Source: Penicillus capitatus
Taxonomy: Eukaryota; Plantae; Chlorophyta
Assembly: GCA_965649825.1 (NCBI GenBank)
Contig: OZ287703.1
Location: 863,722-927,721 of the forward strand
Length of the DNA: 64,000 nucleotides
Reading direction: 5' to 3'
Part shown: in pieces, positions 1 through 64,000 of the stretch
Position numbering within the stretch: the first letter of the stretch is position 1
Layout of the letters: each line of letters opens with the position of its first letter
Position numbers and translations under genes: made by a program
The notes under the pieces: generated by a model
Database searches by the model: none
Told to the model about the DNA's origin: nothing
The model's input: only the letters and a program-made list of their open reading frames with translations

Positions 1-544
1 TGTCTTGTGATCATCCGTTTCGTAGTGGGTGACGCCTTCTGAATACGAGAGTCCGGTACCTATGACAAGACAACGTTTTTTCATTTCTTACAGCAAGGCG
101 GGATCGACCAGCAGGGGAGTCCAGATATATCACACTGGCCACTTTGGTCCATGTATGGGGATTCCTGCTGAGCTTGACGTCGCCGTCGTTGTAGTCGAAA
201 GTAAAAGGGCCATGCTCGTAGACAAATCCGTCAAAGCTCGAGCAACCGGGTCCTCCATTGAGCCAAAGAACGAGGGGGTCGTTTTCGGGGTCGTTTTCCG
301 ATTCGACAAAGTAGTAAAAGAGGTGACTGCGACGTTGTAGATCGACGGTCAGGTATCCGGCATAATGCTTTGACCCGAAACTATCTCCTTTGAATCCGGG
401 AAGCGCGACCACCTCCTCGCGCGAGGAACGATCAACGAGAGTTCCTAAGGAGGGCGTCGAAGACGCAGCTGCGAAGAGACCAGTTCCAAACTCAGATCCC
501 AGACAGAGCAAACAGAGTAAGAGGAGAGACATGATGCGACACAT
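1..544 (-). CDS. Serine carboxypeptidase-like protein (peptidase S10), copy A, 5' part; runs off the window start
   Basis: Signal peptide, HYAGYL, LFYYFVESENDP, PLVLWLNGGPGCSS and WTKVASVIYLDSPAG motifs; ~50-nt GT-AG intron (~60-108) followed by GTGLSYSEG; paralog of 30784-32656. Confidence 0.92.
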
Positions 545-589
545 AGCGACATGCGATGTCGTTTTAGCCGCTTTAGCAGATTGCCATTA

Positions 590-1991
590 AATCACGAACG
601 ACAAAGTACACAACCGCCAAGAGAGTTTCCGCTGTCGCTGACTAGACCTACTCCAAGACGTCGTTCCCACCAAACGTGTGTCAATTTTCCACCGTCTGTT
701 CTTCGGAGACACACGTCAATCACTATGCAAAGATGCGTCCATCTCGTGGTGAGCTCCTTCCTCGCGATGCATCGTCACACGGTCATGGAGTCGACGTCAC
801 GAACTGCGCACGCTCTGCAAACCATTCTTCGTTTCACGTTTCATGCCGCGGCTCGAAACGTCTCATTCATCTTCTTTGTTTGCAGTTCCTTCTGTCACTC
901 TTCCTTTGTGCGAGATCCCAAATGATTCGAGACGGTGAGGCCGTTCTGCTCCTTCTTCAGAGAGTGGCATTTCTGTGTTGCTCAGCGATGGAGACGGCAC
1001 ATCAGAGAGGCTTGGCCGCTGCTGATGTCGAACATCGTGTCTGCGTGAACTTCAAGAACAAGTGCTCCACCGAGACGATCTTCAACGTTGCGATCGCTTA
1101 TCCCTATCGCTCTCTCGAATGGCGATGCCGTGGTTGGATGAACGTCCTGCCACTGCACGAGAAACAGGTCTGCTGGACGAGCTCCGATGCCGCCCACTAC
1201 TACGTCCACGTCAATGTCGAGAACGGCGATCCTTCTCCTTCCTGCCATCTCGATCCCGAAGGAGTCCTTCTGGCCGAGTCCGCCAAAAAGTCCAAGACCG
1301 ACCCGGCGATGCGTGCGCTGACCCTTTGGCCCTTTCACTAGGTTTGCCTTCTGCGCCCACATGCAGCGCGCCTTCGACATCTTCGAGACACTTGACGAAG
1401 ACCTAAACCTCGTCGACGAACAGCTCTTCCAGGCGATGGAGCAGAGCGAAGCCGTCTGCGAGGATTTGAGCGATGACGGCTGTTATCGTCGCATGTCTTT
1501 CCACCAAGTGCCGGCGGACAAGGAGATCGTCCTGGATGTCGGATGTTAGGGAGCGAAGCGACCGCTGCCCAGGAACTCTTTCAAGGTAGCCTCTCTCCCC
1601 TTCCCTCTATACGATGGCATGTGTGGCGCTGTAGATACCGCGACCGACGTCTTCTGTTCAGAATAACATTCCTTTAGTCGAATGAGAATGATCCATGAGA
1701 ATGCCGTATGTCAATTGGGGGGGGGTTCGTAGCTGTATGTCTGTCTGTTCGAATGCATGCACTAGCCGAGTTTGTTTATGTGTCCGCCATTGAGAATTCC
1801 TAAGTATGTCTATCTGTCTAGTTCGCCTAGGTGAACCTCAAGACAACAAAAGTATTCGTCGAGTCTCACTCAACTCTGTCCTTTTTTGGTCGTCGGTCCC
1901 TTTGTCGTTGTAATCGACTGATGTCGTGTACTTGACTCGTTCGTGCGGCAAAAGAGATTCAAAGTGATTTGCGCTGACGCAGAGCTCTCTC
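590..1991. repeat. Near-identical core of a long inverted repeat, arm 1 (partner 29076-30480)
   Basis: Reverse complement of 29076-30480 matches almost base for base, including intergenic DNA and the G/C homopolymer; ORFs 676-1341/29727-30560 and 1361-1549/29519-29707 are near identical. Confidence 0.93.
733..1549 (+). CDS. Secreted/membrane DUF1036-like Cys-containing protein, copy A (spliced)
   Basis: Hydrophobic N-region; intron ~1290-1341 joins AESAKK to FAFCAHMQRAFDIF in frame; motif order FxNxCS..VAIAY..W..GW.NV.P..YY..FC..F.I..C..G..R..F..V recalls DUF1036 (recognised from memory). Confidence 0.55.
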
Positions 1992-2370
1992 CGTAACGAG
2001 CTTCTCTCCTCTAGGATTTTCACATTTGTCTCGTCAGCAACGACGTTAACTGATCGACGTCGAAAGGAACATACATCCCTTCAATACTTCCCACCAATAG
2101 CATCCGACCGAACACCAAGGCTCGACGCAGTTCCTACAACGTCAATGCGAAACGTCCTGCCTTGGAGACGATGGACGGCTGGTCTTTCTTGTCCCCTATT
2201 GTTATCAGTGGAATCGCGACAGCACTGAAGAAAACGCGTCAATGGAGACGAAGCGGACCATCATTGAGACTTCTAAACAAGCACTGGTCTCAAGCCATAG
2301 ACAGCAACATCGTGGAAGTGCGCCCCAGTCACGGCCGAAAAATCGACGCAAAGGACGTGGTGTCCTTGTT

Positions 2371-3989
2371 AATAAAATTGGCGCTTCTTACATCCCCTTT
2401 TCAAGTTAAACATCAGAGGAGAGGGCAACAACAGTGTTTAGGCTAAGCAGAGCGAGACCCGAATCAGAAACTTGCGTGTAATGACTTATAGATCAGGGAA
2501 TTCCTCGAGAGGCACTGGGGGGCCGTGTAAACGCGCGGATGGGTAACACCATGTAGTCTAGCGTGGCGAACGCAGACTTGGGGTCTTTCAGTTGCTCGAA
2601 TAGAGTCTTCGACACGAAGACCTTCAGGTTCCTGCTGGGTGTCCATTCCGGGAGGGACTGTCCGGCCGCGTCACGTTTGCGGCGGTTCATTCTGTGTGGA
2701 GCTGCCAGGTGCTTTTCTTCGAGTTCGGGCGCAGAGATCTGCCAGCGGGAGGCATTCTGCTCGGCGATTGCTGCTATTGCGTCTTCCGGGTCTATGTCCA
2801 GGTCGACATTGCTGATGACCACGGGGACTTTGTCTTTAGTCGGCGAGAGGTACGGATTGTTAACTGTGAACGTGCCGATATCCGGCAGTTCGAGGTCCCA
2901 GGCATCTCCTGCGCATTCTAGGCAGTGATCCAACGATTTCTCGAAGGACTCGCGTAGATCTGCACGGATTTGCACGTAGTAGCGGCCTCCGTGATCTGTT
3001 CTGATATCTTCGACGTAGTTCTTGAGATTCCTGATCTGGAGCTTTCGCTCCAGGCTGATTCCGAGCTGACGGAACGACGGGCGATCTCCCTTCAGCTTCA
3101 CTGGGCACAGCTGGAAGCTGCGCTCATCGCATCTGATCTGGGCTTTGAGCTCCTGGGTTTTCTTCCTGAGCTCTCTGGCCTGGGCGTTCCGTTGCTGTTG
3201 TGCTGGAGACTTTGTGGGCAGGGCCTTTCGGGCGGCCTCCCGGTACGATTTGGGAGCAGCGCTTCCGGATTCTGTTGCAGCTAGGTTTCTGTCTGCCGGA
3301 GCGGGGGGCGTGGTGTGGGCGGCGGGCGGTGACCAATCCGTGATGCTGTGATAAAACAGCATGCAGTTCTGGACATCTTGTAGTCTGGAGATGGCATGGA
3401 CAGCCTGCATCATTGCAATGCCTTTGAGGTCCATCTGCGAGACGATGTTCTCTATGATTCCGAGGGATGAGCGGATGTCATCTGAGCATGCCCGGAGGAG
3501 TTGGCTCGGCGGAGCGGAGTGACGTGAGCGGCAGAGAGCGGTCGTGTGTGAATCTCCTTCTCGTGGCAGGTCTGGGGCTTCTGGCGCCAGGAGCAGCTGG
3601 TTCCGCAGGTTCTCGAGTCTGTTCGCTAGAACTATCTGGGCTTCGTCTTTCTTTTCATGCGCCGACAGGTAGGCGCGGATCTTGTCGATGAGCGTGGCTG
3701 GTTCCACGGTCGCTGCGATGTGCGATGGGCAGGCTTGGAGGGCGGTGTTGACGAGTATGAGCTCCTTCTTGCTCATCTCTTCGAGCACCTCAGAGGACCG
3801 GCGTAGATCGCGTCGGTACCGGACCGTATGGGCCGCTTGCGCTACCGCCGTGCGCACTGGGTCGGGGGCGGAGCCAGGACCTTCGGGCTGCGAACCGGAA
3901 GGCTGCATAGTGCGTAGAACTCGCGTTCGGACACCGTCGTTCAGCAAGGAAATGTAGCGGGCAGAACGGAGGTGTCGTACGGAAAAGAT
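2371..3989 (-). mobile_element. ORF1-only (gag-like) non-autonomous non-LTR retroelement, full length, 14-bp TSD
   Basis: GTGGTGTCCTTGTT duplicated at 2357-2370 and 3990-4003; single ORF; no RT, LTR or TIR; TGTAA (minus strand, 2388-2392) 17 nt before the 3' end. Confidence 0.88.
2493..3908 (-). CDS. LINE ORF1/gag-like protein (471 aa from first ATG), lacking C-terminal zinc knuckles
   Basis: Helical N-terminus, SYREAARK motif, then VVISNVDLDIDPEDAIAAIAEQN..HRMNRRK..TPSRNLKVFV..LDYMVLPIRAFTRPP, resembling the pre-knuckle domain of I/Jockey/Tad-group ORF1; stop falls where CxxC would begin. Confidence 0.72.
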   Translation of the reverse strand: MQPSGSQPEGPGSAPDPVRTAVAQAAHTVRYRRDLRRSSEVLEEMSKKELILVNTALQACPSHIAATVEPATLIDKIRAYLSAHEKKDEAQIVLANRLENLRNQLLLAPEAPDLPREGDSHTTALCRSRHSAPPSQLLRACSDDIRSSLGIIENIVSQMDLKGIAMMQAVHAISRLQDVQNCMLFYHSITDWSPPAAHTTPPAPADRNLAATESGSAAPKSYREAARKALPTKSPAQQQRNAQARELRKKTQELKAQIRCDERSFQLCPVKLKGDRPSFRQLGISLERKLQIRNLKNYVEDIRTDHGGRYYVQIRADLRESFEKSLDHCLECAGDAWDLELPDIGTFTVNNPYLSPTKDKVPVVISNVDLDIDPEDAIAAIAEQNASRWQISAPELEEKHLAAPHRMNRRKRDAAGQSLPEWTPSRNLKVFVSKTLFEQLKDPKSAFATLDYMVLPIRAFTRPPSASRGIP

Positions 3990-5009
3990 GTGGTGTCCTT
4001 GTTGAAGTTTTCTTGTCTCACCACAGTTGATGTCTCGCCTTTCTTGATCTGTGGAAATGAAGATTTAGCTCAAGAGGCATCTCGCATGACATTCTTGTTC
4101 TCTTTGCTATGTGTCTACCTCGACAACCTCGAGCGCGTGGTGGACGTTCTCGTCTGCCTTCCTCTCCTCCGTTCTCTCGAATTGGATGAGGGCACCGTAT
4201 GCATTGCCTCAGCGTGGACCAATAATGGGGTGAAATTCTGGTCGAAGCTCACAGGAATCAAATCCATCTTCGTTTACGGTGGGGCCAATCCAAGAATCGA
4301 TGGCGCGTTCCCGATCGCAGAGGCAGAATTCTCTCAGTGGTCAAACAGAGGGTTCGAGCTGTGTAACCTTGAGACATTCCTTCACATGTTCAGAAACTCG
4401 CAGACTTTGGAAGCGGACGGGCGCCTTTTAGGAGAACCAGATCTCTACATTCGCCTTTTTCAAGCACCCGCAGCTATCGAACACAACGACGTTCAAGTCG
4501 GAGTATCCTTGCAGAGAAACTGCAAAGTCGATGCCTCATGTATCACTTCACTGTCTGCGAGAAAACCTACGAAGGCAGATCTCCTCTGGATAGCAAACCT
4601 CCCTCAGTTGAAACGGCTTATGATCGACGGCATATATGCGGAGACAACCCCGTACAACCTTATCCCTTGCAACTTTGGAACACTGGAAAGTCTGAAGATC
4701 GAAATTTACTTCGTCAGTGAGCCTGGACATCTGCCTGATGCGTTGTTCTGTTCTCTGCGTCGCCTCCGAGCACTTCGTCTGCGTGGTATCAAATTCGCCG
4801 GAAAGGCAATGGAGGGAAATCTGCCAGAGTTGCGCGTACTTTATGTTACCGACTGTTCCGTCACGGATGATCACTTCTCTTTCTTTTCGCGTTTGAAGAA
4901 CCTCGACAGTCTAAGCTGGACGTACAACCGTAGACACCACTCTTCTGGCGACTCTGAGTTCTTGGCAATGCTCACACAGGCGACAAATCTCAGATCGCTT
5001 ATTCTTGCA

Positions 5010-8000
5010 CCTGTGCTTCATCACAAGATATTCCACTACCTGGAAAGATTGAATAACTTGGAGGTGCTTGTCCTTGATATCAGGCAGATTTTAAACCTAG
5101 ATGGTCTTCACAAACTGAACGGCCTTGCGAACCTGGAAGCGCTGCGCATATCAACAAATCAGGAGCCAGCCGTGTTGGACGTGTTACATTCTCTTAAGCT
5201 GTCAACCAATCTGCAGATCTTGTACGTGAATACGAAGAAATGGAGCCGTCTTCACGATGGGGACAGTGAACTGGAAGTCAGAGTACTGGGAGCGAGTCTT
5301 AGGGATTATTCTATTTTCAGCTTTTACCGGCCTTTCGGATGAAACCGATCGTCATGAAGTCCTTTGCTGATCAGATCTGCTATCCTTTAAGCAATGGTCC
5401 AAACTTTCACAAAAACCAACGGGCACCGTGCCGTTGTTCATCAAGCATAACAGTCCTTGACAGTTTCTCGTTAAACGAATGCGAAACTGTTTCGTCCATC
5501 CACACGTGTTCATTGCCACCAACGCGCATCCATAGCTTCAGTCTCAAAGAGAACACGCTTAGGATGAAAAACAAGCGCTTCAGCGACGTATCTGTTCGCC
5601 TGCTACGCTCTTTTCTACAAGATCTCTCAGGGAAGGTCACTACTAAAACTGTCTTCCATTTCGGCGTGACTGCTCCTCTGATAAAGCAAATCCAAATCCA
5701 GACGACAATGTGGCTGCTTTCGTGCAGAATAGCGCACGCCAAATCAGGAAGGTGGCCTATTGGATCTCAGTCCGGCGATGAGACCTGTGTCCTTCGCAAC
5801 ACAGAAATCGATGTCCGCTCATATCGCTTCTGATTTGACGTTTCCGATTAGTCATTGACTCCGTCCAAAGGAGTCTACGTCGTTTTCGGGGATCTCGCAA
5901 TGAGCATGATCCTTGTGAGATTTTAGAAATTGAGGGCACAGTATGTCCTGACAAGAGCGCTCAACTAGTTTTGTAAGACGATAGATTCAACTGGAATCAT
6001 CCTGGATTTGAACGAGACTTTGAGATCGATAGCTTTCGGACATCTCAGGACATACAGTGTGCATTGTATCAGCAGACCGTATAAATACATCAGTAATGCG
6101 TTTTGGTCCATCCTGTGTCGATCGAATGCGACAAATAGAGTGGATGTCTATACCATCATAGACACTGTCGTCTGTCATAAGCACTTCGATCCAGCCTCGT
6201 ACAGTTCATCCTGCCAAGTGACCTTGTTGATTGGATTCCACAAACTTGAACCCGTCCCTAAAGAGTTAGAGTAAGAAAAAGAGACCAGCTGCTTGAAACA
6301 ACCACGTGTGTCACCTATGCAGTTCTCACTGATTCACTGCCACAGAACGGGACGATATCGATACTGCAACGCATTGTTCGGAATGGCTGATGTCTCCGAA
6401 ACTGTAGTTCTCTCCCTCATACAAATCGAGGGTGGAACGGGATGGCGAAGCTCTGTGGCCAACAATTCGTTCTGTTATCTACTTCATTAATAATTCCATC
6501 GGCTCTTATGTTTGACGTGACCTTGATACCACGCACAAACAGTTTCCTGGTGAATGGGGTTTAGTTATCGCAGTCACATCGTGCGCAGTTCCGCGTAGTT
6601 AACCAAAAAGTGGTCGAATGGCGTGTTAGTACGTTCGCCGCAGTATAAACGTCAACCAGACTTTACATTAAAACAGACGTTACCGACACCGTGGTGACAC
6701 TGGTGCTATCGAAGCGAAGAGTCCACAGCGCCACGTCTATCTGTTCGCGGTCACGTAACAGTCATTCGGCTGACTCTGATTGCGACAAACGGTTAACAGC
6801 CTTCGACGGTGTTTTTGTTTTCTATCTACTCGAGCCAGAAAGAATGTTCGTCTACATCAGAAGGCCGACGGTGAAACCTTTTCTTATGTCTTGCTCTCCC
6901 GAAGACACCGTTGGTGATATGAAAATGAAAGTGTGCAATACAGAGGGAATCTCACCCTGTCAGCAACTGTTTACGAATCAAAGCGGAAGGCCCATGGTCG
7001 ATGGCAAACTCAAGGACTACGGTATTGAAGACAGACACTCTATATTCCTGGAGCTTCTGCCGAGTGCTCGAGATGCAATGGAGATACGCGTCAAGATGAT
7101 CACTGGAAAAATCATTTCTATTTCTTGCTCTCCTGGAGACATCGTCGATGATATCAAAAACAAACTACGCGACGAAAATGGGATCCCGCCCCATCAGCAG
7201 CGTTTGATTTATGCCGGGAAACAGCTGGAAGACAGCAGAACTCTTAAAGACTACGACATTAAAGACGGGGCCATGTTGCAGCAGATTCTCAGGTTGATGG
7301 GCGGCGGTTGTATGTTCGCTGGAGTGGGATTTAACTTCGCCAGTATGAAAAGCGGCGGCAAGAAACAATTTTCCCAGAATGCGCCGGATTACAGAATCGT
7401 CGGAGAAGGATTCAATCTGGAGGGTCGATGCATAAATGAAAAGTGTGAAGCTTTCAAGCAATTGGCATGGAGTAAACTTGGATTCTCACGCTCTCTTAAC
7501 GAAGTCAATTCTCTCTTTGAGACAGCAGGCTTCAACATAGGCTTACTGCTGCACAACACGCCATGTCCCCTCTGCAATGAGTCAATGGACCCTGATTCCA
7601 TCGTGTCTTGCGGATTCTATCGATGCCGGTACACTTTTGAAGGCTATCAGCAAGGCGAGAAGACAGTCATCAAAGGAAGTAGCAAGGCGGAAGACTACGA
7701 TGGAATCGAGTATCACAGTGGAGTGATGAACAGCAAGACATGGACGACGTTGATCATTGTCGTCAAACCTCTTTAAAATGCCATTGCCTGACGCAACTTG
7801 AGATAAGCGTCATTGTATTTTTTGAAGAAACTGTCGTTTTGAGAAGTCTCGTACAAACCTAGAAGCAGCAGGTAACGTGGGACATATTACTTATATTCTC
7901 TTGATCTGTGAACTAATCTGCCGACCATATGCGTAAACCAGAATATTTGTTTCCATTGTTGCTGTGTCAAACGTGTGCGAGAAACAACGATCTGAGGATT

Positions 8001-8389
8001 TGTTTGTTCTCTCTTTGAACATGTGGTTTAAAACAATTTGCGTGTATGACAATCACAACCTCATCTCACTTACCTTGGCATTATTGTAAAAGGGCGTAGT
8101 AGCTGACAGGATGAAACAGGGTCTTTAAAAGAGATCATTCAGTGTGAGGATCGATAATGGATGGCTCTTGGAGCAGATGTGCTCTGATCAGACAGACTGT
8201 ATTCGTAGATAGACAGTTGGGCGAACGTGTTGGAGAACTGCCACCGCATCCATTCATAGGAATTACATTGCAGCACGACGACCGCTTGCCGTTGCTTCTG
8301 CCACACTCCGGTCGCGTTTGAGCGAAATGCCGATCTTCGATGCAACAGGCTCGTTTCGCGATCGGACGGGATTGGAGCATCGCTTCTCC
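5010..8389 (+). repeat. Tandem segmental duplication, copy 1 (LRR 3' end, intergenic DNA, ubiquitin-fusion gene, downstream DNA)
   Basis: Colinear similarity to 10186-14195 from CCTGTGCTTCATCACAAG to GCATCGCTTCTCC; promoter segment ~6530-6790 is diverged. Confidence 0.9.
6844..7776 (+). CDS. Ubiquitin-like x2 plus Cys-rich C-terminal domain fusion protein (no intron in this CDS)
   Basis: Two UBL units (second: [31 protein letters not shown]), then [31 protein letters not shown]. Confidence 0.85.
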
Positions 8390-10185
8390 ATCGATCTCCG
8401 GAGCGCCTTCGACTCTACAGACAATGATCTCATCTGGTCCAAGCTCAGCTCCTCCCAGGTTCCACACTACCTTCTACGAATGATAAATCTGTTCCTCGAC
8501 CAAAGCAGCCCAGATCACCACACAAGCCGAGACATATCCCGCCTCTCTCAACCGCGGAGTAAGTACCACGAGACAGTCCGTTATCAACTGCACTTTTCGC
8601 GATCTTTGTGAATGACGTAACTGTAAAACTCCGCCTAGGCCCCATGACGTAGCAAACGCGCTTCGACGCCCAGAACGATCGCTTTACACTCGATCTCATT
8701 CGAACAATCGCAAAAACACGAAAAGTCCACACAGAGCGACATGACGGTTCAGCTTCCCTTCGTTATTCTTTCGCTGAGATGCCTCTCGCTTCCCCCTTTA
8801 TTCGTTCTTGTTTAACCAGCCGGGTTCACAGTAACCCAGATTTGCACTGGCGAGGTATACTCCCAACTTTACGCCGATGACCTGATTCTGTAGAGACAAG
8901 TCGAGAAAGACGGTACGGTCTGTGTAGATCTCAAGAATGTACCCTCAACGCGTTGTAGCTCTGGTGCACCCGAAATCGCATGAAGTGCAACCGCTCCAAA
9001 ACCCAGTTCTTGTGCTGCACCCGCCTTCAGAGACCGCAATGCCCATCATTGTCCTTCTCGGTGAACCGCTTCAACCCTCCCGCAACCGCAAGTGCCTCGG
9101 GATCCTCTTCGATCGACGCTGCTCCTTCCATGCACACGCAGAGTACCTCAAGAGGAAGATGTCGCAACGTCTCCTAACCATCCGAAAGCTGGCAACAACA
9201 CATTGGGGTGCATCCCCACAGGTCATGCGAACCCTGGTACGCGGCACTCTTCTCCCACCGGCAACATATAGAGCCTCTTCGTGGGGACCCTTCGTGTACA
9301 ACAATTGCTCCAAGACACATCGAATCAATCGGATTTTCAGAATCGCAGCAATTGCGATCACAGCGACTCTCCGCACTTCATCCTTTACCGAAGTCATGCA
9401 CTTAGCCGGACTCGAATCATTCGAAGCCCTGTTACGTACAGAAATTCTCAAGAAGGCAGGCAACTGGAGTTATGAACAGCTCTCCCCGAACCCCCTAGCC
9501 CGACGTATCCCTCTCGTCTCTTAGTCACCAGAAAGCTACTCGCGTCTATGCCCAAGGAATCACAGCAACTCTTTCAGAGTTTGTCCGCACGCCACTGGAA
9601 ACCAGAAGCGTTAAGCTGACCACACACGTAGTTGATCTCCTCTTTCCAGGAAGACCCTCATCCCTCTGCTGGCAAAGCATCACTTAATTAGAGTTCATTT
9701 GCTTGGCTCTCCAATTGGATCTTCAAGAACTCAGTCGACTCGACCTGTCGTTCCTTGCACAATTCCTGCTGGATCACTAGCGCTGACGGCAATATCTTTA
9801 CCGCATCAGAAAACACACCTCCCCGCTCTGCCTCCTGTGTACTCAACATGAAGAGTCAAGACAACAGATACTATAATGTCCCCTCACTCAATATCTCCGC
9901 TCTCAGCACCTCCCGAACATCAGCAACTTTGGAGATTCTTAGCCAACACCTCCGAAAACGTTCTACCTTCCAATCCCTCTCGAACTTTCTGGGTGCCCTT
10001 TATCGCTTGTAGTACACGTGTGAAATTCTGCGAGTTCTGTATTGTATGCTCCATTCCGTTGTCTCTGTTGCTCGAAGTGATATCTGTCAGTTTTAGCTCC
10101 ACCAAACACAATGCCTATCTGACTCCTCTTGTACCCCAGCCCTAAATGCCTCTTGCGAAGGGCTTTAAACAAGCATTCACACACG
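8390..10185 (+). mobile_element. 5'-truncated, decayed LINE (I/Tad-group-like ORF2 remnant) with complete 3' end
   Basis: RT motifs in order: IDLRSAFDS (~8390), NRGV..SPLSTALFAIFVND (~8545-8616), LYADDLIL (8870), KCLGILFDRR and HWG thumb (ORF 8937-9524), YLYRI..SPLCLLC..E..IL*CP CCHC remnant (~9800-9880); ORF2 ends ~10012; stops and frameshifts present. Confidence 0.88.
8621..8831. mobile_element. 211-bp MITE-like insertion with TAA TSD and imperfect TIRs
   Basis: TAA at 8618-8620 and 8832-8834; ends CTGTAAAACTCCG.. and ..CCGGGTTCACAG; excision restores FVNDVTQICTGEVYSQLYADD in frame. Confidence 0.8.
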
Positions 10186-10533
10186 CCTGTGCTTCATCAC
10201 AAGATATTCCACTACCTGGAAAGATTGAATAACTTGGAGGTGCTTGTCCTTGATATCAGGCTGATTTCAAACCTAGATGGTCTTCACAAACTGAACGGCC
10301 TCACGAACCTGGAAGCGCTGCGCATATCAACAAATCAGGAGCAAGCCGTGTTGGACGTGTTACATTCTCTCAAGTTGTCAACCAATCTGCAGATCTTGTA
10401 CGTGAATACAAAGAAATGGAGCCGTCTTCACGATGGGGACAGAGAACTGGAAGTCAGAGTACTGGGAGCGAGTCTTGGGGCTTATTCTCTTTTCAACTTT
10501 TACCGGCCTTTCGGACGAAACCCATCGTCATGA
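10186..10533 (+). pseudogene. 3' fragment of the F-box/LRR gene
   Basis: PVLHHKIFHYLERLNNLEVLVLDI..FYRPFG nearly identical to the C-terminus of 3972-5342; begins abruptly at the LINE 3' end with no 5' part. Confidence 0.85.
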
Positions 10534-12205
10534 AGTCCTTTGCTGACTGGATCTGCTATCCTTTAAGCAATGGTCCAAACTCTCACAGAAACCAACAGGC
10601 ACCGTGCTATTGTTAATCACGCATACCAGTCTTCGACAGTTACTCGTTAAACGAATGCGAAACTGTTCCGTCCATCCACACGTGTTCATTGCCACCAGCG
10701 CGCATCCATACCTTCAGTCTCAAAGAGAACACACTTAGGATGAAAAACAAGCGCTTCAGCGACGAGTCTGTTCGCCTGCTACGTTGTTCTCTTACAACAT
10801 CTCTTAGGAATGGTCGCTACTAAAACTGTCTTCCATTTCGGCGTGACTGCTCCTCGGATAAAGCAAATCCAAATCCATACGACAATGTGGCTGCTTTCGT
10901 GCAGAATAGCGCACGCCAAATCAGGAAGGCGGCCTATCGGATCTCAGTCCGTCGGTGAGACCTGTGTCCTTCGCAACACAGAAATCGATGTCTATTCATA
11001 CCACTTCTGATTTGACGTTTCGAAAAGACATCGACGTCTCCCAAAGAAGTCCACGTCGTTTTTGGGGATCTCGCAATGAGCATGATCCCTGCAAGAGATC
11101 AGAAGTCGAAGGCACAGCAAGTCCTGACAAGAGTACTCTAGCAGTCTCTAAAAGACGAAGGATTCAGCCGGAATCGTCCTGAATTTGAACGAGACTTTCA
11201 GATCGTGAGCTTTCGGACATCTCCGAACGTATAGTGTGTTTATACCAGCTGACCTTATGAATGCATCAGTAATGCGCTTTGATCCATTCTGTTCCCATAC
11301 AATGCAACAAACAAAGTGGATGTATGGGCAATCAGACACTGTTGCCTGGTATAGACACCTCGATCCAGCCTCGTACAGTTCATTCTGCCAAGCAAACCTC
11401 CTGATTGGTTTCAACAAACCTGTTGCCGCTCCCAGAAGGTCAGCGTCGAGGAAAAAAGCGACCAGTTGATTGAGACATCCAGAGGTACTACATATGCAGT
11501 TCTCGTTGATTCACGGACATAGAACGCGACGATGCCGATACTGCAACACGCTGTGCGGAACAACTGATGTTTCCGAGTCTATACTGTCCTCTCACTCCTA
11601 CCAATCAAGGAAGCAGGATGACGGAACTTGGCGTCCGACAATTTGTTTCGCCGCGTGCTTCATTCTCATTCCATCGACTTCTTGATTGACGTGACTTTGA
11701 TACCATGTCCTTTCGCGTTGAATGATGGTATAAGTGACGGACTGCCGAGGTGGCTTAGACGAGGTCGACGTTTTCGAAATAACTTCAGCACTGCGCGGAA
11801 CCGTCGCCTGAATTAAAGCGGAATTCTGCGTCATCGCTTCACCTTGCAACCGCTTGTCGCATTCGTAAAGTCTGTTGCCTCCTTGGCCACATCCTGAACA
11901 CTCGCGTTTGTCGCTGCTGTGCGTCGATTTCGAGGTATCATTGTAACACGTTTGCGCCGACGCGGGACTTCTACCCGTCATCTCCGTTCCGTACAGGGCC
12001 GGACCGAGCCGGCGCCCGTCGCGCTATCGACAACGCTTACAAAGTCTTAAACGCTCTGCTTACTGGTTTGTGTTGCAGGAGAAGCGGTAACAACAGCTCT
12101 CTTATTCGCTCGAGTTCACATAAGGGGGTGCGATAGGTCGCGTTTGAAGCAAACGGTTAGCGGCGTTTGAAGTGTTTTGTTTTCAGTCTTAGCGCCGCCA
12201 GAAAA

Positions 12206-13603
12206 ATGTTGGTCTACATCACAAGGCCTGTGGCAGAACCCTTTCTTATGTCTTGCTCTCCAGAAGACACCGTTAGTGATATGAAAACGAAGGTGCGCAA
12301 CACAGAGGGAATTCCACCCCGTTTGCAATGCTTTACGAATCAAAACGGAATGCCCATGGTCGATGGCAAACTCAAGGACTATGGCATTGAAGACAGACAC
12401 TCTATATATCTGGAGTTCCCGCCAGGCGCGCAAGAAACAATGAAGATATCCATCGAGACGTTCAGTGGAAAATCGTTCTCCATCCTTTGCTCTCCTGAAA
12501 ACACAGTTGATGATATCAGAATCAAAGTGGAACACAAATCGGGTATCCCACCTGCTCGGCAGCGCTTAACAAATCTAAACAGAACGCTTACGAACGATTG
12601 GAAACTAAAGGATTACGGTATTGAAGACGGACATGCACTATTCCTGGAGCTTCTGCCAAGCGAGCAAGAAACAATGAAGATATGCGTGAGGACAATGAAT
12701 AATAAGATCATGCCCATGTTTTGCTCTCCCGAAGACCGCGTTCATGATATCAAAATGAAAGTGTACAGCAGAGAGCGAATCCCACCCCGTCTGCAACGCT
12801 TGACGAATCAAAGCGGAACGCTTATGGTTGGTGGCAAACTCAAGGACTACGGTATTGAAGACAGACACTCTTTATTCCTGGAGCTTCTGCCAAACGTGCG
12901 AGGAATAATGGAGATATATATCAAGACGTTGACTGGTAAAACCTTTTCCATCTTTTGCTCTCCCGAAGACACCGTTGGTGACATCAAAGCCACAGTGGAA
13001 AACAAAGAGGGGATCCCACCCGATATGCAACGCCTTATTTTTGCTGGATACCAGCTAGAAGCTGATAGATATCTAAAGGACTACGAAATTAAACAAACGA
13101 GTGTTTTGCATCTGATCCTCAGGCTCCGTGGCGGCGGCTTCGCTCCCGGTATGGCTCTCAACTTCGCCAGTATGAAAGATGGTAACAAAAGAGGATTCTC
13201 AGAAAGGGCGCCAGAATACAGAATCATCGTACGCGGATTCAATCTGGAAGGACGATGCATGAATGAGAAATGCAGAGCTTTCAAGCGTTTGGCATGGAGT
13301 AGACTTGGACTCTCTAGCTGTCTGGAGGGAGTCGATTCTCTCTTTGAGGCGGCTGGATTCAACATAGGCTCATTGCTGCACAACACACCATGTCCCCTCT
13401 GCAAGGAGGCAATGGACCCTGATTCCATTGTGTCTTGCGGATTCTATCGATGCCAGTACACCTTCGAAGGCTATCAGGAGGGCGAGAAGACAGTCATCAA
13501 AGGAAGTGGTAAACATGACGACCTCGATGGATTCGAATATCACAGCGGAGTGATGAACAGCAAAAGTTGGATGACATTGGTCATCCATGTCAAAGCTCTT
13601 TGA
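12206..13603 (+). CDS. Ubiquitin-like x4 plus Cys-rich C-terminal domain fusion protein (no intron in this CDS)
   Basis: Three 78-aa UBL units ending [11 protein letters not shown], a fourth ending LRLRGG, then the same Cys-rich domain as 6844-7776. Confidence 0.87.
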
Positions 13604-14199
13604 GATACCACCACCTGATGTCACTTGAGATTAGCGTCTTCTCTTTAAGCGACTGTCGTTCGAAGGAGTCCCCACAGAGACCAGCCTTCTACATTTCCTC
13701 GGTCAATGAACCAATCTGCAGACCGTGTACATGAACCAAAACTTTTATTTCCATCCATTATTGCAATGTCAGTCGGTTTGAGCAGCAACGATCTGAGGAT
13801 TTGCTTGTTCCCTCTTAACAGTTGATTTAAACAATTTGCATGTGTGACAATCATAGCCTCATCTCAGATACCGCGGCATTCTTGTAAAAGGTGTAATAAC
13901 TGTAGTAACTGACAGGATGGAACAGGGTCTTTAAAAGAGATCATACAGCGTAAGGATCGATAATGGATGGCTCTTGGAGCAGATGTGCTCTTCGATCGGC
14001 CTGTACGCGTAGATAGACGGTTGGGCGAACGTATTGGATAACTGCCACCGCATGCATTCGTCGTAGGAATTGCACTGCAGTACGACGACCACTTGCTGTT
14101 GCTTCCGCCACTCCGGTCGCGTTTGAGCGAAATGCCGATCTTCAATGCGACAGCCCTCGTTTCGCGATCGGACGGGATTGGAGCGTCGCTTCTCCTACG

Positions 14200-17181
14200 A
14201 TGCAGGGCTCCGAGTTTGAAGGACGACTCGAAGTTCGCAGTTACAGCGAAAGATTCGAATCTCCATTCTCGTCGACAATCTCTGTCTGCTGCAGGAGTAT
14301 TGCTTCAATTTACCTGAGTCTCTCACCAGGCTTGCCGCGAGCCATGGCAGAGATCTGAGACATGTGGCGGCGGTATTTGTACCGAAAGCCTCCTTTGATT
14401 GTCTGGTATCGATTTCGATTTCTACCTGGATGGGTATTTTAATGGGAATCGATTTCTCGCAGGGCGGTTTTCCATCTTTTTGCCTTCATGCTTTCAAACA
14501 TCGCAGAAATGACAGCTGTGTGATCGTTGGCCCTCAAGGTGCTTCATTTGTATGTTTGTGTGAGAAGTGTGATTAAATAGGGAACATGTATGTATACAGG
14601 TTTCGAGAAACATTTGATGGGATTCGGCCGCCTGGGATCGAAACCTCTAAAAGAAGCCACTAGCGTTCGCATTCTGTGTCCCAATTACCACGACAACTGT
14701 TACGAAGACAATACCATCGTCGCCTATGGACTCTGCGCCGGCTGTTCCTCCTTCGCTCCGCCGCCGGATTGGATGACCCAGTCACACAACATGGAAGCGA
14801 TCGATCTCGTCTCAGAATCTGACGATGATGAGGACGAACACGAAGATGTGGCTACAGCGCCCACCGAGCCGACGAGGAAGAAAGGTAGCACCTAGATGCA
14901 TCACACATAGAACAGCATCTCGATAAATTCTCATTCAAAGGATCCAAGAGGAGAATCGAAGACACGATTGTCTTGAGTTCCGAGGAAGAAGCAGAGACAA
15001 CATCAGAGTTGCTGCCAATGGAGAGGCAAAATGTTTTGCCACATATCCATCGCAAGAAACTGCAAAAGAAAGTCCATTTACAGCGCGATGCTTCATCATA
15101 TGTTCTGGTCGTCTCCAACGGAAATCCAGATCCGAATCAAAAGAACTCGCCGAACGATGAGAAGCAAGGAACAATCAATTGCTTTGTGATTCACCTAAAG
15201 GAGACGAAGGAGTTGCTGGTGGTGGTCATGCTGTATGACAGTGCTTCACTAGAGCAGCTGAAGAGACATCCACACTGGGGCTACATTCGCTATCCGAAGT
15301 GCGTCATCAAAGCCGTCTTCCATCTATCGGCGCCTGAGCTCATGGCGAAGGCGAAGTACAAGAGATGGGCTGCTTCGCTGAGCGGCGAGCAGATCTTTGT
15401 GGACAGCACCATCGGAGAGGGCATCGGTTTGGATGTGGGATTATCAAAAGTGCTGGACAGAGGCATCCGACTCAGAGCCGTTGTGGAAAAGCATTTTCCT
15501 CTGCCCGTCTCATTCTCCAATCCTCCCAATAGCAACGGCATCGTCCGTCCAGGTAGGATGATCAAATGGCAACAGTCGGGGTTATTCAGAGTGTCTTCCA
15601 GAGAGTGGAGATGTCCTGCCTGCCAAACACATGACAGCCTATCTGTTAACACAGATTCTTTACGAGAGGAGAGGAGAGCATCTGAAGAAAATACCCTCTC
15701 CGATCGATGATGTCAATCCAAGTACGGCACGGACACGGCTTAAGATCCCCGGGCAGCAAATTACGTCTTTGTTCTTTGGCATAGAGATGCTGATCTCGAC
15801 CACGCTGAGACAGAATGCAAGAGCAAGAGAGATGGTGCAGGAAAACGAACAGAGATGTCTCCATCTGCAGTTTCCGTGGGATGCTTACCGTTCGTTTTTT
15901 GAGGGCGCCCCGACGCGTCGAAGGCACTATGGATGTACCATGCCGGATCGATGGCAATCTGTTCTGTCGTATGCAAGAGAAGTCTTCTTTCAACAAGGCG
16001 GCACCCCCTCTGGAGTGTTGTCCCTCGCGAAAGACAACGATCCGAGCTCTCTGTTCTTCTTGGGAACGGGATGCGCCGAGCCGTCGGCATGGAGAGGCGC
16101 AAGTGCCATCCTCATTCGCACGGGCAGAGAACAGAAGGGTATACTGCTAGACTGTGGAGAAGGCACCTACGGACAGCTCTGTCGATATCTTGGCCCAGAC
16201 AAGGCCAGACAGACAGTAAGCCATTGACTCTCTTTCATAGCGGTGACCCCTTTCGATGATCTCTCCGATGTCTCGCAGTCGATTCTGGAAATCTCTGTTG
16301 CTAAATGTTAACTGTGTGACATATGAGATGACTTATTCCGTTTTGCACGTGCAGGTGAATCGTCTTGAATGCATCTGGATCTCGCACCGTCACACCGATC
16401 ACTGCGCCGGTATTGGTGCACTGCTCTCAAAGCGAGATCGAAGCCGTCCGTTAGTAACGGTCTTCTGCTCAAAAGAGATTCGCGGGTTCTTGCACACCGT
16501 CGACATTCCTTGTCATTGTGTCAGGAACGCCGAGATGTTGCACGAGAGCTTTAGCAATCTCAGGACTTCGTTGGGCATCAGTCAGTGGATCGCTTTTCCT
16601 GTGGAGCACAGTGTATCCGCCTACGGAATCCGGATCAACTGGCGAAGTGGTTTCAGTCTCGTATACTCTGGTATGTTCCTCCTCACCATCACATCCCATC
16701 CGCACTTTGCTCTGCAGGGGATACGCGTCCGTGCGAAGAGCTCGTGCGACAGGCTATGAATTGCACACTTCTCATCCACGAGAGCACGCATTCGTGTCAC
16801 GATGGCAAGAGAGCAAGGGAGACACAACATTCGACGTGGGGACAGGCATTGGAGGTCGCTTATCGTACAGGGGCGTACAGAACTATTCTAACGCATTTCT
16901 CCCGTCTCTATCCTGGATTGCCAAGTGGATTGACGGCGCAGCGACTCGGCAGTCGTGCCTCCGTTGCCTTCGATGGCATGTTCATACGATTCATTGACCT
17001 TCCTTTTCTGCCATCGTTTAACCATGCGATGGAAGAAGTGCTGCAAGAGATTGAGTTCGGTGGAGATCTGGTCTCGTCCGATGACGACGAGGTTATCGAT
17101 CTGATCTCGGAACCATCATCGGATGAAGATATCGAAGAAGAGGTGACACAAAGAGTCAAGCGTCTAACGATCGAAAATTAA
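14200..17181 (+). CDS. Long-form tRNase Z (ELAC2-like) metallo-beta-lactamase, divergent, multi-exon; 5' end approximate
   Basis: FLGTGCAEPS, LLDCGEGTYGQL, ISHRHTDH (HxHxDH), PVEHSVSAYG, YSGDTRPC, LIHEST, HST, LTHFS; N-terminal YCFNLPESLTRL and GGFPSF..IVGPQG match the ELAC2 N-domain layout. Confidence 0.85.
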
Positions 17182-17577
17182 TCGGGATTGGATTCGTCGT
17201 GCTAAGCACGACGGCATATGTTAAGTGTACATATAACTTGATCTACGGCAGACACATTTCATACCTCACTCAAAAATGATGTGTGATAAGGCATGCTATG
17301 AAGCCGATCACACTTTTGTGTATATTTTATTTGTCCTCCATTTTGGCGCATCGACAGACATTGGAATCCTGCGTCGATGCTGCCCTGTTAAGTGAGGGGG
17401 TCCCACAAGGAGAGATCTTTTGATGAGCATCCATTCCTATGCGCACGCGACGTGCATGATCGCTTTCATTCTGGACATCTCGTGCGTTATCGCCCTTTCT
17501 GCGAGATTTGCCGTTCTCACGACTGTTTATCATAGAGACGGCACAAGCGGCTTGTGGGCATTAGCGATCTCGACACG

Positions 17578-19220
<1,643 letters not shown>

Positions 19221-19275
19221 AGGCATTGAATGCTTTGGATCGACCGAACGCATGTTGCAAGGCAGACCGTTGCCG

Positions 19276-20841
19276 TCATGTCTGTCTCTTTGGCAGCAAT
19301 GCATCCACGAAGGATGGGGCATCAAACGGCTGCAGATCGTCAAGGCCTTCTCCCACACCCACAAAACGAACAGGCAACTCCAGTGCATCCATGACGGAGA
19401 TGATCGCCCCACCCTTAGCCGTTCCATCTAGCTTCGTCAGAATCAGACCTGTCAGGCCTACGGTCTCGTGGAACTCTTGTGCCTGGTTGAGCATATTGAG
19501 TCCTAAACGCCATCCATGTTCAGCCGACGCTCGAAAAAGGACGAGGGTCGGTCACCTGTTGTACCGTCCAGTACCAGGAAGACCTCGTGCGGAGCGCCCG
19601 TCATTTTCTTGCTCAATGTTCTTTTGCATTTCGCGAGCTCTTCCATGAGGCCATAGTTTGTATGCAGGCGACCAGAGGTGTCACAGATCACGAGATCCAC
19701 ATCCTTTTCGGAGAGAGCTGACCCACAGACAGGTGTGAGATCATTGCAGGAGCCGATGGTGAGGTAGAATCATCACCGCGGTTGAGAGTTTCGTAGAGAA
19801 CCGTAGATGGCTTCTGTCCTTCTTTCACTGGTCCCATCACAGATCCGGAACGCTCACACCTGATACAGAACGCATCACGTATTTCTCTCCAGGAGAGATC
19901 ACCGACCATTTTTCCAACTGCTCGTATCCAGCCGCTCGAAACGTGTCTCCTGCTGCCAGCATCACCTGGTGTCAGTCACATCAGATGACGATCCTGTCAG
20001 GTGGATGGACACTCGGATCGTGACCTTCTGTCCTGTCTGGACAAAACGATGGGCGAGTTTGCCGATGGTGGTGGTTTTACCACCTCCATTCACCCCCACG
20101 ATCATCCACACTAGCGGCCGATCTGTCACATCACCTGGCCCCGCCCATATCCATCACATCACCCGTTCAGCATCGATGTACCTTCTGCATCAGCCAGAGG
20201 CGGATTCTGTTCGATCTTGTTAGACAGCATGGATGCAATGGACGTTTTCAATACGTCAAAGATCTGATCGCCGTTCTGAATCTCGCCGTTTCGAATCTGA
20301 TCTCGGATGCTGTCCGTCAGCTTTAGCGCAATAGCAGGTCCAAAATCGGCCATCTGTACAAAAACACCTTTGCCACTGAGAGGTCACATCTTGGCTGAGG
20401 AAGGACGGACTCACAATCAGCGCATCCTCCAGTTCCTCAAGTGTATCCTCGGAGCTCTCCAGTGTCCAATAGGCCAGCAGTTCATCCACGACCTTCAGAA
20501 AGGGGACCTGAATTTCTGGATAGATTATGGAGAAGTGGCACTCCGAGTTTTTCTCGCGTTTTTGAAGTTCCTTTAAAAACGCGTTCGAAGTCGACAGCGG
20601 CTTTTTCACGTAGGACTCTGCCGATCTTCTTTAGGACGCCTGGACTCTGTTCGATCATTCCGAATGAGGGCGACTCTGTATTCTGTAGTGCCCTACCGTT
20701 CCTTCCGACGTCGCTGCAATACGAGGCCGTCGGATCACAGAGGTGGAGTACGGACGACCATAGGGACATCTCGCGATTCGTGTGCACATTATTGGCTTCG
20801 TTGGGGATCTCGAAAGAGACCGAGGTGATAGCAGACGTCAC
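19276..20841 (-). CDS. ftsY: Chloroplast SRP receptor FtsY, multi-exon; start uncertain
   Basis: IVGVNGGGKTTTIGKLA, DTSGRLHTN, LDGTTG, TKLDGTAKGG, GVGEGLDDLQPF; NG-domain LEELEDALI..ADFGP. Confidence 0.94.
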
Positions 20842-21759
20842 ATCTTTGTGTCGTGGACGGAACGTACGATCTCTTCTCCATGCCGGACATCGTTTCTTTA
20901 CTCAGCAGCTGTTTCTGTATCGCAGAAGACACCCCTGATCGCCAAGTGCGAGCGACAAACGCTCGTGGACGGATATAAGGAGTCTGAATCAATTTACAGG
21001 AAGGCTTTAGAATGGCTGCTCCGTGTGTTGGGTGGGCTGGCGCCGGCCGAAAAACTGGGAGACGACAACGACGGCTACGTCGCCGACAGGGACGAGTCGC
21101 ACAACGAACTGAGTAGCAATAGTGAATAATCAATGACAGACGTATACAACAGAATCGCCCGCTTTAAATATCCAGAATCCACCATGGTGTCTCTTCTTCC
21201 AGAAAAAGAATGAGAAAGGGCGTCAAGCAATGAGTATTCGCATGATAAGCTGTCGAATAGAAACGGGATAGTATATGATCATAGAGAGCAGTAGTTCTCA
21301 ATGTCGCCATGCCGCATGCTTTACATGAAGCGAAACAACCACAAGGACCTTTTCCATTGCACCTATTCTCAGATGGCATCTGCGCTTGTTACAGCCGAAT
21401 TCGCTCTTTCGAATCATCCGTTGTATTTTCCAACAATTTGTTGGACATTGAATAATGGAGCATGCGATTTCGGTCTTAGAGAATCACATGTGCAGTTATG
21501 GAAACAAGATTTTGTCAGAAAACGGAAAATACGTAAAAAAAAGTTGAATGACATGTCTTCAGAAGAAAGTGCATCTGCCTTTGTTGAGCACGACTCCGCA
21601 AGAAACCAAGGCGATACACCCGTCTCTCCGTTCAAAACAATGCATTCTGTTATTGATTTCAGAATAGACCACAAAGAAGAACAGATACAGGTCGAAGACA
21701 TAATGTAACGATTTTGCATGGAAAGGTATCTTTCATCATCTACGCTGATAACGACCTAT

Positions 21760-24700
21760 CTACGAGTACTTTGTCGATTGAACCATGCCGTTGAAAAAAC
21801 CCCCTTCCTTTTTGACCAATTCGGCAGGACTGCCATATTCAACAAGTTCTCCATTGTTGAGCACGAGAAGCACATCGCAGTCCATGACGGTGTCGATCCT
21901 GTGCGCTACGATCAAGATCGTCTTCTTGCTCTGCGCGATCAACGAACGCAAGGAGTGTTGGATCAGTCCATCCGTCATCTTGTCCACATTGGCCGTCGCC
22001 TCGTCCAGAACCAAGATCTTCGTGTCGGAAAGCAGAGCCCTATGACACGTCTGTTAGACAGTAAGATATGGACAAGAGCGTATACCTGGCCAGGCAGAGG
22101 AGCTGGCGTTGTCCGACACTCAGATTGCTGCCGGACTCTGCAATGAGCGCATCCAGCCCTCCCAGATCCTTGACAACAGATTCCAGACACACGGTCTTCA
22201 ACGTGTCCCAAATCTTCGCATCGCTTTGCTCGTTCCATGGATCGAGGTTCGATCTCAGCGTTCCTGCCAACCGTGAGAGATCTCAGTCATCGAACTGTCG
22301 AGATCGACGCGGAACCTCCGAAAAGGACAGGATCCTGTGGAATCACGGCAATTTGCTTCCTTAGCGCATCCACACCAAGCTGCTGCGTGTTTACTCCGTC
22401 GATCTTGATGTCCCCCTCGACGATGTCGATCAGTCTACACTTCACGAATCTGAGAGGAGTGTGGACAAGGGGAGGCCTCCAACCTGAAAAGCGTGAGTAG
22501 GAGAGAGGATTTCCCAGATCCTGTTCGTCCGACGATTCCAGCAGAGCTGCCTCCAGGAATAGTGAAGGTGAGATCTGTCAGCACAGGTTCCAGTCCTTCA
22601 CGGTACACAGCCGTCACCGACGTGTACTCTATTCCACCTTGTGTCGGCCATCCATCCGGAGCTTCGCCTCCTCCATCCGCGACCCTGCTGCAATACATGA
22701 CATGTTTCTATTCACTAGTACACGGCGGCTCTGCCTGGGCGGTTCCTGTTCAAGCTTCGTATACTCCAGATTCCTTTCGGCAGCTGTCATCGTGTTTTCG
22801 AGCTCTGCCGTCTGACGAACTGCCCATTGTAGCAGATTACTCAATGAGATGATGTACATCAACGCCAGACCCAATATCTCAGACGACACCTACAGAGTGC
22901 TTTACGGTGTCTGACTGATGATCGCAGAGATGGAGCACCTCGTCGGAAAGAATCAAAGTGAATGCGACTGAGAGGAGCATCACTAGGGCCACGATGCCAT
23001 CCAGTCGAACTCCCAGCCAACGCGATGTCAGCAGGAAAGCAGTCCACCAGGATCCATTCAGATCCAAAGCTTGCTCGAAACGCCTCTGGAAATCCATCTC
23101 TATGCCATGTGCGCGGATCGTTGGATGTCCCTTTATGTCCTCTGACAGCATCGCATACACAGGAGAGCGAGTGATTCCGTCGAATCGCTTGATCTCTCTT
23201 GAGGGAACGATGTAGCGATGGCGAATTTTCCAGAAGATCCAGAAAATGAGGACCAAAGCAATCGCCATATAAGGCAGCGCCGTGCAAATGAGAACAAATG
23301 TTCCCAGAACGAATGCCGCCAGCTGAGGACACAATCACTTAGCACATGCCAATCGTGGGGTCATAATCTCACGAGAAACACATCGGCAAAGAGGTATGTG
23401 AGCTCTTCATCTTGAAGCCCGAGATCTTTAGAGAATCGGTTCAGGATTCGGCCGGTGGGGTTCGTGTGGAAGAACTTCAGTGGCGCTGTCAATACCCGTC
23501 GGATCATATGCCCGTGCAACCGGGTGGAGCCCATGATGAACAAGATGAAGATAGAGAAACTGCCAGCCATGTATATGATGGAGCCGACGCCAGTGAAGAC
23601 AGCGAGATTCCACACCCAGTCCATGTTTCTCTGGTCTTCGGAACTTGAAGATGCCCAGTCGGCAACCCACCATTCGACCACAAAGAAGAAACTCTGTCCA
23701 GCGGCACAGAACCCGACGGCTATCAACGTGGACAGCAGGCCAACGTGAAGAATGTACTGCCAGTAGACACGGATACCCACGTTACCCTCTGCTTTGGTCT
23801 CAGCCTCGATGAGCTCTCCCTTCCCTGTAACACCCAGATTTGGGTCGGACGATAGAATGAACGCGTGCGCCTACCTGGATCTTGTTTCTCCTCCTCCGAT
23901 GACGTGTCGATGGGCGTCGTTTTCATTTTATCTGCCTCTGCCTCCTCCACTTCTCCTGTCGATTCTGCAGCGCCTTTCGAATTCTGGTCGATCTATTTGC
24001 CAAAAACCCATGAGGCAATTCTTTCGGAGGTGAAGAGACTTGCCGTTTTGGCATGCATCTCTTTGATGCCTTCAAGGACTGCATGATCGACGAGTTCCTC
24101 GTACGTCCCGACGGCCTCGATCCTGCCTTCGTCCATGATGACGATCCGATCACACAGAGGAAGAAACTGCTTCTGATGGGTCACGAGCAATCTGGTAGAA
24201 TTCTGCATCATCCCATCTGGACCGATGCACCTGATCCACGCCGATATCGATGAAGCAGCTGCCTCCTCGTGCGGGTACTCACTTGTCGAAGAGAATCCGT
24301 CCGACCCTTGCATCCACGGCACTGAGTGGATCGTCCAGCAGATGGATATGTGCCCCGGTATACGCCGCCCTTGCCAATGCAATTCTTGCCTTCTGCCCTC
24401 CTACAAACCAAACCTCTTGAAACAGCTGGACATGTCTCTTGTCATCACCCGAAAGATTGATGCCCTTCTCGCCAAGTTCTGTACCGTCTCCGCTCGGAAA
24501 CTGATCCAGATCAGGCTGAAGTGCACAGCTGTCGATCACTTGATGGAAGCGTTCTTCAGAGAAGGGCTGTCCAAAGATGATGTTCTCTCGGACCGTCCCG
24601 GCCAAGATCCATGGCGTCTGCGAACAGAAAGAGAGCTTGCCAACCGCACGAGCACCTGCAGCCGAGGCACACGTTCTCACGCAGCAACTGTCAACCTCAC

Positions 24701-26590
24701 ATACTCGATTTTCCCGTGATGTCCTCCATGTCATTGAGAAGAGCTGCCAGTAGCGAACTCTTGCCGCTGCCGACCCTGCCCGCGATGCCGATCAGCTCTC
24801 CTGGATGTATGCATAACGATATATCCCACAGAACCTGTCGCAGTTGAGGCTTTGCTTTCACCGTCTGACGTAAACGTCCATCAACAAAGAATCTCGCGAT
24901 GCTGTGGAGGATACTTTTGATCGTCTTCGGCCTGGCGCCCGTTTCTGTGTGCCAGGCTTAGGGTCTGCGTTCTGCATGTACCATCCATAGTTACCCTGAC
25001 AGACCTCCACTCTCCCGCAAGGAATCTCTCTGTCAGCCGTATCACTGCTTTCCTGTCTCTTCTCTGGCGTCTTGAAGAAAGCATCCAGCCTCTTAGCAGT
25101 GACATAAGCTTCGCTGACGTGTTCAACGGCGACAGCAAAGAGATATGCCAATGTCAACCGCGGCAGCATCATCGTCGTCAATGCAAGAAAAACATCAGGA
25201 ACATTGAACTCCCCTTCTGTAAACCGATACTGCCGAAAACACAGCAGAGATATAAAGACAGCCGGTACCCATGGGATGCGTACGGTAATGAAGGTGACGC
25301 AGACAACGAGGGCTCGCGTCACACCAGGTAGGGATATGTTGAGTGCCTTGATGCAGCCTTTCAGCAGCAGAAGTCTGTGCTCTCTTCGACGAATGGCGCA
25401 CACATCAGCGATCAGCGGTTCTTCCCAGCAAAGCATCTTCACAGAAAGATTTCCCGAAATGATCTCCTCGGTGAGATGGATTCTCCTGTCGGTTACCACA
25501 GCTGTCTTTTCTCTACATCTTCTCAGGTATTTCGACAGGATAGACTGCAAAGTGCTGTGAGCGTAGCGAATACATAAATATCGAGGGCGACCTGGATTGG
25601 AATAACGATCAGGATGCAACTCATCCCAGCTACGGCGGGAACGATTCCTAAGATGTGCGTAACGACGATGAGTGTGAAGATTCCCTCTAATGGTCCGACG
25701 AAAAGAAAAAACCACATGGTGCCGAGCTGCTCAAATCGCTTGACATCGTTACTGGCGAGATTCACGATTTGACCTGCACAGTCATCTGTGAGCGCACTGG
25801 ACTTAACGCGACGAGCACCTGTCGTCGTCTTTGCAATGGCAGAGTAATTCAGTCTGAGCAGCTTCGCATGAATCGCAGCCGTGAGCATCACACGCAAACG
25901 ATATCCGATATAGAACCCGATCCTACAGATGAGACACTCTTGGTTTCGGTTTGAGGACGCATCTCTACGGACCAGGCCATTCGATGATGCGTCAGCATGA
26001 AGACGACGGGACTGAGTGTCAGAAGACATCCAAAAAAGATGCCGTTACCCAGATCGCTGTCACCATTCTTGTAATCTTCCAGCCACACGAGCATCGCTCT
26101 GAGAGCAAAGGGAGCGTACAACCTTGACGAGGTCATGACCGTGTGAGGATACCGACAGGCAGAATGTTTGCGCTCACCGGGTAGCGGTCTCGATTGCAAG
26201 GAAGAGAAACACTTGGAGCGAGAGCTTCCACTCTTGCATCACGATAGCCAGCATCACATCATTGGCGCTGGAATTTTTGCGGTTCTGCAGGACAACCATG
26301 GACTCAAGAGTCAATGTGGCGACGGATGGACCAACCCGGACGGCGCTGTAGTTGGTTTCGAATTTTTTCAGCAGATCGGCCGTTGAGACATCTGGGTGAA
26401 ACTCTTTGGCCGAGAACTGGTCGAGCTCGCCCCTGGCTCCTTTATCGATAAGGGGCTCCACGAAAGAAAAGGAGAAAAAAGAACATGTGGCGCACAGACT
26501 GCGCCACAAAGAACCAAAGAAGGAACATAACTGCGGTCTTTTCTTTTTACGAGGTACGGACGTTTCCCTACAACCAACAGAGGCATTCAT
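21760..26590 (-). CDS. ABC transporter subfamily C (MRP4-like, no TMD0), copy 1, multi-exon
   Basis: Two TMD-NBD halves; NBD1 [39 protein letters not shown]; NBD2 [35 protein letters not shown]; [17 protein letters not shown]. Confidence 0.95.
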
Positions 26591-27205
26591 ACCGTGCGAA
26601 TGCGTCAACAACGGCAAACTGTTTGATGGTGTTACAACGCAGTTAGTACGCACCTTAATACTTATGCCAACGGTATGAAGACGCGGGCCGTCCACTGGAC
26701 GGACCTCGTCCTCAAGGTTTCGACGCGCTTACGGAGAAACGACAGGTTACGTTCTCCCGAAACACAGGCGTTCACTTCGTGGTGCATGGAAGAGCAAGAG
26801 AGGAGACGGAGACTGTTGGCCTTGGTGCAAGAGTGTTGGAAGAAATGTTTTTTTTTCGGGTCACTCTTTCGACGAGAGGTTTGGGGCACCTCTTAAGCGC
26901 TTTGTTTCCGAAAGCCAACCGTAGGAACGTCGGTATTGATCATAAAGAAATGTTCAGCTGTATCTGGGCTGACCTGAAAACAGACGCCATCAAAAATTGC
27001 TTACAGGAAATGTACTCTCAACGCTGCAGGTAACAAGTAAGATCGTATCTGTTGATACGATCAAGAATCCTAACTCATTGCCAAAAAAGATGCCACTAAG
27101 AATCGCTCAAAAAACGATCTGGAGAACGGAGTCCTCCTTGACTCGATCGACCCTGCAAGAACAGACGTATAAGGTAAAGGCTTTTAGTACTGTGACTTTC
27201 ACTTG

Positions 27206-28738
27206 CTAGATAAGGCAATACTGGCGGAGGAGGTTATGATACGATCCAATACTGGTTCTCGGTTGTTTAAATTGAAATTCGCTGCTCTCGTCGTGATAAC
27301 GGCTCCAGATTCTGTCGTTCACGTACAAGGTCTGTAGACTGGTTAACAGATCGAGGGAATGTGGCATATCGGCCACGGCCTGCTCGTGATCGACATGTAA
27401 AGATATCACGCATAGATTGGAAAGTCTGTGGAGTTGGCGGAGGCCATCCACCGTGACACTCTGTCTGATGCTCAGGCCAAGCACCTCCAAATTCGCCAAT
27501 CCTGCCACGTGGTGGAGAATCTCGTCGAGAAACATTGGTATCAGGAAGAGCGATCGAAGATCCGTCAACTGTGCGAGCATTGGCAAAACCGCACGATGAA
27601 CGGAGGAGGTCTGGCTGCCACTCAGCGTCAGACTTTTGAGGTTCTTCATACTTAAGACAAAAGAGAAATGATCATCTGCGACGGCACAATCGATCATGCC
27701 AAGAACGCGCAGCTCTGGAAGCTTTCCTTCCAGCGCCTTTCCGTCGAAAGCGAGATAATCCAGGCGAAGGACGCGAAGCTGACGCAGAGAGGCGAACAAC
27801 GCATCCGGCAGATGCCGACGTCGATTGCCGGGGTAAATAACGATCTCCAGAACCTCGAGTTTCTCAAACATGCCAGAGATCTGCAAGGTGGAGTATGTGT
27901 CGACATCCAGGTCTGCTATATGCAGCTTCTTCAACTGAGGGAGGTTTGCGATCCAGTGGAGTTCCTCCATTCCAGGCCCTCTCACGGATAACGACGTGAT
28001 ACAGGAAGCATCGACTTTGCAGTTTCTCTGTAAAGACACGCCAACGAGATGAAAATCTTTGGCGGTTGCAGGTATCTCGAATAGAAACGTATCGTGGCCT
28101 GTCACGCACATAAAGAATCCGTGCATTTGCAAGACCTCCAGCCCGGTGAAGGCGTTAGCGAATGTCTGAAGGTGATGCGTACAGAATTTGATGAGGCTCT
28201 GGCTTCGAAGCGTCGGATTCAGGAGGTAGAAGCCAGGCTCATCGCGCTTTGGATTACGGACGAAATAGACAAGGATGGATGTGATATTGCTGAGCTTCGA
28301 CCAAAAGAATTTCGACGCCTTTGCGTTGCACTGCAAGGAACCGATCGCGATTTCGCAATCCACTTCGAGAGAACGGAGGAGAGGAAGGCGAACAAGAATA
28401 TCCACGACGTACTCGAGGTTGCTGAGAAAGATAACGGAAGACGAAAGTGACGAGCACGCCTCAGATGACGCCTCAGCAAGTCTTCGTTCGAAGCTCAAGA
28501 ATGACGAGACGTCCACGGTGCTGAGACAAGGAAACTTCAACAGAGACGCCAAATCCTTAGCGTCGACTCTTCGCGTTCGTCCAGGGCGGACTTCGAAGAT
28601 GTTGCTGTCTATGGCTTGAGACCAGTGCTTGTTTAGGAGTCTCAAGGATGATCCGCTTTGCCTCCATCGAGGCGTTTTCTTCAGTGCTGTCGCGATGTCG
28701 CTGATAACGGGAGGGGGCAAGACCGACCAGCCGTCCAT
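27206..28738 (-). CDS. Intronless F-box/LRR (RNI-like) protein, copy B, intact (510 aa from ATG 28738)
   Basis: MDGWSVLPPPVISDIATAL..LRLLNKHW F-box-like N-terminus; LRRs (LPQLKKLHI, LRQLRVLRL, LPELRVLGM, LTDLRSLFL); paralog of 2171-5342. Confidence 0.88.
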   Translation of the reverse strand: MDGWSVLPPPVISDIATALKKTPRWRQSGSSLRLLNKHWSQAIDSNIFEVRPGRTRRVDAKDLASLLKFPCLSTVDVSSFLSFERRLAEASSEACSSLSSSVIFLSNLEYVVDILVRLPLLRSLEVDCEIAIGSLQCNAKASKFFWSKLSNITSILVYFVRNPKRDEPGFYLLNPTLRSQSLIKFCTHHLQTFANAFTGLEVLQMHGFFMCVTGHDTFLFEIPATAKDFHLVGVSLQRNCKVDASCITSLSVRGPGMEELHWIANLPQLKKLHIADLDVDTYSTLQISGMFEKLEVLEIVIYPGNRRRHLPDALFASLRQLRVLRLDYLAFDGKALEGKLPELRVLGMIDCAVADDHFSFVLSMKNLKSLTLSGSQTSSVHRAVLPMLAQLTDLRSLFLIPMFLDEILHHVAGLANLEVLGLSIRQSVTVDGLRQLHRLSNLCVISLHVDHEQAVADMPHSLDLLTSLQTLYVNDRIWSRYHDESSEFQFKQPRTSIGSYHNLLRQYCLI

Positions 28739-29075
28739 CGTCTCTAAAACAGAGCGTTTCGCGACGACGTTGTAGGCACTGCCTCGTCGAGCCTCGTTGT
28801 TCGTACAGCTGCGGTCGTGGCAGGAAATTCTGAGGGAACCTCCGTTCCTTTCGACATCGATCGGTTCATGTCGTCGGTGACGAATTGAACGCGAAATCTC
28901 GGGGTGAGAGAATATCGTTACGGCGCCTGCTCGAGGAGAAACGAACGATCGCGTCGGCGAACGACATCTTGTTCGGCGATAGAAGACATAGATAGAACGC
29001 AAAGAGGTGGCTGAATAGCGCACCTTGTCGTAACATGCATTCTTGAACGGTCACGTCTCGAGAGAGCGACTTAGG

Positions 29076-30480
29076 GAGAGAGCTCTGCGTCAGTGCATAA
29101 CACTCTGAATCTCTTTTGGCGCACGAACGAGTCAAGCACACGACATCAGTCGATTACAACGACAAAGGGACCGACGACCAAAAAAGGACAGAGTTGAGTG
29201 AGACTCGACGAACACTTTTGTTGTCTTGAGGTCCACCTAGGCGAACTAGACAGATAGACATACTTGAGAATTCTCAATGGCGGACACATAAACAAACTCG
29301 GCTAGTGCATGCATTCGAACAGACAGACATACAGCTACGAACCCCCCCCCCAATTGACATACGGCATTCTCATGGATCATTCTCATTCGACTAAAGGAAT
29401 GTTATTCTGAACAGAAGACGTCGGTCGCGGTATCTACAGCGCCACACATGCCATCGTGTCGAGGGAAGGGGAGAGAGGCTACCTTGGAAGAGTTCCTGGG
29501 CAACGGTCGCTTCGCTCTCTAACATCCGACATCCAGGACGATCTCCTTGTCCGCCGACACTTGGTGGAAGGACATGCGACGATAACAGCCGTCGTCGCTC
29601 AAATCCTCGCAGACGGCTTCGCTCTGCTCCATCGCCTGGAAGAGCTGTTCGTCGACGAGGTTTAGGTCTTCGTCAAGTGTCTCGAAGATGTCGAAGGCGC
29701 GCTGCATGTGGGCGCAGAAGGCAAACCTAGTGAAAGGGCCAAAGGGTCAGCGCACGCATCGCCGGGTCGGTCTTGGACTTTTTGGCGGACTCGGCCAGAA
29801 GGACTCCTTCGGGATCGAGGTCGCAGGAAGGAGAAGGATCGCCGTTCTCGACATTGACGTGGACGTAGTAGTGGGCGGCATCGGAGCTCGTCCAGCAGAC
29901 ATGTTTCTCGTGCAGTGGCAGGACGTTCATCCAACCACGGCATCGCCATTCGAGAGAGCGATAGGGATAAGCGATCGCAACGTTGAAGATCGTCTCGGTG
30001 GTGCACTTGTTCTTGAAGTTCACGCAGACACGATGTTCGGCATCAGCAGCGGCCAAGCCTCTCTGATGTGCCGTCTCCATCGCTGAGCAACACAGAAATG
30101 CCACTCTCCGAAGAAGGAGCAGAACGGCCTCACCGTCTCGAATCATTTGGGATCTCGCACAAAGGAAGAGTGACAGAAGGAACTGCAAACAAAGAAGACG
30201 AATGAGACGTTTCGAGCCGCGGCATGAAGCGTGAAACGAAGAATGGTTTGCAGAGCGTGCGCAGTTCGTGACGTCGACGCCATGACCGTGTGACGATGCA
30301 TCGCGAGGAAGGAGCTCACCACGAGATGAACGCATCTTTGCATAGTGCTTGACGTGTGTCTCCGAAGAACAGACGGTGGAAATTTGACACACGTTTAGTG
30401 GGAACGACGTCTTGGAGTGGGTCTGGACAGCGATAGCGGAAACCCTCTTGGCGGTTGTGTACTTTGCCGTTCGTGATTCA
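29076..30480. repeat. Near-identical core of a long inverted repeat, arm 2 (partner 590-1991)
   Basis: Reverse-complement match to 590-1991. Confidence 0.93.
29519..30335 (-). CDS. DUF1036-like protein, copy B
   Basis: Near-identical to 733-1549, same intron layout. Confidence 0.55.
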
Positions 30481-30783
30481 ATTGATTTCAAACTGCTGAA
30501 AAGACAACACAGGTCGCTGTGTGTCGCATCACGGCTGTTGATTATTGATATGCATCTCATGGCTGCCGCATCATGACATTGAAATGGCTTGTTGATACTA
30601 ACGTAAAACGAAGCATCGCTCCATTATCAAGATATAAAGGTGCTGACTGGACGGAGATCTGTCTGTCTGTGTTCTTTGACGATCTGTTGAGAACGCAACT
30701 CCTCGAACAGCGAGTGCTCAGCCTCCCAACGGACTAACGGGCAGTTTCGTCAGTTTATATCTTGCTTCGTTTCTGAGGTAACA

Positions 30784-32656
30784 ATGCCTCTGCTCTTGCT
30801 GTGTTTGCTCTGTTTGCGATTTGCGGCCGGAACTGACCCCGATCCCGCGACGGCTTTTCGTCTCGTTCCTAAAGCGGAAGTTAAGTCGCTTCCGGGATTC
30901 GACGGCGGCGCTTTTCTGTCGAGGCATTATGCCGGATACCTGACCGTCGACGCACAACGTCGCAGTCACCTCTTTTACTACTTTGTCGAATCGGAGAACG
31001 GCCTCGAAAACGACCCCCTCGTTCTATGGCTCAATGGAGGACCTGGTTGCTCGAGTCTCCAAGGATTTGTCTACGAGCATGGCCCTTTTACTTTCGACTA
31101 CAATGACGGCGACGTCAAGCTCAGCAGGAATCCCCATGCATGGACCAAAGTGGCTAGTGTGATATATCTGGACTCCCCTGCTGGTCGATCGAGCCTGACC
31201 AAAAACAGGAAAAGACGTTGTCTTGTCATAGGTGCCGGGATGTCGTATTCGGAAGGTGTCTCCCGCTACAAAACGGATGATCACAAGACAGCCGAGGATC
31301 TGTATGCGGCCGTGCTGAAGTTCTTGGAGCTCTTTCCAGACTTCGCCGAAAACGAGTTCTTCGTCGCAGGCACGACACTATCTCACTACCTCACTCTTTC
31401 TCACACTTTTTGATTCTGAAGGAGAGAGTTATGGCGGAATCTATGCGCCGATGTTAGTGGACAAGATTGTCGAGGGCAATAAGGAAAACCCGACAACCAA
31501 CATCAACCTCATTGTACCATTCTTCTATGCGTTTTTACTTTTTGAGGTGACCGCTGCGATCAGGGGTACTTAGTTGGCAACGGTCTAGTCAGCGACTTTC
31601 ACGACGATTGGAATGTACTTCGTTGGCAGAGCGTAGTCTTTGCTCATGGCAAATCCCTGATCTCCGACAAGATGTTTAATGAGCTGCAGGCGACATGCCA
31701 AGAAAAACTAATCAGGGAAATGCAAGGTACGATGATGACCTTGGAAGAATGACATTCAATCAGTTGTTTTAGAAGCGACTTGCATTCAGCTGATAGACGA
31801 AACGAGAAAGAAGTTCTTCAAACCGCCGCTCAATCATTACCACGTTGCTGGAAAGTGCGACCGTAAACCGGAAGGAACTACGACTGATGATGTTCCATCA
31901 AATCGAACAAACTGGGCGAATGCATTGATCGAACAGAATGGATGGATATGGCCGCCCCTTGGTCCTTTGCCAGCAATGGGCCCTGGTCGTAACGAGATGA
32001 ATACGAACCCCAACCGTTTTACATGCACAGACTACTGGTGCAACGAGTATGGTACACAAGTGTCACCTCAATGGTTTCTGTCCAGGACGGCGGAAGCGTG
32101 GCTCAATAAAAAAGAAGTCCGAAAAGCCATCCACGCTGCGCCCATTGAAACCTCTGGCCGTTTCGATCTCTGTTCCGAGAGAATAGAGTACAAAAGATAC
32201 TCGACTTCCGTCTTCCATCTCCACAAGAGATTTGTAACGAAGGAAGGTCGTTTTTCACAGATGAGATCGAGCAATCGTGCAGTTCTGTGTCGTCAGGGCT
32301 CCACGCTTTAATCTACAGCGGCGATCATGACCTGCTTGTGCCGCACACACACACAGAGATGTGGACAACTGGCTTAGGGCTCGAAGTCATTTCTCCATGG
32401 GAGGCGTGGACCGAAGGGGACGAACAGGTTCCTTTTCTCATGGACTCGGTTGTTTCGTGAAAGACTGTCTTAGGTTGGCGGATACCATATCGAATATGAA
32501 GGCCTAACATACTGCACCATTCGCAATGCAGGGCACTATGCTCCACAGACGCATCCGAAGCAAGCACTCGAGATGTTTCGCCGCTTCCTGAAGCAAAAAT
32601 CTATGGACGATCCAACTGAAGAGCCATCTTCAGCAGCTCCTTCATTTGTCTATTGA
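30784..32656 (+). CDS. Serine carboxypeptidase-like protein (peptidase S10), copy B, complete, multi-exon
   Basis: Signal peptide, WLNGGPGCSS, catalytic GESYGG (~31400), YSGDHDLLVP (Asp) and NAGHYAP (His); stop TGA at 32654-32656. Confidence 0.93.
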
Positions 32657-32833
32657 TTTGAATGGCGTGGCACTAGATCTGCTTTATTCAGTTCTTGCAG
32701 ATTTGTAATGCAAGTGCAGATTTGACGTTTCGAATGGCTCGTTGCCAACGTATCTAGTGGGATTTTTGCCATCTCATCACCCAACCACTCATTTACACGT
32801 GCCATCCACTTCGACTTAGCCGATCTTCGCAGA

Positions 32834-34491
32834 ATGTCTTCGATCGCCACCGCAACAGCGTCGTCATCGTCGTCGCTGTCAAAACAGAACATTCTCTGCG
32901 CCGTGCGTCGCCCAGCGCATGGCGCGATGAAGGTCAGAGAGTAGGAAGGCATGGCGGAGACAAACGCACCTTTCTTCTTAAGGTCGGGTCGAGTGGAGCG
33001 ACCTCTGTCGCGCGGCCCGTGTTTCGAAAAGCGTTTCTTGGCGAGATCTCCGCTCTGAAATCTGCTGAACCCTCTGCAACGTTGTCCACAAGCATCACCG
33101 GTCCCCGTGCCGAGGTGAGCACCTTCCTCTCAGCTTCTCTCTTTGATCGCTCCTTCAAAGCTCGGAGACTCGCTGGAGGAGTTCCTTGTGAAAGCCACAC
33201 CGGACACGCGATTGCGTCAGCTCATGATGAGCATGGCAGAGTGCTCACGTACCATTGCCTTCAATGTCAGCCATCGAGCACTTCCATCCGATTCCGCAGA
33301 TCGTGGCTATGCCATCTAGGTCCGTACAGCATCCTGCGATGCACAGGGATGCATGAATTCCTTTGGCGATGAGCAATTGGCCGTCGATCTCCGTGCCGAT
33401 CAACTTCTCTTCGAAGCATTGACCTACTCCGTATCACTCCTCGCTCGCATAAGGCCAACGCACATGATGATGTGACTGCAGCATGTGTGTGAGTACGCGT
33501 GCAGCGAAGAGAATCCGGAGCCTGTGGATTGCAAAGGTGCGATGGCAGGGGTTGCCGTATTGAAGAGGTGTGGCATAGGGGAGGGCTACTCGGTGGCATT
33601 CGATCCCCTGGACGGAAGCTCCATCGTGGACACGAATTTTACGGTGGGGACTGTCTTTGGTGTCTGGCCAGGATCGAAACTCAAAGGCATTAAAGGATCA
33701 GATATGGTGACAAAAACCCCATTGATTGCTACGGTTAAGCGATTGGACATAGGCAGCATCCGGTATCGCCGTCTATGGACCGAGGACGGTGTTCTGCATC
33801 GCCATCAAAGGATTCCCAGGAACACACGAATTCCTTCTTATGGATGAAGGAAAGTGGAAACACGTGAAAGAGACGACCGAGATCGGTAACGCCCTCCTCT
33901 TTCTCATACAGGAGCCCATTCTTAACCGTAGGAGAGGGGAAGCTCTTCTCTCCTGGAAACTTGAGAGCCACGTTTGACAATCCAGAATACGAGAAACTCG
34001 TCAATTTCTACATCGAAGAGAAATATACCCTCAGGTGCTGGCGGTGTTAAAGACAGTGGCGGCGAGTGTTTGTTTGTGCAGATATACTGGCGGCATGGTG
34101 CCAGATGTCTTTCAGATTATTGTCAAGGAGAAGGGCGTCTTTACCAACGTCATCTCTGCTTCCACCAAAGCCAAGCTTCGCATTCTTTTTGAAGTGGCTC
34201 CTCTGGCGCTTTTGGTCACACTTTCTCACTCTTCTCGGTTTTATCGATACTCGAATGGTCTTCAGGTTGAACAGGCAGGCGGCGCCAGCAGCTGCGATGG
34301 GCGATGCGAGTCTGCCCTGGATATCGAGATCAAAGACTACGATCAGCGATCGCAAGTCTGTTTCGGATCAAAAGGCGAAGTCAAACGCTTCGAAGAATAT
34401 CTCTACGGTATGTCCACTCACTCACGCACATCTCACTCTTTTCCTAACCGCAGGCAAATCTCCACGCTTCGCTGAGTTACAAGTCAGCTAA
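32834..34491 (+). CDS. SBP: Sedoheptulose-1,7-bisphosphatase, chloroplast precursor
   Basis: Ser/Ala-rich transit peptide; [20 protein letters not shown] (redox CxxxxC), [58 protein letters not shown]. Confidence 0.96.
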
Positions 34492-34741
34492 AAGCACATG
34501 AATGGATTGTTTGCGATGTTGACAATGATGTTATTTGTTATTGATTTCATTTTTGATGAGATGTCTGAGAGAAGCGGTGTTTGTGTGTGAGGAGATATTC
34601 GCACGGTGCATTTCAAAACATACTCTGGACGAAAAAGAGAAAACTCAACCGAAAACGCGACGTATGGCACACTTTGAAGAATTCACGAAACGCCATGCAT
34701 GAACCAATGTCCACAAACCATAGTAGATACAGCGCCAGAGG

Positions 34742-36948
34742 CTAAGTCTGGCCAAATCGACGTCGATACTGACGTGACTTGAAAGACGTGGGCGATGTGA
34801 CGGTTGGATGCGCACCGGGCCACGTCCGACGTCTCTCTCCCGCGCGCTCAGCCGCCGTGTTCTTGGAAAGACGCACCGGCGAAGCGTCGTCGAGCAATTC
34901 CAGTGCATCGGCAGGGGTCATGAACCAGCGAGCGCTGACAGCCATGTCGCTCAGTCCTTCCTCACCTTGCGGCTGATGTCCAACTTTTAACGTTTTGCGC
35001 ACCGTTTTATCGGTAATGGACTGCAGCACCTTCCTGGCACGTTCCAGATATGATATATGTCGATAATGGACGCTCTGCGTCGAGGATTGAAGCGCACGGA
35101 GTTTCGCCATGGTGTTACCCAGTCGTTCCGCCTTGCTCGTAAAATTGTGCGGCATCATCCACTTCCCAGTCGCCACATTGAACCTACACACATCACACAT
35201 ACACACATCTCCTGGCATGCCACCATCTAACCTATAGAAAGGCAGCAGACGCCATCCCTCTTTCGCAATGAGCAGAATAGCCGCCGACAAGAAATCGAGA
35301 TCGATATCTTTCATGAAGTACATGAGGCTGAAATGCACACAGCCCACGTGCATGATCTTTTCACTGGCAAACGGCATGGCAGAATCATGGGAGAGAATAC
35401 TGTGCATAGCTCTCTGACATTCTAACTGAGGTGTTTCTGGCAAATGATGAACGGCAGCAGGCCGAAGAGCGGCACTGATGCCGAAGAGGTCTTGCAACAG
35501 AGCAACAATGAAGCCATGATGCATGGCCCATTCTGTATGGGGATGAAAGAAGAGAAGAGAGAGATAGGGCAGAGCAATGGCATCTGTCCGACGTCCTGCC
35601 ACGTGAATGGACTCCTGCGTCGATAGACTTCTCGACAGACGCTCCGACACTTCGAGCGTGCGCTTCTGCAGGTAGCAATCGCCAAAGTACCCCTTCAGCT
35701 CAAAGGCGGCTCGTGCTCGAATGGGACCAGCCACGATGTGACGTCGTCGATCGCGTGATGTGACAGGCTCCTGTGTGGAATGCGGAGACAGGCATCGATC
35801 GATCTCGCCTTCGACACAGGAGTAGGAGAGGATGCCTTCGAGGACGGTCTCGAACATCGGATTGATCAGAGACGTGCCTTTCGTAATGAACACCCCCGAG
35901 GCGCCTTCGCCACCCAAAAAGCGATCCGTGCGCACATAGGCCGCATCCTTGTACGTCAGTCCACCGTACGATACGATGGGACAGACATCGATCTTGGTAT
36001 AGGCGGCGGCGGCAGAGTAGTCCCACACAGACAGCGCCCCGTTAGAATGCAGCAGTGCTGTTATCTGTTGGGTATCATTCAGGACGCCTGTCGTCGAATC
36101 GCCCACGGAGAACGCCCCAATTATCGTCCGCTCCTGTTTTCGATAGAACTTCAGCAGCGTCTCCAGTTTTCGCCGGTCGTAGTGTCCATCGCTATCGTTT
36201 GCAATCTCCGTCACCTCTGCTCCAAGTTTTCGCACCTCCTGACGCAATGGACTGTCCAAATCGCGACCCAGAAGAACAACAGGTGGACGGTAGCTCTCGG
36301 CACAGAGCCTTGGCACATCGAGTGCCTGGAGGTAGGACAGAAACACATCACTGAATTCTCCATCGGTAAACAGCACCACATGGTGTTCAGAACAGTTCGT
36401 CGCTCGATGTATCAATCCCCTTGCCTCTTCCCTGTCCACAAGAATTGCCCAATAAGAGAACGGCTGTCGGATTGGATGTACCGCGTGTCAATGAGTCGCT
36501 TCTTGGGGAGGATATTGCCGTCGTGCTCGCGGTCCAAGTGCGGCTCGATCGTCTCTTCCACATATTTCTGGATGATCTTCAGCGTCCCGCCCGAGACGAG
36601 AAAGTCGCAAGGTAGGATATCACGTTCCCCGAAGGGACCGTGCCATACGGGTCGCTCGGCAAAGGCGGCCTTACGCAGCCATTGAAGCGGTTTCTTTGAG
36701 CTTTTCTTCACTTTGTGTTGCAAATGGGCTGTTAACGTCGTCATACTTAAACACAGCTGGTCTGGCCGCAGCGTGCGGGCTATGGATGAAATATGAAGTG
36801 ATGTGACGTTACGTGGCATGAGAGAGGAAGTGATGCTGCGGGTGGGGAACGTCATCCCATCAAAATCAGAAGCTGTCTGCACATCAGGAAAACTGTGAAT
36901 CACTGGTTTGCTTACAGAGAGCAATACATAGAGAAATAGCAACCTCAT
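34742..36948 (-). CDS. Class V aminotransferase / cysteine desulfurase-like PLP-fold protein lacking the Schiff-base Lys; start uncertain
   Basis: HGPFGERDILPCDFLVSG, 50-nt intron then REEARGLI, GAFSVGDSTTG, WDYSAAAAY, RTDRFLGG at the SxHK position, C-terminal RWFMTP. Confidence 0.75.
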
Positions 36949-37592
36949 TTGGTAGGTAATAAGCAGGTAGGCGGCAGATCGACAGATAGGCAGAAGAACG
37001 ACAGAGGTCTCATACACGCTACCGCAACGTGACGAATTCTGTTAAAAATCAAAGTACGCTGAGAATCGTTATCATCGGCTCTCAAGGCAATAGCGGATCT
37101 CAATATGCACAATGCGTAGGGCTGGTTGCATTTCCCGTAATCAGCTTCGCCTCCCACCAAATGATCCATGTGTATTTGTTTTGTTTTGAATTTTATCGTT
37201 TATGTAAGGAGATACGTGGTCATCATGTCCGTCGTCATCGTTGAACGCCAATTGCTGTCTCCTAGCAGACACCCCCAAGAGAATTGGATGTGGTAAAGAA
37301 AAGCCGGCAAACCAATTTCGATAGCGCCACAGACGAACAGGTGTACGAATCGAACAGATAGAATGCCAGGAAGGCCTGGGCAATACGGCACAGAAAACTG
37401 TCGCAAAATTTATGAACACTTCATCAGACGCGAGGATGCTATACCAAACCGAACCGAATGCAGGAAATCGAGAGCTCCTTTCTCCAACAGAATCAGCCCC
37501 GTCACAGACGCCCGAGCAATGGAAAGGAAGGAAGGAGTCATCAACAGTTTCGACAGAGACAAGGACCGAACTCGATCGACATTCAGCACCGC

Positions 37593-38316
37593 TCAGTGCT
37601 TGTTCCGTCTGAATCTTCTGTTGAGGAGGAATGAGACCAACCCCACGGCGGCGGCTGTTCCGAGGACGACGATTGACCTAATCATCCATCCACACGTGAG
37701 CACGGACGGACCCCTGTCGGCGATCGCACCTTTTCCATTTCCTGTTCGGCTTCTCGGACGGTTTGCCTTGCGGCGTTTCATCTTCGGACGAGCTGGGTGA
37801 TATCGGCGTTGCGATTCGGCTGTTTCGTCGGGATCGGCGGCTCGCAACAATCGTCCAGCTGTCATCCAGCTCGCCTTCTTGAAAGCTTCTTTTCTTTATG
37901 GTATAGGTATCTTCTTCTGGTGATGTCTCCTGAGACTGTTTTACAGCGAGCTCCGAGGTCTGGCGTTCGATGCGGTCCAAGATTTCCTCGGGAGACTAGA
38001 ACAACAGAGACACCACTTAGCGATCGTCCCTATGCTCGGCAGGCGCATCTCTCATCTTCCAGAATCCCGCAGAGCCGCCAGCGAGAGCACATCTCCCAAA
38101 GAACCCTTTTGGCGTTGTCGGTTATGGCGGCTGAGCACCAAGGCGCAGTATTGAGGCAGACAACGCGACGGTCAGGGTCGATGTTCGCACGGAGGCTGCT
38201 TTGTGAGAGATGGCGTGTACCTCGACGTCGGGGATAGATTCGTCATTGAGCGATTGCAAAGGCTCGAATACGTTGCGCTCTTCAAAAGCAGCCAGACTCG
38301 AAACCACGTCGGCCAT
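37593..38316 (-). CDS. Hypothetical tail-anchored protein (spliced)
   Basis: Hand splicing gives MADVVSSLAAFEER..KWKR-SIVVLGTAAAVGLVSFLL-NRRFRRNKH; a 52-nt intron joins the acidic/Ser-rich region to the TM tail in frame. Confidence 0.55.
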
Positions 38317-38546
38317 TCTTCCTTACTGCAGATTTTGAGCGGATAGAAAAGAGAACTGAATATCTGAGGGAATAAACCAATATACGGTCAAACCGCGAAT
38401 GACGGTATCTATCAATCCATAGCGCCTCGCAGCGGTAGCGAACGGTTAGGGCCATGCGCAACGGCTGCCAAAAAGGAGAAGCATTACAGACGTACGAATG
38501 CATGTATCTCGCTCATGCCGAACAAAATGGCCAAGGGTGCTGCTGT

Positions 38547-39181
38547 TCAGGGTCCAATCTTAAACATGTTTGGCACTTCGGCACAGGTTCCTGGTTGGTT
38601 GCCCTAGACGCACGCCATCATCAAAGCCGTCACGCGATAAGCGATTTCTGCTCTACTTGGCATTCGATCTCCTTGTCTTCCGTGATGAACTTCACGTCGC
38701 CAGCTGTAGCCGGAACGTCACATCCGAAGAAGTTCTTAGGAAACTGGCAGGTGCCGTCAGTCAACGTCCTAAAGTATGGTCACCGGCGATCGTGCCAATC
38801 GACACGGCAATACCTCGATCGTGCAAAATTGGCGTAGCTCGTGGCCAATCGTTTTCGATCATTCAGTGCCTTGTTCGCTTCACTTGCGGCCTTAAGTTCC
38901 TCGATCTGGGCAGCATCCAACCGTCTCATGACTGACCCACTGGGTCAGATGCCTTACAATGTCTGCCTGTGCTTCAGGGGCGACGACGGTAGCAGCAGCA
39001 AGGAGCAGACCCGCTCCAAGAAGCTAAACAAGAGATGTCGTTTGGCGATGACATGCTGACGCGGTACTTGTCGTCGTGAAGAGATGTCATGTTGCGCTTG
39101 GCACTGAAGGGGGATCCGTCCTGGACGAACAGCGCATCTCTGCGGAAGCTCGACACGGATACTAGCACAGCGAACGAACAT
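38547..39181 (-). CDS. psaN: Photosystem I subunit N precursor (5 exons)
   Basis: Spliced product ..SSRRQLLGAGLLLAAATVVAPEAQA-DIIEELKAASEANKALNDRKRLATSYANFARSRTLTDGTCQFPKNFFGC..KFITEDKEIECQGNQPGTC..; twin-Arg Tat signal, AxA site, four Cys. Confidence 0.95.
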
Positions 39182-39436
39182 ACACCCGTGCGCACGAAAC
39201 AAAGCGACCTACCCAGTAAAGGACGACGGCGACGATGTGAGACGCATGGCGACGACGAGCAACCGAGCGCGAAAGAATTTGAGATTCTGCGCAGATCTGA
39301 TGATGATGATGCCGACGGAGCGTATGTTCGTTCGTTTGACTGCCTCGACTGAGTCATCTTCCAGAGCGAGCCGACGCTGAACGCCGTCTTCTTCAGGGTC
39401 CCTTCGTCGACGTGTCTCCAACAAAACGCTGTTATT

Positions 39437-40153
39437 ATGTCTGCAAAGCCGGACGGGCAGAACGCAGCGAATGCCAAAGAATTGGCTGAGGTGAATGCGA
39501 AACTGACAAAAGCAGAAGAACGCAGTAACAATCTGGAAGAATTGAACAAAACGTTGAGAGAGGAGGTGAAGACGTTTAAGGCTAAGGTGACCGAAACAGA
39601 GAAACGAGCGACCACTGCACAAGAGAACTCCACGTCGACGATCGCGTCGCTCAAGTCCGAAATCGAAACGTTGCGCAAGAAGAACGCCGAACTGGACGAG
39701 GCGCTGCGCAAGAAGAACGCCGAAGTGGACAGCGCTCAACAGACGACGGAAGGCAAAACGAAAGAACTGGAGAAGCAGATGAGCAATGCGATGGAAGGGA
39801 CGGCGCGTATGCAGAAAGAGTTGGACACGGCAGAGAACGAGAGACGTCGAGCCGAGACCGAAAACACAACCTTGACATCGCAGCTCAAAATGGCACTCGA
39901 TGAACTGTCCGAAGTCCGACACCGATTGCAAGAGAAGTCTGATGAGGCAGAGGAGGCAAAGAAAGAGGGATCACAGCTGTCACGTCGTTTGGAAGAAGCG
40001 ATGCAGCAGTTGGGCAATGCAAAACCGAGAGACGATGAAGGTGTGGCGGAAAAGAGACCGGCATCACAGTTGTGGCTCACGGCGGGTCTTACAGCATGTG
40101 GCACAGCTGCTGCCCTTTCACTGTTTTTTATGAAGTACTATGCCAAAGTGTAA
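39437..40153 (+). CDS. Hypothetical coiled-coil protein with C-terminal membrane anchor
   Basis: 238-aa ORF of E/K/Q-rich heptads, C-terminal LWLTAGLTACGTAAALSLFFMKYY; head-to-head with psaN. Confidence 0.7.
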   Translation: MSAKPDGQNAANAKELAEVNAKLTKAEERSNNLEELNKTLREEVKTFKAKVTETEKRATTAQENSTSTIASLKSEIETLRKKNAELDEALRKKNAEVDSAQQTTEGKTKELEKQMSNAMEGTARMQKELDTAENERRRAETENTTLTSQLKMALDELSEVRHRLQEKSDEAEEAKKEGSQLSRRLEEAMQQLGNAKPRDDEGVAEKRPASQLWLTAGLTACGTAAALSLFFMKYYAKV

Positions 40154-40685
40154 AGCTGATGGAATTTGTGACGACCCCGAGAAGTGACATGGACAACGAG
40201 CGAGTGTGTGCGTGATGTCGAAGGAGCGACGTGCGCGTCGTGGTGGGTGAGATGTTGGGTTCTGTTTTTGGCGGCGGATTGCCTTTCTAGACAACAATAG
40301 ACAACAACGAGATGCGTCTGATGGTCAGACGAACGATCACGCTACTCGATGCGTTTTCCCACCTTCAAAATGACGCATCTCCCTCTCCCCATATCAAGCA
40401 GGGTGCTCCTGTGTACAAGGTCATGGAAATGCAGTTTTGAAGTGCTGGTTGAAAGCATTCTTTATTTTTGGCTGAAGATTTGACAACGGCGGCACGACAA
40501 TACTCTACAAGGAATTTATCTGGAGTGATTCCAGCAAGCAAGCACAAACAAACAAACATAGGACTCAGTCATTATTTCAGCGCCATTCTTGGAAAGGGAC
40601 GGTTAGGGAGAGGATCATAGAAAAGGGGATTATCATACTCATCAATCACAGGAAAAGAAGTAGGCACTAACACACATCGGTCTTC

Positions 40686-43600
40686 TCAATGGTGCTCGTG
40701 CATGTGAGAATCCGAAACAGACCACAAGACTTTGTCCATCTTTTCTTTCCCTATGCACAGCAGCTGTTGAAATTTTTTTCGGCAGGTATCGAGATCGCTT
40801 GCTTTTGAAGAGGTTGTGTTATTCTGAGGGCGTACAGTGGCGGGTGAGGCGAGGCTCCTTCTGGAGGATGCTGTTGGGCGAATTTCATTCATGGTGACAT
40901 CCATAGAAGGCACCTCATCCAGATGGTCGTCGCCCTCGAAATCATCGGTCTGTAAGTACAAGGTGGTCGGGATCACTGAACGTTCGCCCTCAGATTCTTC
41001 TTCGGACACGCGAGGCCGCATTTCGTGTTCCTTGTTGTGGCTGTCTTCCCACATCGTGTCACAAGGCCCTAGAAAGGCACAGCAGATGTGAGGACGACGG
41101 TTAAGGCGGTTAAGCAGGATACCATCTGTGTTTTTAAGGAAGAGATCCCTGGAGACCGTGGACTGGACATCAAAGGTAGAGAGTTCTTCAATTTCGATGT
41201 ATTCCCCTCCATCTGCTGAAAGCACGTCTCCGGAGGACTCAGATTCATATCCTAATGACAGGTTAGCTTTCTGTGTATGGCTGTCGGCCAGATGAGCAGT
41301 ACGCAGGAATGTTGAGGTTGGGAGGATCAGTGGTGTTTTGGGGAGGCCAGAAAGGCCATCGACAAGGGAATTTTCTCGCAGATGCGCTCGATTTCCGGAG
41401 AGAAAATCGAAGGAGGCTTGCCGTGGAGGTCGTAGTGAAGGAACCATTGCCACTGGATTAAAAACGCACCATTCGATATGGGGCACCAGAGATTGAGAAC
41501 GGGGCAAACTTTGACGACTGGCGATCTCTCCACGCGAATCGGACGCGGCAAAAGAAGGAGAGTAGCCATGGTGCACATCATGATACGTTTCGTACGTATC
41601 CGGCACGGTCAGCTCAGAGCTGGAGAACATAGAACATGTCTCTGCTCCACACAAGGGATCTGCTGCGCTCTCTCCACTCCATTGCTGCGGATTGGCACCA
41701 TCCTCCTTGGAAATGCCTAAGAACGGCAGAGAGACGATCAATTTCCAAATAATAATTGGACATTCAACAACTACACATGGGTTTGCCCAACAACAAACAT
41801 CTTTCTTTCCTTTCTTGATGCACGATGAAGTTGTTGTTATTCAACAACTTGAGAGAGAGATGGGGGCAGTGACTGCACAGGATAAAAATTCGCGTTTTTA
41901 TTCGTGTGCAGGGCACGTACTATAAGACAAAGTAGAAATAGCAATTGCGCACATTGGCTGGCAATCGTACTTGAAAACTTCACTGAGAAAATAGCAAAAA
42001 ACAAACTTGTACACGATGAGTGCACTTTCATGGACGATTCGCGAAAAGCAGACAACAAAGAAGAGCAGTTTTGCGAAGTGACAGCTTAGACACTATGGCC
42101 ACCTCTTGAAAAAAGAACAGCTTTCCTCTTGGCGCGTCCTAAACAGAGAGATCCAGTAACACGCTCAAAAACACAGAGAAAGAAAAAAGAAACAAATAGA
42201 ATAGGGGGAGGAGCAGGAAAGAGAGGAGATGGTGTGGTGGGCTTACCAGGTGAAGGTGTTTGTTTGGCATAGCCATCGTTGTTCGTCATTATGGCATCCA
42301 GCTCATTGTGACTCGCACTTCGACGGTGTCCACTTGGCTTCGTTATGGCAGCGACGGAGATCGGCAGTGATGCAGCATCATGCGATCCAGTTGATTTACG
42401 TCGAAGACTCTCCTCAACTGGCTTGGAGAGACCTTCGTTGATGCAAGAGAGCGGATCCTCCATAGATTTGGAGGGCAGATGATCTACAGAGACGTCTACC
42501 CTTAACAGATCTTGTTCGTCATCGACAGCGGCATCCAAGTCAACTGCCGCTCTATCTTCCTCCGAATCCCTATCGACATCATTGTTGTCTGCTTCCCCCT
42601 CGGTTTCACTGACAGCCTCTGACAAAACGTCACATCATCATCAAATACTGTGTCTGCAGATCGAGCGAGGCAATGGAGTGCACCTTGCGAGCTGTCGTCT
42701 TTGTTCTCGGTATCGGATGTCTGGGAAGTATGCTTGGTCTCCACAGTCACGTGTTCCATAGGTGCTGCAACTGTTGTTTGAAGGGATAGGTCATTGACAT
42801 CTTCGACGATGGTTTGCAGCGTCTCGTTCTCTTCCTGTATTGCTTCCTTGGTCGTGTCTTCTAGCAATACTTCTTGCTCTGAAAATCTTTGTGATGATGA
42901 TGATGGTTCATTAGCATCCATACAGGATTCCATGAAATTGGATTCCGTTGAAAATAATCGTAAGTCTTGGGAGAAGGTGTTCGTCAAGAGATCCTGACTC
43001 ATCAAGGTATCCAACAATCCATTGACTTCATTCTCAAACTCAGGCAGAAAATCCATTCCTAACTCGGGAAAGGACGTCGTTTCATACTTCGGATCGCGAC
43101 GTCTGGCTTCTATTGAGGCACTCTCGTTGACACTCTCTGAAACGGACGTCTCGGTTTTTATTGCATCCCCCTTGGCACCATCTGTGTTATTACACGTCTG
43201 TTCTGCAGTTCCCGTCTCCAGAACAGTTCTCGATGGTACAGCATGGACTGAAGCAGCAATCACATCATCAACATGTGTTGTTGAAGGCTGATGTTCTGGC
43301 AATGCATCACGTTGCACAGAGGTGGCCGTCGTGGCATCCACCTCGACTGGTGAAGACGGAATCACTCCCGAGTCGAACGGAGCAGGCATTGGAAAATCAT
43401 CCAGTTCGTCCAAAAAATACGCTTTGACTTTATACTCAGACGGCTCACCGTCTCCCACTCTAATTCTTGGTAACGTTCTCTTCACTTCGTCAAAAGGATC
43501 ACCCAAGTCTGAATCGTCATCAATAATAGACACACTGCGAATCATGGCACTGGCACTGTCTTCACTAGTATTCTCTGTCAGAGACACGAGAGACTGAGGC

Positions 43601-45105
43601 TGGGAGAGGAGTTTCGGCTGAGGAGGTGGGCTCTCAAACGGTAATACGTCTGGGGGTCGTACGGAGGGGACACCCAGGGCACTCTTGGATCGCACCGTTT
43701 GTTTTGCCTTTTTCGTTTCCGACTTTAGACTCTTCCCTGAAGATCGCCCACTTCTAGCGCCACCACTCTTAGCAGCGGAGGTGGTGGTATGGCCTGTCTT
43801 TTTGCTGCTCGTCGTTGCTTTCTCGCCCATCTTGCTCTTCGCTCGTGTACCGAGCTCAGTACGAGCTGTCGTAGATTTCTGAGACGTTTGCGATTTCTTA
43901 GACGACATCTCCATGGCACTGAGTCTTCCCGAGCGACTCTTGGGCCCTGCCATTCGCGACATCCGGGACGAACTCCGCGGAATTGTCCGAACTCCTAGGC
44001 TCGTCGCAGGACGCACTTCCGCCTGTCGAGTCTTCGTCTTTGCAACGGACGTTTTGGTTTTCTTCTTTTCGCCCGACGTCGTCGATCGGGATTGGCAAGA
44101 CTTCCTCGGCTCCTCGATCGGATCTCCAAAACTGACTTTCTTGGTCGCCGAGCGTGTTGTCAGTGCCATCGACGTCGCAGGACGCTTGTTCATTGGGCTC
44201 GTCTTCAGAATCGACCGGGTTGTCCCTGATCGATCATCATAACTGCTCATTCGACTCCCCGTTCCGCTCAGGGATGTCTTGGGTCGTGGCGGGGCATGGG
44301 TCAGCGATTTCTTTCCTTTCTTCTTCTTCGCTGGCACTGGTGGCGGCGGACACTTTGGTATTTTGGAAGGACGCTCCCGAATTGACGGAAATGGCTCGAA
44401 GGACGAGATGCAAAAATCCGTTCGAATACTGGGACGGGGATACTGTGGAATCCGACTGAGTACCAGAACGGACCGACGTCGATTACTGGCGCCGAAACCA
44501 AAAGCAGAGGAGCAGCGTTCCGTCTGAGACGCATCCTCTGTTTGAGCAGTTCCCGATGGCAACGTGTTCTCTCCCCCAACCGACGTTCCTGCCGAATCAA
44601 ACGTTGGGAGATCCTCGAAGCTTCTCTCCTGAAAGCAGACAGCGGGTCAGTGTGACGGACATAGATGTGACGAAGCGAACGATTCCGAGATCGGATGTAT
44701 CTAAAACAGGTGTTTGTGTTCCGTCCTGGTGATCCATGGCTTGTCGAAGTTCCTGTAATTCGCGCTGCACAGAGAGCAGATTACCACGAAGCGCTTCATT
44801 TGACGTCTCGCTATTTGAGACTTCACACTTGTCCAACTGCACAAACAAACATCGGGCATTCAGGGATGCATCGCCAGTTAGAGGGCAGTGTTGGCCGTGT
44901 CCGTGCGTGGAGAGTGTCACGTCAAGTGATGGGATGTCTCACCAATTGCGACAGCAGACGTTGGTTGCGAGAGACGAGCCATATGGCCTTCATTGTATTT
45001 CGTGCCGGGTCGTAACTTTCGATGCGAATCTGATACTTCCCGTCTTTCCCTTTCAAAGGCTGCTCGAATGATGCGGAGCCTGTCGTCGTCATGATACCAG
45101 CACAC
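40686..45105 (-). CDS. Large hypothetical low-complexity/disordered protein, multi-exon; ends uncertain
   Basis: Same-strand long ORFs 42502-44562 (686 aa; K/S/T-rich then acidic), 42086-42625, 40686-41741 and short upstream ORFs; no recognisable domain. Confidence 0.55.
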
Positions 45106-45999
45106 CTGTACAGAACCGACGTTTAGCTGACCCTTCTGCCTTCGACAACGAGGCCACTGCGATGTATGGCTGTACTTTGTGAGCGTATGACAGTGAATCT
45201 GTTTTGGTGAAGGACTCTGCTGAAATGGTCTGTACGAAAGCCCGGAAAATATGACAGACGGAATATGAAACGAGAAAACGCTACTCTGAACAACACGTGA
45301 TACAGAGTTTCAACCGCCGTCACCCGGAGACAATTGAACCGCGGCGACACGACGCGAACCTAGACAATGCTGTGACGAACCGGTTAGGCCGTACGATTAG
45401 AAACAACGCCTGAGGTGGAAAACGCGTTTTCGAAATCGTCTGAGACGGCGGTAAATGCTCGCGTCTATCGACTATTGAGCTGATGAGAAGGTACATGCAC
45501 TTAACAGTCGAACCGATTGAAGGGCGACGTTGATGTCGGTCTCTTGTCTAAGCTGTGACTGGACTGCTCAGGCATATGAGGGCCTCGATTCGCCAGGAAG
45601 TGTTTGGCCGGCGAAGAGATTTTGGCGTCGTCGTTGTGCCGAACGCTGAGAATACAGGCAAGACGATTGCCGCTGCGGGCAGTACCTGTTCAACAAGAGG
45701 CAAGCGAGTGAGTGATATGTAAGGGTTGCCGTAAGAACGCCGCGGCGTCGTTTGATGAATTGATAAAGAGTTCCATTTTAGGGAAAACAGGAATGCTAAG
45801 CTCCGCCTTCGGATAGAGCCAGATAAAGCAAGGTTTTTGGACCGTCCGTACGTTTTGCCCTGAAGGTCTGTCCATCCGCGAAGCGGCCCTCGCAAATCTA
45901 TTCGTTAAGGTTATTAAGCGGCGTCGTCGAAGTTTACTAAGCTTACTCCGCCGAAAGTGAGCGCATAGAGAACGACCGATAATCTCGAACCTGTCCGAT

Positions 46000-48900
46000 T
46001 CGCGGATGGTTTCGAGAATAGACTAAGTCAATAGTATTAGTCTAAACAAACATGGATTGACTAGTTTAGTCTCTCTAAGTCTATCAATCAGTAGAGTGCA
46101 ATTGAGTTTAAAATAAAAAGTGGTTCAACAGAATCGAACAGTCCAGCATGCCGTAAGAAAGAATCCTTATCCACGATGCAATAAGGGCGACGCATTTGTT
46201 TAGTACAGCTTCGGATAGAGACTGCTAATGACCGACATTTTTCACATTAGCTAACTCATCTGCGGCTGTAGTGTAACCCTTTGTCAGCAATATTTGTTCG
46301 TTCAATAACTGTCGTAAATGATATCCCATGAGCATGAGGTGACAAGGGTAGTTATGTAGACTTGTAATGGTAAGAGTGGTAATCGGGAGGTGCGACATAA
46401 AACGAACGTCCTGTGACAATAGCTGATAGCGCAGAAGCCAATAATATCTTGCCCTTGTCATCGTCGGACTCTTCAGGAATTGTATAATGCTTTTGGTAGA
46501 CGTATCCAACAAGTGCACATTTCTATCAGATGTAAATCCGCTTGAGAAATATCATATGAAACTGTTGTAATTGCAAAGTTGCTATAGCAGATTGTCGATG
46601 TTGCTTGACATAAAGTGGGATCTCTTGGGAAACTAGTTGATAGCACTCGATGGCGTCTTTGTCTAATCAACGCCGTTCACAAAGCCCCAGTTTACAAAAC
46701 GGAAGTGAATTTTACCACTTGGTTAAACAAAAGAACTCGCATCTTCTCTGTAAGTTTCAATCCTCTTTTGAACATTAGTATTTTGCTATCATTTTCATAC
46801 AAGCCAAGAGACACGAATTGGTGTAGCGTCATTTTGTCATTGGCTCGACAAACTTTAGAATGTTCGTAAGAAAAACACGTTTTCTTTCCGACTCGTTCGA
46901 CTCTGAAGAAGCTTCGTCGACCACTAAATCTGCTTCTACTCAACTCATCTTGTTCCAAGATCCCGCCGTCTATAAAAACACAATATTGTTAGCACTCTAA
47001 CCGGATGCTTTTCGTTTGTAATGCATGGGCCCCCCAACAGTCTTGCATACTAAAACGAAACTATGATTTCAAACTCTTTAGTTTTTTGGAACCGAGAATT
47101 AATGAATAAGAATCTCTATCCCGTTTGTCAAAAACACAATCTTGGTCACGGTCTAAGAGGCAGCCTATCGTCTGAAGTGCGTTCGGCCCTAGGATTGGCG
47201 TTGTTCTTTATCTTGTACATTTCAAGCATTTGCGTAATCACTTCTAATGCGACCAATGACGTAAATTTTTCACAATTGTTTGTTTGCATTTCCAATCAAT
47301 TCTATAATTTTCACGATACTTCCAGTGTGTTCCTCTAATTTATCGGTAAGACGATGCAGAATTATAAGCCGTCGCAATTCGTACACGAAGCTGTCCTAAT
47401 GTTAGTATGTCGTACACGTCACACGTATGCTAGTCAATCTATTTGGTTTTTGTCTCGTTCAAGACAAATTGTTGGGTCATTTCTTGCCAAGGAATGTTGG
47501 TAGCACGTTTGTTTGTAGCACGTTTGTTTCTGCTCCCGTATCTCCTAGGCACGATACCTTTTTGGGAATCCGGCAAGCTGTAAAACAAAATCATATTGAA
47601 TTTGGCTTTGTCGCCATGTTCCTTAACGTCTATCTATACAACGTCATCCAAGGTATATGGTCTTCGGCCACTGTGTCTGTGTTTCTTGGTGGACAATCTT
47701 ACATTAAGTACCCTTCTTGCCGCAATGTTCACAAAGATATCCTCGTCCATTTAATCTATCCTGTTGTTTGCCGGTAAACATAATTTTTGATATGCTTCTT
47801 CCATTGGATAAAAACTCATGCAAGATAATCCGAATGCGTGACTGCTTGAGGAATTATCACAGCCAAGTGTCCTAAGTTGGCTTTTGTCTTCGGATAGGCG
47901 ATGTTGAAAATTCTTTCCAATGCAATGGTGTATTTCTCGGGATATCAAGTTTTATCGATTAATGTCGTCAACCAGATCGTAAACTGGCCGATATCTTCCT
48001 TTCCTTGAGATAGTAATGTTTGTGGGTCTTAAATCGTTGAATCGAACAAAGACGACTGGCCTTGAGCTCTTTAAATGTGTAGCAACAACGTTTGCCGATA
48101 AGTTGTGGATGCATTGATTGGTTTGCGTTGAATTGTTGTACGTGAAGTTTCGCATGTGGAACATGACGTAAAATACAAACCGATTAGGACCTTCAATGGT
48201 TCCTTAACAAGTAACGCATACATTTCTCACTTGATTATTGTTCACACCGTTGGACAGCAAATTTTGTCTAAAGTTGTCAGAAACCGCTATAAAATAACCC
48301 CGAAAAGGAGAGTCACTTAACGGGAAATGCACAAATAAACAGTTTCATGGTTCTTTTCACAGAAGTTGCCACATCAATTCGTACACCATCGAATCCATTT
48401 TCCGACAGAAGAGAATGACGGTCGATCAAGGGTTATTAGTCCATTTAGGGGGATAATGATCTACACGCAAGATCTGCAAGGAGCGCCACGACGGCTGGCA
48501 CCAGATCTGCAAGGAACGCCACGACGGCTGGCACCAGATCTGCAAGGAACGCCACGACGGCTGGCACCAGATTTCTTCTAACACGACGCGATTACAAAAA
48601 ATGCGATCATATAGTTTAAGTTTACAGCTTCTTTTGCTAATGACATGTGGTGATTGGCGATCAATGAACCGAATCGCTTCAGTGACCACCAAATCGCGGA
48701 TAACAACATAATTTGTGAGCATAATAGCCAACGTTGTTGTGAAATCGTGTCAAATCTCGAGGTGAACATGCACGAACCTATGCATAAAGTTCCTACGTTG
48801 TAACAGGAACGCTAAGAACATACAAATGAAGTTCTTAATGGTGCATACGAACCGAGAACATTCAAGCGAACTGCATTGTCAGAATAGATTTGTATTCAAT

Positions 48901-49300
48901 CCTTGCAATTTTGGAGCATCATTGTAAGATTCTTTGACAACTCTTGTGTCACATGGTATCGTTTGCATTCGTTGTTGTCCAGTGACTACCCCGTTCTTCC
49001 ATAAAAACCATTCCATTCAAATGAGCTAGGTTGACCGACAAAAAAGAGTGGGGACAAGTCATCATCCAACAACATTGCCGCGTTTCTGTCGCATCGACGC
49101 TGCTGCACGAACGCCAAAGCATATCGATTTTTCTGTCCGCGGCATTCCAGTGTCTGTTGTTTGCCTTCGCATTTGTCTGTATGATGTGTTTGAAATCGTG
49201 TTGTTTCGATCTTCTGGTCTTTGATGGGATGATTGTACCACCGATTCAAAACACCTGCGAACGCCTTTTGACTCGACGGCCGATGTCTCATGGTATCTCT
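46000..49300. other. AT-rich island of decayed, unidentified coding-like DNA
   Basis: Visibly lower GC than flanks; only short interrupted ORFs, mostly on the minus strand; no clear intron pattern; contains local tandem repeats. Confidence 0.5.
48470..48572. repeat. 33-bp tandem repeat, 3 copies plus a partial
   Basis: AGATCTGCAAGGA(G/A)CGCCACGACGGCTGGCACC starting at 48470, 48503 and 48536; no spacers. Confidence 0.95.
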
Positions 49301-49592
49301 GGCCTTGAAATTGGTGATCAGTCACTCAAGCAGTCGCGCGACTCTCACGCCAACATCGCATGCGTCACAGACATCCGTTTAATGCGTATTTATCTGCCTA
49401 GATTTTTCGTTCGCTGTCGAGAACGCCACCTGTGTTTTATTGAAGAAGACTCGTAGTCTTGCTTTCGTGTTTCTTTGTCTTCCTTCTATGAGCAATACCT
49501 TCGAAATAAATCGTCGCGGCAGTCATGAACACTCGCAAACGACAAAAGTTGCTAAATACCCGCTCCTTCTCTTGCCACGCGAATACCGTAAT

Positions 49593-52500
49593 ATGAGCTC
49601 TCTCGTGCTGTGGCTTCTATGCGTCACATGGGGGATCTCGCCTGTCGATTTGTCTTCTCTTCCTCATCAGACAGACGGCGTCCGGATATCAGGTACCTGC
49701 CAAAGATAATCTAACCGATTGCAAGATTTTGTCGCCGAATCGCCTTTATTAGCTAACTGGTTACATAACGCCCGTTGCATACATTTCTCCCAGCTACCTA
49801 GACATTCTACAGTCCATGTCTGCATTTTTCTATCTTAGGTCGCAATTCCTCCCAAATAGAACGTGGCGAGATTCGCGTGTCGACGATCGAAGAACTGGAA
49901 GACGCACTTCAGACATTGCAGGAAAAACAAACCATCTCGTTAGCCGGAAGACAATTTCACTTGACCAAGAGTCTGTCGATAGACAAAGATGACGTGCGTC
50001 TTGTCGGCGTATCGCCCGAAACGACAGTTTTCGTTTGTCCACCAGAGAGCAACGCCTTCAACATCAAGTACCGTAGCTTCCAATGACGTACGTGTCAGCC
50101 GGTGACGGCTTCCATATAGTGCACGAAATGTCACTGTATCAGCACTGAGAATTGAAAATTGTCGACGGCAGGCGGCCGTCATTGTGATCAGCCATGATAG
50201 AGGGTCCGAAACAGAGACCGTCATTTTTGATCGAGTGTCCTTTCGCCGAAATCAGAACGACATCGATCCTTACCCAACGCTTGGAGGAGCGATCTACGCT
50301 ATGCCGTTGGCTCCTGTCGATTCCACATCTACCGGGACGGATCGAACCGTGAGGATCAGAGACTGTACGTTCGAAGACAATGCATCGGATTACGGAGGAG
50401 CGAATTACTGCGATGGCTGTGTTCTCGACATCATCCACTCCAGCTTCTCTGGTAATTACGCCACGACGAGCGGCGGGGCGATCTACATTGCCGAGAAAGA
50501 ATCGGCGCTGTCTGTTCAGGACTCCTCCTTTCAAAACAACGATGTCCTCGAACACAGTTACGGCAGAGAGGTTTTGCGAGAGGACGCTTCTCCGATCGAA
50601 CAAGATCCTTACTTCGCATTTTCGTCCACCATCAATGGCGGCGGTGCCATCTCGGCTGAATCTGTAGAAAACGTTACTGTATTGAACACGTCATTCTTCT
50701 CGAATCGTGCGCCGAGTGGCGGCGCTATCTCTCTCAGGCTGGATGCGGTGGATCTATACGGACGACACAACAAGATTTCTGTCGGCATTGAGAAATGCAT
50801 TTTCGAAGAGAATCAAGCCACAAGCGTCGAGGAAAGTGACTTCGATGATCCAGAGGATAACTTAGGAGGCGCCGTCTACTTCATCTCGAGCAGCACAAAT
50901 GTGGAGCAGTTTTATCTCGCGGAGTCTTTCTTCAAAAATAACTGTGGCCAGTATGGAGGCGGACTTCACGTCGTCGCAATGAAGTCAACGTATGTGACCA
51001 TCTCGGGATGTACTTTTGAACAGAATCGGGCAGTGAAAGCGGGAGGAGCTGCTCTTTTTCGAAACAACGGTCGAATCCGTCTCACGGACACGAAATGGAA
51101 GAGCAATGCAAGCGGCCTCGGCGGAGCCATTATGCTGACGAATGCTGCGAGACTGGACGCATATCCCCAGACCACTGCGATGAACCATATTCCCGAAAGA
51201 CGAAATATTTTTGTGGGAATATAGCACAGAATGGTGGTGGAATGGCCTGTGTTGGATGCCATGGCCTTTTGCTTAGGAATGTCGAATTTGTCCAGAATAA
51301 AGCAACGAAATCGGGAGGTGGTCTCTACGTACTGGACTCTGCTCAGGATTCGAACATCGAGCAGTCATCTTTCCAGAATAATGTCGCCACTTATGGAGGA
51401 GGTGTGGCGCTTCGGGCAACGGCAAACGTTCAATTCTCGGCGGCTCGACAAGGCTGGATGAATGTGTTTGCGAACAATACGGCGGTGTCAGGTGGAGGAT
51501 TGTTCGTGGAAGGAAACAGGCATAAAGAAAACACACTACAAGTATCTCTCTTCCCCTTACAGACATTGCACGGGCATCAATTGTGGTGATTTCAGTTGAA
51601 GAGCTGTCGTTTCGAAGGAAATCATGCCGTGGGTAGCAACGATCTCTTTACCCAAGCTGAGCTTGAGGACATGGTACTTCACAATATCCTAGAAGAGATC
51701 TCGTCCATGGCATTCCTTTAGAGTATGGAATTGCCAGACAACGGATCTGTGGTGGCCAGACGTCCGTCGAACGGTTGCGGCATCGGTGCTGGTGGGGGAG
51801 CATGCCTGATCTTCGATGATGTTCCTGAAGACGCCATGGCTGACGTTCAGATCTTCAACGCAGACTTCGTGGGCAACGATGCCTTGATCGGAGGTAAGGA
51901 AGGAAGATATGGTGGGATTTCTGTTCCTTCTGTCTGATACAGGTGGCATGTTCACAAGTGTCGCAGGGGAGTGGAACAGTGATGCAAGGATTGCCTGTCT
52001 GTCGAACGTACTTACCGCAAAACCCTGCAGAATTTACTACATGATGCAGACGACATTTGAACAGAATACAGCTGTTCTCGGGGCAGGAGGATTATTTGTC
52101 TCTGCGCCCGAAAAGATCATCGTCGGCTGCGGTGTGTCTCATACCGAACTGGAGAGAGCGATAACATCACGGGATGCTCGAAGTAAGGGGAGTCACGTGG
52201 AAGAGTGCTTTAAGTTTCGTAACAACACCGTGTTGGTACGTTCTCTCGTTTAGGAGATCCAGAGCAACAGATGTTGTGTACTCGTAGCATCACGGCGGAG
52301 AATACGGGCCAGACATTGGAAGCAGTGCCTACAGTCTCCTCGTAACGGATCCGGTGTCCGGAGAAATCTCGGAACACACTGGAGGCGACAGACTTCTCCC
52401 TTCTGGTTCGATTTCTTCCAACTACAGCGAAACTCAACGGACGGACGGAATTAAACTAGCGATCAAGGATGCCTTCAACCAGACAATAACCGAAGGGATT

Positions 52501-55500
52501 CCAGACGCAGGCAGAAAGGGACCATTCACGTTTCTGCTTTATGATCCATTGCTTTGTTTGTAGAAATGTCCGTGCTCGTGATCTCAGCAGATATTCTGGG
52601 CGAGCAGATATATCGTGCTTACAATGGGAGGGTGAATGTTAATAATACCAAAGGCGTTGGCATCGGCAAAGAATCGAGTATGACGTTTAAGATAAATCAT
52701 CCAGCTGGGAGGACATTGATCGCCGACCTGAATTTCACAACAAGGACGTGCCATCCAGGAGAGTTGGGAATGGATATTGCGTGCCTGCGTTGCCCGACAG
52801 ATCAGTACTCTTTTGATCCGTCTTCCACTTGTCGCGATTGTGATCCGTACGCACACTGCTCCGGAGGCGCATCGTTCGCGCCAGTGGATGGTTACTGGCA
52901 CTCGACTCCGTTTTCACCGCAGTTCCACAAATGCATCATCCACCAAGCATGTGCTTATGAAGGCCGGCACCAGACTCTGGCGGCTTACTATCAAGACTCA
53001 GACATCGTGGCCGGCAATCTGGAGGCGCTTGAAGCCTACGCGCGAGGAAAAGGAACGCAGCCTGTCTACGCAAACTACGAGCAGTGTGCTGATGGATATG
53101 TGGGCGTCCTTTGTGGGTCATGCGATAGAGGGTATGCGCATCTTGAAGGAGGGGAATGCGTCAAATGTCCCCAGAAGCGCTTCGAATCGGCGGCACGGGT
53201 GTTGTTTTCTCTCGCCCTGGCCTTCATGCTTTTTCTCTGTAATGTTTTCTCGGCACTCGATTCTGCCGTGGACCAGATCATGGCTTCGGAAATGATTGGT
53301 CAAAAAAACGGACGATCCCAAATGGACTCTTATCGAAATCTCCGACGGAGGCATTCGCACGACAATTCACTCACAAACGGAGAATTAGAACGCGATCGAT
53401 CATCCACACTCGCGTTGAAAAACAGTGCGATGCATTTCATAAGGCAATCTTGACTCCTTGCTTTTTCTCTTGTACAGTAATCTGCAGCTCAGTGGCTATG
53501 AAGACAGCTCGCAGCGCAAGAATAGAAAAAGAAAGCAAGCGTGCTAGCGAGAAGCTCAGAGAAACAATAAAGGTCACTGCTCGTGACTCTTCATTCTGCA
53601 TGAACTCAATGCTCATATGCTTCCTTAGATTTTGACAAACTACCTGCAGGTGTCCAGTGCAGCCTTGAGCATCAATGTACCGTGGTCATCATTCCTTGAG
53701 TCTTTTCTTTCGATTCAGGGTAACTTCGATCGCTGTACTGTACGCTGGGTACATGACATGTCTTTAGGTTTGATGGTATCCGATGGGAATTCCGTGTCCT
53801 CTGTGCCGATGGAGTGCATCTTTCAAGCGACAGAGAATGATTCCTGGGTCAGTCCAGGCACCAGTTCCATCATTGCTTTCTGGATCCGGATCATTCTCCC
53901 CGTTATCTTCGGGTTTCTCACATGTTCGTTCGTATTTGCTGTCCGTACAGCTATGAAGCGCAGACAGACCGCTGCTGCATCTGCTCAAGGAGTAACGGGA
54001 GACGAAGGATCGACTGCCGAATCATCATCACACGATCGATCACACGATAACAAGGAGTCAAAGATTCTCGACCTGATCATCACCGTCACTGTGATTGTTC
54101 TCTACTTTTCTTACATCGACGTCACCAGTGGATTCATGGGTGCGATCAACTGCACAAGAGTGGATGTCGGCAAGGATGCACAAACGCATGAGTATGGACG
54201 TTACGCACTGCAGACGGGATCAAGGGTCTGGCTGGTCGATACCCGTCTCGAGTGTTTTCATGGGCGCCATCTTTCGACCGGTGTAACTGGCATTGCAGGA
54301 ACGATCTGGTCTGTCCTTGACGGGGATTCGTCGGACTTCGGCGCGACGCGAACGCGCCAACGCGTGTGCAGAAACGGAGGAGCTGTAAGGAGTCAATGCA
54401 GAGACTGATTACATGGTGAGCCCAGTCAGATAAATACCCCTGGCCCACGCGGACTCCTGTCACGTCATGAAGCGGACAGTCTGTCCGGTCCGCGGGGCCA
54501 GAACCGTTCTCGCGTACCCGTCAGGACTCCCCAGCGGTTGACACAACGTCCACGCGCCAACCGCTCAATGGGAAGCGTACGACCAAACGCGGAAACAAAA
54601 CGTCGCGTCACCACAGACACTCAGAAAGAACGACGCAAAGAATGCACAGATGTAGAAAATCACGAACGTGACAAGACCGCTCCGCCGCGCATCACTGCCC
54701 CTGTCACATCATTATTCAGGGCATGGCAGCTCGGCTACGGCCCGCAGCTGCCGGCGCTGGCCGGAGGGCGACACGAAACAAAACGCCACAGAAACAGGCG
54801 CGAAGGAAAACCCAGGTGCGAGCGCACAACGGTCGGTCCGACGGGCCCACAGGGGGATGTCTACGGGCAGCAGCAGCGACGCCACAGCCTCATTGGGCTC
54901 GCGCTGCGCGCGCCACCCCGCCTGCTCAGCGAGGCCCCTCCGTGCCGTCGGCCGCGCACATCAGCTCAGGACGGTCATCATGCCGTCGGTCTTCGGTCGG
55001 CCGGCTTCGTGGAGAGCGTCGTCTCTCCGGCTGAGGTCTTCAGCAGCGTCTTCCTCTGGCCGCTGACGGGGTCGGAATCCCTGCGGTCGGGTACCCACTG
55101 ACGGCAGCACCTCGCTCCTCCACGTGTGGCATTGAGGGCGCCACTGCCCCGGAGGTCCACCAGTCTGACGGGGATTCGTCGGACTTCGGCGCGACGCGAA
55201 CGCGCCAACGCGTGTGCAGAAACGGAGGAGCTGTAAGGAGTCAATGCAGAGACTGATTACATGGTGAGCCCAGTCAGATAAATACCCCTGGCCCACGCGG
55301 ACTCCTGTCACGTCATGAAGCGGACAGTCTGTCCGGTCCGCGGGGCCAGAACCGTTCTCGCGTACCCGTCAGTCCTGCTGATCATTCTGATGATCTTCTG
55401 GATCTACAAGAATGAGAAAAAACTCAACGATTCAGCTTTTCTCTCCTGCTACGGTTTTGTCTACGAAGGTTACAGAACCGAGGGAGTAGCCAAGTACTGG

Positions 55501-56121
55501 GAGGCCATCATTACCATGCGAAAGTGGTGCCTCGCAGCCATCGTTTCATTCCTATCACCCATCGGGCCAACCGATCAGGCGGTCTTGATTATCGGAATGC
55601 TCACGATCGCCTTTGGACTGCAGTTGATCATTTCACCCTATAGGGTTTTCGACGATCTTCCGCAGATTTCGTCCGGCGGCGGATGGACATCTCAGATGAC
55701 GGGAGCTCGTGGGATGGGGAATCGCTGGTTTAGGTTTCTAGACCGCATTAGCCTGAACACCTTGGAAACGAGTTCCTTGTCGTGTTCGCTCTTTGTATTC
55801 TATTCTGCAATCTTTCTCAACGATCAAGAACTTCCGTCGTTGTGGAGGCACGTCGTTTCCTGGCTTGCTCTCACAACGAACGTCCTCTTCGTTCTTTGCA
55901 TTTTATGTCGTTGCTATAATGAATGCCAACGTGCCCTCGACAAGTACTTTGAACTGGTCGAGTCGCGTTTTGATCTTGGCATCGACGGGTTTCATTTTCC
56001 CAAGGGACATTCTCCGTTGCAGTTTGTTCTAAAAATATTTGCTTACTTTACGTTTGTCCTAAGTCAATGTGTACTTACCCACGAAAGAGAGGATCCGGCA
56101 ACATCTGAAGATAAACCATAA
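49593..56121 (+). pseudogene. Receptor-like gene: signal peptide, pectin-lyase-like/POMP (GGA..FxxN) beta-helix repeats, Cys-rich region, multi-TM domain; disrupted by a TRIM and a 1-nt frameshift
   Basis: Repeated FEDN..YGGA, FSGNYATTSGGAIY, FFSNRAPSGGAI, FKNNCGQYGGGL; CLRCPTDQYS..CRDC..CSGG..GYW, CADGYVGVLCGSC; TM segments with YGFVYEGY..YWEAIITMRK; frameshift at 51215-51217; LTR element at 54318-55371. Confidence 0.8.
54318..55371 (-). mobile_element. TRIM-like non-autonomous LTR retrotransposon (1054 bp)
   Basis: Identical 206-bp LTRs 54318-54523 and 55166-55371 with TGACGGG..CCCGTCA ends; 5-bp TSD GTCCT (54313-54317, 55372-55376); minus-strand PBS TGGTGGACCTCCGGGG; 642-bp GC-rich interior with no pol motifs. 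Confidence 0.95.
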
Positions 56122-56959
56122 ATCTCTGCCTCTGGTTTTATGCACTTCTTTGGTGCTGTGTAGGGTTCGATCCATCAGATGTGTTGTACACAGCGATATG
56201 GTTTTGTTACGACGGAATGTATGTTTCTTGTTCTGTTAATAAAGACAAGAGAAGTGCCTTCAACTCTTTGCCGAGTACAACGGATAAATTCAGCGATGTG
56301 TTACATTCTCGCAGTTCCACTTCCTTCGAGACCTTCTTCGTGGAGAGTGTCCGAATCCAGGAAGAGCGAGATAGCTCTGAACGTTGATGTCATTCTCGTT
56401 ATGACCGAATGATCACATACATGAAGTTGCCAGCCGTTGTGCTGGACAATCGCAGACTGCCGTAGCATCACAGCAACTCCACAGATGCCAGGTGAGGGTG
56501 TCATGTCTGCATGCATTGCCCCGTTCGGGTGATAACTTAAGTCATAGCGCGCGTGAAATTCAAAACGAAATCCCTTCGAGCAAACCCTTTTTCCATTTCG
56601 ACGTTTTTTAGAGTAAATTCCGACGGAATCTGAATGTATCTAGAAAAGTGCGTCCGTCAATGTCGAAGATCTCAAGGCGTCGCCTGATTGACAGACTCAA
56701 AACCTCAAACTTTCATGAGAGACAGACGGCACTCCAACGACTGCGCAAACGGCACAAACCACCGAAGATAAGCGTACGGCATTGAAGAAGCCGTTTTGTT
56801 CCGGCTCCACAAAAACCTCTGTGCTTCAAATGTTGTGGCCGTCGTCTCATTAGGGGCTTTGGCAATTTGTGATCAATTTGTCGTACCTCGTCCCAGTCAG
56901 CGGCATTTGGCATTGTTGCATAAGACAACGTAAACTGAAACGCGAGGCTCGTGGTCAGC

Positions 56960-59900
56960 ATGAGCACGAAGCATATGGTGTCATTGTGGACGAATCTTCG
57001 CCAATGTCTGTGGTCGTTGTACTGCAACGTAACATTTGCATCAGTCAGCAAGCTCATGGACGAAGGAGAGAAGCAGCAACTCGACTGCCGATCTGCCCGT
57101 GAATATCTCGCGCCGGAGGTGCATTCACGAAATCTCCTCCAGGAATTCGACGCCATTTACAACCCTCTGAAGGTTTCAGTCTCGCATTTTGACCTCTCGG
57201 AGTTGACATCAGCGATCGATTTCGATTCTAGGCGCGGCGGCAAACGGAAACATCGAATGACGTCTTGTGGGCTGTTCTACGCCAAGAACGTCCGAGAATC
57301 GTCCAGCTGTGGCTGTGGCTGAGCGTTGAGACCGTTATCCGGTAACGTCGGTTTCTCTAGGATCCGCACATCTAGTACCTGTGTTCTAGGTTGGGCACAC
57401 CCCTTGTGCTCAGAGAATTTCTCGTTTGGCTCGAGGACTACAAGGAGACAGATGTGGCGCTATCGGAAGGATGTCTATGGGGTGGACTTTTAGCTGCATC
57501 GCCTATTGCTTACATGCTTGTCCATCATCAGATGTTCTGGTAAGGTGCACAACCCAGGAATGGTCTGGCCTGAAGGGGAAGATGTGCATAGGGTCGGCGT
57601 CCTCTCTGGCTTCCGGATGAAAACGACATTGGCAGCTGCCCTGCATGCAAAACTCCTGAAACTGAACTCCTCCTCCGTTGCACGTATCACGACGGGTATG
57701 TCATGGCAACGAAACGTGGTGCTCTTCAGCTGCAATGTGAGATAGGTCATGTCGTCAATCTTATGAGCAATGACTTGAAGCGATGCGAGTTTGCCATTGC
57801 GTTTTCTCCCTATCTGTTTTTCGGTCCATTTGAAACAGTCTGTGTCCTGGTCATCGTTACTCTGTTCTTGGGGTTTGCACCGGCCATGGCTGGGATCAGT
57901 TGTTTCCTCCTCCTCGTTCCAATTCAGGTAACGGGCCCAGTTTCTGTTCAGTATTGAATGCGTACCTTGAATGTGTCGCAGTCCATGCTCTCGAAGTACA
58001 TTCGGACGTGCCGCCTGAAAACTGCAGCGGCAACGGATCAGAGAATCAGTCAGATAGGGGAGCTGATCTCAGGAAATCTGGCCGTCAAGATGTTGGGATG
58101 GGAAGACCCACTGATGCAGAATGTGCAAAAGATGCGGCACAAGGAGCAAAAGTTGTTTCTGATCAAGAGTTACATAAAGTCGTTTCATGCTACTGCTCCG
58201 GGAGTTACGCGTGCACTCGTCGTGGGTGCAACATTCATTACAGTAATGGATATCTCATTGAGTGGTTAGAGATTCACGTCTCTGTTTTGCTTTCAGTATC
58301 GATACACAAATGGAGAGCTTAATGCTCCAGATGTGTTTCTAGCTCTCAGTTTGCTGATGTTGCCGCGGCTTACGCTGGCGAATTTTTTTATCTTTGCAGT
58401 TGAATTGGGAAATGAAGGTTACGTCACTGCTCGAAGACTGGATGCATTCTTAAAGATTCCAGAGACAGAGACAACTAATGGAAAGAATACGTGTAGCGTT
58501 CCTGGTGACGTGAAGCTCGATCAAGGGAACTTTGGATGGTACGGACAGAAAGAGGAGACCAAAACAAAGTCTCGCAAAAATGTTATGATGCGAGCCCTCT
58601 CTAGAGCAAGCACTCAGTTCTCTTTCTTTCTGAATGTGACAGTAGATCATCTCTGTAGACAAAGAGTGGAAAAGTCAAGAAGAAAGCGGTGCCTGAGTTG
58701 AGACAAGCCTTGGCGGATGTGAATCTCTCAGTTAACCAGGGAGAGCTCGTCGGTGTTGCGGGAATGGTGGGCAGCGGAAAGAGCTCCCTACTTGCAGCGC
58801 TGCTGAATGACATGGAGAACCTCTCGGAAACACAAAGTAGGATACGCTTAACACGACTGCCACCGCAACAGTGTCTTAAGGTGCTCGGCTTCACGGCAGA
58901 GTGTCCTACTGTTCGCAGACGCCGTGGATCATGGCTGGGACTGTCCGGGAGAACATCACCTTCGGTCTGCCCTTCGACGAAGGCCTCTATCGACAAGTGG
59001 TCAACAGTTGTGCTCTGGAAGTCGACTTCGAGCAGTTCCCTGAGGGAGATGCCACTGAGCTCGGAGAAAGGGGCATCAACATCTCGGGTGCGAACCACCC
59101 ACTCCTCCAAACATTCCAGCAATCCAGTCTCTCTTGGTTTAGGTGGACAGAAAGCAAGAGTCGCATTGGCGAGGGCGGCTTACAGCCAGGCAGACATCCA
59201 CCTGCTCGACGATCCCCTCAGTGCTGTCGACCCACGAGTGGCCAGAATTCTATTCGACAGGTGACAGATCTCCTGTCGCATTCGATCTCCTGCACTCTTC
59301 ATCTCGTGCAACAGGTGCATCGGACCGGCTGGCCTCATGAAGAACTCGACAAGACTGCTTGTCACCCATCAGAGGCAGTTCCTTCCTCTCTGCGATTGCA
59401 TTGTTCTCATGAACGAAGGCAGAATCGAAATAGTGGGCACCTGGAAAGAAATCGAGAACGATCCCATATTGAAAGTGGTCGAACAGAACAAAGAGCACGA
59501 AGAGGTGATTCATCGATATCATAGTCTGCGCGCTTTCCAAAACGGATGCATTACAGGTAAGCTTAGATGCGGTTGGGGAAGCTGCGAACAGAGCAAAGAA
59601 GTGTTCGACGAATGAAGAAGGCAGTCACATCAAGTCTGACGCCGCGAACAAGGGCAATTCGAGCTCAACTCCTGGTAACTTCATGCTTTGTGCCTTCCTT
59701 TTTCTTGATCTGGTTTTTTAGAAGGTAAAGGACTTGTGAAAACGGAATCAAAAGAGATAGGCAGAGTGTCTTCTGGCGTATACTGGGATTACATCTGTCA
59801 CGTTGGCGTTCTGCCAATGACATTCGGTATCTTCATTCTGGCTGTTGCCGTCTGCTGCTACCTCTTGACTGAGTGGTGGGTTGCGCACTGGGCATCAACT

Positions 59901-61819
59901 GATGTGGATAACCAAGATGCCGATCACTGGATCTGGGTTCTCGTCGCATTCGCAGGAGCTGGCATCTGTGCACATATAACAAGCGTCCTTGCTCTTTTTA
60001 CCATGTTGCTATTGGGTTCGACACGACTACACCGACAAATGTTGAAGACTGTTATGCACTCCCCCCTGAAGTTCTTCCACACAAATCCAACCGGCAGAAT
60101 TCTCAACAGATTCTCCAAGGATATGGGCATGCAGGACGAAGATCTGCCGTGGATAATAGCTGAAGTTTCGACAGTAAGCACAGTCACAGATGCTCATCAT
60201 GTGAAAAATCACCGTTGCAGAATATCTTTGTGGTTCTGGGTACAGTCTGTTTGGTATGTGCTGCATTACCTTACATGCTTATTTTTCTCGTTGGAATTGT
60301 TTTTCTCTTCTGGCACTTTCAACAGCGCTATGTTGTGACGTCGCGAGAGATCAAGAGATTTGATGGGATTACACGATCGCCTGTCTATGCCACACTCTCC
60401 GAGGATATCAAAGGATTGGCAACAATAAGAGCATTCGAATGCCAAGACGAGTTTCAGGATCGTTTCATGAACTGTCTGGATCTGAACGGGTCATGGTGGA
60501 TGGTGTTCATGTTGACTTCTCGCTGGATCGGCTTCCGAATGGATGGCATTAGTGCTTTCGTCATGCTGTTTGTTGTCTCCTTGGCTATAATTCTTGCTAA
60601 ATCAGTAAGACCGATTTCTGGGTATATCTGAGTCATTCGAGTTTCTGCAGGTGTCTGCAGAGGTATTGGGTCTAGCATTGACATATGTCATCTCGTTGAG
60701 TGGAATGCTGCAATGGACTATGCGACAATTAGCAGAACTGGAGAATACCATGACATCTGTTGAAAGAAACATGGAGTACACACGACTCGAACAGGAACCT
60801 CCAAGGTAGACAGCCTTCGCTGTCTCAAGAGACGTTCATGTTTCGGTGACTAGAGCATCGGAGGGAGGCGGACAGGCGCCAGAGGAGTGGCCCACAGTGG
60901 GAAGCATCGAGTACCTCTCCATGACGGCGTCCTACAGACCTGGACTGGATCCCGTTCTGAAGAACCTCTCCTTCGTCATCCCTGGAGGCAGCTCGGTCGG
61001 CATCGTCGGCAGAACGGGCTCAGGAAAGTCCTCCCTGCTGCTGACTCTCTTCAGGTCTCCTGCTTGGACACCGCTTCGTTCTCTGCATTGAGAAGACTTC
61101 TGTGTGCAGGCTGATCGACGTGAACGAGGGAGAGATCAGGATCGACGGCGTGGACACGTCCAGCATCGGCATCGACGTCCTGAGGAAGCAGCTGGCGGTG
61201 ATCCCGCAGGACCCGGTGCTCTTCGGAGGTGAGGATCTCGGACATGTCTCTGCCGGCCACTGACTCAATGCGACGCAGGGACGCTGAGGTCGAACCTGGA
61301 TCCGTGGAGCGAGCACAGCGACGCCAGGGTATGGGACGTGCTGCAGAAGGTCTGCCTCGATGCAGCGGTCAGGGACATCGGCGGACTGGAGGCACTCATC
61401 TCGGAGAACGGAGGCAACCTGAGTGTCGGACAGCGCCAGCTTCTCTGTCTGGCCAGGTGGCCTCTCTTCGTCTGTTCGCCTTCTGTCCTCTCGCATCGCT
61501 GTTCGTCGACAGGGTTCTCCTCTCGGATGCCAAGATCGTGGCGCTGGACGAGGCCACAGCGAATGTGGACAGAGGCACCGACTCCTTGATACAGAACTCT
61601 CTGCACTCTCTCATCACAAACAACGACAAGACGCTCCTCATCATCGCCCACAGGATAGACACCGTCATGGACTGCGACCTGCTGCTCGTCTTGGAGAACG
61701 GAGAGCTGGTCGAGTTTGACGCCCCAAGCAGTTTGATGACAAAGGAAGGCGGAGTCTTCGCCGGAATGGTAGAAGCTGCTAAGAAAGCAACGAAGGTTAG
61801 ATCTGTGGAAAGCAACTGA
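56960..61819 (+). CDS. ABC transporter subfamily C (MRP4-like, no TMD0), copy 2, multi-exon
   Basis: [92 protein letters not shown]; colinear with 21760-26590. Confidence 0.95.
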
Positions 61820-63310
61820 AAGGTGTTATTCTATCTTTGGTACGGCAAACAACACACATTCTTGTTTTTCAAACAGTATTTTTCAATCTTTTCTGTGATA
61901 TTCACAGTTGAACAAAACTGCCTGTTTGGAATGTTTCATGACGTATGCTCGCAGTTTGACTGTCGGTTGTTGTTTTCTCGACCTTACTGAAAAACGGAAC
62001 CGAGTCGAACGAGGGTCGTTAAGCGTCGTAGCATAACGGTCCCTGATTCGTTAATTGCTGTAATGGACAGTAATAGAAGAGTATGTGTACAGACGATAGT
62101 CTTTGGATGTTTCAGCGCCTTCGTCTCTGCGTCGTTTTCGTCTGCATCCAAAACAATTTCGCTGTTGCAATTCCAACAGCAATGCGCTCTGTTTCAGAAG
62201 CTATAAATGGATTTTCTCAACGTCTCTTCTATCGAGGTGTAGACGAACCTTACACGCCATCGTCGCAGTTAGTTACGTTGCCTGTTCGAGGACCTAATCA
62301 ACAACTATCGAAATAGGCATCTAAATGCTCGTTAAGCTTACTTCGAAAGTAGTCGACGCCTTGTCTTTCGCCTAAACTGCATTTATCACAACAATTCGTG
62401 AAAGCATAAGATCGTATGAGTGAAAGCACTATATGCTCCACCGTACACTACTCTACAGAAGTGTATCTCCATAAAACTAACTCTATGTGGCCTCTGAAGT
62501 CGACTCGATGGAAGCACTACTAGCTGATGTCAATGACTATTGCGAGTACTCATTTCTCTGGATGCATTCGATCTCGATTGCAGTCCTTAGCTGTTGTCTT
62601 TAGAAGGTTCGATGAAAACTGGCCCCCTACGCGCCTGCTGTTTCGTGGCCACGAATAGAACTCTGCAAAACTGCGTCACTCTCAGGATTCTATGAATAAG
62701 ATGATCCATCATGCCATCTTCATCTATTCTGTCCTTTCTGTTGACAAATGTACAAACTCATGCAAAATCACTTCCATAAAAGCCACAAAATAAACCACCG
62801 AATGTCATTATATTTTTATCCTCCATCTACCCACACTTGCGATGTTGCGAATGATCTGTCATGGCGTACCGTAAGGTATTGCACGGTACTAATCTCTTCT
62901 CTTAGAATGCATTGTGATGATATAAACATAGTCTTGGAAGGCATGCACAAGTCTTGAAGTTATCGTCTTTATGTGCCGACTTCGTTTCACACGATTGGCT
63001 CCATGCGAATGACCTTGGCGTGGGTGTCGAGTTAAAAAGTACTGGGAGCATTTTTACGGAGAAGTCGTTTGTGTCAAACCGTCTCTCTTGTGAGTCAATA
63101 CATAGTCTGGACAAAAAAACTCTCGCCAACCCGACAAGTCCTTCCGGGCACGTTTTGTCAATTGCGTTTCTCATAGGTTAAGGTTCTTTAAGAGTGTTGA
63201 ACCTTACTAAAAGAATTCGTCGGATCTGGGCGAAGATACCGCCGCAACGGGATCAACGATTTTTTGAGGCTTCATACCAACGGACGTATCTGACAATGTG
63301 GTCCACGAAG

Positions 63311-64000
63311 ATATATATAAGATTGCGTGCTTTTACAACTCCTTTTTGAGAAGATCAGGAGTGCGTCGAAACATTAAGTGTAGCAAACAATATTCAGGCG
63401 TCCAAACAGAATAGACCGGCCGACATGAATGAAATGGTGGTTCAGGTAGTTTCTCGTGGTGCACTGGGGAACCGAGCGAACGGTCGGATGGGCAGTACCA
63501 TGTAGTCCAGGGTAGCAAACGCGGCCTTGTGGTCTCCAAACAGTTGTTCGTGGAGAGTCTTCGAAACGAAGACTTTCAGGTTCTTACTCGGTGTCCATTC
63601 CGGGAGGGGTTGTCCTGTAGCGTCTCGTTTTCTGCGATTCAATCGATGCGGGGCTGCAAAATGCGATTCTTCGATTTCTGTTACCGGCAACTTCCAGCGG
63701 GATGCGTTCTGTTCAGCGATGGCGGAGATGGCCGCTTCAGGGTCGATGTCCAGGTCGACATTGCTGATGACCACTGGGACCTTGTCTTTGGTGGGCGAGA
63801 GATACGGGTTGTTGACCGTGAACGTTCCAATGTCATCCAATTCCAGATCCCATGAGTCGCCTGCACATTCCAGACATCGGTCGAGCGATCTCTCGAAAGA
63901 CTTGAGCAGTTCGGCTCGGATTTGCACATAGTAACGTCCGCCGTGATCAGATCGGATGTCTTCTACATATTCCTTCAGGTTCTCGATCTTTAGCGTGCGC
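63311..64000 (-). mobile_element. Second, diverged copy of the ORF1-only retroelement (3' part; runs off the window end)
   Basis: Open frame from the window edge to the stop at 63442, about 80% aa identical to 2493-3908 by hand count over 161 aa; stop at the homologous codon; ~125-nt 3' UTR with TGTAA (63333-63337) and a similar terminus. Confidence 0.85.

Follow-up and report, generated by a model that had tools for sequence, protein, structure and literature searches.

An LRR gene near the beginning of the window (the whole 64,000-nt stretch of DNA analysed here) is interrupted by an insert, winA, which lies antisense to the gene and truncates its reading frame. An earlier note on this DNA had described the insert as 1619 bp long, enclosed by 14-bp target-site duplications (TSDs) and containing a 471-aa ORF, preceded by a leader of 81 nt and followed by a trailer of 122 nt, in which 17 nt separate a TGTAA from the end; all of these coordinates and counts hold (Table 1). 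On the forward strand the TGTAA reads TTACA (2388-2392), with 17 nt from there to the element end. There are two occurrences, and no more, of the 14-mer GTGGTGTCCTTGTT in the window; two matches were reached in 0 of 100 shuffles. The direct repeat can be extended to 25 nt at 88% identity; since the extra 11 nt are the conserved 5' end of the element itself, we attribute them to microhomology or chance and not to the TSD.

Table 1. Features of winA, its host gene and related sites in the window.
Feature	Position	Strand	Remarks
ORF1-only element, subfamily A copy winA	2371..3989	-	1619 bp; collinear with L001 and L002
ORF	2493..3908	-	471 aa + stop; LINE ORF1p homologue; no CCHC knuckle
5' UTR	3909..3989	-	81 nt; motif CCGTACGACAC at 3982-3972, and hairpin
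3' UTR	2371..2492	-	122 nt; ends in UGUAA + 17 nt; UUAUU end, no poly(A)
3' hairpin	2393..2420	-	UCCUCU-16 nt-AGGGGA; directly 5' of UGUAA (2388-2392)
TSD copy adjoining element 3' end	2357..2370	.	perfect 14-mer GTGGTGTCCTTGTT
TSD copy adjoining element 5' end	3990..4003	.	perfect 14-mer
Host LRR gene, 5' part	2171..2370	+	ATG at 2171 up to the insertion point
Host LRR gene, 3' part	4004..5342	+	weak LRR Pfam matches; joined frame continuous
Paralogous empty site	28539..28552	-	single diverged 14-bp target inside the intact paralogue 27206-29023; three-way alignment
Second copy winB, subfamily B	63311..64000	-	3' part of ORF, 3' UTR and (TA)n tail; cut by the window end

Joining the two flanks by script yields a frame of 515 codons without interruption, which bears out the earlier claim that excision restores the host frame. 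The joined frame aligns with the intact paralogue at 27206-29023 over 505 aa at 50.6% identity (E 2e-146). As this paralogue has only one, diverged, copy of the target, it provides a paralogous empty site. An inverted-repeat arm (I4) stops exactly at 2370/28539. The host had been called an F-box/LRR gene, of which the second half stands: the paralogue contains PF24758 LRRs, of the plant FBD/F-box-associated type in Pfam. The F-box label comes from an LRLLNKHW-like N-terminal motif only, because no F-box model in Pfam gave a match at the cut-offs used. We also considered whether the insert could be spliced out as an introner; no GT...AG pair restores the frame, and the sole candidate (2357-3987) leaves two additional nucleotides.

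The 5' end of winA reads ATCTTTTCC... and the 5' UTR folds into a hairpin (z = -2.6; equally stable shuffles 1/200) with double changes at five of its nine pairs. At the other end, winA and two LINEs discussed below (L008 and L009) each have a predicted hairpin in the 3' UTR, present in both the MFE and the centroid folds, the arms of which covary by type: CCUCU/AGGGG, CUCCU/AGGAG, CUCUC/GAGAG and GGGCU/AGUCC. This covariation was read by eye from the alignments and not counted by a program, because a 3-nt gap placed by MAFFT at the 5' end misaligned the 5' arm of the subfamily-A hairpin. Neither RT, endonuclease, LTR nor TIR was found in winA, no terminal inverted or long direct repeats were present in or around the insert, and no Pfam domain was found in the ORF. 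Likewise, no ribozyme or other Rfam family was detected in the element or the window, and an HDV-like or other 5' ribozyme therefore lacks support.

WinA belongs to a multi-copy family in which both the 5' and the 3' end are fixed. Ten ORF1-only copies with both ends, from four sources, share one build of 1619-1787 bp: L001, L002, L005 and L006 from a first assembly, L003, L004 and L007 from a second (the two assemblies sampled being ENA ERZ25074695 and ERZ26696514), L011 from a Tara metagenome, L012 from Logan, and winA itself. The last is collinear from end to end with L001 (88% identity) and L002 (82%), both of which have other flanks and other TSDs, and the last ~55 nt of its 3' UTR are conserved in L001, L002 and, from the second assembly, L004. 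The heptamer GTACGAC lies near the 5' end in all ten copies, including L011 and L012, with GTACGGC as a variant in L006. At the 3' end, TGTAA is followed by 12-20 nt and then by a variable tail: none, (TTA)6, (ATT)3, A7-A9, (TA)4, (CT)n or (CA)n, with L002 having a (TTA)n tail after the same 3' end as winA. Each of the ten, and one LINE, has a perfect TSD of its own, 12-15 bp long and all different; the copies are single and sit with their TSDs inside genes and gypsy elements. JGI metagenome contigs scanned for the 3' motif of subfamily A gave no match. The other copy in the window, winB, is 76-78% identical to winA in nucleotides and 81% in amino acids. The sampled copies are 12-26% diverged pairwise, and therefore do not point to a burst in the very recent past.

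An intact ORF of 470-505 aa is retained in all but one of the ten copies, the exception having a broken ORF. ORF2 is absent from all ten and nothing follows the ORF. The earlier note had proposed to ask whether copies have the ~1.6-kb length, shared ends and differing TSDs but no ORF2; the copies with both ends do so on every point (10/10). Since the single ORF comes without RT or APE and is followed by nothing in any copy, the element would be non-autonomous. Deletion derivatives are common among LINEs, and the LINEs related to this family do have an ORF1-like region upstream of APE-RT together with the same kind of 3' end. WinA could thus descend from a full-length LINE by an internal deletion that happened once or sporadically, and be a dead copy whose ORF2 was lost during or after insertion. 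We regard this as highly improbable, given that all ten two-ended copies, from four independent sources, have the same structure, the same length and TSDs of their own, that the architecture is retained although ORF1 identity among the copies falls to 24-28%, that dN/dS is well below 1, and that ORF1 and its counterpart in the resident LINE share only 28% identity.

The ORF is under purifying selection over long divergence: dN/dS is 0.16-0.41 overall and ~0.1 in the C-terminal half, with dS reaching >1.5. Host genes derived from ORF1 are known (PMC4161310, PMC4641428), and the single ORF, intact and flanked by UTRs, the UGUAA close to the 3' end and the TSDs would also fit a processed retrocopy, made passively by LINE machinery from a host or domesticated gene of ORF1 origin (like L1TD1 or the EKA family of powdery mildews). 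Passive copies are expected to decay neutrally, however, whereas here many diverged copies retain an intact ORF with a dN/dS of 0.1-0.4. Moreover, the non-coding ends (GTACGAC and hairpin at the 5' end, hairpin at the 3' end) are conserved across sources at 24-28% protein identity, the 3' end mimics those of LINEs, and the copies are nested in gypsy elements and genes. A retrocopy is therefore very unlikely.

Homology of the protein points in the same direction. In tblastn, the window ORF finds matches in L008 (E 4e-20) and L009 (E 2e-16), in both cases within the ORF1 region. A profile search with the ORF family collected 71 clusters, a search with distant relatives added at least one new usable protein, and some of the relatives continue into an APE domain (Pfam Exo_endo_phos_2). 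Rather than an ordinary host gene product, the protein is a homologue of the ORF1 that precedes APE-RT in genuine LINEs. CCHC knuckles are present in P0043, P0063, P0070 and the consensus of the wider family, and C-terminally in both the ORF1-only copy L012 and the two-ORF LINE L010, but absent from all copies of winA's group. The missing zinc knuckle had already been suspected to reflect a remodelled protein; as distant relatives end in CCHC, the comparison indicates that the branch of winA has lost an ancestral knuckle.

As for its fold, the 471-aa ORF is predicted to be helical in its N-terminal half and to comprise, further, a basic helix and two RRM-like domains. Modelled alone with AF2, the C-terminal half (pLDDT 76.5) contains two beta-alpha-beta-beta-alpha-beta units, and Foldseek places tandem RRM proteins at the top of its matches (HuR, E 2e-4, prob 0.99; TM-scores 0.2-0.35), with human L1 ORF1p (2yko, E 0.01, prob 0.91) among the weaker ones, also at low TM-scores. 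The full-length model is poor (pLDDT 57) and its Foldseek matches are not significant; long helices at residues 70-107 and 134-189 are predicted with low confidence. The conserved C-terminal half is thus predicted to be tandem RRM-like. Because the TM-scores are low and sequence searches of the ORF against Pfam and PDB were negative, the RRM assignment is a prediction combined with LINE ORF1 homology. The ribosomal protein eL19, the sole sequence-profile match in the PDB, was set aside as a chance hit. An ORF that matches no Pfam family, in an insertion within a gene, might also suggest a DNA transposon, an introner or another non-retro element with an unrecognised transposase. Given the homology to LINE ORF1, the lack of TIRs, TSDs that vary between 12 and 15 bp, variable 5' ends and tails made of variable simple repeats or A-runs, this idea is scarcely credible.

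The same assemblies contain LINEs of the ORF1-APE-RT type that end in the same module of hairpin, UGUAA and short tail, and that have TSDs of the same length. In L008 and L009 the ORF1-like region is fused to or adjoins APE-RT; L008 has ORF1-like, APE, RVT_1 and zf-RVT regions and comes from the same assembly as the subfamily B copies compared with it, and L009 has a TSD of 14 bp. L010 is an intact two-ORF LINE, in which ORF1 (P0070), a homologue of the window ORF, is followed 47 nt later by a 1262-aa ORF2 with APE and RT. The last ~80 nt of L008 are 78-81% identical to subfamily B copies of the same assembly (79% to winB), but only 61% identical to a related LINE from the other assembly. Unlike these shared 3' ends, the window ORF and the ORF1 of L008 are only 28% identical. 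A fragment of a different LINE family lies at 8318-9524 in the window.

Taken together, we read the insert, with a probability of roughly 0.85, as a non-autonomous, LINE-type non-LTR retrotransposon that keeps only the ORF1 gene. Judging from the shared 3' ends, it apparently borrows the ORF2p of a resident LINE in trans. Transcription would start from the element's own 5' end, where GTACGAC and the hairpin may serve as a signal for packaging or as an internal promoter, and the RNA would be cleaved ~17 nt after its own UGUAA. The ORF1p may then coat the RNA that encodes it, while the 3' hairpin and tail would recruit the endonuclease-RT of the resident LINE in trans. Finally, the LINE enzyme would nick the target and copy the RNA by target-primed reverse transcription, leaving the 14-bp duplication. 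The host is probably a green alga, for which TGTAA offers only suggestive evidence: it is found 200-310 nt downstream in 5 of 16 host ORFs, and antisense matches are similarly many.

Which LINE serves as partner is a separate matter. The same type of element might depend on another LINE clade (for example that of the fragment at 8318-9524) or on a close relative with the subfamily-A hairpin outside the sample. Indeed, no LINE with this hairpin (CCUCU/AGGGG) was present in the ~190 kb of DNA sampled, and the LINEs sampled from the second assembly have a stem (CUCUC/GAGAG) that mismatches the ORF1-only tails sampled from that assembly. Moreover, L008 and L009 are frameshifted, no intact ORF2 was seen among these partner LINE copies examined in the two assemblies, and the window itself holds a different LINE family. 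Nonetheless, the LINEs seen with the hairpin-UGUAA-tail module belong only to the L008/L009/L010 group, and L008 matches subfamily B at 78-81%. We therefore consider another partner rather unlikely, albeit a serious contender.

An element that parasitises LINEs with nothing but ORF1 is not a new kind. HAL1 ('half-L1') of mammals is described in the account of PMC5753468 (citing Smit 1999; Bao & Jurka 2010) as non-autonomous, producing ORF1p only and using LINE ORF2p in trans, and the family presented here resembles it in its ORF1-only architecture and LINE-type ends. HAL1, however, originated within the L1 clade, repeatedly within mammals, and its ORF1p consists of a coiled coil, an RRM and a CTD (Pfam Transposase_22). 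In contrast, the window ORF has no Transposase_22 match at E<=1 and its relatives are of the RRM+CCHC type, and it is therefore HAL1-like in working but not a member of HAL1. Also unlike HAL1, the partner LINEs here have an Exo_endo_phos_2 APE and RT, and the 3' end is a hairpin with UGUAA instead of a plain poly(A) tail. As the ORF1-only state is common to copies from four sources with identities down to 24-28%, the family has the appearance of a single old lineage, as opposed to HAL1. HeT-A of Drosophila telomeres is likewise long-lived, encodes Gag/ORF1p but no RT, shows purifying selection on gag and presumably takes its RT from a co-resident element (PMC5537684). It forms head-to-tail arrays at telomeres only, attaches to chromosome ends, leaving no TSDs, and its 3' UTR is very long, whereas the present family is dispersed in genes and other TEs, with TSDs of 12-15 bp and a 122-nt 3' UTR. 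Our reading is that of a long-lived ORF1-only LINE derivative analogous to HAL1 and HeT-A, of a kind already known but from an old and conserved lineage.

Two further systems offer partial parallels. In 'stringent' SINE/LINE pairs, the non-autonomous element bears the 3'-terminal hairpin or tail of its partner LINE, the presumed recognition site of the RT (PMC5786205, PMC5135761), and in the same manner the 3' hairpin and tail of the ORF1-only element covary with those of its presumed partner LINE. A SINE is a short non-coding sequence with a Pol III promoter (tRNA, 7SL or 5S head), whereas the present element measures 1.6 kb, has an ORF of 471 aa on which selection acts, ends at what is likely a Pol II cleavage signal and matches nothing in Rfam. 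The protein, in turn, resembles the type I ORF1p (RRM + CCHC) of Jockey-, I- and CR1-like superfamilies (PMC4120745, PMC3905857) in being homologous to an ORF1 that precedes APE-RT (L010), in its predicted helical N-terminus and RRM-like domains, and in the CCHC of its relatives; it differs in that the winA branch ends without the knuckle.

More speculatively, the family could go beyond a sporadic HAL1-like by-product and represent a class of 'protein-coding SINE' that is ancient, perpetuates itself and occurs widely among marine and algal eukaryotes. Such a 1.6-kb ORF1-only lineage, with its own promoter or packaging module of GTACGAC and hairpin at the 5' end, would have co-evolved with LINE partners over a very long period, its 3' hairpin being repeatedly brought into line with theirs as its ORF1p fell to ~25% identity and lost the knuckle. 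We advance this tentatively and with slightly more doubt than belief. If true, an ORF1p supplied in cis would give a lasting competitive edge in capturing the ORF2p of the partner.

LINE parasites with ORF1 only are known from very few systems (HAL1, HeT-A). The present family would be an independent third, with an unusually clean anatomy, an ORF1-only state that is deeply conserved and a visible covariation of parasite and partner 3' hairpins. It could serve as a compact, natural 1.6-kb system in which to study the role of ORF1p in cis, the recruitment of LINE RT by a 3' hairpin and why the zinc knuckle is dispensable. A more practical consequence concerns annotation: the host LRR gene is likely to be called as two fragments, and the ORFs of the element as orphan 'hypothetical proteins'.

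The family of winA, the minus-strand subfamily A insert that splits an LRR gene, is best read as an ORF1-only non-autonomous LINE derivative and is a member of neither HAL1 nor HeT-A. Within the 64-kb window its target duplication, the 14-mer GTGGTGTCCTTGTT, is present at two places only (2357-2370 and 3990-4003), and none of 100 dinucleotide shuffles contained two matches to it. The insert between the two copies has a G+C content of 0.56 (surroundings 0.48-0.52), and its sole long ORF is preceded by a leader of 81 nt and followed by a trailer of 122 nt that ends 17 nt after TGTAA (TTACA at 2388-2392 on the plus strand). winA lacks terminal inverted repeats and long direct repeats. When the flanks of the LRR gene were joined by script without the insert, they formed a single continuous frame of 515 codons. 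An intact paralogue of 605 codons at 27206-29023 matches it with 50.6% identity over 505 aa (E 2e-146). The anatomy described in the earlier note is confirmed, as is its statement that excision restores the host frame. The paralogue has one diverged copy of the 14-bp target only, therefore the window carries its own paralogous empty site. The earlier note had called the host an F-box/LRR gene. The LRR part stands, with a PF24758 match in the paralogue (LRRs of the plant FBD/F-box-associated type); the F-box part found no Pfam model match at the cut-offs used, and as a label for the host gene it is plausible.

The paralogue sits within an inverted segmental duplication (window 1-2370 vs 28539-31290; 82-98% identical, up to 98% over 1140 nt), one arm of which ends exactly at 2370/28539. 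Besides supplying the paralogous empty site, this duplication includes a serine-carboxypeptidase-like ORF as well as the LRR gene's 5' part. Next to the TSD, the host flank 2346-2356 (ACGCAAAGGAC) and the 5' terminus of winA at 3979-3989 (ACGGAAAAGAT) match on the same strand at 8 of 11 positions, which may be 5'-junction microhomology or chance; the likeness is 6/11 in L001 and absent from the other copies.

A protein search with the winA ORF returned 22 relatives, mostly of 470-476 aa, and DNA was fetched around nine of these and around two more distant relatives. All ORF1-only copies follow a common plan: a 5' end holding (C)CGTACGACAC, a single ORF, and a 3' UTR of ~120-150 nt in which a short hairpin is followed by TGTAA, 12-20 nt and a variable tail. 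Each is bracketed by its own perfect duplication, and ORF2-like sequence is absent from all ten tabulated ORF1-only copies.

Copies of the ORF1-only family, with the features of winA and winB in window positions
Element	Position (strand)	Length	TSD	Tail or remark
winA	2371-3989 (minus)	1619 bp	14 bp	none
winA sole long ORF	3908-2493 (minus)	471 aa		counted from ATG
winB	63311-64000			second, diverged copy in window; subfamily B
L001		1624 bp	TAGCAGCGGGGG	none
L002		~1635 bp	GAGCACTAACGA	(TTA)6; inside Ty3/gypsy pol
L003		1787 bp	TATCCACAGACGT	A9; LRR gene array again
L004		1709 bp	ATCACCCGCAGTA	(ATT)3
L005		1639 bp	ATCGCGAAGACTT	A-rich short end (CTAAAAAGA)
L006		1636 bp	ATAGCGTTACTGTTC	A7
L007		1727 bp	ACCAGAACATAC	A8 then CTG; broken ORF (P0018, 353 aa)
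L011 (Tara Oceans scaffold)		1634 bp	CTCTGAGACTGAT	(CT)n
L012 (Logan assembly)		1628 bp	TGAGCTAGCCGCAA	A7

Given this shared plan, the individual TSDs and the lack of ORF2, the alternatives that copies continue into an APE-RT, that no other copy has a TSD or that the protein is an ordinary host gene all fail, and the putatively mobile ORF1-only family proposed earlier is supported. The copy in L003 (7012-10582) lies, like winA, within an LRR gene that belongs to a tandem array, and as further nested insertions an ORF1-only copy (L002 3160-9315) and a LINE (L009 4937-12182) each interrupt a Ty3/gypsy pol gene. A further hairpin-TGTAA-A8 tail in L004 (~11205-11260, minus strand; GAAAAGGAACTGTAAAGCAATTAAACGAAAAAAAA) probably belongs to a related element truncated at its 5' end.

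Among seven intact copies, pairwise Nei-Gojobori dN/dS is 0.16-0.41 overall and ~0.1 in the C-terminal domain, with dS ranging from 0.2 to >1.5. The copies differ by 12-26% at the DNA level and their TSDs are all perfect, therefore the divergence built up while the lineages were active and dependent on the protein, not after insertion. Copies down to 24-28% protein identity have the ORF1-only state in common, and their sources are two large assemblies, a Logan run and a Tara Oceans metagenome; judged from these sequences, the family is an old lineage and no one-off deletion. The winA ORF (2493-3908) is a mosaic relative to L001 6001-7422 (dS is 0.44 across the N-terminal and 0.07 across the C-terminal half), which suggests that subfamilies recombined or that the template was switched between them.

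Pfam and PDB sequence searches with the winA ORF gave no match. A profile search of 1.8 billion representatives yielded 71 clusters only, which makes the family a narrow one. Two clusters extend into the Pfam APE domain of LINE ORF2, and one of the two (P0056) shares its assembly with the window family. Distant relatives, including that of the ORF1-only L012 (P0043), carry one or two CCHC knuckles at the C-terminal end, and none was found throughout winA's group, which bears out the earlier idea that zinc knuckles are missing from this protein. Since the knuckle is kept in L012, the loss of ORF2 preceded that of the knuckle. AF2 modelled the full-length protein poorly (pLDDT 57), with long N-terminal helices and a basic helix; the C-terminal half alone reaches pLDDT 76.5 and is predicted to form two beta-alpha-beta-beta-alpha-beta units. 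With this half, Foldseek ranks tandem RRM proteins best (HuR, E 2e-4, prob 0.99) and human L1 ORF1p lower (E 0.01, prob 0.91), all with low TM-scores. Taken together with the LINE homology below, these results fit a type I LINE ORF1p (RRM plus knuckle; PMC4120745, PMC3905857) minus its knuckle.

Related LINEs carry APE and RT regions. The P0056 locus, L008, is a 5'-truncated and frameshifted LINE with the order ORF1-like, APE, RVT_1, zf-RVT-like; its relative from the second assembly, L009, is full-length (~5.5 kb, 14-bp TSD); and L010, found in an unrelated Logan run, is an intact LINE with two ORFs, an ORF1 of 662 aa (P0070) and an ORF2 of 1262 aa with APE and RT. The winA ORF matches the ORF1 regions of L008 (tblastn, 28% identity, E 4e-20) and L009 (E 2e-16) and is homologous to P0070, and the protein is thus of LINE ORF1 type, as anticipated. 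In the window, 8318-9524 (plus strand; ORFs 8318-8611 and 8937-9524, partly within a tandem duplication) is a degenerate LINE RT fragment, 28% identical to L010 ORF2 aa 740-873 (E 1e-10); the L009 LINE protein segments used as queries did not match it, and it is therefore assigned to another LINE family.

Over its last ~80 nt, the L008 LINE shares 78-81% identity with ORF1-only subfamily B copies from its own assembly (winB, L005, L006) and only 61% with its LINE relative from the other assembly; in contrast, the ORF1 proteins are just 28% identical. A hairpin directly 5' of UGUAA ends all these elements and is predicted in every 3' UTR folded. Its arms, read by eye from alignments, covary: CCUCU/AGGGG in subfamily A, CUCCU/AGGAG in subfamily B and L008, CUCUC/GAGAG in the LINEs of L009 and L007, and GGGCU/AGUCC in L012. 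TSD lengths are alike (LINE 14 bp, ORF1-only copies 12-15 bp). UGUAA is the poly(A) signal in derived chlorophytes (PMC1868727, PMC11529991), and TGTAA downstream of host ORFs is an only suggestive green-algal sign. Since TGTAA.AAGCAAT is conserved even in L010, the UGUAA motif may also belong to the RT recognition site. At the other end, the conserved GTACGAC motif and its hairpin (fold z = -2.6, double changes at 5/9 pairs, no Rfam ribozyme match) could be an internal promoter or packaging site. Movement would probably proceed as follows: transcription would start at the element's own 5' end, the resulting RNA would be cleaved ~17 nt past UGUAA and bound in cis by its ORF1p, and the 3' hairpin would capture the APE-RT of a resident LINE, followed by TPRT. 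In the DNA sampled we saw no intact partner ORF2 from the two source genomes and no LINE with the subfamily A hairpin.

In function the winA family resembles HAL1 (PMC5753468) and HeT-A (PMC5537684), with ORF1 only and an RT that would be supplied in trans. However, it is not L1-derived, having no Transposase_22 match and knuckle-bearing relatives, and unlike HeT-A it is not telomeric but dispersed, with TSDs. It shares 3'-end mimicry with SINEs, and the 3' ends of the LINEs and the ORF1-only copies relate to each other as in 'stringent' LINE/SINE pairs; unlike SINEs, the family encodes a protein under selection. Deep conservation and clean anatomy set it apart, and in the papers searched, Repbase and Dfam aside, no ORF1-only LINE derivative is described from algae.

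Other repeats occur in the window. A tandem duplication of ~5.2-5.8 kb (5010-8395 vs 10186-14201, 74-96% identical) covers the LRR gene's 3' end together with genes that contain ubiquitin-like repeats. A perfect direct repeat of 207 nt (54318-54524 and 55166-55372; spacing 848 nt) lies in G+C-rich sequence; it may mark the two ends of a small element, or a tandem duplication may have produced it very recently. Finally, the diverged inverted repeats 22074-24641 and 58895-61468 (71-78%) may be inverted paralogues; the ORFs beside them (24858-25715; 61229-61819) have ABC-transporter matches or motifs.

Follow-up and report, generated by a model that had tools for sequence, protein, structure and literature searches.

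The window analysed here, the whole 64-kb stretch of DNA, holds two copies, W1 and W2, of a family of elements whose only ORF corresponds to the ORF1 of a LINE. We consider it very probable that this is an old, diversified family of ORF1-only, non-LTR elements, maintained by selection and non-autonomous, and that its copies are probably mobilised in trans.

Two ORF1-only elements in the window

The features of the two copies, and of the gene into which W1 is inserted, are as follows (coordinates are those of the window):

2162..5342, + strand: host F-box/LRR-like gene, split by W1
2357..2370: TSD at the 3′ side of W1, GTGGTGTCCTTGTT on the + strand; perfect, 14 bp
2371..3989, − strand: W1, a complete ORF1-only element of 1619 nt; ends defined by comparison with L001 and L003 and by the TSD
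2393..2420, − strand: 3′ stem-loop of W1, B-type (UCCUCU, 16-nt loop, AGGGGA)
2493..3908, − strand: ORF of W1, 471 codons, with the ATG at 3906-3908 and the stop at 2493-2495; ends in ...PSASRGIP*
3972..3986, − strand: 5′-terminal motif of W1, TTTTCCGTACGACAC, common to all full copies, including the TARA copy (~30% aa identity)
3990..4003: TSD at the 5′ side of W1, GTGGTGTCCTTGTT; perfect, 14 bp
63302..64000, − strand: W2, the visible 3′ part of a second ORF1-only element, recognised by homology to W1; runs on past the end of the window
63302..63441, − strand: 3′ UTR of W2, with a (TA)n tail at 63302-63310
63338..63362, − strand: 3′ stem-loop of W2 (ACUCCU, loop GAUCUUCUCAAAA, AGGAGU), followed by UGUAAAAGC at 63329-63337
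63442..64000, − strand: ORF of W2, last 185 codons and stop (63442-63444); part of RRM-like domain 1 and the whole of domain 2

Excision of W1 in silico, in which the flanks were joined and one copy of the TSD was dropped, yielded an uninterrupted F-box/LRR-like ORF of 525 aa on the + strand. The restored ORF, together with the perfect 14-bp TSD, suggests that the insertion of W1 was recent and disrupted the gene. Past the TSD at the 3′ side of the element, the host bases at 2346-2356 (GTCCTTTGCGT, in the orientation of the element) match the first 11 nt of the element (3979-3989; ATCTTTTCCGT) at eight of the 11 positions; this match at the 5′ junction could be microhomology, or chance. When compared to the copy at positions 7920-9544 of L001, W1 appears as a mosaic, with 95-100% identity over positions 3295-2495 of the window, 56-93% in the 5′ 700 nt and a hypervariable block at about 3590-3395, which suggests recombination or template switching between subfamilies.

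The 185 codons of the W2 ORF that are visible in the window have no internal stop, and the C-terminus reads ...PSAPRETT*; the domains were assigned by carrying over an AF2 model of the C-terminal half of W1, in which tandem RRMs are predicted (see below). The 3′ terminus of W2 is close to position 63302, although the (TA)n tail blurs its exact position, and position 63311, from which an earlier note on this DNA had counted the copy, falls within the terminal tail. The 3′ module of W2 is that of L002, a full-length copy, at 34 of 34 nt.

Purifying selection on the family ORF

Inside the 64-kb window, W1 is the sole relative of the W2 ORF. Identity between the two copies is 75.7% in nucleotides (559 nt) and 80.8% in amino acids (182 aa), and their stop codons share one column of the alignment. 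These values agree with the earlier note, which had described a divergence of about 20% in amino acids, many synonymous changes, an absence of stops, and a stop at the same codon (PSASRGIP in one copy and PSAPRETT in the other). Its statement that the trailers are of similar length also held, as W1 has a trailer of 123 nt and W2 one of about 131-139 nt; both close with the conserved 3′ module, and the end motifs quoted in the note were found to lie within the stem-loop and TGTAA(A/G)AAGC of this module.

Over 184 codons, analysed by the method of Nei and Gojobori, W1 and W2 differ by 84.5 synonymous (Sd) and 48.5 nonsynonymous (Nd) changes, a synonymous excess with a binomial p of 8e-23. With a dN of 0.125, dN/dS is 0.084, a value that is approximate because dS, at 1.48, is near saturation. 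Across all pairs of the family, dN/dS is 0.07-0.25 in the RRM half of the protein and 0.24-0.53 in the N-terminal half. Thus, the ORF of the ORF1-only family is under purifying selection, as had been proposed from the comparison of the two copies alone; for W1 and W2, as for the RRM half in other pairs, dN/dS is nowhere near 1.

Architecture and mobility across copies

The full-length set comprised seven copies, W1 and six others (L001, L002, L003, L004, L008 and L013), drawn from three public assemblies and, in the case of L008, from a TARA Oceans scaffold. The full element is 1.62-1.79 kb long, starts a few bases 5′ of an invariant CCGTACGACAC, and has one ORF, of about 470 aa, between a 5′ UTR of about 80 nt and a 3′ UTR of about 125-135 nt. 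At the 3′ end, the stem-loop is followed by UGUAA(A/G)AAGC, then by 8-15 nt, and finally by a variable tail, which is (TTA)n in W1, L001 and L003, A8-9 in L004 and L013, AAAAA in L002, (TA)4 in W2 and (CT)n in L008. Exact TSDs of 12-15 bp were found at all seven full copies; the sequence of the repeat differs at each site, and the sites are unrelated. LTRs and TIRs were looked for in the element and none was found. The TSDs, the variable tails, the restored empty site of W1 and the lack of LTRs or TIRs are marks of target-primed reverse transcription.

Neither ORF2 nor RT is present between the stop of the ORF and the 3′ end in any of eight copies (the seven full copies and W2); since only 123-139 nt separate the stop from the 3′ end, the element is without ORF2 and hence non-autonomous. 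A lack of TSDs or of a defined 5′ end, and ORF2 sequence downstream in other copies, were among the findings that the earlier note had set against its own reading. When the other copies were checked, TSDs and a defined 5′ end were present, and there was no ORF2 downstream.

The same design is found in the element on the TARA Oceans scaffold (L008, encoding P0024), which is 1.63 kb long, has a single ORF with about 30% aa identity, carries the CCGTACGACAC motif at its 5′ end and is flanked by a 15-bp TSD. An element of this design at such a level of identity indicates that the ORF1-only architecture is ancient. Two of the other copies lie close to, or within, other transposons: that in L003 (region 3160-9315) is inserted in antisense orientation within the polyprotein (pol) gene of a Ty3/gypsy element, between the protease and the RT/integrase, and that in L013 (region 6811-11160) is found about 500 bp from a 5′-truncated LINE. 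Neighbouring genes include PsbQ, PPR and RPE65; taken with the TARA source, these neighbours make the hosts look like marine photosynthetic protists. A protein-pattern scan of JGI metagenome contigs gave no relatives. A scan with a 20-nt core of the 3′ end gave three matches, which we rejected as chance; no ORF1 or ORF2 similarity accompanied them.

A LINE ORF1 homologue that stops before the zinc knuckles

A profile search covering 1.84 billion representative proteins gave 84 matches. About 20 of these have two CCHC knuckles right after the shared domain, with the pattern C-x2-C-x4-5-H-x4-C followed by C-x2-C-x3-H-x4-C. The shared domain closes with the last conserved aromatic residue of RRM2; the knuckles start seven residues past this aromatic, and the ORFs of the window, like those of their whole clade, end twelve residues past it. 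Among the relatives, the knuckle-bearing P0031 (in L006) lies upstream of a 1174-aa ORF2 with Exo_endo_phos_2 (endonuclease) and RVT_1 domains, and P0052 (in L007) reads in frame into an endonuclease domain; P0033, P0055 and P0061 also have the RRM + CCHC layout. A motif of the type C-x2-C...H...C was not found in W1, W2 or P0001-P0024. The family protein is, then, a homologue of the 'RRM + CCHC' ORF1 of LINEs that stops where the knuckle module begins. The origin from a LINE ORF1 that the earlier note had put forward is borne out by the knuckle-bearing relatives, and in particular by P0031, which heads a LINE with ORF1 and endonuclease/RT.

According to the same note, both copies keep a sequence encoding Pro-Gln-Cys (PQC) in the −1 frame, at the place where the first knuckle would start. 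The sequence, CCCCAGTGC, is indeed present in W1 and W2, and its positions correspond (151 and 159 nt from the end, with W2 cut at 63311), but its reading as the vestige of a knuckle did not stand. A two-knuckle HMM run on eight trailers, in all three frames, scored about 0 bits, and in frame 0 CCCCAGTGC makes up the codons of a conserved P-S-A, of which the PQC is a by-product.

In a Pfam search with the ORFs of the window and 33 members of the family, no family was assigned to the RRM region, and Transposase_22 had no match at E <= 1. A sequence-profile search of the PDB returned nothing for the close family and only CCHC knuckles for the wide family. A first AF2 model, of the full-length protein from 24 sequences, had a pLDDT of 67 and marginal Foldseek matches, among which human L1 ORF1p was only at rank 39 (E 0.22); a C-terminal model was used instead. 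This second model covers the last 240 aa of W1, was built from 33 sequences and reached a pLDDT of 92 and a pTM of 0.78; in it, a long helix precedes two beta-alpha-beta-beta-alpha-beta domains. With it, Foldseek gave at least 50 matches in the PDB at E <= 1e-3, and all of the 50 matches listed are to two tandem RRMs, including those of HuR (2.8e-5), nucleolin and UP1. The predicted product of the ORF has an N-terminal half made up of helices, then a long helix, then two RRM-like domains in tandem.

Phylogeny and the order of losses

A tree was built by neighbour joining from 186 columns of the RRM region. In it, W1, W2 and all of their close homologues form a clade with 100% bootstrap support, nested among knuckle-bearing ORF1s, and every complete member of the family stops at the same place. 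W2 groups with P0008, P0011 and P0012, whose elements have a 3′ stem of the A-type, and W1 with P0001, which has a stem of the B-type. W1 and W2 therefore belong to separate subfamilies, which are old and co-resident, and do not stem from a recent duplication.

The earlier note had proposed that the knuckles and ORF2 were lost once, in an ancestor of both copies. Inheritance of the ORF1-only state is sustained by the single clade, by the single place of the stop and by the seven TSD-flanked copies that lack ORF2. The joint loss is not, as the ORF1 of the LINE that shares its 3′ tail with the family (see below) is also without knuckles (...RPPTASAQ* at its end, as compared to ...RPPSASRGIP*). 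In the tree, the ORF1s of the tail-sharing LINEs form a separate knuckle-less clade, but the deep nodes are weak, with 11-39% support. That these LINEs too are knuckle-less suggests that the knuckles may have gone first, in an autonomous ancestor and before ORF2; the knuckles may thus have been lost once, in such an ancestor, or twice.

Candidate helper LINEs share a 3′ module with the family

Candidate helpers were found in two related metagenome assemblies: in L007, from ERZ25074695, where the closest copies of the family also reside, and in L013 and L014, both from ERZ26696514. Over its last 61-66 nt, the LINE in L007 matches the 3′ ends of W2 and L002 at 88-89% identity (z = 7.7-13.7 against shuffled sequences); for W2, cut at 63311, the identity over the last 61 nt is 88.5%. 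The ORF1 of this LINE has 28% aa identity to that of the family, and the ORF1s of the tail-sharing LINEs as a whole 25-29%; these are knuckle-less and end in a similar way, in ...RHFEDSPGRPPTASAQ as compared to ...RAFTRPPSASRGIP in the ORF1-only element. The upstream half of the 3′ UTR is dissimilar between LINE and element (z about 0), and the 5′ ends are not significantly similar (z −0.9 to 4). A shared terminal module next to an unrelated upstream 3′ UTR is the pattern of tail-sharing between LINEs and their non-autonomous dependants.

In the LINEs of L013 and L014 the loop GAUCUUCCCAAAA and UGUAAAAGC are as in the elements, and the stem is different but compensated. Elements and LINEs together have three types of stem (ACUCCU/AGGAGU, UCCUCU/AGGGGA and UCUCUC/GAGAGA); as read directly from the sequences, each type pairs at all six positions, and both bases differ in four of the six pairs. 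The level of identity in the module, 88-89% while that of ORF1 is about 28%, together with the compensatory changes in the stem, points to selection on RNA structure at the end where priming would occur. The stem-loop of the W1 type has its structure, and not its sequence, in common with the LINEs found (z about 1), and no LINE with a stem of the W1 type was present among those recovered.

The LINE in L014 is full-length: it is flanked by an 11-bp TSD, its tail is A-rich, and no internal stop interrupts its 1234-aa ORF2 (P0110); the lengths of the TSDs and the tails of the ORF1-only elements match those of this LINE. P0111, of 1302 aa, also has both ORF2 domains. Stop-free ORF2s surfaced only when a concatenated conceptual ORF2 was used as the query; a C-terminal piece of the LINE returned only fragments. 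The region of L014 in question (2500-9830) contains two LINE copies arranged head-to-head; in the full-length copy, ORF1 is interrupted by an in-frame stop. The copy in L007 is degenerate, and neither a TSD nor a 5′ boundary was found for it. L012 was considered as a second insertion of this LINE and rejected, since it represents the same locus as L007, with 94% identity over 15 kb and the same LINE insertion; the two are haplotypes or sister strains of one metagenome assembly, so the LINE copy predates their split. No helper LINE was found in the 64 kb of the window, where the only RT sequence is an unrelated, degenerate fragment at about 8.3-9.5 kb.

Proposed mobilisation of the family and alternative explanations

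We propose that transcription of the element would start at the conserved 5′ end and that the ORF1 protein would coat its own RNA. The endonuclease/RT of a resident LINE would then recognise the shared 3′ stem-loop and, by target priming, reverse-transcribe the RNA at a nick in the DNA of the insertion site, which would leave duplications of 12-15 bp and variable tails. Lineages with a working ORF1 alone would keep propagating, and the ORF would in this way come under strong purifying selection. Mobilisation in trans by a tail-sharing LINE is probable, whereas transcription of the element and binding in cis by the ORF1 protein are inferred as parts of this scheme.

Copies of LINEs are often rearranged or truncated, and degenerate as well as 5′-truncated LINE copies were seen in the related assemblies, which would fit a view of the copies described here as independent, dead-on-arrival deletion derivatives of full LINEs, alike by chance and not part of a self-propagating lineage. 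However, the 5′ end, the position of the stop and the 3′ module are constant across copies with a dS of 0.2 to more than 1.5, even in the TARA relative of about 30% identity; dN/dS is much lower than 1, the copies form one monophyletic group, and there is no recent parent, the nearest LINE ORF1 being only 25-29% identical. We therefore regard this explanation as extremely improbable. Strong purifying selection on an ORF that has no enzymatic function in transposition would also be seen in a host gene family domesticated from a LINE ORF1, maintained for a function in the host and copied by duplication or retrocopying, and co-option of LINE ORF1 is documented, as for L1TD1 and the EKA effectors of Blumeria (PMC4161310; PMC4641428). 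Yet no two full copies share a site, each is flanked by a TSD of its own, and the tails vary; one insertion lies in a gypsy pol gene and another disrupts a host gene, and the conserved non-coding termini match the 3′ module of a LINE. These properties are those of an active mobile element, and domestication is very unlikely to account for the family, although an additional benefit to the host is possible.

It might also be that another RT mobilises the element, from a different clade of LINEs or from an LTR element, and that the 3′ module is shared through common descent and not through recognition. The sequence of the W1-type stem differs from that of every LINE found, and other retroelements do exist, such as the gypsy element in L003 and the unrelated RT fragment in the window. 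Common descent sits poorly, however, with a 3′ module that has kept 88-89% nt identity while ORF1 has drifted to about 28%, and with the compensatory changes in the stem; the lengths of the TSDs and the tails, in turn, fit the LINE in L014. On balance, we find this explanation unlikely.

Within the preferred explanation, that of an ORF1-only family mobilised by a tail-sharing LINE, a further suggestion can be made, albeit tentatively and with some doubt: the family could represent a 'gag-only' lineage that is ancient, evolves on its own in marine photosynthetic protists and is no recent by-product of its LINE. Such a lineage would persist across species (from three ENA assemblies to the TARA scaffold), its ORF1 would have no recent kinship to that of the helper, and it would keep, or repeatedly re-acquire by recombination, only the 65-nt 3′ module of the helper. 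If so, this lineage would be a stable hyperparasite, with an RNA-binding protein of its own that competes with that of the LINE for ORF2p.

Relation to known ORF1-only elements

HAL1 is a mammalian non-autonomous LINE derivative that encodes only ORF1p and needs the ORF2p of its parent LINE (PMC5753468, citing Smit, 1999 and Bao and Jurka, 2010). The family described here resembles HAL1 in that an RNA-binding ORF1 is kept and RT would be borrowed. However, HAL1 is an L1-clade element that has poly(A) tails and an ORF1 of the coiled-coil/RRM/CTD kind (Transposase_22), whereas the family of the window has no Transposase_22, two RRM-like domains and a 3′ stem-loop module. In addition, CCHC knuckles occur in its relatives, identity between its ORF1 and those of the tail-sharing LINEs is only 25-29%, and the family is deep (about 30% aa identity across assemblies) and no short-lived offshoot.

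The telomeric HeT-A of Drosophila is a long-lived element with Gag/ORF1 only and no pol, and its RT is thought to come from TART or TAHRE (PMC5537684). It belongs to the Jockey clade and is found at chromosome ends, in head-to-tail arrays and without TSDs, whereas the family of the window is interstitial, in genes or transposons, with TSDs of 12-15 bp. The Gag of HeT-A retains zinc knuckles, unlike the protein of the family described here. Thus, the family belongs with the ORF1-only, non-autonomous derivatives of LINEs, but is neither HAL1 nor HeT-A.

In the classification of Khazina and Weichenrieder, a Type I LINE ORF1 has at least one RRM immediately upstream of CCHC knuckles (see PMC4120745). 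The wider family (P0031, P0033, P0055, P0061 and others) has exactly this RRM + CCHC arrangement, and the position upstream of ORF2 is that of the homologues P0031 (L006) and P0052 (L007) and of the ORF1 in L014. The family of the window has the RRM, in the predicted structure, but no knuckle and no downstream ORF2 for endonuclease/RT. LINE/SINE pairs that share a 3′ tail, with 'stringent' recognition, are also known, an example being UnaL2 and UnaSINE1 of the eel. As in such pairs, the terminal 60-70 nt, with a conserved stem-loop, are common to LINE and non-autonomous element, and the remainder is unrelated or far diverged. SINEs, however, are short elements that encode no protein and usually go back to pol III transcripts, whereas the element described here is 1.6 kb long and has a selected ORF of about 470 aa (on tail sharing by LINEs and SINEs, see also PMC5786205).

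The known ORF1-only parasites of LINEs, HAL1 and HeT-A, are special cases, and the family of the window sits outside animals. Its boundaries are clean, its ORF is under strong selection, it has a 3′ stem-loop in common with candidate helpers, and it has diversified deeply; with this combination it would serve as a useful natural experiment on what ORF1 does in cis that cannot be borrowed, and on how recognition of the 3′ end by RT constrains both parasite and helper. For annotation, ORFs of about 470 aa without a Pfam match resemble orphan genes and should be masked as transposon genes; moreover, insertions of the family disrupt host genes, as W1 does.

Other features of the window

An Rfam scan of the window gave no match. 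The window contains a tandem segmental duplication, formed by positions 5010-7838 and 10186-13660, with 77-85% nt identity. The duplicated block holds the C-terminus of the LRR gene together with a gene (6691-7776 and 12167-13603) that encodes repeated ubiquitin-like domains and is Cys-rich towards its C-terminus. The degenerate RT fragment mentioned above, which derives from a different LINE, lies between the duplicates, at about 8318-9524 on the + strand; it has 28-30% aa identity to P0110 and to the ORF2 in L006, and no nucleotide similarity to the candidate helper LINEs. Two further features of the window, both in keeping with the genome of a eukaryotic protist, are an ORF that combines Chlamydia-PMP-type repeats with a beta-helix and a set of split ABC-transporter ORFs, with coordinates 50184-51224 (+), 24858-25715 (−) and 59736-61819 (+) for these ORFs; judging from the sequence, the split ABC-transporter ORFs appear to be exons with short introns between them.
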